Counted from the first letter of the stretch, positions 1 through 64,000 are shown. The stretch is 64,000 nucleotides of DNA from Macrostomum lignano (GCA_002269645.1 NIVC01000413.1:372001-436000), one strand, 5' to 3'. Numbers and translations are program-made. Notes: generated by a model from the sequence alone, not told the origin.

Positions 1-16550: not shown

Positions 16551-18541
16551 TTGATGGGTTTCGACCTTCGGGCTCCTTGTTAGGGAAGCCTTCGGGCCTC
16601 AGGCTCAGAAATAAATCAATTAGAGACCTGGCCCCCCACTCCTGTCAGATGGTCAGCCACATGGTAGCTTGATCGTGTGGCGAGCAGCCTAGGTCCTATA
16701 GCTAAGAGAGGGACAGCGAGAGACGAGCAGGGAGAATTTTGAAAGTAGAAATTAGCTAATCCGCAGATCAACTAACTTGCTGCCACCAGCCCGTGCGCCC
16801 TGGCTCACCACACCGGGACTCTCGAAATCGGGCTTCCGACTAGAAGGGGCTTTGCACTTACCTGCCAACTAGTGTCTTTTTGCTGTCAATCTCGAAGTCA
16901 TAGCCGATGATAAGGGACACTGCTGGGACTAGATCGCGTTGGCCATGCAGGTACAGAGGGGACTTGTGCAGGGGATTCTTGCGGTGGCGAGTCTATGGGG
17001 TAGCTACATGTACTATTACATTGCTAAATACGAAAATATGTACTTTTGGCCTTCAACGCGCCAACTAGCCTCTCATAGCGCTGATGATAGACTAACTCGA
17101 ACTTCAGAGACCGCATGATTCATTTACCCGAGCCGCTTGGCTACCCTAGAGTGCACAAAGTACATCTCTGGCGCCGATTCTGCACTTCTGGCAGTTTTGC
17201 TCACTGATTTGATAGATTGGTCGACTGAGAACTGCCTTGCCATTGGTCCACTGTGACCGGCGCCTACTAGCTTAGCTACTCATCTGAGCCATCGGCGAAC
17301 AAAGAAATAAAACCGACAAAAATAACTGTTAGATTTAACCTTCTCCTTAGTTCACTTCACACCTCAGATTGAATTGGAGTCTTAGACTACTAGCAGTATT
17401 ATTGAATGATTCCTGCCTCAGCAACAGCACTACTGAACAAAATGAGCAAAAGTGTGCGCCTAATTCAGCTACTGCAACAGGGGACAGAAAAGGGATCACC
17501 CAATCAAGCAAGTCTAGGTAGCCTCTCACCCAACCAATCAGAAACTCAACAGCCGGAGACCAGGTAATCCACAGTGACCGAATCGGCTCGATGCTCTGCA
17601 GCTGTAGACTCGGGATGATGCTGTCACAATCTTTGCTGTTAGCTAGCAGGTGATGCTCTTAACTTGATGTTCGCTGCTGACGACCGGGGGACTCGTCCTT
17701 GATGATGATGGGGGGAAGTCGCAATCCGGGGATCAAGAAACGACGGTCGTGCTCCGGGAACCAGAAGTTGCGCGCTGGGCCCGAGCCAAAGTTGAGTCCG
17801 AGCGGGCCAAAAACTCCGGTTTAAATAGCCGCCAACTGGACCGCAGTTTGTTATAATGGAACACGTCGATTCTGATTGGCTGAGCCGTTTTGTTAAAATG
17901 AGCGCCGAATTTTCTGATTGGCTAAGCTTGTTGCTACCCAGAATCACGTGACCGAGAGATCCTATCAGTTCCCACAGGGTCGTAAAAAGATGACAGGTGC
18001 GGCCATAAATCACTCAAAATCGCAACAAAATGATTTATGACCTTTCGCGTAGGATTGACAGAAATTAATGAAAAAATATACATTAGAAAGCTCTTGTTAA
18101 ATAGAAAGTGAAGATAATGAAGAGAAATCGCTAATCGCTAATCCCAAAGTACTTTTAGGGGTAAAACGCATAGCTGTCAAAGCTGTCACACGCTTGAGTG
18201 AACACGAACAATAGGCTCTGACCTCATAAATCTTGATGGCCTGTCAAAATGATGAGAAAAAAGCTACCGCCCGCATCCTCTCAGACCATCTGGCGCCCGC
18301 TTCAACACTGAGTGAGGCGCAGGTGGCTGTCAGACCAACTTTGAAAGCGATGATTTATGACCCAAAAAGCTGCGCCTATGTTATTATGACTACTAGTATG
18401 ACCAGACATTATATCTAGTATAGTTTCTATGAAAATTCGCAGAAAAAGGATAAAAATGCCCATTGCCCACTGTTAGTAGGCAAGTAAGTTTAGAGCCCAT
18501 GTGCTAGCGCGGGATTTGGGAAAAAGTGCGTCCTCATCATA

Positions 18542-18582
18542 CTAATAATAATAATTGTAATAATAATACTAGCAATAAGAAC

Positions 18583-18648
<66 letters not shown>

Positions 18649-18685
18649 AATAATAATACTAACAACAATAACTATAATAATAATG
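18542..18685 (+). repeat. (AAT)n microsatellite
   Basis: Direct inspection. Confidence 0.95.
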
Positions 18686-18829
18686 ACCTGTTATTTGTTT
18701 AAAAAATTGAAAGTCATGCACATAGTCTTTAACGTCGTTTAAGTAGCAAAAGACAAAAGCGGAAATTTCTTCGCGAAATCTAGAAGTTTGTTATTCTATA
18801 TATTTGTACTTTTACAGAAATTTAAAATA

Positions 18830-20393
18830 TACTTTTTTTGCGATTGAATTCGTCCAAACTGCAAAACCTTTCGTCCACAAATGCTTTCTTAATGGGAGCT
18901 AAATTTAGATCATACCATAGACAACTGTGTTCACGCAAAACGGTTCATCCAGTTTGTAAAACATTTCGTCCCCTAGACTAGAGACCGAGTGTACTGTTCC
19001 TACCATAGTTAACACCCAATTGACAGTTCGCTTTTGCTACCACTTCAGCTACAGCAACGCATATCTTCCATTCTGAACCCGGCAAAACAGTCGAAGATGA
19101 ACCGAGGCTCCTACCATCCAGTGTCAAACGAAGAACGCAGGCGATTAGCCTTGGCTGTTGAAGAAGGCCGCGATTGGAAACAACTGGCCGATATCCTTGG
19201 GATCAAGAGAAAGACAGCCAAAACGATTGTCGACACCTACGTTCAAACCGGGGGCATTGAGAAGCTTCCATCAGCAGGTGGCCGTCCGAAGCAACTGCAA
19301 GAGCAGCAGATTGAGTCAATCATCGAGTTCCTCGAGGCAAACCCGTCCGCGACATTACAAATGATGCGGAACCATCTGATGCAACTTGGCAACGAAGGTC
19401 AACTTCCTCATGTCTCAACCATAAGTCGAGCACTTGACAAACAGCTGGTGACTTTGAAGCTGGCTAGGCAGATTACGTTTGATTGGAACGACCCAGTTGT
19501 GAAGGTGGCGAGATGTGAGTACGCACAGTGGATGATGAACGAAGGACACGACAGGAACCAGATTTTTCTCGATGAGTTCGGGCTGAACCTGTGGACGGCG
19601 AGAACTCAATGATGGGCATATCGAGGCCAGCCTGCGGTGAGAACGGTATGTGGCCAGCGCGGACAAAACCTGACTCTCCGCTTGGCCATATCTCCGCAAT
19701 GGGGACTTGTTCACTATGCGCTGGTGGAAGGAGGTTTTCGAGCTCAAAATTTTGCAGACTTCTTAGTAGAGCTGGATGTCCTGGTGGAGGCTGAGTCGGT
19801 GGCGATCTTTGATGGGGCCCGCGCTCACCTTCAAGTCCCTGAACTTTCACCGCAACACAGCACCTATCAATTGCCACCGTACTCACCGTATCTCAACCTA
19901 ACTGAGCGCGCAGGGTCTTCCATGAAGGCATCAGTGAAGAGGGCACTGTCAGTTCCCGCTATTCAGCACGAGCTCTCTAATCGGCAAGCTGCTGCTGCTG
20001 CGAACCTGACTCTGCATGCCTGGCGGATGCACATTTTGAAGAGAGAGGTCGAAGCTGCACTGCACGTGATTACAGAGGAGAAGTGCCAGCAATGGACCAA
20101 TCACACTGTGGGTTACTACGGCCGCTGTTTGGACTACGAAGACATTTTGAACTAACATTCTAACAAGAGACACTGTTTTTGCTTTGTTCAATATCTCTTG
20201 ATATCAAATAAAGTCGCTCCGTTTAGCTGTTAGCTGTTTCGACGAAGGGTTTAGACGAAACGTTTTGCAAACTGGATGAACCGTTTTGCGTGAACACAGT
20301 TGTCTATGGTATAATCTAAATTTAGCTCCCATTAAGAAAGCGTTAGTGGACGATAGGTTTTGCAGTTTGGACGAATTCAATCGCAAAAAAGTA
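18830..20393 (+). mobile_element. IS630/Tc1/mariner-superfamily DNA transposon, about 1.56 kb, with about 140-bp TIRs and TA target duplication
   Basis: TACTTTTTTTGCGATTGAATTCGTCCAAACTGC...TTCGTC (18830-18970) is the near-perfect reverse complement of about 20255-20393; flanked by TA at 18828-29 and 20394-95. Confidence 0.93.
19097..20155 (+). pseudogene. Transposase (HTH-HTH plus DDE) with a single in-frame TGA at 19610-19612
   Basis: ORFs 19034-19612 and 19637-20155 share a frame. Motifs GGRP, STISRAL, IFLDEFG, RTQ*WAYRG, IFDGARAH and LPPYSPYLNLTE. Confidence 0.9.
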
Positions 20394-20654
20394 TATTAAA
20401 AATGATTGCAATAAATTTTGGGCTTCACACTTACAACGAAAATAGTTATAGAATTGAAGCCAGATGAATTTAGGACAAAAATTGTTAATTTTTGCGCGTC
20501 TGATAGACATCAATGCAAGTAGTATCAGAAGCATTTTCAATGTATTTTTTCGGTTAATCATTAAGTTGAACACAATGTAGGGTAAGCAAGAATTTTTCCA
20601 TTTTCACAACGTGACATTTTGGGACAACAGTTTTTTACCTTGGAAAATGATATT

Positions 20655-20940
20655 AATGAGATTGGTGAGACTCGTGAGATTGGTGAGATTAGTGAGATTG
20701 GTGAGATTGGTGAAATTAGTGAGATTCGTGAGATTGATGAGATTAGTGAAATAGGTGAGATTAGTGAGATTAGTGAGATTAATGAGATTGGTGAGACTGG
20801 TGAGATTGGTGAGATTAATGAGATTGGTGAGATTTGTGAGATTGGTGAGATTGGTGAGATTGGTGAGATTGGTGAGATTGATGAGATAGATGAGATCGGT
20901 GAGATTGCTGAGATTTGTGAGATTTGTGAGATTAGCGAGC
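20655..20940 (+). repeat. Degenerate 9-bp tandem repeat (GAGATTGGT)
   Basis: Direct inspection; source of the EIG/LTN/SPI ORFs. Confidence 0.9.
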
Positions 20941-21409
20941 ATTTTAAATATACTTTAAATCTTATAATACCATATTCCACAAATTCAAAGTCTGATATCG
21001 AAAACAAGTTCGATGACCAGTTGATAAGTTTGGTAGTATTTCTTTGGAATAGTACAAACAAGTAACCCTCGGGGAGAGCATCGCCTCTCTCTGGCCTAGG
21101 CAGTTGCCCATGAAATAAGCATAAAATAAGCCTAACCCTAATGGATTTCCGCTCGGGCAGCACTTGAAGGGAAAAATGTACTAATTCTCATCCTTAAGAC
21201 AGCAAATTTTTCTTGCGTGCAATGGCCCATGTCGAATGCTGCTCGAGCAGGGCAAAATCAAAACTGACTATTTTATTATTAGAAAACTGCCAGGGGGAAA
21301 CTGATAATTACAGGTTCCCTGGGGGCATTTTTGTAAACTAAAATAGGAATCAGGAAATGGAAAGAAGAGAAGGGGAGAAATAAAATAAGCAACAACAAGT
21401 TGCACTTAC

Positions 21410-21884
21410 ACTCGCTTTACCTCTCTCAAACTCTCTCTGCCAACCGATCTCTCTAACTCTCACCTTAGCCACTCACCTTACCTCTCCCTCTACCTTTCTC
21501 TCTACCTCTCTCTCTCTCTACTTCTCTCTCTACCTCTCTACCTCTCTACCTCTCTACATCTCTCTACCTCTCTCTCTACCTCTCTACCTCTCTCTCTACC
21601 TCTCTCTCTACCCCTCTCTCTACCTCTCTACCTCTCTCTACCAACTAGTCTCTTTACCTCTCCACCTCTCTCCTTAAATCCCTCCAACTCTCTCTAACTC
21701 TCCTTAACTCTGTCTTCCTCTCTGCCTCTCTCTCTCTGCCTCTCTCTCTCTGCCTCTCTCTCTCTGCCTCTCTCTCTCTGCCTCTCTCTCTGTCTCTCTC
21801 TCTCTGCCTCTCTCTCTCTGTCTCTCTCTCTCTGCCTCTCTCTCTCTGTCTCTCTCTCTCTGTCTCTCTCTCTCTGCCTCTCTC

Positions 21885-21945
<61 letters not shown>

Positions 21946-21995
21946 ACCTTTCGCTATCTTTTTCTTACCTATCTTTCTCTTTACCTCTCTCTACC
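21410..21995 (+). repeat. (CT)n-rich compound microsatellite
   Basis: Direct inspection. Confidence 0.9.
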
Positions 21996-22659
21996 TACAC
22001 GATAACCTACAAGCAGACATAAGCCAATTCCCGATATGTGGCGCAGTCTTTATATTAGACTATGAAACTGCACTAAAATTTTAGCAATATGGATTTGTTT
22101 CAGGGAAAAGTACAACTATGGGTCAGAAAGCCATCAAAACTGATTATTCAGTTTGCAAAGGACTAATGGGAATGAAAAATACGCTCAACAATCCCAGGGT
22201 CCTGAAGCAGATTTGTTGCAGAATTTTATCAAATAGAAAGGGGACGAGATCGAATAAAAAGAAGCACGGACAGGGACGCCTATTTAAAGAAATCTGGTTT
22301 GGCGGCTCCCTTAGCAAGTTTGACGAATTCACGATATCAAAATTTCAAAAATATTTCACATTAAAGTCTTTTTTTAACCATTTTAATTAGTTCCTGTTCG
22401 GTACAAGTATGCTCTGTGCTCGAAGTGCGTTGCATACTTAAAAAATCTGTGAAATTCTATCAGTCCAAAACTACATTTGATTCAACCACTGGGTACAGGA
22501 TCTATAGCCCTTGAAATTAAGAAGAAGTAAGCTTTGCACAACTGACTGAAAATGGTCAGAGACAGCATCTGTAGCATCGGATTACAGTCAGGAACAGGTG
22601 CTGTCTCTGGTTTCTAACAACGTCTGCTTATTTTAAGGACTAGCCTTTGCACCTGCACC

Positions 22660-23241
22660 CAGGGGCGTAGCCAGGAATTTTGATTGGGGGGGGGCCGTGA
22701 GTTAGGGGGCGCCAGCTTCTTATAGGGGGGCGCCAGTTTCTTTTAGGGGGGGGCGCCAGTTTCTTATAGGGGGGGGGGCGCCAGTTTCTTTTAGGGGGGC
22801 GCCAGTTTCTTTTAGGGGGGCGCCAGTTTCTTATAGGGGGGCGCCAGTTTCTTTTAGGGGGGGGGGCGCCAGTTTCTTTTAGGAGGGGCCGGGGGCACCA
22901 GTTTCTTTTAGGGGGGGGGCGCCAGTTTCTTATAGGGGGGGGGCGCCAGTTTCTTTTAGGGGGGGCGCCAGTTTCTTTTAGGGGGGGCGCCAGTTTCTTT
23001 TAGGGGGGGCGCCAGTTTCTTTTAGGGGGGGGGGCGCCAGTTTCTTTTAGGGGGGGGGTGCCAGTTTCTTTTAGGGGGGGTGCCAGTTTCTTTTAGGGGG
23101 GGGCGCCAGTTTCTTATAGGGGGGGCGCCAGTTTCTTATAGGGGGGGGGCGCCAGTTTCTTATAGGGGGGGGGCGCCAAGGCCAGAGTTGGTGATTGGGG
23201 GGGCCACGGCCCCCCTTGCCCCCCCTCTGGCTACGCCCCTG
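22660..23241. mobile_element. hAT-type MITE (582 bp) with 15-bp TIRs, 8-bp TSD and an internal G-tract tandem array
   Basis: TIR CAGGGGCGTAGCCAG / CTGGCTACGCCCCTG; TSD CCTGCACC at 22652-59 and 23242-49; interior is (G5-10)CGCCAGTTTCTT[T/A]TA repeats. Confidence 0.88.
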
Positions 23242-23317
23242 CCTGCACCCAGGAGAGCTGATTTAAAATACGCTGTAAATCTGATGCATGCTGTACCGAT
23301 CGTGATACAAGCCAAGA

Positions 23318-23570
23318 GGGTGTTGGGTTGTAGCCCAGTGGTGGCGGCGGACTCACGACTGAAAGGTCGGGGGATCGATTCTCGAGCTACTCGTAACAAT
23401 TTGTGTCCTCATTGAGCAAGACTCTTGGGTGCCAGCATTAGCTGGGGTAATTGAGGGTGTGTGGCGACCCCCCCCCCAGTCCTTGGACTGAACAGCCGAA
23501 CGCAGCCTTCATATCTGGAAATCTGGCCATTATGGCAGGTGTAATTAGTTATTATAATTATAATTACTCA
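23318..23570 (+). mobile_element. tRNA-derived SINE (copy 2, central deletion)
   Basis: TAGCCCAGTGG, GGATCGATTC and GGGTGCCAGCATTAGCTGGGGTAATTGAGGGTGTGTGGCGACCCC match copy 1; the CACCCAGCTGTAAAAT block is missing. Confidence 0.8.
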
Positions 23571-24212
23571 ATCCAAGCAAATAATTACCATAGACAGTCT
23601 CGTCAGCATGGCTCTGGCTGAGTCGAGAGTATTTTAGCCATAGACATTCACTGTCAAAAGGCTGAAAACTGGTATGGTAGAGCGTTGGTTCATGTCAAGC
23701 ACAGAAAACTAAAGTCCAGCCGGGCCAGTGAGAACGAACATTCAATCCAGCAAATCGAGCTGAGCTGTGTCGCTTTTTGACCCCGCCGTCGTTCAATCGT
23801 ACACGACTGCACGAAGCTACAATACATCCGAGAAGTCAGAAGGTGAAATCTCTTCATACACATCCCTTTTAGTTTCTAAATTCAGCAATCCGAATTAACC
23901 TCCGACTCTATGTGACAATGTGACAATGCAATTGGTTTATTTGCGATAGGCTGGGTGTCAGAGTTGAGTAGAGATTGTCTATGGTCAAGCCTGTTTTTGA
24001 TTCGCTGATGGGTAGAGAGTGAAGCCATAGACTAAAGTTCATTTTAATCTGGATAGGGACGATGTAGACTTTTGTTTCCACTCTGGTCTGCTTGCCGTGT
24101 CCAGAGAAATCTGCTTGACCAAAATACATTTCCCTTATCGAACTTAACACTGGCTTGGAAAATTCCAGACTAAACTTCATTGATTGTTAGATTAATAGCG
24201 GGATCACCTTAG

Positions 24213-24432
24213 CATCTGAAGGCTCTGAAGGCTGGGGAGTCGCCACACACACCCTCAATTACCCCAGCTAATGCTGGCACCCATTTTACAGCTGGGTGCA
24301 TGAACTGAAGCAATGGAAGAGTTAAGTGCCTTGCTCAATGAGGACACAAATTTTTACTAGTAGTAGGTCAAGAATCGAACCTCCGACCTTTAAGTCATGA
24401 GTTCGACGCTCTAACCACTTGGCTAAAATCCC
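24213..24432 (-). mobile_element. tRNA-derived SINE (copy 3)
   Basis: The reverse complement matches the head and central domain of copy 1; the 3' part is shortened. Confidence 0.8.
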
Positions 24433-25104
24433 TCACTGATTGATTCCTCAAAAAAGATCATAGTCAAGCCTGGAAAAGTGATTGACAATGTCGAAATTCT
24501 GTAATGATAATTCTATAGTAATGTTATATTGTCACTCCAGATAACTATCTGTGATACTCCCTGGCGGGCAGAGACAGAACAACGCAGGGACAGATGGTCT
24601 TTGCGTGACAGATTGCTCCACCCTAGCATCCCCCTAGCAGCCAGGGATCGAGTGCGATTACTGACTCTGATTGAGGCTATGGATTTGAGCTCGTATGGGC
24701 TATGCTCATAAATATCTGCTGTTGACGACAGCGCCACTCCAAATGCAGTTCAGTCTCCATTGCTGCATATTTCTGAAGCCAGCGGTTGTGCTTTAGAAAT
24801 TCGATAGTGGTCCCAGGCTGCTCTTTTTGACTAATTTTTTTACGAGCAGATTGCTATTTTTGCCTTGCTTTTTTCAGCGATTTTTCTGTTCATTCTCTAA
24901 ACCTGTCAATCTTTTTCTCTGTTTAAAGCTCCTCCTATTTCTGTATAACTTTCTTCCATAAATTTCCCTGTCGTCTCTTCTGTCCATCATCCTCAGTGTT
25001 CTATTTCTGTGTTTCTGTCTTTTGTCTGATTTCCACTCTCCCGTTTTGAAAATCTCCCACTATTAGTCTCTGTCCTCTCGTTATATCTCTCACTAGTCTT
25101 ATCT

Positions 25105-25740
25105 CCCTGCCGTTCTATCTCCCTCCCGTTCTATCTATCTCCCGTTCTATCTATCTCCCGTTCTATCTCCCTCCCGTTCTATCTCCCTCCTGTTCTATCG
25201 CTCTACCGTTCTACGAGAGATAGAACGTACTCGTACCTATCTCCCGTTCTATCTCCCTCCCGTTCTATCTCTCTCCCGTTCTATCTCTCTCCCGTTCTAT
25301 CTCTCTCCCGTTCTATCTCTCTCCCGTTCTATCTCCCTCCCGTTCTATCTCCCGTTCTATCTCTCTCCCGTTCTATCTCTCTCCCGTTCTATCTCCCTCC
25401 CGTTCCATCTCCCTCCCGTTCTATCTCTCTCCCGTTCTATCTCTCTCCCGTTCTATCTCCCGTTCTATCTCTCTCCCGTTCTATCTCTCTCCCGTTCTAT
25501 CTCTCTCCCGTTCTATCTCCCGTTCTATCTCCCGTTCTATCTCCCTCCCGTTCTATCTCTCTCCCGTTCTATCTCCCGTTCTATCTCTCTCCCGTTCTAT
25601 CTCTCTCCCTTTCTATCTCTCTCCCGTTCTATCTCTCTCCCTTTCTATCTCTCTTCGTTCTATCTCTCACCCGTTCTATCTCCCTGCCATTCTATCTCCC
25701 TCCCGTTATTTTTTCTCCCGTTGTATCTCTCTCCCACTCT
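25105..25740 (+). repeat. 16-bp pyrimidine-rich minisatellite (CTATCTCTCTCCCGTT)
   Basis: Direct inspection. Confidence 0.92.
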
Positions 25741-26079
25741 ATCTATATTTTGTCCGTCTTAGCTTTATTCTATCCATCCAAGGAGATCAATCATTCCATA
25801 TTTTCGGCCTAGTACAGCTTTCCAGATCTCTACGACAAAAAAAGTTCTTTTTCTGTCAATACCGAATGTGTTCTGGGAGCCATAGTTTCTTAGAACCATG
25901 GGTTTCTTGGAAATCGCCTTGGGGATCTACTAATGTAGGATGCAGCTTCCTAGTCAACTGTGGGTGAGGGGATTCTGCTAATCAACGCAGATGCCTTAGA
26001 GCAAAAAATCACGCCCCAGCTCAGTCACTGCAGATTGCTTTAGTGACGGCGGTGAAAGAGAAAACAGCTTTTACTTGAG

Positions 26080-26335
26080 ACGGAGAGATCAGAGAGAGAT
26101 CAGAGAGAGATCAGAGAGAGATCAGAGAGAGATCAGAGAGAGATCAGAGAGAGATCAGAGAGAGATCAGAGAGAGATCAGAGAGAGATCAGAGAGAGATC
26201 AGAGAGAGATCAGAGAGAGATCAGAGAGAGATCAGAGAGAGATCAGAGAAAGATCAGAGAGAGATCAGAGAGAGATCAGAGAGAGATCAGAGAGAGATCA
26301 GAGAAAGATCAGAGAGAGATCAGAGAGAGATCAGC
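26080..26335 (+). repeat. 11-bp tandem repeat (GATCAGAGAGA)
   Basis: Direct inspection. Confidence 0.95.
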
Positions 26336-26764
26336 ACAGGCGAAGGAACAGGGATTTGCTGCAAGGCGCCTGTCAGCTACTCTGCTAGAGCAGGTGTGGC
26401 GGAAAACATCCCCGATCTCTTATTCAGTTTGAGCTCTTAAAGTTTCCGCCCAGGAACAGATGCAGATAAGATGCAAGCAAAGCGCATCTTTTTGAAAGAG
26501 TTCCCGCGCATCCTCTGCAACTTCAATACTCTCCGAATGGGCGGCAGATGCTTCTAAAAAAATTAGCAACACATTTTCTGACATGTGAAAAATAGTTCTT
26601 TCGGGCATCTTGAAGCTAGATGTTCGCCAGAGATGTTTTTCAGAATCTGTCCGTTTTGAATTCATGCACACCTTGCTCTACTGATAGTAGGGTGCACTTT
26701 CAAATTTATTTATTTACTATTCAGTTATTCAACGGAGCGTCCCAAATGCAATATTGTCACATCG

Positions 26765-27160
26765 CACCGGTTCTTTCCTTCTCGGTTCTTCCTTCACCGG
26801 TCCTTCCTCTACCGGTTCTTCCTCTACCGGTCCTTCCTCTACCGGTTCTTCCAATACCGGTCCTTCCTCTACCGGTCCTTCCTCTACCGGTCCTTCCTCT
26901 ACCGGTCCTTCCTCTACCTGTCCTTCCTCTACCGGTTCTTCCTCTACCTGTCCTTCCTCTACCGGTTCTTCCTCTACCGGTTCTTCCTCTACCGGTCCTT
27001 CCTCTACCGGTTCTATCATCACCAGTTCTATCACCGGTCCAATCACCGGTTCCTTTATCACCGGTTCCTCTATCACCATTTCCTCTATCACCAGTTATTT
27101 TATCACTGGTTTTTATCACCGGTTCTTGCATCTGGTTCCTCTATCACCGGTTCTTCCCCT
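26765..27160 (+). repeat. 15-bp tandem repeat (ACCGGTCCTTCCTCT), degenerating at its 3' end
   Basis: Direct inspection. Confidence 0.9.
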
Positions 27161-28029
27161 ACCGGTAATTCCTGCAGCAGCTCTTCCTGCATTGCTTCTT
27201 TCTATATGCACATGTACACCAGTTCCGAATCGATCAGGCAAGCTCTTCATCCATATTTCGCTCCATTTATTTCCTTATTTAGAAATTTCTACCTAAAATG
27301 CTACTTAAGGACATGGCAGAATGCAGCTCTGCCTACCAATACTGTTTGTGTCAGTTGGAGCGGCAAGCGATCAACGACTGACAATGTAAACTCAGCTACC
27401 AAACTCAGTCATAATTGTTCAGTCCCTGTAAACAATTCTTGTACAGAAACAATTTTTGCTACTATTTTTATCAATCAGCTTTTCAATTTCCTGAATCTGT
27501 CTGGCGCATGGAATCGGAAGCTTCTAACGTTTCCTGCTTAGACTAAATTTGCGAATGGCAGTGGAGTTTAGTTTGTAAACACTTTCTCCGCTGGAGTTGC
27601 ACATTACTAATAATAATAAGGATGCTGGAGGATGAAGGCCAGACTCTCATTGGCTGGAGGCAATCTTAGTCACGTGATGCCGCTGTGTTATCTAGCGGAT
27701 CAAAGCTGCCGGGACCGCTTCGAATGCAGCAGGCAAGATTCCAAAATCTACCATTGAATCATGTCAGCAGCGTCAGCTTCTACAAAAGGTTCACAGCGGT
27801 GCAGCGCCTTGAATTTCAAGCAGCTGGGGACGAACAGCGACTGCAGTGAGCCGGGGCACCAGCAGCAGAGGGTCTCCGGCTCGTGCCAGGAGTTGACGCG
27901 AGAGCGGCTGCGGCTGCACCTGCAGATGCGAAGGCCTGCAGAGTTTGCCATCGATCAGGACACGCTGAACACGTGAGTGTTGGGTCAGAGTGAGCATCGC
28001 TTGGCATTGGATTGAAGCTTACAAGTCTA

Positions 28030-31000
28030 AACAGTGACATCTGATGACATCTGAGTGACATCCTGATAGAACACTGCATGTATCAGGTGACATCTGGATA
28101 GAGTGACGTCTGAATAGAGTGACATCTGGATAGAGTGACATCTGGATAGAGTGACATCTGGATTGAGTGACATCTGGATAGAGTGACATCTGTATAAAGT
28201 GACGTCTGTATAGAGTGACATCTGGATAGAGTGACATCTGGATAGAGTGACATCTGGATAGAGTGACATCTGGATAGAGTGACATCTGGATTGAGTGACA
28301 TCTGGATAGAGTGACATCTGTATAAAGTGACGTCTGTATAGAGTGACATCTGGATAGAGTGACATCTGGATAGAGTGACATCTGGATAGAGTGACATCTG
28401 GATAGAGTGACATCTGGATAGAGTGACATCTGGATAGAGTGACGTCTGTATAGTGACATTTGGATAGAGTGACATCTGTATAAAGTGACGTCTGTATAGA
28501 GTGACATCTGGATAGAGTGACATCTGGATAGAGTGACATCTGGATAGAGTGACATCTGGATAGAGTGACATCTGGATAGAGTGACGTCTGTATAGAGTGA
28601 CATCTGGATAGAGTGACGTCTGTATAGTGACATTTGGATAGAGTGACATCTGTATAAAGTGACGTCTGTATAGAGTAACATCTGGATAGAGTGACATCTG
28701 GATAGAGTGACGTCTGTATAGAGTGACATCTGGATAGAGTGACATCTGGATAGAGTGACATCTGGATAGAGTGACATCTGGATAGAGTGACATCTGGATT
28801 GAGTGACATCTGGATAGAGTGACATCTGGATAGAGTGACATCTGGATAGAGTGACATCTGGATTGAGTGATATCTGGATAGAGTGACATCTGGATAGAGT
28901 GACGTCTGTATAGAGTGACATCTGGATAGAGTGACGTCTGTATGGTGACATTTGGATAGAGTGACATCTGTATAAAGTGACGTCTGTATAGAGAGACATC
29001 TGGATAGAGTGACATCTGGATAGAGTGACATCTGGATAGAGTGACATCTGGATAGAGTGACATCTGGATAGAGTGACATCTGGATAGAGTGACATCTGGA
29101 TAGAGTGACATCTGGATAGAGTGACGTCTGTATAGAGTGACATCTGGATAGAGTGACGTCTGTATAGTGACATTTGGATAGAGTGACATCTGTATAAAGT
29201 GACGTCTGTATAGAGTGACATCTGGATAGAGTGACATCTGGATAGAGTGACATCTGGATAGAGTGACATCTGGATAGAGTGACATCTGGATAGAGTGACA
29301 TCTGGATAGAGTGACATCTGGATAGAGTGACATCTGGATAGAGTGACATCTGGATAGAGTGACATCTGGATAGAGTGACATCTGGATAGAGTGACATCTG
29401 GATAGAGTGACATCTGGATAGAGTGACATCTGGATAGAGTGACATCTGGATAGAGTGACATCTGGATAGAGTGATATCTGGATAGAGTGACATCTGGATA
29501 GAGTGACGTCTGTATAGAGTGACATCTGGATAGAGTGACGTCTGTATGGTGACATTTGGATAGAGTGACATCTGTATAAAGTGACGTCTGTATAGAGAGA
29601 CATCTGGATAGAGTGACATCTGGATAGAGTGACATCTGGATAGAGTGACATCTGGATAGAGTGACATCTGGATAGAGTGACATCTGGATTGAGTGATATC
29701 TGGATAGAGTGACATCTGGATAGAGTGACGTCTGTATAGAGTGACATCTGGATAGAGTGACATCTGGATAGAGTGACATCTGGATAGAGTGACATCTGGA
29801 TAGAGTGACATCTGGATAGAGTGACATCTGGATAGAGTGACATCTGGATAGAGTGACATCTGAATAGAGTGACGTCTGTATAGAGTGACATCTGGATAGA
29901 GTGACGTCTGGATAGAGTGACATCTGGATAGAGTGACATCTGGATAGAGTGACGTCTGTATAGAGTGACATCTGGATAGAGTGACATCTGGATAGAGTGA
30001 CATCTGGATAGAGTGACATCTGGATTGAGTGACATCTGGATAGAGTGACATCTGGATAGAGTGACATCTGGATAGAGTGACGTCTGTATAGAGTGACATC
30101 TGGATAGAGTGACATCTGGATAGAGTGACATCTGGATAGAGTGACATCTGGATAGAGTGACATCTGGATAGAGTGACATCTGGATAGAGTGACATCTGGA
30201 TAGAGTGACATCTGAATAGAGTGACGTCTGTATAGAGTGACATCTGGATAGAGTGACGTCTGGATAGAGTGACATCTGGATAGAGTGACATCTGGATAGA
30301 GTGACGTCTGTATAGAGTGACATCTGGATAGAGTGACATCTGGATAGAGTGACATCTGGATAGAGTGACATCTGGATTGAGTGACATCTGGATAGAGTGA
30401 CATCTGGATAGAGTGACATCTGGATAGAGTGACATCTGGATTGAGTGATATCTGGATAGAGTGACATCTGGATAGAGTGACGTCTGTATAGAGTGACATC
30501 TGGATAGAGTGACGTCTGTATAGTGACATTTGGATAGATTGACATCTGTATAAAGTGACGTCTGTATAGAGTGACATCTGGATAGAGTGACATCTGGATA
30601 GAGTGACATCTGGATAGAGTGACATCTGGATAGAGTGACATCTGGATAGAGTGACATCTGGATAGAGTGACGTCTGTATAGAGTGACATCTGGATAGAGT
30701 GACGTCTGTATAGTGACATTTGGATAGAGTGACATCTGTATAAAGTGACGTCTGTATAGAGTGACATCTGGATAGAGTGACATCTGGATAGAGTGACATC
30801 TGGATAGAGTGACGTCTGTATAGAGTGACATCTGGATAGAGTGACATCTGGATAGAGTGACATCTGGATAGAGTGACGTCTGTATAGAGTGACATCTGGA
30901 TAGAGTGACATCTGGATTGAGTGACATCTGGATAGAGTGACATATGGATAGAGTGACATCTGGATAGAGTGACATCTGAATAGATTGACATCTGGATAGA

Positions 31001-31105
31001 GTGACATCTGGATAGAGTGACATCTGGATAGAGTGACATCTGGATAGAGTGACATCTTCATTGAGTGACATCTAGATAGAGTGACATCTAGATGAAGTGA
31101 CATTA
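28030..31105 (+). repeat. 16-bp minisatellite of about 3 kb (GATAGAGTGACATCTG) with recurring variant blocks
   Basis: Direct inspection; source of three ORFs of about 1000 aa on the minus strand. Confidence 0.98.
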
Positions 31106-31324
31106 CCGATAATTAAAATGCCAAAGAATTGGCAACTGTAGAGTGAAAATTTCATGCTTCAATAAATTTATCAACAACCAGGCCAATTCACCGGCTGTTA
31201 GAATCGCCTGAAAGTCGATCTAAACCTACGCAGACGGCTGACACTCTGTGCCGACTTCTGTCTGACCTGGCCTCGGTTGGTTACTTAGGCAGCTACATCA
31301 ACCTGGCCAACCGCTGCGGCTGCG

Positions 31325-31710
31325 TGAGTGACATGGCATCGTACTAACGTTGTGACGGAGTGACATTGTGAATTTATGCCAGTATGCCAGAGTGAGACTG
31401 GCACTGAGACGGAGTGACATTGAGACGGAGTGAGAATGAGACGGAGTGACATTGAGACAGAGTGACATTTGAGACGGAGTGATATTTAAGATGGAGTGAC
31501 ATCTGAGATGGAGTGACATTTGAGACGGAGTGACATTTGAGACGGAGTGACATTGAGACGGAGTGACATTGAGACGGAGTGACATTGAGACGGAGTGACA
31601 TTGAGACGGGGTGACATTGAGACGGGGTGACATGAAGATGGGTGACATTGAGACGGAGTGACATTTGAGATGGAGTGACATTTCAGACGGAGTAACACTG
31701 AGACGAATGA
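31325..31710 (+). repeat. 15/16-bp intronic minisatellite (GAGACGGAGTGACATT)
   Basis: Direct inspection. Confidence 0.9.
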
Positions 31711-32047
31711 CAAAGCAACGAAATATCTCTCATCCCAAACCCCCAGACTCCGCTCTCCATCTGCCTACTCACTGAGCAGTACTCTATGTTGTGTATTGCA
31801 AAGGCATGCGATGCGTAGGGGTAGTTCGGGGACAGCGTTTCTAGAAACTTCCACCGCGGACTTGTTTACGCATAGTTCCAGAAGTTTCCTTCCCCGGTCT
31901 TTCTAGAACTTTCCTTCCCCGCGTGCATAAATATACGAGCCGCCCTCCTATTGGCCAAGCCCCTCTTTTGGTGCCACTGAGCGCCCGGATAATTATCTAT
32001 CTTGTTTCTGCGTTCGTTAATTCAACAACAGACCATTGGCGACGAGG

Positions 32048-33330
32048 ATGGCGGCTAGCATCCCTGCACCCACGCCCTTCCTGGCGAACTGCGGATCACC
32101 GACAGTACCATGGAGCCGATGGATTGAGGCCTTTGAATTTTATTACGAGGCGGCCCAATTCAAGGAGCCCGAAGGGAAGGAAGAGGCGAAACCGCTGAAG
32201 AGGAGCCTTCTGCTCCATCTGCTTGGATTTGAAGGTCAGCGGGTTGCTCGAGCACGCCAAGCAATCAAGGAGAACGACACGTTCGCAGCAACTAAGGCGG
32301 AGCTCGAGAAGATTTTCGGCGAGAAGCCCAACGTGATGGTAGCCAGATATCGCTTCCGCCAGCGCCAGCAGCTACCCGGCGAGGACGTCAAGACCTTCGT
32401 GGCAGCCCTGAGGGAGCTGACGGAGCTGTGCAACTACGGCGCGATACAGGACGATCTCATCAGAGACCAGCTGGCTGAGAAGACCAGTAACCCCAGAATC
32501 CGAGAGAGGCTGCTGACGGAGAAGGTGGAGGACCTCAACCTGGCGAAAGCACTCAGCATCGCGGTCTCCATCGAGGAAGCCTCCAAAGAAGCCAAGGCGA
32601 TGGCGCCATCAATCTCGAGCACGGCAGCCGTCCAATCGATCCGACAGCCGAGGGGCCAGAAGGTCGCTGCAAAGGGGAGGCACCGCCCAGCACCAGCTGG
32701 CAGGACGGCCAAACCCGGCGGCGCCTGCACGCGCTGTGGGCGAGACCACGGACCGACGACCCACTGTCCGGCCAAGGGCAAGACATGCGAGGCCTGTGGC
32801 AAGAAGAACCACTTCCGGAGTTGCTGTCGCAGCCAGCAGGCTGCTGTCAATGCCGCGGACGAGGTGATCACAGTCTACGCAGTGCCGGGTGGCGACAGGG
32901 AGGTCCGGGCGACGCTGGAACTCGGACCGGACAGGACCGCTGTCAGCCTGATGGTGGACTGCGGCGCAAGGGTGTCGCTGCTGTCCCGACAGACCGCCGA
33001 CCGGATCTCAGGCGCAGTCACCTCTCCCACTACGACGAAGCTGCGTGCCTACGGCGGACTGCCGATCCAGCTAAGTGGTGTCACCGAGCTGGAGGTGCGC
33101 TACGGCGACAAGGCGATGCAGCACCGGTTCTTCGTTGCGCCAGGCGGCGACAACATCGTCGGTAGAGACCTGATGGAGAAGCTGGGCTTCCGAGTCGACC
33201 TTAGCGGGCAGCCGCCCGGAATCGCGGAGGTCAGCGACTTGACGGCGGACTTGCAGGCGCGGTACCCAACGACCTTCAGCGGTGCGATAGGATGCTGCGC
33301 CGGCGCTGTACACCAGCCAAGGTCGACCCA
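32048..33330 (+). CDS. Gag (two zinc-knuckle-like Cys/His clusters) plus aspartic protease; first part of gag-pol
   Basis: RYRFRQRQQLPGE, IRDQL, CTRCGRDH...HCPAKGKTCEACGKKNHFRSCC, LMVDCGA and IVGRDL. The frame shifts to the pol frame near 33320. Confidence 0.9.
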
Positions 33331-36018
33331 GCAGTGCGACCCGTCCAGCAGCCACTCCGCCGCCTGCCCCTCATGCGACAGGAGCAGGTCGGTGCCGAAC
33401 TCGACAAGATGGAGAAGGACGGCATCATCGAGCGAGTCAACGCTAGCGAGTGGGTCTCCAATCTAGTGGTGACGGCGAAGAAGGATGGCAGCATCCGAAT
33501 CTGCGTCGACGTTCGCGAGCCGAACAAGGCACTGATCGTCGACAAGCACCCGATGCCACAGCTGGACGAGATTGCCTCGAAGATCAAGAAAGGCCGTGGC
33601 CGAGTGTTCAGCAAGATTGATCTGAAGTCGGGCTACATGCAGATGCAGCTGCATGAATCGAGCCGCAATCTGACAGCCTTCATCACGCACAAGGGGCTCT
33701 TCCGCTATCGTCGAGTTCCCTTCGGCCTGGCATCGGCACCAGCTGCTTTCCAGCGCATGCTCGACGATCAGGCCGCCGACCTCGACGGAGTGGAGCACAT
33801 CCTGGATGACTTCATCGTGTACGGGCGCAGCGAGGAGGAGCATGATCGACGACTGGAGAAGTTGCTCCAGCGCCTCGAGGACAAGGGCATGACGGTGAAC
33901 AAGCAGAAGTGCGCCTTCAAGCAGAAAGAGGTCGAATTCTTCGGATTCGTGATCTCGGAGGCCGGCATCCGGCCAACGGAGTCAGCCACAGCGGCCATCA
34001 GGGACATCCGGCAGCCCGGAGATCAGAAGGCGTTGAAGTCATTCCTAGGCGCCGCTAACTTCCTGATGCGCTTCGTGCCGCACTACGCCGACATCACAGA
34101 GCCGCTTCGAAGGCTCCTGAAGGCCGACTCCAACTTCGACTGGACGCCGGAGTGCCAACGGGCGTTCGAAGCAGTGAAGGACGCCATCAGCAAGGCACCG
34201 ACGCTCGCCCACTTCGACCCGAAGGCCGACACTATTGTCACCACGGATGCCAGCGCCAAGGCCATCGGAGCCCAGCTGTCGCAGATCCAGGACGGCGTCG
34301 AGCGACCGGTCGCCTTCGCCGCCCGAGCGCTGACGACGACGGAACAGCGCTACGCCGCGAACGAGCGCGAGGCACTGGCTAGCCTCTGGGCGATGGAGAA
34401 GTGGCATTTCTACCTCTACGGTCGCCACTTCGAGCTGCGCACAGATCATCAGGCGCTGCAGCAGCTACTTCTCGGACCGACCGGCACGGGACACCGGCCA
34501 CTGCGGATCCATAGGTGGTGCGACCGGCTGCTGCAGTACGACTTCCACGTGCGCTACCTGCCAGGAAACAGCAACTACGTTGCCGATCTGCTTTCCCGGT
34601 GGAGCAGCGGATCGGAGCTAAACCTGATCCACCTGCCCGACACTCCAGGCCCGAGAGTCAAGGCGGTCACACTGGAAGCACTTACCGCAGGGACCGCAGC
34701 TGACGAGACACTGAGGACAGCCATCAGGAGCGTCATTAGCGGCCGGTGGCCAGCTGACATCGACGACGTTGAGCTGCGGGCTCTCTGGAAGGTGCGCGAA
34801 CAGCTCAGCGTCTGGAACAACGGCAAATGCCTCGCCTTCCAGGAGAGAGCAGTCATCCCGGAGTCTCTCCGCGGCCATCTTCTCGAGCAGGCTCACGAAG
34901 GGCACCAGGGCATCGTGCGCACCAAGCAGGCGCTCCGCGACTCAGTCTGGTGGCCCGCCATGGACAAGGCGGTCGAGACCTTCGTGCGACACTGCGTAGC
35001 GTGCGAGACAGCCGAGAAGAACTTTAAGGTCAGTCCGGCCCCGCTCAAGACCATACGCTGGCCAGATTCACCATGGGCAGAGATCGCCGTGGACATCGTC
35101 GGAGAACTGCAGGCGGCGCCGGCCTCTAGCAGGTACCTCATCGTCGTGACGGACCTGCACAGCAAGTGGCCGGAGGTCATCCCGACGGCCAGCATCACCA
35201 CGGAGACCATCTGCCGTGCGATGCGCAGCCTGTTCGCAAGGTGGGGGCTGTGCGAGAAGGTGCTGACGGACAACGGCCCGCAGTTTGGCAGCGAGTTCTC
35301 GGACTTCTTGGCCGAGCAGGGCATCCGGCACGTCAAGACCAGCCTCTACCATCCGCAGACCAACGGCCAGACGGAGCGTCTCAATCGGTCGCTGCTCGCC
35401 AGCATCAGAGCGGCCATGGCGGAGAACAGGCCGTTTCAAGACGCCGTGACCAACTTCTTGTCTGCCTACCGGAGCTCCAAGCACAGCCTGACGGGCAAGT
35501 CACCGGCCGAGCTCATGCTGGGTCGGAAGTGGCGCACCGCGATCACCATGCTGTCTCCCGGAGGGGGAATGACAACGACCGAGGCGACGCCTCAGGCACT
35601 GCGGCAGCAAATCGAGGCGCGGCAGCAGCGGATCAAGGCCTACACCGATGCCAGACGAAGGGCCCGCCCCGAGACGTTCCACCCCGGCGATTGGGTGAGA
35701 ATCCGACGGCCCACCAAGAAGGGCAAGCTGGGTACCCGCCTCTCACGGCCACTACAAGTGCTCCGTCAGGCGGGACACCACGCGGTCGAGCTCAGCGACG
35801 GCACCAGATGGAACCAGCAGCGGCTGATCCGAACGCCGCACCCGGCGCAGCCGAGAGAGCGGTTCGACCCACTGGTGGACTCGGCGCCAACGACCGGAGC
35901 CGGCACGGCGGCACCGGCGGCACCGGCGGCGGAGCCTCCGGCAAGAACAGCAGCGCCCCGCCGATCTGAGCGAGCCAGGCACCCGCCGATACGCTTCATG
36001 AACTGCCGCTGGGACTGA
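33292..36018 (+). CDS. Pol: reverse transcriptase, RNase H, integrase
   Basis: SKIDLKSGY, VPFGLASAP, ILDD, TDAS, RTDH, HEGHQG...C..C, DNGPQF and QTNGQTER. Confidence 0.95.
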   Translation: MLRRRCTPAKVDPAVRPVQQPLRRLPLMRQEQVGAELDKMEKDGIIERVNASEWVSNLVVTAKKDGSIRICVDVREPNKALIVDKHPMPQLDEIASKIKKGRGRVFSKIDLKSGYMQMQLHESSRNLTAFITHKGLFRYRRVPFGLASAPAAFQRMLDDQAADLDGVEHILDDFIVYGRSEEEHDRRLEKLLQRLEDKGMTVNKQKCAFKQKEVEFFGFVISEAGIRPTESATAAIRDIRQPGDQKALKSFLGAANFLMRFVPHYADITEPLRRLLKADSNFDWTPECQRAFEAVKDAISKAPTLAHFDPKADTIVTTDASAKAIGAQLSQIQDGVERPVAFAARALTTTEQRYAANEREALASLWAMEKWHFYLYGRHFELRTDHQALQQLLLGPTGTGHRPLRIHRWCDRLLQYDFHVRYLPGNSNYVADLLSRWSSGSELNLIHLPDTPGPRVKAVTLEALTAGTAADETLRTAIRSVISGRWPADIDDVELRALWKVREQLSVWNNGKCLAFQERAVIPESLRGHLLEQAHEGHQGIVRTKQALRDSVWWPAMDKAVETFVRHCVACETAEKNFKVSPAPLKTIRWPDSPWAEIAVDIVGELQAAPASSRYLIVVTDLHSKWPEVIPTASITTETICRAMRSLFARWGLCEKVLTDNGPQFGSEFSDFLAEQGIRHVKTSLYHPQTNGQTERLNRSLLASIRAAMAENRPFQDAVTNFLSAYRSSKHSLTGKSPAELMLGRKWRTAITMLSPGGGMTTTEATPQALRQQIEARQQRIKAYTDARRRARPETFHPGDWVRIRRPTKKGKLGTRLSRPLQVLRQAGHHAVELSDGTRWNQQRLIRTPHPAQPRERFDPLVDSAPTTGAGTAAPAAPAAEPPARTAAPRRSERARHPPIRFMNCRWD

Positions 36019-36717
36019 TTAAAGTGAAGCTTGGGGACTGTTGGACTCCTTGAAGGAGGGGAAGAATGTTGTATATTGCAAAGGCATGCGATGCGTAGGG
36101 GTAGTTCGGGGACAGCGTTTCTAGAAACTTCCACCGCGGACTTGTTTACGCATAGTTCCAGAAGTTTCCTTCCCCGGTCTTTCTAGAACTTTCCTTCCCC
36201 GCATGCATAAATATACGAGCCGCCCTCCTATTGGCCAAGCCCCTCTTTTGGTGCCACTGAGCGCCCGGATAATTATCTATCTTGTTTCTGCGTTCGTTAA
36301 TTCAACAACAGAACACTCTAACCTCATATCCGTGCTAATCTCCCACGGAGCCCAGCTGCACCACCTGTGCGGCAGCTTGGCAGACAGGTGCAACCACTTG
36401 CACTTCGCCATGTCCAAGGCCAGTCCCAAAACCATAGACAGCACCTTGGACGAGGTGTTTCGCACCTACCCAAGCGAAGCGGACGGAATGTACGCCCTGA
36501 ATCGTCGGGGTGAGACCCCCAAAGCCGCGCTGATGAGGCGCACCGAGGAGGCTACGCTGTGCGCTTGGCGCGAGCCGCACCTGCCTGGTCAGCTGACTCG
36601 GATTCTGGAGCGAATTCCTTAAAATCAGCTTTTTCAGTATTGCGTTGAAGGCGATTTTCAGGGGGGGGGGTGGATTTTTAGTGGGAGTTGAAGGTGATTA
36701 TCAATGGGGTTGAAAGC

Positions 36718-37545
36718 GATTGTCAGAAGGGTGTAGGAGGCGATGTGTCAGAAAGGTGTTAGAGGCGATGTGTCAGAAAGGTGTTAGAGGCGATGTGTCA
36801 GAAAGGTGTTGGAGGCGATGTGTCAGAAAGGTGTTAGAGGCGATGTGTCAGAAGGGTGTAGGAGGCGATGTGTCAGAAAGGTGTTGGAGGCGATGTGTCA
36901 GAAAGGTGTTGGAGGCGATGTGTCAGAAAGGTGTTAGAGGCGATGTGTCAGAAGGGTGTAGGAGGCGATGTGTCAGAAAGGTGTTAGAGGCGATGTGTCA
37001 GAAAGGTGTTGGAGGCGATGTGTCAGAAAGGTGTTGGAGGCGATTGTCAGAAGGGTGTAGGAGGCGATGTGTCAGAAGGGTGTTGGAGGCGATTGTCAGA
37101 AAGGTGTTGGAGGCGATGTGTCAGAAGGGTGTAGGAGGCGATGTGTCAGAAAGGTGTTAGAGGCGATGTGTCAGAAAGGTGTTGGAGGCGATGTGTCAGA
37201 AAGGTGTTGGAGGCGATTGTCAGAAGGGTGTAGGAGGCGATGTGTCAGAAGGGTGTTGGAGGCGATTGTCAGAAAGGTGTTGGAGGCGATGTGTCAGAAG
37301 GGTGTAGGAGGCGATTGTCAGAAAGGTGTTGGAGGCGATGTGTCAGAAGGGTGTAGGAGGCGATTGTCAGAAAGGTGTTGGAGGCGATTGTCAGAAAGGT
37401 GTTGGAGGCGATGTGTCAGAAGGGTGTAGGAGGCGATTGTCAGAAAGGTGTTGGAGGCGATGTGTCAGAAGGGTGTAGGAGGCGATTGTCAGAAAGGTGT
37501 TGGAGGCGATGTGTCAGAAAGGTGTTGGAGGCGATTGTCAGTAAG
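36718..37545 (+). repeat. 24/25-bp minisatellite (GAGGCGATGTGTCAGAAAGGTGTT[A/G])
   Basis: Direct inspection. Confidence 0.95.
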
Positions 37546-38282
37546 GGAGTTGGAGATAATTTAATATTTAAAATTACAAACTCGAAAAACAGTGAAAACT
37601 ATGATCTGTCAATTTTTTTATCATTAAATTGTCAGTTCAAGCGGACACCAAATGAACCAGCTGCTGAAATGGCACATTTATTTCATTGGGATTGAATGTA
37701 AGCACTGAATTAGGCATTTGAACAATAAAGTACTGCAGTTATAAAAGCGCACAAAATCAATGATAATGTACATACATACAACGCGCCCTGTGACATGATG
37801 ACAAGTTACGAAACAACATAGAAATGCCAGAAATGAATTATAAAATACACAATTCAAGGGTTAATTAGAAAGGGTATGCATAGCTAGTTTACAATAAGCA
37901 TATTAATTAATGATTACAACACATACAATAATTAAAATTGATGGAAAATATGGAAATATACATGGAACAAAATAATATTGAAAATGAGCCTTAAATCAAA
38001 CTTCGGATAATTGAGATTATTTAAATCCCAATTAGGAAGTCCTGGGAGTTAAGGATTACTGAAATCCCAAAAGGGGATTTCTGAGATTTGGGGATTATTG
38101 AAATCCCAATAGCGGATTTATGAGATTTGGGGATTATTGCAATTGTAACTGGGGATTTTTTAGGAGTTGTGGATTTCTAGGATTGGAGGATTATTGAAAT
38201 CCCAATAGCGGATTTCTGGGATTTGGGTATTATTGGAATACCAAGGGATTTATGGGTGAATGAAGCCAGTCAGACAGTTTAT

Positions 38283-38673
38283 TCAACCAGAGGGCTGTCC
38301 GTTTCCGCCAGCGCCTCCACCCCCGCCGCCGCCTCCAGCCAGCCCGGGCATGAAGAAGGCGCAGTTGTCAAGGCTGTCGGCGGCTTCGGCCACGTCAACA
38401 GCTTCAGCAATGCCGGGTGCTTGGGTGGCCAGGCAGTGCAGGCAGACCAGGGCGCACAGGAGCGAGTCCGTGACCACGGCCAGCGAGCCGGCGTGAGACA
38501 CGCTGCTGGCCCGCTTCAGCCGGAGCCCCAGCGCCTGCAGCGAGTCGCCCAGCAACTTCAGGTGGGCGGCCACGTCTAAGGCGGTGAATCTGCCGAGCTT
38601 GGACTTCTCCATTTGCACCTGCGCGGCGTGCGGAGGGCGGAATTGGTGGCTTGTCTGATAGGCAGACAGAGAC

Positions 38674-38735
<62 letters not shown>

Positions 38736-38775
38736 GGACAGACGCGAGGACAGACGGACGGGCAGGCGGACAGAC

Positions 38776-38822
<47 letters not shown>

Positions 38823-40326
38823 GGCGGACAGGCAGGCGGACAGGCAGACAGGCGGACAGGCAGGCAGACAGACACGGAACAAAATGGCACACACATGAAG
38901 CCGGCGCCGCTCCCCAGCCAATCGTTTGACGGCCTCCACGGCGCGGTGATCGGCCAGCTGGCGCGGACTGGCGTCGGCGCCGAAACTTTTGGCGCCAATT
39001 CGAGCAGCCTGGCGCATCAGCCGGCTGGCCTTGACGTTCCATTGGCGCTTCTCTTTCTCTGGCAGGTACTGCCACAGCTGCTGCAGCTTGCGCTTGTCCA
39101 CCTGCGAGTGTGCATTGGGGTAGGGATTTTAAGTTAGAGCGTGTACATTGGAGGTTAGGGTTTTAGAGTGAGTATACCGTACATCGGGGGGTAGGGTTTT
39201 AGAGTGAGTATACTGTACATCGAGGGGTAGGGTTTTAGAGTGAGTATACTGTACATCGAGGGGTAGGGTTTTAGAGTGAGTATACCGTACATTGGGGGGT
39301 AGGGTTTCCTGAGAGCGTATACATTAGGTAAGGGTTCTAGAGAGCGTGTGTACATTTGGGGCAGGGGTTCTAGAGAGTGAGTATACCGTACATTAGGGGT
39401 AGCGATTCTAGAGAGCGTGTGTATATTAAGGGTAGGGATTCTAGAGAGCGTGTGTGCATTGGGGGCAGGGGTTCTAGAGAGCGTGTGTACATTGGGGGCA
39501 GGGGTTCCAGAGAGCGTGTGTACATTGGGGGCAGGGGTTCTAGAAAGCGTGTGTACATTGGGGGCAGGGGTTCCAGAGAGCGTGTGTACATTATGGGTAG
39601 GGGTTCCAGAGAGCGTGTGTACATTGGGGTAGGGGTGCTAGAGAGCGTGTGTACATTGAGGGTAGGGGTGCTAGAGAGTGAGTGTACATTGGGGTAGGGT
39701 TTATAGAGAGTGAGTGTACATTGGGGGCAAAGGTTTACATAACAAATTATTTTCTGCGAATTTCTAATGAGGCACACTGGTAATTTTAGATTTTCCAGCC
39801 TCACCTGCTGCTCGTCGCCAGCTGCGGCAAAGTCCGCACCGGAAGCCGCTCCGCCGCCGCCACCAGCGCCGAAGTCGCCACCGCCGCCGCCCTCGGCCAG
39901 CCGGGCCTTCTGCACCCTCAGCCACAGCATGTGGCCGCTGAACTTTTTGAAGCCGATCAAATCGCTGGCTCGAACAACGTCGGCCTTTTTGCCGACCGAA
40001 CGTCCAGTTTGCTTCATCCGGCCGCTGCTTAGCAATTGGTTGCTAAGGTGACGCCTAGCGGCGGCGTCTTCGCCCGATGCGGACGCGGCTGCCGTCGACA
40101 TGACGTCGTCGAAGTCGGCAGCTCCCATATGAAAGTCGCTCATGTTAGACGGGTCGTCAATGGACATGGAGGCAGAGGCGGGGGCGGCCGTCGGGTGCAG
40201 TTCCGACTTCCGAGGTCGACGACGCTCCGAAGCGGCAGCAGCGGCAGCTGATGTCGACGCCGATATGGCCGACTGCAGACTGAGCAGAGTCCGGGTTAGC
40301 GGGTCGGCGGCGTCCATCGGGTTCAT
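38283..40326 (-). CDS. HMGXB4: HMG-box-containing protein 4 ortholog (about 354 aa). Exons 40326-39805, 39101-38895, 38618-38283
   Basis: HMG box (KKFSGHMLW...KLQQLWQYLPEKEKRQWNVKA) and the characteristic C-terminus LDVAAHLKLLGDSL...GSLAVVTDSLLCAL...LDNCAFFMPGL; phase-0 GT/AG junctions. Confidence 0.88.
38655..38875 (+). repeat. (GACA)n microsatellite in HMGXB4 intron 2
   Basis: Direct inspection. Confidence 0.95.
39110..39730 (+). repeat. 33-bp G-rich minisatellite (GAGAGCGTGTGTACATTGGGGGCAGGGGTTCTA) in HMGXB4 intron 1
   Basis: Direct inspection; same unit as 41768-42975. Confidence 0.92.
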
Positions 40327-40424
40327 GGCGGAGCTGCAGGGGATACCAAAGCGGTTTGAAGCAGTCAGCTTGCTTGGGAGTAGTTCTTGGAAAAAATGTC
40401 TTAACCTGTTTATTTGGCTCTAAA

Positions 40425-40725
40425 TGTCTGTGTCCTCACAAACTGTCTGTGTCCTCACAAACTGTCTGTGTCCTCACAAACTGTCTGTGTCCTCACAAAC
40501 TGTCGGTGTCCTTACAAACTGTCTGTGTCCTCACAAAATGTCTGTGTCCTCACAAACTGTCTGTGTCCTCACAAACTGTCTGTGTCCTCACAAACTGTCT
40601 GTGTCCTAACAAACTGTCTGTGTCCTCATCACAACCTGTCTGTGTCCTCACAAACTGTCTGTGTCCTCATCACAACCTGTCTGTGTCCTCACAAACTGTA
40701 TGTGTTATCACAAACTGTCTGTGTC
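40425..40725 (+). repeat. 19-bp tandem repeat (TGTCTGTGTCCTCACAAAC) just upstream of the HMGXB4 start codon
   Basis: Direct inspection. Confidence 0.93.
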
Positions 40726-41767
40726 CCGGCCAGTTTACGACACTTGCCAATCAATAAAGCCAAATCAGTTAGTTGCAGTTACAAAAAGTCGCCCTGTGAC
40801 AATAAAAAAAGAAATTTATTTGTCCAATTAGAAAAAAGACCTTTAAAACAATTTATCAAACTCAGAGTTTTATAAATAAGGCGGCAAAAAGTCACAAAAT
40901 TAGAGCATTCCACTATCCAATCCATATAATAAGTTCATAAACGCTCGCAGAGCATAATTTATCAGGTATTCTTATCTTTCTCATTATAATAAAGCGTCTA
41001 TCATAAATTCATAAATCGATTAATATTTTTGAATTATCGCGCATGATACAGACTACTTACAGTAATAAAATCAGCATATAGAAACAATAACAATTAAATA
41101 ATCCATTTAACTTACGATTGTCGGGTTTAATACAAATAAAACACAGGCAGATAGATAGATAATCATAGGTAGAGTCAGTAGCTAGAAGCCAAAATACGCA
41201 GAAGCAGAATATGAATAACAAAAATGCCACTAAGAGTAATAAAAATAATAAAATTAAACAACTTCTGTTTAAAAAAAGAGTACAAATTTACATTGCGTAA
41301 ATATTAACGCCAGTACGCATTGGCCATGGACTTTTGTAATTTTATTGCACAGCTGATTAATCGATGCAAAAGTGAGCCACTATTGCCAATAAGCAAATCT
41401 AAATACCCAGCAAATATAATGCAATATATAAAGCATAAGAGTTCGTACATAATAGTAAAACAACATAAAAGCAAATTAAAAGCGATTTGTGTATAACAAA
41501 TTTGATTAGGCATCAGTAGTAATAATAATTTATATAATTGTAGACAAAAACCGTCCGAAAGCAGAGTCGCAGGTATAATTCAGCAGAGAGAAGCATATTT
41601 GATATTAGATAGTATATAAATACTTTCCATTAGTTTAAGCCAAGTCAGTCTTTATAATCACATTTTTCTTCATGATAGTTCTTCCTAATAAAATAAAAAA
41701 TAAATTTCAATAATACGCAAAAGAATTCAACTAAATTAGGCTTGTAATTTTCTTTGATTGAGGCAGG

Positions 41768-42975
41768 CGTGTGTACATTGGGGGTAGGGGTTCTAGAGAG
41801 CGTGTGTACATTGGGGGCAGGGGTTCTAGAGAGCGTGTGTACATTGGGGCAGGGGTTCTAGAGAGCATGTGTACATTGGGGGTAGGGGTTCTAGAGAGCG
41901 TGTGTACATTGAGGGTAGGGGTTCTAGAGAGCGTGTGTACATTGGGGCAGGGGTTCTAGAGAGCGTGTGTACATTGGGGGCAGGGGTTCTAGAGAGCGTG
42001 TGTACATTGGGGGTAGGGGTTCTAGAGAGCGTGTGTACATTGGGGCAGGGGTTCTAGAAAGCGTGTGTACATTGGGGGTAGGGGTTCTAGAGAGCGTGTG
42101 TACATTGGGGGCAGGGGTTCTAGAGAGCGTGTGTACATTGGGGCAGGGGTTCTAGAGAGCGTGTGTACATTGGGGGTAGGGGTTCTAGAGAGCGTGTGTA
42201 CATTGGGGGCAGGGGTTCTAGAGAGCGTGTGTACATTGGGGCAGGGGTTCTAGAGAGCGTGTGTACATTGGGGGCAGGGGTTCTAGAGAGCGTGTGTACA
42301 TTGGGGGCAGGGGTTCTAGAGAGCGTGTGTACATTGGGGGCAGGGGTTCTAGAGAGCGTGTGTACATTGGGGGTAGGGGTTCTAGAGAGCGTGTGTACAT
42401 TGGGGCAGGGGTTCTAGAAAGCGTGTGTACATTGGGGGTAGGGGTTCTAGAGAGCGTGTGTACATTGGGGGCAGGGGTTCTAGAGAGCGTGTGTACATTG
42501 GGGCAGGGGTTCTAGAGAGCGTGTGTACATTGGGGGTAGGGGTTCTAGAGAGCGTGTGTACATTGGGGGCAGGGGTTCTAGAGAGCGTGTGTACATTGGG
42601 GGCAGGGGTTCTAGAGAGCGTGTGTACATTGGGGGCAGGGGTTCTAGAGAGCGTGTGTACATTGGGGCAGGGGTTCTAGAGAGCGTGTGTACATTGGGGG
42701 CAGGGGTTCTAGAGAGCGTGTGTACATTGGGGGCAGGGGTTCTAGAGAGCGTGTGTACATTGGGGGCAGGGGTTCTAGAGAGTGAGTATACCGTACATTA
42801 GGGGTAGCGATTCTAGAGAGCGTGCGTACATTTGGGGTCAGGGGTTCTAGAGAGCGTGTGTACGAGGTAAATTGGAGATAGGCGTTCTAGAGTGCGTGTG
42901 TACATTGGGGCTAGGCGTTCTAGAGAGCGCGTGTACATCAGGGGCAGGGTTCTAAAGAACATAAGTACATTGGGG
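41768..42975 (+). repeat. 33-bp G-rich minisatellite, second array
   Basis: Direct inspection. Confidence 0.95.
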
Positions 42976-43075
42976 GTAGGGTCCACACGGCTCTTAAGTT
43001 AGCAATCATGCTACTTTTAATCACAAAAAGCTGTCAAAAAAGCCTCAACAGCGAAGCGTCTTCAATTATAACCAA

Positions 43076-46000
43076 TTAGTCATGCAAATCCTCTCCGTTA
43101 GCCAGCATTCGTTGGACCCGATCGTCATTTCCGTGCTGGACCTGTCCGTCACTGGCGGGCTCTACACTGCCTAGCCGACTATTCTCGGTTGTCTCATTGA
43201 TTGTCAGCCGCTCTTCGTCAACCTCCTCGTCTTCATCGTCGGTGGTCACGTGACCGTTAGAGATAATCTCGGGATAGATTGGAGCCAGGAGGAGGCGCAA
43301 TTCCGGGTCGTCGCTAGCCAAATCCATCGGGGTTTCGCCGCGCTGACAAAATTTATAAAAAATTAGAGCTTAATATAGAGTTGGTTTAGTCCCCAAAAGG
43401 GCCGTTTTGCATGCAGTAGATTTGCCATTGATATTAATTAAATCAGTTTTAGTATAGCTTAGAAAGTTAGAAGCCAATAAAAATCGATGATATGAACTGT
43501 TAAAAGTTGGAATTAATTTAGTTTAAGAAACCTTCTATCTAAAGTATACTTTATTATATTACTTTCCTATATATTTCTACTATAAGTAGAGTAGCTTTTT
43601 TAAAAATTAATTTCAGTATTTTGAAATTTCTACTATAAGTAGAGTATAAAGAAACTTCTTAGCTCAAAAAAAGATGCAAAGTTTTAGATTTGGCTATCAG
43701 AATTACTTTTCAATAAATATAAACAGACGTCATTAGACAGTAGCTTAAACTAAATTACCAGAGATTCTCGCTCAGGATTGGCTCCATAGCTAATCAGCAG
43801 TTCAACGATGCTCTTCAATTCCCGATTAACGGCCCAGTGCAGCGCCGTCCAGCCTGACATATCGGCGGCGCCAACATCAGCGCCGTGGTCCAACAGACAC
43901 CTGGCCAGCGGCAGGTGTCCGTGATAAACGGCAAACATCAGCGGGGTGAAGTCGGCTTCGCCGCGAGCGCCGGACTCTGGCGGCTGGCTGCGATCGTCGA
44001 TGCCGAGGCCGGGACAGGCGCCGGGTGCCAGCAGCTGCTCGGCAATGTCCACTAGGGCGCGGGCGAAACGAGACTGATCCAACGGCGCCGATGCGGGCTG
44101 GTGCGCCTGGCGCCGGGCGCGCCGATCAGCTGCTGCAGCGGCTGCTGGCTTGCCTGGGAGAGCAGTTGGGGCATTGCGTGGCGCCTACTGAAGTAGCCTA
44201 GCAGAGGGGCGTGGCGCCCTCTGAACCTAACCAATGAAGATGGAGTGGCGTCCCTGAATCTGCTATGACGCCTCCCTTGAAGTGACGGTTGTTTGGTTTG
44301 TGAGCTGGGTAACTGTGGGGGGCTTGTTTATTTAACTTCGCTTTGTCACCTTGTTTGCAGCTTGCGATCAGTAAATCATTGTGTACTCTATGCGTACTCT
44401 ACTCTGTTCCACGTGCATTTTTGCGCTAGCCATTGCCTCGCCCCTTAAGTCGCTACCATTTTGTACTCTCTCCACTCACAGTGTCAGTGCATCAGTGAAA
44501 TCCAATATTTACAATATTTAAGCTATTTCTCTCGGTCTTCAACTCGTCAAGTACTTAGGCTATTCTACAAATATATCGCAAGCATTCACATTCGTTATTA
44601 AACAACAATCAGCTCCTGACTTTCGCGTCACGTCAATGGCGTCGCAAGCAGGCGAAATTCGGAGTCAAGAACTCAACCTCAACGATCCTGAACTCGCTGA
44701 GGCATGGATGCAGCAGCTTTCCGCCACGGCCCGCATTAAGAAACTTACGGACACGGACGAAGCGCGGGATAAGACTGACTTGTTCCTGTCCAAGGCTGGA
44801 CTACAAGCGATCCGGACGCTCTCTCTCTGATGGCCGCACCAAAAAGCTGGAGGCACTCAAATTTAGCGAAATCGAGACACTAGTAACAGCAACAATCCGG
44901 CCTGAGAAGAGGCTGGTCATCGCTGAACGCACCAGATTTCTAAGCCTCAAACAAGAGCCAGGTGAATCGATCAGCACTTACTACCGTCGGCTTCGAGCAG
45001 CGGCGGCGCTCTGCGAATTCGAGGAACTTGGGGCCAAGCAGTCCAAGGAAAACGACCTCATCGCAAATGAGGCTAATGAAGCTACAAGTAAACACATGAA
45101 GCTGGATGGCGCCTCCCTGAAGCTACCCTCCTAAAGCTGGTGTATGGCGCCTCCCTGAAGATTCACCCATGAAGCTGGCATGGCGCCTCCCTGAAGCTAC
45201 ACTCCTAAAGCTGGTGTATGGCGCCTCCCTGAAGCTACACTCCTAAAGCTGGTGTATGGCGCCTCCCTGAAGCTACACCTATGAAGCTGGTATGGCACCT
45301 CCCTGAAGCTACACTCCTAAAGCTGGTGTATGGCGCCTCCCTGAAGCTACACTCCTAAAGCTGGTGTATGGCGCCTCCCTGAAGCTACACTCCTAAAGCT
45401 GGTGTATGGCGCCTCCTCCCTGAAGCTACACTCCTAAAGCTGGTGTATGGCGCCTCCCTGAAGCTACACTCCTAAAGCTGGTGTATGGCGCCTCCTCCCT
45501 GAAGCTACACTCCTAAAGCTGGTGTATGGCACCTCCCTGAAGCTACACTCCTAGAGCTGGTGTATGGCGCCTCCTCCCTGAAGCTACACTCCTAAAGCTG
45601 GTGTATGGCGCCTCCCTGAAGCTACACTCCTAAAGCTGGTGTATGGCGCCTCCTCCCTGAAGCTACACTCCTAGAGCTGGTGTATGGCACCTCCCTGAAG
45701 CTACACTCCTAGAGCTGGTGTATGGCACCTCCCTGAAGCTACACTCCTAAAGCTGGTATGGCACCTCCCTGAAGCCACACCTAAGAAGCTGATGCAGTAT
45801 TGCGCACCCATGAAGATGGTGCAGTATGGCGCCTCCCTGAAGCCACACCCATGAAGCTGGCATGGCGCCTCCCTGAAGCCACACCTATGAAGCTGGTGTA
45901 TAGCGCCTCCCCACACCCATGAATTGAGACCCCAACTCACCATTGGCAACTGGCCAATCTGCAGCCATCAATCCGGCAGGCAGTTCCTCTTCAACACTAC

Positions 46001-46550
46001 GCAGCTGGGCAATCATAGCGGCGTACAGTGGCGACTGGTCCAGACTAGCCGTGCTCACCCGCTTGCCATTCTGACAGATCTGACTCTTCGGCGCCGCTCT
46101 GCACAGCTCGTGCAGGCAATTCCTGCCGTCGCTATTGCGCAACAGATAATCGCATTTAGGCGAGGCTAGCAGGCAGCGCACAACGCTAGGCTGGCAGAAA
46201 TAGCAGGCCATAATTAAAGCTGTCCAACCGCGCTCGTTCGCTGCGCTGGGATTAGCCCCGGCTTCTAGTAGCAGACAAACAATTTCCTCTTGGCCAGTCA
46301 TAGACGCCTGATGCAGCGCCGTATTGCCTTTGCCATCCAGGGCGTCCACTTGGCAACCGGCTTCCAGTAGCAGTCGGACAATTTCCGGCTTGCCCTGACT
46401 GGCAACGTGAATAGGGCAGGACTGGTGAGTGTGACTCATATAGTTCACATCGATACGGCCGCTGGTCAGCATCTGGCGGACTTTCCACTCGCGACCGTAG
46501 CTGCAGCTGTCCCAGAAGGCCTCCTGACGGGTGGCTGCTTGGCCCATCAC
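43076..46550 (-). CDS. Ankyrin-repeat protein (about 423 aa) with acidic C-terminal tail. Exons 46550-45941, 44153-43759, 43342-43076
   Basis: CPIHVAS, GNTALHQA, GWTALIMA, GRNCLHEL, FTPLMFA, GWTALHWA and RGETPMDLA; phase-compatible junctions (1,0). The exon 2 acceptor is inferred. Confidence 0.82.
44636..45070 (+). mobile_element. Ty3/Gypsy gag fragment (frameshifted) in intron 1 of the ankyrin gene, preceded by possible LTR-derived DNA from about 44290
   Basis: AEAWMQQL...DLFLSKAG, then in a shifted frame KRLVIAERTRFLSLKQEPGESISTYYRRLRAAAALCEFE (retrotransposon gag motif). Confidence 0.75.
45085..45915 (+). repeat. 38-bp minisatellite (CCTGAAGCTACACTCCTAAAGCTGGTGTATGGCGCCTC)
   Basis: Period 38 (e.g. 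45183 and 45221). Confidence 0.93.
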
Positions 46551-46684
46551 TTTTCAGATCTCTGATTATTGTTGACTGACAGCTGACTTGCGGCTATTGG
46601 ACACGCAGACTAGTGAAAGACTGAAAGTGCAAACAATTAAGGAGGCGATTAATTAAAGAACATAAATATACATACCAACTCATG

Positions 46685-48150
46685 GACATTGAGTGGCGCT
46701 AAAATGGACATCGTGAGGCGCAACACTGGACACATGGAGTGGCGCTAAAAAGACCCATAAAGTGGCGCTAAAAAAGACCCAGGGAGTGGCGCTAAAAAAG
46801 ACAAATGGAGTGGCGCTAAAAAAGACCCAGGGAGTGGCGCTAAAAAAGACAAATGGAGTGGCGCTAAAAAGGCCCATTGAGTGGCGCTAAAAGACTCATG
46901 GAGTGGCGCTAAAAAGGCCCATTGAATGGCGCTAAAAAGACCCATCGAGTGGCGCTAAAAAAGACCCATTGAGTGGCGCTAAAAAGACCCATAAAGTGGC
47001 GCTAAAAAAGACCCAGGGAGTGGCGCTAAAAAAGACCCATGGAGTGGCGCTAAAAAGGCCCATTGAATGGCGCTAAAAAGACCCATCGAGTGGCGCTAAA
47101 AAAGGCCCATTGAGTGGCGCTAAGACTCATGGAGTGGCGCTAAAAAGACCCATCGAGTGGCGCTAAAAAAGACCCAGGGAGTGGCGCTAAAAGGGACACA
47201 TCAAATGGCGCTAAAAAGACCCATGGAGTGGCGCTAAAAAAGGCCCATTGAGTGGCGCTAAGACTCATGGAGTGGCGCTAAAAAGACCCATCGAGTGGCG
47301 CTAAAAAAGACCCAGGGAGTGGCGCTAAAAGGGACACATCAAATGGCGCTAAAAAGACCCATGGAGTGGCGCTAAAAAAGACCCATGGAGTGGCGCTAAA
47401 AAAGGCCCATTGAGTGGCGCTAAAAGACTCATGGAGTGGCGCTAAAAAGGCCCATTGAATGGCGCTAAAAGACTCATGGAGTGGCGCTAAAAAGACCCAT
47501 CGAGTGGCGCTAAAAGACCCAAGGAGTGGCGCTAAAAGGGACACATCAAATGGCGCTAAAAAGTCCCATGGAGTGGCGCTAAAAAAGGCCCATTGAGTGG
47601 CCCTAAAAGACCCATCGAGTGGCGCTAAAAAAGGCCCATTGAGTGGCGCTAAGACTCATGGAGTGGCGCTAAAAAGACCCATCGAGTGGCGCTAAAAAAG
47701 ACCCAGGGAGTGGCGCTAAAAGGGACACATCAAATGGCGCTAAAAAGACCCATGGAGTGGCGCTAAAAAAGGCCCATTGAGTGGCGCTAAAAGACTCATG
47801 GAGTGGCGCTAAAAAGGCCCATTGAATGGCGCTAAAAGACTCATGGAGTGGCGCTAAAAAGACCCATCGAGTGGCGCTAAAAGACCCAAGGAGTGGCGCT
47901 AAAAGGGACACATCAAATGGCGCTAAAAAGTCCCATGGAGTGGCGCTAAAAAAGGCCCATTGAGTGGCCCTAAAAGACCCATGGAGTGGCGCTAAAAAGG
48001 CCCATTGAATGGCGCTAAAAGACTCATGGAGTGACGCTAAAAAACCCATGGAGTGGCGCTAAAATGGACATTTGGTGGGGCAAAAAAGAGCATTGGGTGG
48101 GCTAAAATGGACTTGGATGGGGCTAAAACGGACATTGGGTGGGGCTAAAA
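46685..48150 (+). repeat. About 21-24-bp minisatellite (GAGTGGCGCTAAAAAAGACCCAT)
   Basis: Direct inspection. Confidence 0.93.
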
Positions 48151-48904
48151 TCAAAGTTTTTTGGTTTTCACGACAAAATAGAATGACTAACAATGAGACC
48201 AACAATTGTGGCTGGAAAATACCTACTACAATATACTACTGTTCAAAATAGTTTTTTTTATAAAGAATTACAATACGAATTAAACAGGACAGTCAGGGCG
48301 GGGGTCTGTTTAAAAAAGAAAACTATGTTGAAACTGGGCGATTTTCTTAAATAACACACAGAATGTCTTTTGTGAATCATCTTAAAACAACTAATCAACT
48401 TTATATAGTATACTACTTATGCAGGGTAACGCAACAGTAGTATAAGTCTAAATCTAAAAATGATATAACAGTTTTAATGATAATTAAATGACGTTACGAA
48501 TAACTTTGTTAAGTTAGAAAATAGTTTAAAGATTAATAAATTCTAAGTATGTTAATTTAAACATAGGAAAAGTGTGTGTCGAAAACAACAGAAAATTTGC
48601 GAGATATGCAAAGCTGAATTTTTTTCTATTTTTAAAATAAAACATACGAATCTCTTAGGACAAAAAGTTGGGGAAGAAAAATGAAACTAAGCTAGATTAA
48701 AAAGGGGAAAAACCAACTATATGAATTTTGTTGATGTGCGCTATATACTACTGACGCGAACGGAGCGGTAAGCTGAACAGATACGATTTTTAACAAATTA
48801 GCTAGTTGAAGACGAGTTGTTTTAATAGGATGATGGTTTATATCCAGAAATTTTATAATCTCATTTCTATTAAAACACTTCCCAAAAATATCAACAGTAA
48901 AAAA

Positions 48905-50400
48905 CGAAAATCCCAAAACTAAGAATCCCATTCTGCCAGAAAAATCCCAAAACTAAGAATCCCATTCTGCCAGAAAAATCCCAAAACTAAGAATCCCATT
49001 CTGCCAGAAAAAATCCCAAAACTAAGAATCCCATTCTGCCAGAAAAAATCCCAAAAATAAGAATCCCATATTCTTTCTAAAAATCCCAAAACAAAGAATC
49101 TCATTTTCCCTGAAAAATCCCAAAACTACGAATCCCATATTCTATCTAAAAATCCCAAAACTAAGAATCCCATTCTGCCAGAAAAAATCGTAAAACTAAG
49201 AATCCCATTCTGCCAGAAAAAATCCCAAAACTACGAATCCCATTCTGCCAGAAAAAATCCCAAAACTAAGAATCCCATATTCTATCTAAAAATCCCAAAA
49301 CTAAGAATCCCATTCTGCCAGAAAAAATCGTAAAACCAAGAATCCCATTCTGCCAGAAAAAATCCCAAAACTACGAATCCCATTCTGCCAGAAAAAATCC
49401 CAAAACTAAGAATCCCATATTCTATCTAAAAATCCCAAAACTAAGAATCCCATTCTGCCAGAAAAAATCGTAAAACTAAGAATCCCATTCTGCCAGAAAA
49501 AATCCCAAAACTACGAATCCCATTCTGCCAGAAAAAATCCCAAAACTAAGAATCCCATATTCTATCTAAAAATCCCAAAACTAAGAATCCCATTCTGCCA
49601 GAAAAAATCGTAAAACCAAGAATCCCATTCTGCCAGAAAAAATCCCAAAACTACGAATCCCATTCTGCCAGAAAAAATCCCAAAACTAAGAATCCCATAT
49701 TCTATCTAAAAATCCCAAAACTAAGAATCCCATTCTGCCAGAAAAAATCCCAAAACTAAGAATCCCATATTCTATTAAAAAAATCCCAAAACTAAGAATC
49801 TCATTTTCCGTAAAAAATCCCAAAACTAAGAATCCCATATTCTATCTAAAAATCCCAAAACAAAGAATCTCATTTTCCCTGAAAAATCCCAAAACTACGA
49901 ATCCCATATTCTATCTAAAAATCCCAAAACAAAGAATCTCATTTTCCCTGAAAAATCCCAAAACTACGAATCCCATATTCCATCTAAAAATCCCAAAACA
50001 AAGAATCTCATTTTCCCTGAAAAATTCCAAAACTACGAATCCCATATTCTATCTAAAAATCCCAAAACAAAGAATCTCATTTTCCCTGAAAAATCCCAAA
50101 ACTACGAATCCCATATTCCATCTAAAAATCCCAAAACAAAGAATCTCATTTTCCCTGAAAAATTCCAAAACTACGAATCCCATATTCTATCTAAAAATCC
50201 CAAAACAAAGAATCTCATTTTCCCTGAAAAATCCCAAAACTACGAATCCCATATTCTATCTAAAAATCCCAAAACAAAGAATCTCATTTTCCCTGAAAAA
50301 TCCCAAAACTACGAATCCCATATTCTATCTAAAAATCCCAAAACTAAGAATCTCATTCTCCCAGAAAAATACCAAAACTAACAATCCCCATTTTCTCAAA
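48905..50400 (+). repeat. About 33-35-bp minisatellite (AAAATCCCAAAACTAAGAATCCCATTCTGCCAGA) with variant zones
   Basis: Direct inspection. Confidence 0.93.
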
Positions 50401-50509
50401 AAATCCTAGGTCTCACAAAACAAGTTTCCAGTAAGCAAAAGTTCAGTTCAACAACTTCCCTCAAAAAAGGTTTGATTCAATCTTACGCGCACAGAACACT
50501 GCTCAATAA

Positions 50510-53500
50510 TCAATCAAAGGTGACGGTAGGGTTTTCGCCCCAAGCCGGAGCCGGCTGATTTGGCGGCAGCAGGTTCGGCTGGTTTGGCGCCACCTCGCGA
50601 GGCTGCTGCTGCTTGCTAGACACGTTGAACACCTGCGAGGAGCGAACAATGTGCAGCGGCGAGGACATGAACTCCTCGGCCGGGACCACCACCAGTCGAA
50701 CGGTGTTGGTCTGGCCGGCGTGCCAGCCGGTGCAGATGACGACCCGTTCGCCGGGTTTAACAAATTTGGAGCGAACGGCAAATTGCAGAGTGTGCGTGAT
50801 CCGCCGGTCCATGTCCTCAGACCAGTCGTCGCATTTTTCCTCTAGAAATTTTTCAGGGATCGGCAATGTTGGAATAATACTGCTAGTTTTTAAGTAGTAG
50901 TATATCATGTACAGGGAAAAATCTCTTTTAGTGGGGTTTTTAGTGTAGACCAATCTATGGGGCGTGGGAGCTCTTTAAAATAGAGGCTATAGGGTGTGAG
51001 ATCTCTATAGGAGGCGAATCTATGGGATGTGGGATCTCTATAGGAGGCGAATCTATGGGATTTTGGGATCTCTATAGGGGGCGAATCTATGGGATGTGGG
51101 ATCTCTTTAGGGGGCGAATCTATGGGATGTGGGATCTCTTTAGGGGGCGAATCTATGGGGTGTGGGATCTCTATAGGAGGCGAATCTATGGGGTGTGGGA
51201 TCTCTTTAGGAGGCGAATCTATGGGGTGTGGGATCTCTATAGGAGGCGAATCTATGGGGTGTGGGATCTCTTTAGGGGGCGAATCTATGGGGTGTGGGAT
51301 CTCTATAGGAGGCGAATCTATGGGATGTGGGATCTCTTTAGGAGGCGAATCTATGGGGTGTGGGATCTCTTTAGGAGGCGAACTTCATATAAATTGTTAA
51401 AAGTTTTTTCTGCTTAGCTTACTGAACATAAACTACTGAGCTACTAACAGTAGTTTTATCAACATAAAAATTATATCAATTTACCAGAAAAATACACCGG
51501 ACGCAGGCCCCGATACAGGTGACACTGCCGAGCTACGGACATCTGCCTGGTGACAGTCAGAATCGGACAAGGCGGTCGGTAACTAGCCACAGCGAATGCG
51601 GTCTTGCCCGTAGTTGTAACCACAATGATCGCGGCAGCTCCGTTAGTCATAGCGGCGCTGACGGCCGCAGTAGCCGAGGTGAAAGTTTCAATTTGCTCGT
51701 CTTTTGGACCCATGGCAGCCAGGCGGACGGCTTCGATACGCTTTAGGTCGACAAATTTGCGGCCGTGATAGTAGGCCGACTCGGCCTCTTGACACACCTG
51801 CGGAGTAGATGGCGGAGTGAGATTAGACCTGGGAGAGAGTGAGAAAAACTAAGAGAGAGTGAGTGAGATAGATCAGGGTGAGATATGGAAATAGATCAGG
51901 GGTGAGAGGGAGATACATCAGGGAGGGAGTGAGATAGATCAGGCAGGGATTGAGATAGATCAGGCAGGGAGTGAGTGAGATAGATCAGGCAGGGATTGAG
52001 ATAGATCAGGCAGGAAGTGAGTGAGATAGATCAGGCAGGGAGTGAGATAGATCAGGCAGGGAGTGAGATAGATCAGACAGGGAGTGAGATAGATCAGACA
52101 GGGAGTGAGTGAGATAGATCAGGCAGGGATTGAGATAGATCAGGCAGGGAGTGAGTGAGATAGATCAGACAGGGAGTGAGATAGATCAGGCAGGGAGTGA
52201 GTGAGATAGATCAGGCAGGGATTGAGATAGATCAGGCAGGGAGTGAGTGAGATAGATCAGACAGTGAGTGAGATAGATCAGGCAGGGAGTGAGTGAGATA
52301 GATCAGGCAGGGATTGAGATAGATCAGACAGGGAGTGAGTGAGATAGATCAGGCAGGGATTGAGATAGATCAGGCAGGGAGTGAGTGAGATAGATCAGAC
52401 AGGGAGTGAGATAGATCAGGCAGGGAGTGAGTGAGATAGATCAGGCAGGGATTGAGATAGATCAGGCAGGGAGTGAGTGAGATAGATCAGACAGTGAGTG
52501 AGATAGATCAGGCAGGGAGTGAGTGAGATAGATCAGGCAGGGATTGAGATAGATCAGGCAGGGAGTGAGATAGATCAGACAGGGAGTGAGATAGATCAGG
52601 CAGGGAGTGAGTGAGATAGATCAGGCAGGGAGTGAGTGAGATAGATCAGGCAGGGAGTGAGATAGATCAGGCAGGGAGTGAGTGAGATAGATCAGGCAAG
52701 GAGTGAGATAGATCAGGCAGAGTGAGATAGATTGGACAGAGAGTGAGATAGATCAGGCAGAGAGTGAGACAGATCAGATAGAAAGTGAGATAGATCAGAC
52801 AGAGAGCGAGATAGATCTGACAGAGATAGATCAGACAGAGTGAGATAGATCAGGCAGAGTGAGATGATAGATCAGACAGAGATAGATCAGGCAGAGAGTG
52901 AGATAGATCAGAGTGAGATAGATCAGCAACCAACTCCCCAAAAGGTCGTGACCCCACACTGCAACTATTTACTCTGATTAGGCAAATTGGTTAACTATTA
53001 AAAATTCAATTAAAACAGAAAAGCACCCAGACTATAGTACCAAACAGTAGTAGGAGTATTAGAAAATTCAATTACACCGACAAAATATCCCTCTATTGCA
53101 TACAATCTACTGAGCAAGCTAGTCCCAGTTCGGTAGGCTGGGATAATACTATTGCGAACCCGCAGAAATGATTACTTTCTCCCGCTGATAAAAGATGCCA
53201 CGGAAGAAGAGGCCGGGAAATTGCAAAGGAGAGAGCGTGGTCAGAATGCTTTATCATGCAGCAGCCCTGCCTAGGCCAAAATAATTGATGCTGATTCAGA
53301 ATTAGTTAGACTTTATATAATTACACATATATATTATATATAGGCAAAGTAGAAAGTGTACACCTTCATCTTTGAAACCAGTCTTGCTTTCATAAATGTA
53401 TAAACTAACACTGCTAGTCTGATATACATCGACCTCCGACACAACATAAATTGCAAACACATTGACGATGTACTGACCACCCACAAAAGGTTATAGACCA

Positions 53501-56500
53501 CCATATTAGAGCGATACAGATCACCGACATATTAGAGCGACACATAGATCACCGACATATTATAGTAACACATTGACCACCGACACACTAGAGCGACACA
53601 TAGATCACCGACACACTAGAGCGACACACACTGACACATCAAAACGACACATAGACCACCGACACATTAAAGCGACACATAGATCACCGACATACTAGAG
53701 CGACACATAGATCACCGACACATCAAAGCGACACATAGACCACCGACATACTAGAGCGACACATAGACCACCGACACATAGATCACCGACATACTAGAGC
53801 GACACATAGATCACCGACACATCAAAGCGACACATAGACCACCGACACATTAAAGCGACACATAGACCACCGACGCATTAAAGCGACACATAGATCACCG
53901 ACACATTAAAGCGACACATAGATCACCGACACAATAAAGCGACACATAGATCACCGACACATTAAAGCGACACATAGATCACCGACATACTAGAGCGACA
54001 CATAGACCACCGACACATTAAAGCGACACATAGATCACCGACATACTAGAGCGACACATAGATCACCGACACATCAAAGCGACACATAGACCACCGACAC
54101 ATTAAAGCGACACATAGATCACCGACATACTAGAGCGACACATAGATCACCGACACATCAAAGCGACACATAGACCACCGACACATTAAAGCGACACATA
54201 GATCACCGACACATCAAAGCGACACATAGATCACCGACACATCAAAGCGACACATAGATCACCGACAAATTAAAGCGACACATAGATCACCGACACATTA
54301 AAGCGACACATAGATCACCGACACATTAAAGCGACACATAGATCACCGACACATTAAAGCGACACATATATCACCGACGCACTAGAGCGACACATAGATC
54401 ACCGACACATTAAAGCGACACATAGATCACCGACACATTAAAGCGACACATAGATCACCGACACATTAAAGCGACACATATATCACCGACGCACTAGAGC
54501 GACACATAGATCACCGACACATCAAAGCGACACATAGACCACCGACACATTAAAGCGACACATAGATCACCGACACATCAAAGCGACACATAGATCACCG
54601 ACACATTAAAGCGACACATAGACCACCGACACATTAAAGCGACACATAGACCACCGACACATTAAAGCGACATATATATCACCGAAAGCAGCACAGTTAA
54701 CTACACGCTCACCTGAACCATGACCTGCAGAGTCTCCAATGGAAAAGCGCCTTTGGCGGTCTCCACGCCGAGTGCCAACACGTCCGCGCCGTCAAGCACA
54801 GCGTTCGCTACGTCGGAGACTTCGGCGCGGGTGGCGCGCGGCTTATGCCGCATCGAGTCCAACATTTGGGCGGCAACCACTGCAGGCTTTTTAGCCGCAT
54901 TGGCGTGCGCAATCACGGATTTCTGGGCTAGGAATACTTTCTCAATTGGCAGGTTGCGGCCGAGCTCGCCGCGGTCCACAAACACTCCGTCGGCTACGGA
55001 TATAATATCGGCGAGGCTGATGGGGCGAGGGGATAAATGTCAGTTAGGGATTTATTATATAACCTTACCCCCCGTGCATTCCTTTCAGATCTTCTATTCC
55101 TGCCTTTCTCTGTCAGCCAATGGTAGAAGAGGCTGCTGGGTCTAGCTGCATCACAGATTAGGAATGAGGGCTAAACTATATATAGAGTGAAGGACTGACG
55201 CCATCATGTTCAAACTGAAGATTGCCATTTTTGTCTATTCTTGAAAATGAGACTCTCTGCTTTGAAAGTAATTTCAGTTAGCTGTTGTTCACAAAGTACC
55301 GTACTACCATTTTTGAAAGAGAGGTGCCATTTTCGAAGGAAGAGTTGCCATTTTTGAAGGGAGACTTGCCAGTTTCAAAGGATGAGTTGCTACTTTTGAA
55401 GGGAGAGGTGCCATTTTAAAGTAGAGGTGTCATCTTTGAAGGGACACGTGCCATTTTTAATAGAGAGGTGCCATATTTGAAGGAGATGCCATTTTCGAAG
55501 GAAGAGTTGCCATTTTAGAAGGGAGAGGTGCCATTTTTAAAAAGAGATATGCTATTTTTGAAAGAGATGCCATTTTCAAAGGAAAAGTTGCCATTTTTGA
55601 AGGGAGGGGTGCCATTTTTAAAGGAGAGGTGCCATCTTTGAAACAGAAGTGCCATTTCTGAAGGGCGAGGTGCCAGTTTTGAAGGAGACGTACCATTTTT
55701 TATTGAGTGCCATTAATAAAGGAAGAGATGTCACTTTATTGAATGCCATTTTTGTTAATAAGTGCCACTTATGAAAAGAGCGGTGCCATTTTTGTTCAGT
55801 GCCATTTTTGAAGGGAAATGTGACATTTCAGATTAAAAAACTGCCGCATTAAGCGTTGATTTAAGTTCGATTCTACGATTCTAAAATTCCATTAAGCATT
55901 AATCAAAATATGTACTTTTAGTTTTCTTGTAACTAAAACACCCAGTATCTCACTTCTTCAAGCCGTCCGAAGACTCGATGCGAGCCAGAACTTTCGTGTT
56001 CAGCGAGAAGGGGCCCAGCACTTTTCGAATTTGAGTGATGGCCAGTCCCGACTCTGCGAAGCCGCAGCAGACAATGTCCACCTGTGGAGATTCAAATAAT
56101 TTGGTGGGGAATGTACTTCATGGTGATGCTAGGCGGGGAATGTACATTGTGGGGTGGGTGATGCTAGGCGGGTAATGTACATTGTGGGGTGGGTGATGCT
56201 ACGCGGGGTGAGCGGGGCACTTATATTAGAGACGTATGCACATTGTGCGATTGTAATGTTTGGCGGGGAATGCGAGTCTCAGTTGTGGGATGTTGGGTGA
56301 GGTAAGAAAATACTCTAAAAAGGAGTTCACTAAAGGAAAATTGGCGCTCGAAAATATACGAGAGTAAAGAGACCAAAAAGAACATGATAAGCTATTATAT
56401 AACAACTTGCTCGAAATCGCAAGAGAGCGCTATGCTTCAATACATTATATGCAATAATTCGCTTATCTAGATTCCATTTTCGTAGTTAACCATGAAGTTT

Positions 56501-59500
56501 TCCATCGAGTAATTACAGTGTTACGCAATAAGATAAGAGATACTTCAAACACAGAACTCGGCAATGATTAGACTAACGAGGGGTTGCCAACGTGTAAGCC
56601 TATTTAGCTCGTAAATTCAATTATGCATACAAAAAGCTGTAAACCGGGTGTAACTCGTAGGCCCCCAAATTATGGGTGAGATATAAAGGGATAGTTAGAT
56701 GGGCCAGCAACTGAGGATCTGGGAGGCTGGCCCAGCAACTGAGGATCTGGGAGGCTGGCCCAGCAACTGAGGATCTGGGAGGCTGGCCCAACAACTGAGA
56801 ATCTGAGAGGCTGGCCCAGCAACTGAGGATCTGGGAGGCTGGCCCAGCAACTGAGGATCTGGGAGGCTGGCCCAGCAGCTAAGGATCTGAGAGGCTGGCC
56901 CAGCAACTGAGGATCTGGGAGGCTGGCCCAGCAGCTAAGGATCTGAGAGGCTGGCCCAGCAACTGAGGATCTGGGAGGCTGGCCCAGCAACTGAGGATCT
57001 GGGAGGCTGGCCCAGCAGCTAAGGATCTGAGAGGCTGGCCCAGCAACTGAGGATCTAGGAGGCTGGCCCAGCAACTGAGGATCTGGGAGGCTGGCCCAGC
57101 AACTGAGGATCTGGGAGGCTGGCCCAGCAACTGAGGATCTAGGAGGCTGGCCCAGCAACTGAGGATCTGGGAGGCTGGCCCAGCAACTGAGGATCTAGGA
57201 GGCTGGCCCAGCAACTGAGGATCTGGGAGGCTGGCCCAGCAATTGCGGATCTGGGAGGCTGGCCCAGCAACTGAGGATCTGGGAGGCTGGCCCAGCAACT
57301 GAGGATCTGGGAGGCTGGCCCAGCAATTGCGGATCTGGGAGGCTGGCACAGCAACTAAGATAAATTTCAGAAATTATTCTAAAGGGACCTAGGGAGCGAA
57401 ATGATTATAAATATATAAAGAATGTGGCCCAAGGACAGATAAATTAAAAAAAGAATCTTGCTCGCAAAATAATACTAATGGATACGTGAAGTAGGCATAG
57501 ATAAAAATCTTGAAATTACAGAATAGCTTGCAGTTATTCCGCCATAGCAGTAAGAGATGATATATATTTCATATGCATACAACAGGGTATAGGTTTCATG
57601 TACTTTTAATAAATACAAACAGACGTCCGAATACTGTAAGGATGAAGGCAGCACAGAAATGGACGAAATACACTGGAGGCAGATGGTAAGCGGCAGAGAT
57701 TAAGGCAGGCGGATGCGGTGATTAGAAAATGCGCAGAGACGGATCCCGTGGCAATAAGGGGAATTAAACAGATTAAAGGCAGCTTATGCGCCACATACTG
57801 CCTAGTTGTGAAGTCACTCTGTTGGTAACCATCAGCTCACTCTATAGACAACCATCAGGTCACTCTATGGGTAATCATCAGGTCACTCTATGGGTAATCA
57901 TCAGGTCACTCTATGGGTAATCATCAGGTCACTCTATGGGTAATCATCAGGTCACTCTATGGGTAATCATCAGGTCACTCTATGGGTAATCATCAGGTCA
58001 CTCTATAGGTAATCATCAGGTCACTCTATGGGTAATCATCAGGTCACTCTATGGGTAATCATCAGGTCACTCTATAGGTAATCATCAGGTCACTCTATAG
58101 GCAACCATCAGGTCACTCTATGGGTAATCATCAGCTCACTCTATAGGCAACCATCAGGTCACTCTATGGGTAATCATCAGGTCACTCTATGGGTAATCAT
58201 CAGGTCACTCTATGGGTAATCATCAGGTCACTCTATGGGTAATCATTAGGTCACTCTATGGGTAATCATCAGGTCACTCTATAGGCAACCATCAGGTCAC
58301 TCTATGGGCAACCATCAGGTCACTCTATAGGTAATCATCAGGTCACTCTATAGGTAATCATCAGGTCACTCTATAGGCAACCATCAGCTCACTCTATGGG
58401 CAACCATCAGGTCACTCTATGGGCAACCATCAGGTCACTCTATAGGTAATCATCAGGTCACTCTATGGGCAACCATCAGGTCACTCTATAGACAACCATC
58501 AGGTCACTCTATAGGTAATCATCAGGTCACTCTTTAGGTAATCATCAGGTCACTCCATAGGTAATCTGATTATGATTACCTAAGTGACCTGATGATATGA
58601 TTACCTATCATCAGGTCACTCTACATGTATAGGCAACTATCAGGTCACTCTATAGGATACAATCAGGTACTACGAGCGTAGTACTAGTGTGCCTACTAGT
58701 AATCATAACCCATGTAATTTCGTTATACTATATTCTAAAATATTTTACCACTGTAATCAATGAGATATATCTTCGTGGCAAGTTAGCAAATGACGTCAAT
58801 CAATTGCAATAATTATATATCCCCGGTTGGCCATTCCGTGACTCCTCAAACTAGGAAAAAACTTTTTTTTCCTGTCGAGTTGGGAAATTGCCGGGACTGT
58901 ATTAATCTAATTAACTCAGCACTGGCCATAATAATAATAGAATGCTAATATAAATCATATTGATCTGAGTGCGTGAACTGTATGGATGCTTAGAGATGAT
59001 ATAGAATGGGATAGAGATAGAGAGGTAGAGATAGAAGGGGATAGAGATAGAGAGGTAGAGATAGAAGGGGATAGAGATAGAGAGGTAGAGATAGAAGGGG
59101 ATAGAGATAGAGAGGTAGAGATAGAAGGGGATAGAGATAGAGAGGTAGAGATAGAAGGGGATAGAGATAGAGAGATAGAGATAGGATAGGATAGAGATAG
59201 AGATAGAGGTAGAGATAGAATGGGATAGAGATAGAGGTAGAGATAGAATGGGATAGAGATAGAGATAGAGGTAGAGATAGAATTGGATAGGGATAGAGGT
59301 AGAGATAGAAGGGGATAGAGATAGAGAGATAGAGATAGGATGGGATAGAGATAGAGATAGAGGTAGAGATAGGATGGGATAGAGAGAGATAGAGGTAGAG
59401 ATAGAATGGGATAGAGATAGAGATAGAGGTAGAGATAGAATTGGATAGGGATAGAGGTAGAGATAGAAGGGGATAGAGATAGAGAGATAGAGATAGGATG

Positions 59501-62500
59501 GGATAGAGATAGAGATAGAGGTAGAGATAGAATGGGATAGAGATAGAGATAGAGGTAGAGATAGAATGGGATAGAGATAGAGGTAGAGATAGAATGGGAT
59601 AGAGATAGAGATATAGGTAGATATAGAAGGGGATAGAGATAGAAGGAGATAGAGATAGAGAGATAGAGATAGAATAGGATAGAGATAGAGGTAGAGATAG
59701 AATGGGATAGAGATAGAGATATAGGTAGATATAGAATTGGATAGGGATAGAGGTAGATATAGAAGGGGATAGAGATAGAAGGAGATAGAGATAGAGAGAT
59801 TGAGATAGAATAGGATAGAGATAGAGATAGAGGTAGAGATAGATTGGGATAGAGATAGAGATAGAGGTAGAGATAGAATGGGATAGAGATAGAGGTAGAG
59901 ATAGAATGAGATATAGGTAGAGAGGTAGAAATACAATGGGATGTAGGTAGAAAGGTAGAGACAGAATGCCTGTACCTGATTCTCCACCGCGAAAAGCAGA
60001 TCCTGTTTGTACTTCTCAGCCACAGCGTATCGATATTCGGCCATCCTGGGCAGCCGGACAACACGAGAGCTCTGCAGAATGCCGCCCTGCTCAACTAGGC
60101 AGCGAATGCTTCCAGTTAGGGACGCTGAAAATAGGAAATCAGATTAGAATCAGGGATTAATGAGCTGCAGCATATTGCCTTTTTATTACAGCTGGAAGCC
60201 TGTTTCTTGGAAAAATATGTCATATGATATATAAGACATCGACACGAGGCACTGAAGAAACTCTACTGCATTCGTACACATCATGCTAATGATGTAGCAT
60301 TTCTCGTAAACTAATTTTCGTTTACATGAATGAATGAAATTTGAAGAAAAATAAATCAATTAAACTGCGTTACACTCAGGGCACGAGTGAAGTCAAACTG
60401 CAATGGATGCACGCTACATACTACTGAGAATATATCTTACATTCATAATTTATGCATAGTTTGCGGCATGCGTTGTTCAATATTGATAACAAATTAAAAA
60501 TGATTCTTTCAGACTACAATCAATTTATTACCTACTTATTATCAATCAATCAATCAATGTAAATCAATTTAGCACAAGTAGTATGTATTCATTTTCAAAA
60601 CATTTTTATTTCCATTTATCACAAACCTGAAGGACGACTTGGTGAATAGTTGGTGAAGCCTGCGATTATGATATTTCATTAGTTTGCCTTTTGCTTTGCT
60701 TTTAAAATTAACAAGTGCTGAGTTATAAACAAAGTAAATAATAACGTATTATATTTCAGCTATTGCGCGGCGCATCTGAAGGCTACGTACGGCTGTTCAG
60801 TCCAAAGACAGGGGGGGTCGCCACCCTCAATTACCCCAGCTAATGCTGGCACCCATTTTACAGCTGGGTGAACTGAAGCAATGCAGAGTTAAGTGTCCTG
60901 CTCAAACGACACAAATTGTTCCGAGTTGGAGCAGGAATTGAACCCCCGACCTTCAAGTAGAGTCCGACGCTCTAACCACTAGGCTAAAACCACTTTAAAT
61001 ATAATTGAAAGAGTAGAGTAACAGTGTTTAACACATACTGATACAATTATAAACAATTTTTTGAAGATTAAGTGATAGTAAATACACAAAGACTTTCTAA
61101 TCGTTAGGCACATACACTCTAAATTTCTCACCTTTCTCCCGAGCAATCAGCATCACTGTGCCGTCATCAATATCGATCCTATCGCCAACATTGATAGCGT
61201 GAAAAGATTTACGCCAATAGGCGGTATCGATGTACAGGTGCTCGGCTGTGCAGTCGTCTTTGTAGGCTTCATCAACTGTGATGGTGACGAATTCGCCTTC
61301 AGAGACTTTGAACGAGCCGTTGACAGCGCCGCTAACCTGTCCGGTACGCAGGGTTGGCGCGGTGATGTCCACGGCCACGGCCACCATGTAGGAGTCCATG
61401 GACTCCGAGTTCAGTTTGGCCTCTTCGGCGCGTACAGTTTTGATGAGTTGTGAGCAGTACTGCAGGCGGGAAAGATGGGGTTGGCTTTCTAGTGTCATTT
61501 AATATTGGCTTTTATTACTATAGAATTATTGAAACTATGACCAGATGAGCCTCAAGTCACTTTAAAGTAACTACGAAATTATGAGGTTACTCGGTAGGTA
61601 ACCATCAGGTAAACTCATCAGGTGATCATCAGGTCACTCTATAGTTGACCATCATGTCACTCTATATGTAAACATCATGTCACTCTATAGTTAACCATAA
61701 GGTCACTCCGTAGGCAACCATCATGCCACTCTATAGATAACCATCAGGTCGCTCTATAGGCAACCATCAGGTCACTCTAAAGTTGACCATCAGGTCACTC
61801 TAAAGTTGACCATCAGGTCACTCTAAAGTTGACCATCAGGTCACTCTAAAGTTGACCATCAGGTCACTCTAAAGTTGACCATCAGGTCACTCTAAAGTTG
61901 ACCATCAGGTCACTCTATAGTTGACCATCAGGTCACTCTATAGTTGACCATCAGGTCACTCTATAGTTTACCATCAGGTCACTCTATAGTTGATCATCAG
62001 GTTACTCTATAGTTGACCATCAGGTCACTCTATAGTTGACCATCAGGTCACTCTATAGTTGACCATCAGGTCACTCTATAGTTGACCATCAGGTCACTCT
62101 ATAGTTGATCATCAGGTCACTTTATAGTTGATCATCAGGTCACTCTATAGATAACCATCAGGTCACTCTATAAGTAACCATTTAGGTCACTATATAGGTT
62201 TTAGGTAACCATCGAGTCACTCTAGACTTAATCATCAGATCACTACATCAGGACATTAGGACAGGTAATCCAGAATCACCCCCAAAGCTCACCTTGTAGG
62301 AGCCGAGCGTCAGGTTAATGCGGGCAATATTCATACCCCGCACAATCATACGACGAATCATTTCAGGCGTTTCGCAAGACGGTCCTTAAAACGAATAAGA
62401 AAATAAATTCACATATAGATCGAAGAAAAATATCTCAACATACTACTGAATCATGGCTGATTAAGTAGCATAGTAAGTAGCATACGGGAGTTAAAAATAA

Positions 62501-63912
62501 CCAGCCTGAATATAGTAGGAAAACCTGTAGAAAGTTTGGAAGCCGGCCAGAAAAAAATTCCAGAAACCGAACTGGAACTGTGCCGGGATTTTGCTGCCCA
62601 GTCTTTCCGCCCGCAACATTGGGAAGAATGCAGTTGGGGATAAATTAAGGGACTGAACGAAGATGGGAAACGCGAGCGTGCAAGAGCGTACGTATTATCA
62701 TTTCACCCAAAAGTTGGCCTACAAGGGCGGTTACCGATCCCTTTCCCATCCTAGCACAGCAGTGCAAACTCCAAGCCGGCGATATATCAAGTATTATAAT
62801 CTTAATAAATCAATTCTGACAATATAATAGAAAGCATTGAAAAAATACATTCACAAGCACGATTAGAAATCGTTCGTCAAAAAATGATATTAGTAAATAT
62901 TTTATATCGAATATAGAATTTCTGTTAGCATAGGAAATAGAAAATGTAGAACATTTATTCTTTACTTTGCTAGTTATAATACTAGTACAGTCAGATACTA
63001 TAGACTTTATCTTAGACATTTAGTAAATGCTGATTGGTTGCTCAGTAAATTATATAGATTAAAAGTTCGCTGACACAATATTTATTTTCCTGACACCCTC
63101 TTCCATTACCTGACACCTCATTCGTTTCCCTGACGTACCCTCTCCTATTCCCTGACATCCTATTAATTTACCTGACACCCTGTTCGTTTCCCTGACACCC
63201 TGTTCGTTTCCCAGACACCCTATTCATTTCCCTGACACCCTATTCCTTTACCAGACACCTCATTCGTTTCCCTGACGTACCCTCTCCTATTCCCTGACAT
63301 CCTATTAATTTACCTGACACCCTGTTCGTTTCCCTGACACCCTGTTCGTTTCCCTGACACCCTGTTCGTTTCCCTGACACCCTGTTCGTTTCCCTGACAC
63401 CCTGTTCGTTTCCCAGACACCCTATTCATTTCCCTGACACCCTATTCCTTTACCAGACACCCTATTCCTTTACCAGACATCCTATTCATTTCCCTGACAC
63501 CCTATTCATTTCCCTGACACCCTATTCATTTCCCTGACACCCTATTCCTTTACCAGACACCCTATTCCTTTACCGGACATCCTATTCATTTCCCTGACAC
63601 TCTATTCCTTTACCAGACATCCTCTTCATTTACCAGACACCCTATTGATTTAGCAGACAACCTATTGATTTCCCTGACATCATATTATTCATTTCTCAAC
63701 ACTGATATAGACTCACCCAGCGTGCACATGATGCCGGTGACGCGAGGATAAATTGGCAAATTATCGATGTCTAATCGGCACAGGTGAGTCAGCTGAGTCT
63801 CACGGCTGTGCATGATGCGCGACTGCGTGTTCATTCGATAGTAGCCGGGCATGGAGCTGCGGAGGGACACGGGGATAGATATGGGATGCGTGATTTGGGG
63901 AAGCATGAACAT
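50510..63912 (-). CDS. Divergent pyruvate-kinase-like protein (about 613 aa). Exons 63912-63717, 62384-62293, 61459-61132, 60124-59976, 56081-55954, 55016-54713, 51797-51485, 50841-50510
   Basis: [10 protein letters not shown]...[93 protein letters not shown] and TGW..TNT, in PK order. All seven junctions are consensus and phase-compatible (1,0,1,0,2,0,1). The start codon is uncertain. Confidence 0.92.
51015..51380 (+). repeat. 33-bp intronic minisatellite (GAATCTATGGGGTGTGGGATCTCTATAGGAGGC)
   Basis: Direct inspection; PK-like intron 7. Confidence 0.93.
51830..52925 (+). repeat. 21/25-bp purine-rich minisatellite (GAGATAGATCAGGCAGGGAGT)
   Basis: Direct inspection; PK-like intron 6. Confidence 0.93.
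53495..54685 (+). repeat. 28-bp minisatellite (GCGACACATAGATCACCGACACATTAAA)
   Basis: Direct inspection; PK-like intron 6. Confidence 0.93.
55310..55830 (+). repeat. Degenerate 21-bp repeat (GAGAGGTGCCATTTTTGAAGG)
   Basis: Direct inspection; PK-like intron 5. Confidence 0.85.
56700..57356 (+). repeat. 28-bp minisatellite (GGCTGGCCCAGCAACTGAGGATCTGGGA)
   Basis: Direct inspection; PK-like intron 4. Confidence 0.95.
57825..58665 (+). repeat. 23-bp minisatellite (ATCATCAGGTCACTCTATGGGTA)
   Basis: Direct inspection; PK-like intron 4. Confidence 0.93.
58990..59965 (+). repeat. (GATAGA)-based purine-rich compound satellite
   Basis: Direct inspection; abuts the donor of PK-like exon 4. Confidence 0.93.
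60765..60993 (-). mobile_element. tRNA-derived SINE (copy 4) in PK-like intron 3
   Basis: The reverse complement shows TAGCCTAGTGGTTAGAGCG, GGTTCAATTCC, the central domain and the same 3' region as copy 1. Confidence 0.82.
61600..62250 (+). repeat. 23-bp minisatellite (ACCATCAGGTCACTCTATAGTTG), same family as 57825-58665
   Basis: Direct inspection; PK-like intron 2. Confidence 0.92.
63090..63685 (+). repeat. 20-bp minisatellite (CCTGACACCCTATTCATTTC)
   Basis: Direct inspection; PK-like intron 1. Confidence 0.92.
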
Positions 63913-64000
63913 CTTGTCTGTCTGACTGTTTAAAGATTTTAGCACTATCTTTATATCTATCTCATTCTAACTCTACCTCTATCTCTATCCCATTCTATTT

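What the first reader, a model, noticed from the sequence alone, without database searches (positions are those of the whole stretch)
50510..63912. Pyruvate kinase paralog with an intact frame but a dismantled active site: candidate pseudoenzyme
Seen, with human PKM numbering from memory: NFSHG to NLTLG (S77T, H78L); DTKGPE to DITAPT (T114I, K115T); FASF to CCGF (S243G); SKIEN to ARIES (catalytic K270R); ARGD to DRGE (Mg-binding D296E); ATQ to AAQ (T328A); MLSGET to ALGVET (S362G, G363V); GSKKGVNLP to [10 protein letters not shown]73, E272, TRAE and K367 are retained. All eight exons splice in frame across about 13 kb of repeat-laden introns, which implies purifying selection. Knowledge: K270, D296, T328 and S362 are core catalytic or metal-binding residues. 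Inference: a non-catalytic PK-fold protein with a scaffolding, regulatory or dominant-negative role; divergent PK paralogs in other animals are often testis-biased.
Basis: partly seen in the sequence, partly recalled or inferred. Interest (0 to 1): 0.8.

Follow-up and report, generated by a model that had tools for sequence, protein, structure and literature searches.

The report
Flatworm pyruvate-kinase-like candidate pseudoenzyme gene
This Macrostomum lignano gene encodes an intact, transcribed and selectively maintained copy of the glycolytic enzyme pyruvate kinase that is changed at a dozen active-site positions invariant in other animals; it appears to belong to an old second pyruvate-kinase lineage shared with flukes, tapeworms and monogeneans, so it probably acts by binding rather than catalysis.

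Summary
On the minus strand of 50510-63912 lie eight GT-AG-spliced exons of a pyruvate kinase (PK) homologue.

The window is Macrostomum lignano contig NIVC01000413.1. The gene is the transcript-derived model BOX15_Mlig003292g2. Its first coding exon lies about 1.9 kb beyond the window end, so the ATG at 63912 is probably intronic.

- **Active site:** at 19 positions invariant in 203 metazoan PKs, the protein differs at 12, including K270R, D296E, T328A, S362G and G363V.
- **Canonical PKs:** these exist in the same genome.
- **Selection:** three syntenic copies give dN/dS of 0-0.15, with introns 4-5% diverged.
- **Fold:** the PK fold is predicted confidently.

The protein is not a lineage oddity. 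It shares G363V, G116A, C326V and an insertion in an otherwise length-invariant loop with a second PK clade of trematodes, cestodes and a monogenean. In that clade conservation is lost mainly in the active-site segments.

Best reading: an ancient, constrained, probably non-catalytic PK-fold protein. Loss of activity and its role are untested. Degenerate PK paralogues are known from Drosophila, so this is a new member of a known kind.

The parts
63717..63856 (-). Annotated coding exon 2, the first coding exon inside the window. Encodes (S)SMPGYY...[23 protein letters not shown]. The acceptor AG lies just upstream of 63856 and the donor GT just downstream of 63717.
   Evidence: Matches P0001 (BOX15_Mlig003292g2).
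63857..63912 (-). In the transcript-based annotation this stretch is intron; the real start codon is in an exon about 1.9 kb beyond the window end (L001 10001-10086).
62293..62384 (-). Exon carrying the NFSHG-equivalent motif ARINLTLG. R73 and N75 are kept; F76L, S77T and H78L are changed (codons 62305-62322).
61132..61459 (-). Exon carrying the DTKGPE-equivalent DITAPT (D113 kept; T114I, K115T, G116A and E118T changed; R120 kept; codons 61346-61369) and most of the B (lid) domain.
59976..60124 (-). Exon with the end of the B domain. GSKKGVNLP becomes QSSRVVRLP (K207R at 60063-60065), followed by a remodelled hinge ([14 protein letters not shown]) that has low model confidence.
55954..56081 (-). 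Exon with FASF>CCGF and the PK signature strand, [12 protein letters not shown]270R is at 55980-55982 and E272 is kept at 55974-55976.
54713..55016 (-). Exon with ARGD>DRGE (A293D, D296E), ATQ>AAQ (T328A) and MLSGET>ALGVET (S362G, G363V). It also holds the block best conserved across the flatworm clade, [28 protein letters not shown] (PKM 330-357; this block lies within the two best-conserved 15-aa windows, 330-344 and 347-361).
51485..51797 (-). Exon for the first part of the C domain. It includes the clade-specific loop insertion: 41 residues between anchors where 201 of 203 canonical animal PKs have 32.
50510..50841 (-). Last exon. Encodes the end of the C domain (a 2-residue deletion in the GWxxGxGxTN loop) and a C-terminal tail, of which about the last 42 residues are predicted disordered. 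The stop codon TGA is at 50510-50512.
50842..63716 (-). Seven introns (643-3894 nt), largely made of minisatellite arrays with periods of 20-69 nt.

Best explanation
The gene is the Macrostomum lignano member of an old, flatworm-wide second pyruvate-kinase lineage. This lineage corresponds, by inference, to the 'Clade II' PKs of cestodes and trematodes.

After duplication from the glycolytic PK, this lineage kept the three-domain PK fold, the core of the A-domain dimer surface and much of the C domain. Selection was released on the loops that bind K+, Mg2+, ADP and the PEP phosphate and that donate the proton.

The M. lignano protein is transcribed and held under strong purifying selection. 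It most likely cannot convert PEP and ADP to pyruvate and ATP at a useful rate. It most likely works through binding. It could bind a phosphorylated metabolite or metal in the remodelled pocket, since its charged catalytic residues are replaced conservatively (K>R, D>E). It could also bind other proteins, including PK subunits.

Shown here: gene structure, homology, the substitutions, the selective constraint, the predicted fold, the co-existing canonical PKs and the shared clade characters. Inferred: loss of catalysis, binding as the mode of action, and orthology with the Neodermata clade (which I rate at about 0.8).
For: **Structure and identity**
- Eight in-window exons, all GT-AG, with an intact ORF. 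The window is identical to the annotated gene BOX15_Mlig003292g2.
- That annotation was built only from RNA-seq and transcript assemblies (PMC5730564).
- PK and PK_C domains are present. The AF2 model has pLDDT 83.4 and pTM 0.83, and Foldseek TM normalised to PKM2 is 0.90-0.95.

**Active site**
- 12 of 19 positions invariant in 203 metazoan PKs are changed.
- The PK signature pattern is absent from this protein and from all the clade relatives I tested. It is present in 205 of 227 other PKs.

**Canonical PKs in the same species**
- P0319, P0320 and P0321.

**Constraint**
- dN/dS is 0.127, 0 and 0.150 among three syntenic copies. There are 25 synonymous against 8 non-synonymous changes (p about 1e-9), and intron divergence is 3.9-5.4%.

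**Deep family**
- Trematode, cestode and monogenean proteins share H78L/M, K115T/S, C326V and G363V in all 15 sequences, and G116A in 14 of 15.
- They also share an insertion in a segment that is 32 residues long in 201 of 203 canonical PKs.
- NJ bootstrap for the clade is 98-100%.
- 18 of 75 departures from consensus are shared with the clade, against 6 of 74 for a molluscan control.
- Each sampled parasite also keeps a canonical PK.

**Pseudoenzyme signature**
- Within the clade, position 296 is E, G, N, S, P, T or D, and position 328 is A, S, T, H, D or G.
- Most of the largest drops in conservation relative to canonical flatworm PKs fall in active-site segments: 44-58, 73-87, 105-119, 210-224, 241-255, 259-273 and 292-306.
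- By contrast, the 15-aa windows 330-344 and 347-361 stay 92-93% conserved.
Against: - No biochemical data exist for this protein or for any clade member that I could find.
- Several replacements are conservative (K270R, K207R, D296E, S77T). R73, N75, D113, R120, E272, R294, G295 and E364 are kept, so residual or altered activity cannot be excluded.
- Some schistosome relatives keep K270 and T328.
- Orthology with the parasite clade is not secure. Identity to that clade (39-43%) is no higher than to canonical PKs (42-43%).
- With active-site columns masked and a divergent gastropod PKM-like protein included, bootstrap for the clade falls to about 55% and the long branches cluster.
- HMM scores are only marginally in favour (571 against 533 and 578).
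- No ortholog from another Macrostomum species or from planarians was found.
- I could not retrieve any tissue or expression level.
Confidence: 0.65

Rival explanations
1. It is a catalytically competent but unusual PK isozyme. Arg at 270, Glu at 296 and Thr at 77 would substitute functionally, perhaps with altered metal, cation or allosteric requirements and lower turnover.
For: - The charged catalytic residues are replaced by like-charged ones. R73, N75, D113, R120, E272, R294, G295 and E364 are kept.
- The fold is intact.
- Strong purifying selection is what an enzyme would also show.
Against: - Twelve changes hit positions that never vary in 203 animal PKs. They include T328A (proton donor), S362G, G363V, H78L, K115T and G116A.
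- The ADP-side lid motif is rewritten.
- Relatives carry non-conservative residues at 296 (G, N, S, P, T), so the pocket is not under catalytic constraint across the family.
- Canonical PKs are present in the same genome.
- From memory of the yeast and muscle PK literature, Lys270-equivalent mutants lose about 10^3-fold activity.
Confidence: 0.15
2. It is a Macrostomum-specific, fast-evolving duplicate. Its resemblance to the Neodermata second PK clade would be convergent: the same sites relax once catalysis is lost, and the tree grouping would be long-branch attraction.
For: - Identity to the parasite clade is no higher than to canonical PKs.
- Clade support collapses to about 55% when active-site columns are masked and another long branch (Gigantopelta) is present.
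- A hemipteran PK-like protein independently shows K270R plus D296E, which shows that convergence happens.
- Intron positions do not discriminate.
Against: - Identical rare states are shared: G363V and G116A (neither present in any of the 203 canonical metazoan PKs; the only non-clade G363V in the wider set is a second Clonorchis model of the same gene) and C326V.
- An insertion is shared at the same loop in a length-invariant segment. The Gigantopelta protein lacks it.
- Grouping with Macrostomum canonical PKs had 0% bootstrap in every analysis.
- Shared departures run at 24%, against 8% in the control.
Confidence: 0.15
3. It is a neofunctionalised enzyme. The PK barrel would be re-tooled for a different reaction on a PEP-, pyruvate- or oxaloacetate-like substrate.
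For: - One metal ligand (E272), a possible second (E296), R73 and R294 remain.
- The PEP/pyruvate-binding TIM-barrel superfamily supports varied chemistry. That is general knowledge; Pfam also lists the related HpcH/HpaI family on some PK hits.
Against: - No new conserved constellation of pocket residues emerges across the clade.
- The pocket positions are the most variable ones. A conserved new activity would predict the opposite.
Confidence: 0.05
4. It is a decaying pseudogene that happens still to be open.
For: One of the three genomic copies (L003, Mlig003292g1) has a 1-nt deletion in a GGG run at the end of exon 3.
Against: - The window copy and L002 are intact over nine exons with canonical splice sites.
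- dN/dS is 0-0.15. The frameshifted copy shows 13 synonymous and 0 non-synonymous differences from the window copy, so its indel is either very recent or a long-read assembly error.
- The gene model is transcript-derived.
- Intact relatives occur across flatworm classes.
Confidence: 0.02

Closest known systems
Canonical animal pyruvate kinase (PKM/PKLR type, EC 2.7.1.40; Pfam PF00224 + PF02887)
   Same: - Same three-domain fold (TM 0.90-0.95 to PKM2).
- 40-45% identity and ancient intron positions retained.
- R73, N75, D113, R120, E272, R294 and E364 are kept.
   Different: - 12 of 19 invariant active-site positions are changed and the PK signature is lost.
- A 9-residue insertion lies in the early C-domain segment between anchors near PKM 386 and 418. 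From memory, this is the Calpha1-Calpha2 region.
- A 2-residue deletion lies in the C-terminal GWxxGxGxTN loop. From memory, this is the FBP-activation loop.
- The N and C tails are disordered.
'Clade II' pyruvate kinases of cestodes and trematodes (Zhou et al. 2025, PMC12510601). Here these are the proteins P0016, P0047, P0090, P0101, P0103, P0121, P0123, P0148-P0151, including Echinococcus W6UM60, which is annotated 'Pyruvate kinase isozymes R/L'.
   Same: - Shared derived states: H78L/M, K115T/S, G116A, C326V, G363V, VENGG>VEQGG, and an insertion in the 386-418 segment.
- Each species also keeps a canonical PK.
- The paper reports two major PK clades in cestodes and trematodes. It also reports that a Clade II member (SmPK4) is highly expressed in mature and gravid proglottids.
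   Different: - The M. lignano protein alone has K270R; the parasites keep K270.
- Its D296E is conservative, whereas most parasites have G, N, S, P or T.
- Its insertion is longer (41 against 36 residues).
- The paper does not mention catalytic-site loss and did not sample free-living flatworms.
- Equating their Clade II with my clade is an inference from taxa and protein lengths. I did not compare the sequences.
Drosophila pyruvate-kinase-like paralogues (Pykl genes), predicted to be pseudoenzymes and mostly testis-restricted (PMC11836677)
   Same: The concept is the same: divergent PK paralogues beside one ubiquitous canonical Pyk, predicted inactive from loss of critical residues, and possibly non-catalytic modulators.
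   Different: - Presumably an independent arthropod origin. No arthropod sequence ranked between the flatworm clade and canonical PKs in the profile searches, but no Pykl sequence was examined here.
- No sequence-level comparison with the Pykl proteins was made here.
- Tissue bias is unknown for the flatworm gene.
K+-independent pyruvate kinases (bacterial and archaeal type, with Lys at position 117/118)
   Same: The hydrophobic residue at position 114 (I/L) resembles the DLQGPK and DIQGPK motifs seen in some distant PKs.
   Different: - Position 118 is Thr or Pro, not Lys, so there is no internal positive charge to replace K+.
- G116A, K270R and G363V are absent from the distant PKs carrying the DLQGPK/DIQGPK motifs.
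- The K+-independent rule itself is recalled from memory (Oria-Hernandez et al. 2006). I considered this family and rejected it.
Other degenerate PK-like proteins scattered across animals (Clastoptera arizonana A0A1B6DBL5, Pristionchus entomophagus GMS79651, Loxostege sticticalis KAL0832950, Gigantopelta aegis XP_041355957)
   Same: - They lose D296 and other pocket residues while keeping the PK fold.
- Clastoptera has the same K270R plus D296E pair.
- Gigantopelta shares T328A and E332D (AAQMLDSM).
   Different: - They lack G363V and G116A. The loop insertion was checked only in Gigantopelta, which lacks it.
- These look like independent events, which shows the phenomenon is recurrent.

Membership tests
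Pyruvate kinase superfamily (homology and fold) | PK barrel domain (PF00224) and PK C-terminal alpha/beta domain (PF02887) scoring above the gathering thresholds | tested here: met
   297 bits against a cut-off of 30, and 106.9 bits against a cut-off of 28.
Pyruvate kinase superfamily (homology and fold) | Three-domain A/B/C architecture superposable on solved PK structures | tested here: met
   AF2 pLDDT 83.4 and pTM 0.83. Foldseek against PKM2 gives E of 1e-57 and target-normalised TM of 0.90-0.95.
Catalytically competent pyruvate kinase (EC 2.7.1.40) | Catalytic Lys270 within the PK signature [LIVAC]-x-[LIVM](2)-[SAPCV]-K-[LIV]-E-[NKRST]-x-[DEQHS]-[GSTA]-[LIVM] (pattern recalled from memory) | tested here: not met
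   Position 270 is Arg (203 of 203 metazoan PKs have Lys). The pattern is absent here and present in 205 of 227 other PKs.
Catalytically competent pyruvate kinase (EC 2.7.1.40) | Mg2+ ligands Glu272 and Asp296 | tested here: inconclusive
   E272 is kept and D296 is replaced by Glu (203 of 203 have Asp). Glu could still ligate a metal, but with altered geometry.
Catalytically competent pyruvate kinase (EC 2.7.1.40) | Proton-donor Thr328 and the Ser362/Gly363/Glu364 segment | tested here: not met
   T328A, S362G and G363V are present; E364 is kept.
Catalytically competent pyruvate kinase (EC 2.7.1.40) | K+ site (Asn75, Ser77, Asp113, Thr114 carbonyl) and the DTKGPE loop | tested here: inconclusive
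   N75 and D113 are kept. S77T, T114I, K115T, G116A and E118T are changed. The backbone ligand cannot be judged from sequence alone.
Catalytically competent pyruvate kinase (EC 2.7.1.40) | Nucleotide-side residues (Arg73, His78, Arg120, Lys207 and the lid motif GSKKGVNLP) | tested here: not met
   R73 and R120 are kept. H78L and K207R are changed, and the lid motif reads QSSRVVRLP.
Catalytically competent pyruvate kinase (EC 2.7.1.40) | Measured PEP + ADP -> pyruvate + ATP activity | not testable with these tools
   This needs recombinant protein and an LDH-coupled assay.
Flatworm second PK lineage (Neodermata 'Clade II'-type) | Shared derived residues H78L/M, K115T/S, G116A, C326V and G363V | tested here: met
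   All five are present. In the clade their frequency is 15/15, 15/15, 14/15, 15/15 and 15/15. G116A and G363V occur in 0 of 203 canonical metazoan PKs.
Flatworm second PK lineage (Neodermata 'Clade II'-type) | Insertion in the segment between the REAEAA and AVEA anchors (PKM 386-418) | tested here: met
   The segment is 41 residues here and 36-48 in clade members. It is 32 in 201 of 203 canonical PKs and in Gigantopelta.
Flatworm second PK lineage (Neodermata 'Clade II'-type) | Phylogenetic grouping with the clade to the exclusion of canonical flatworm PKs | tested here: inconclusive
   NJ bootstrap is 98-100%. It falls to about 55% with active-site columns masked and a second long branch present. 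No ML or site-heterogeneous analysis was possible.
Drosophila Pykl-type testis pseudoenzymes | Orthology with, or common origin from, the fly Pykl genes; testis-restricted expression | not tested
   No Pykl sequences were compared and no M. lignano tissue data were retrieved. The resemblance is conceptual only.

The most novel reading that the evidence does not exclude
Nearly all rhabditophoran flatworms, from free-living Macrostomum to schistosomes and tapeworms, carry a conserved non-catalytic PK subunit more than 500 million years old. Through its well-preserved A-domain dimer surface it would co-assemble with the glycolytic PK, or it would sense a phospho-metabolite. It would thereby tune glycolytic flux in reproductive or proliferating tissue. 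That would make it a flatworm-specific regulatory node absent from vertebrate hosts.
Probability: 0.15. Interest if true: 0.7.

Novelty: new member of a known kind. Interest (0 to 1): 0.5.

Why it matters
If the prediction holds, flatworms have kept a dead or nearly dead copy of a central glycolytic enzyme for the whole history of Rhabditophora. That implies a binding-based function still to be found.

M. lignano has transgenesis, RNAi and a transparent body, so the function can be tested directly. The result would carry over to the orthologues of schistosomes, liver flukes and tapeworms. Those orthologues are at present annotated simply as 'pyruvate kinase' and counted as glycolytic enzymes in metabolic reconstructions and drug-target lists.

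The finding also adds a deep, independent case to the emerging picture of recurrent pseudoenzyme paralogues of glycolytic enzymes, alongside the Drosophila Pykl genes and other scattered insect and nematode cases. At the least, annotation pipelines should stop transferring EC 2.7.1.40 to this clade.

Tried and rejected
1. **Expression look-ups.** The main-text search for Mlig003292 and supplement searches for Mlig003292 and Mlig028607 in three M. lignano papers found nothing. Tissue bias remains unknown.
2. **Prior literature.** I searched for earlier descriptions of a flatworm PK pseudoenzyme. I found only the two-clade tree in PMC12510601, and the Clonorchis CsPK paper, which concerns the canonical enzyme (signature IKLIAKIENHEGV).
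3. **Intron positions as an orthology marker.** The positions (PKM about 51, 188, 236, 279, 381 and 476) are ancient and shared with canonical genes. They exclude a retrogene but do not discriminate between clades.
4. **Distance trees.** These are informative only in part. Adding the divergent Gigantopelta protein and masking active-site columns exposes long-branch attraction. With the parasite clade removed, the M. lignano protein joins no flatworm group.
5. **HMM competition.** A parasite-clade HMM against canonical HMMs gave only a marginal preference.
6. **K+-independent PK type.** Rejected because there is no Lys at position 118.
7. **Pseudogene.** Rejected on dN/dS and the transcript-based gene model.
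9. **Orthologues elsewhere.** I found none from another Macrostomum species, planarians or polyclads. A canonical PK from a second Macrostomum-like transcriptome (P0027) is present.

Full report
**Where the window comes from and what the gene is**

The window is eukaryotic, at about 45% G+C, and rich in minisatellites. Stop-free segments on the minus strand between 50.5 and 63.9 kb carry recognisable pyruvate-kinase (PK) peptides. Reading the junctions base by base gives eight exons. All are bounded by AG/GT and join in frame to a 613-residue product that ends at a TGA at 50510-50512.

- Pfam finds the PK barrel (2e-88) and the PK C-terminal domain (8e-31).
- The closest solved structures are Aedes PK1 and human PKM2 (1e-130 and 1e-120).
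- The protein search identifies the organism as Macrostomum lignano.
- Window positions 40510-64000 are 100% identical to contig NIVC01000413.1 of assembly GCA_002269645.1.

The annotated product is BOX15_Mlig003292g2 (P0001, 623 aa). It equals my model except at the N-terminus. It starts in an 86-nt coding exon about 1.9 kb beyond the window end and splices into an acceptor at 63856. The gene therefore has nine coding exons. According to the genome paper, the GenBank gene models of this assembly were derived solely from RNA-seq and transcript assemblies (PMC5730564). A spliced mRNA with exactly these junctions therefore exists.

**The observation**

- ARINLTLG for ARLNFSHG
- DITAPT for DTKGPE
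- CCGF for FASF
- LARIES for SKIEN
- DRGE for ARGD
- AAQ for ATQ
- ALGVET for MLSGET
- QSSRVVRLP for GSKKGVNLP

To judge whether this exceeds ordinary divergence, I aligned 203 metazoan PKs recovered in the searches. At 19 active-site positions (73, 75, 77, 78, 113-116, 120, 207, 270, 272, 293, 295, 296, 328, 362-364) they are invariant apart from one gap. The M. lignano protein differs at 12 of them: S77T, H78L, T114I, K115T, G116A, K207R, K270R, A293D, D296E, T328A, S362G and G363V.

The protein departs from the >=90% consensus at 75 positions, against 8-10 for the canonical Macrostomum PKs. A PK signature pattern (recalled from memory) is present in 205 of 227 other PKs and absent here. The functional roles of these residues come from the rabbit-muscle and yeast PK literature, which I cite from memory:
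- K+ ligands: N75, S77, D113 and T114
- Mg2+ ligands: E272 and D296
- K270 at the transferred phosphate
- T328 as proton donor
- R73, R120, K207 and H78 on the nucleotide and phosphate side

**Is it a paralogue, and is it constrained?**

M. lignano also encodes canonical PKs with every motif intact (P0319, P0320 and P0321 = BOX15_Mlig009984g2).

The divergent gene exists in three syntenic copies, each followed by the same ankyrin-repeat gene:
- the window copy;
- L002 (Mlig028607g1), which is intact;
- L003 (Mlig003292g1), which has a 1-nt deletion in a GGG run at the end of exon 3.

Nei-Gojobori estimates are as follows:

| Pair | Synonymous changes | Non-synonymous changes | dN/dS |
|---|---|---|---|
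| window vs L002 | 20 | 8 | 0.127 |
| window vs L003 | 13 | 0 | 0 |
| L002 vs L003 | 17 | 8 | 0.150 |

On the three-taxon star this is 25 synonymous against 8 non-synonymous events (binomial p about 1e-9). Alignable intron sequence differs by 5.4% and 3.9%, similar to dS (4.5% and 2.9%) and roughly ten times dN.

The frameshifted copy has accumulated no amino-acid change. Its indel is therefore very recent or a long-read homopolymer error. A decaying pseudogene is excluded for the window copy.

**Fold**

An AlphaFold2 model built on a 60-sequence alignment has mean pLDDT 83.4 and pTM 0.83. Only residues 1-34 and 582-623 are disordered, and there is a weak spot at the remodelled lid hinge. Foldseek places it on PKM2 with target-normalised TM of 0.90-0.95.

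**An unexpected relative set**

Among the ordinary 40-45% hits, several flatworm proteins carry similar oddities. A profile search and an exhaustive HMMER search isolate a group that scores far above canonical PKs. It comprises Schistosoma spp., Trichobilharzia, Paragonimus spp., Clonorchis, the monogenean Cichlidogyrus, and the cestodes Spirometra, Echinococcus (W6UM60) and Schistocephalus. Each of these taxa, where sampled, also has a canonical PK.

The shared characters are:
- All 15 members, including M. lignano, share H78L/M, K115T/S, C326V and G363V. G116A occurs in 14 of 15.
- G116A and G363V occur in none of the 203 canonical animal PKs. In the wider set of 310 sequences, G116A is also absent, and the only other G363V is a second model of the Clonorchis gene.
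- The segment between the REAEAA and AVEA anchors (PKM 386-418) is 32 residues in 201 of 203 canonical PKs. It is 36 in most clade members, 37 in Clonorchis, 48 in Cichlidogyrus and 41 in M. lignano. A divergent gastropod PKM-like protein has 32.

Neighbour-joining gives 98-100% bootstrap for the clade, with an internal topology that mirrors flatworm phylogeny.

The caveats are real:
- Pairwise identity of the M. lignano protein to the clade (39-43%) is no higher than to canonical PKs.
- HMM competition is nearly a tie.
- With active-site columns masked and the Gigantopelta protein included, support drops to about 55% and the long branches cluster.

I therefore rate orthology at about 0.8, resting mainly on the rare shared states and the shared insertion. 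A recent Macrostomum-specific origin from the local canonical PK received 0% support in every analysis.

**Why a pseudoenzyme is the best reading**

Across the clade the catalytic positions are not merely changed but variable. Position 296 is E, G, N, S, P, T or D. Position 328 is A, S, T, H, D or G. Position 293 is D, G, N, R, C or S.

Most of the largest losses of conservation relative to canonical flatworm PKs fall in active-site segments: PKM 44-58, 73-87, 105-119, 210-224, 241-255, 259-273 and 292-306. Three further windows with large drops (121-135, 157-171 and 403-417) lie outside those segments. By contrast, the windows 330-344 and 347-361 ([25 protein letters not shown]) remain 92-93% conserved, and much of the C domain is kept.

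Relaxed constraint at the pocket, combined with a maintained fold and surfaces, is the classical signature of a pseudoenzyme.

In M. lignano itself the charged residues are replaced conservatively (K270R, K207R, D296E). This leaves open binding of a metal or phospho-ligand, or weak activity. From memory, the 330-361 block contributes to the A-A' dimer interface, and the inserted loop lies in the region that forms the C-C' interface. If so, dimerisation is likely preserved and tetramer contacts altered. That is inference only.

**What is already known**

- A 2025 paper on Spirometra mansoni reports that cestode and trematode PKs fall into two major clades. It places SmPK2 and SmPK4 in Clade II and finds SmPK1 and SmPK4 highly expressed in mature and gravid proglottids. 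Only the Clade I enzyme SmPK1 was assayed, and the paper says nothing about catalytic residues in Clade II (PMC12510601). Equating their Clade II with my clade is an inference.
- The characterised Clonorchis CsPK carries the canonical signature (PMC5680780).
- In Drosophila, six PK genes include 'Pyk-like' paralogues predicted to be pseudoenzymes and mostly testis-restricted (PMC11836677).
- The exhaustive search also shows scattered degenerate PK-like proteins in a spittlebug (with the same K270R plus D296E pair), a nematode, a moth and a gastropod.

Degenerate PK paralogues are thus a recurrent, known kind. What is new here is that the flatworm second clade is catalytically degenerate and that it probably reaches back to the Macrostomum-Neodermata ancestor.

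**Verdict**

The candidate-pseudoenzyme interpretation is supported by every computational test available, but it has not been tested biochemically. The cellular role and tissue are unknown.

- Confidence in the combined explanation: 0.65
- Interest: 0.5
- Novelty: new member of a known kind

Noticed in passing
window 31845-36619 (+): A Ty3/gypsy-type LTR retrotransposon with long open gag/protease and pol reading frames (RVT_1 8e-29, RNase H, integrase). It is flanked by repeated segments at about 31845-32195 and 36125-36619 that translate identically (KLPPRTCLRIVPEVSFPGLSRTFLPR) and are presumably the LTRs. Its G+C is 61-65%, against about 45% around it.
   Followed up: partly
window 9285-10901 (-): A piggyBac-type transposase (DDE_Tnp_1_7 1e-36 plus the zf-Tnp_2 zinc finger) split over two reading frames. 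It is probably a degraded or intron-containing copy.
   Followed up: partly
window 19013-20152 (+): A Tc1/mariner-like transposase with HTH domains followed by DDE_3, interrupted between the two ORFs.
   Followed up: partly
window 12676-14463 (-): Two long ORFs. One, of 429 aa, has a sub-threshold Mab-21_C match (6e-4). It is preceded by an ORF with a nucleotidyltransferase-like 'GS...DIDV' motif. Together they may form a Mab21/cGAS-like gene.
   Followed up: no
window 43076-46547 (-): An ankyrin-repeat gene (422 aa in the annotation) lies immediately downstream of the PK-like gene. The same neighbour follows all three M. lignano copies, which shows the copies are segmental or homeologous duplicates rather than dispersed ones.
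   Followed up: partly
L003 8569-8895 (copy Mlig003292g1, contig NIVC01003479.1): A 1-nt deletion in a GGG run at the end of exon 3 frameshifts this copy, and the annotators called only a 381-aa C-terminal ORF. Yet the copy has 13 synonymous and 0 non-synonymous differences from the window copy. This points to a recent lesion or a long-read assembly error.
   Followed up: partly
P0154 (Gigantopelta aegis XP_041355957) and P0244 (Clastoptera arizonana A0A1B6DBL5): Other animals carry independently degenerate PK-like proteins. The gastropod protein shares AAQMLDSM (T328A, E332D) and EEKCDDW with the M. lignano protein but lacks G363V and the loop insertion. The spittlebug protein has the same K270R plus D296E pair.
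   Followed up: partly
P0002 (UniProt A0A1I8FW52, older M. lignano gene set): This 574-aa model of the L002-type copy contains a stretch (NPEIRHCARQCGQKACS) that is an out-of-frame reading of the exon encoding [14 protein letters not shown]. It is a mis-spliced gene model and not a real isoform.
   Followed up: no
window 49500-50406 and the introns at 50952-63679: Dense minisatellite arrays with periods of 20-69 nt and up to 48 copies (33 for the periods 20-69) fill the introns and the 3' flank. Several create long spurious ORFs on both strands.
   Followed up: no
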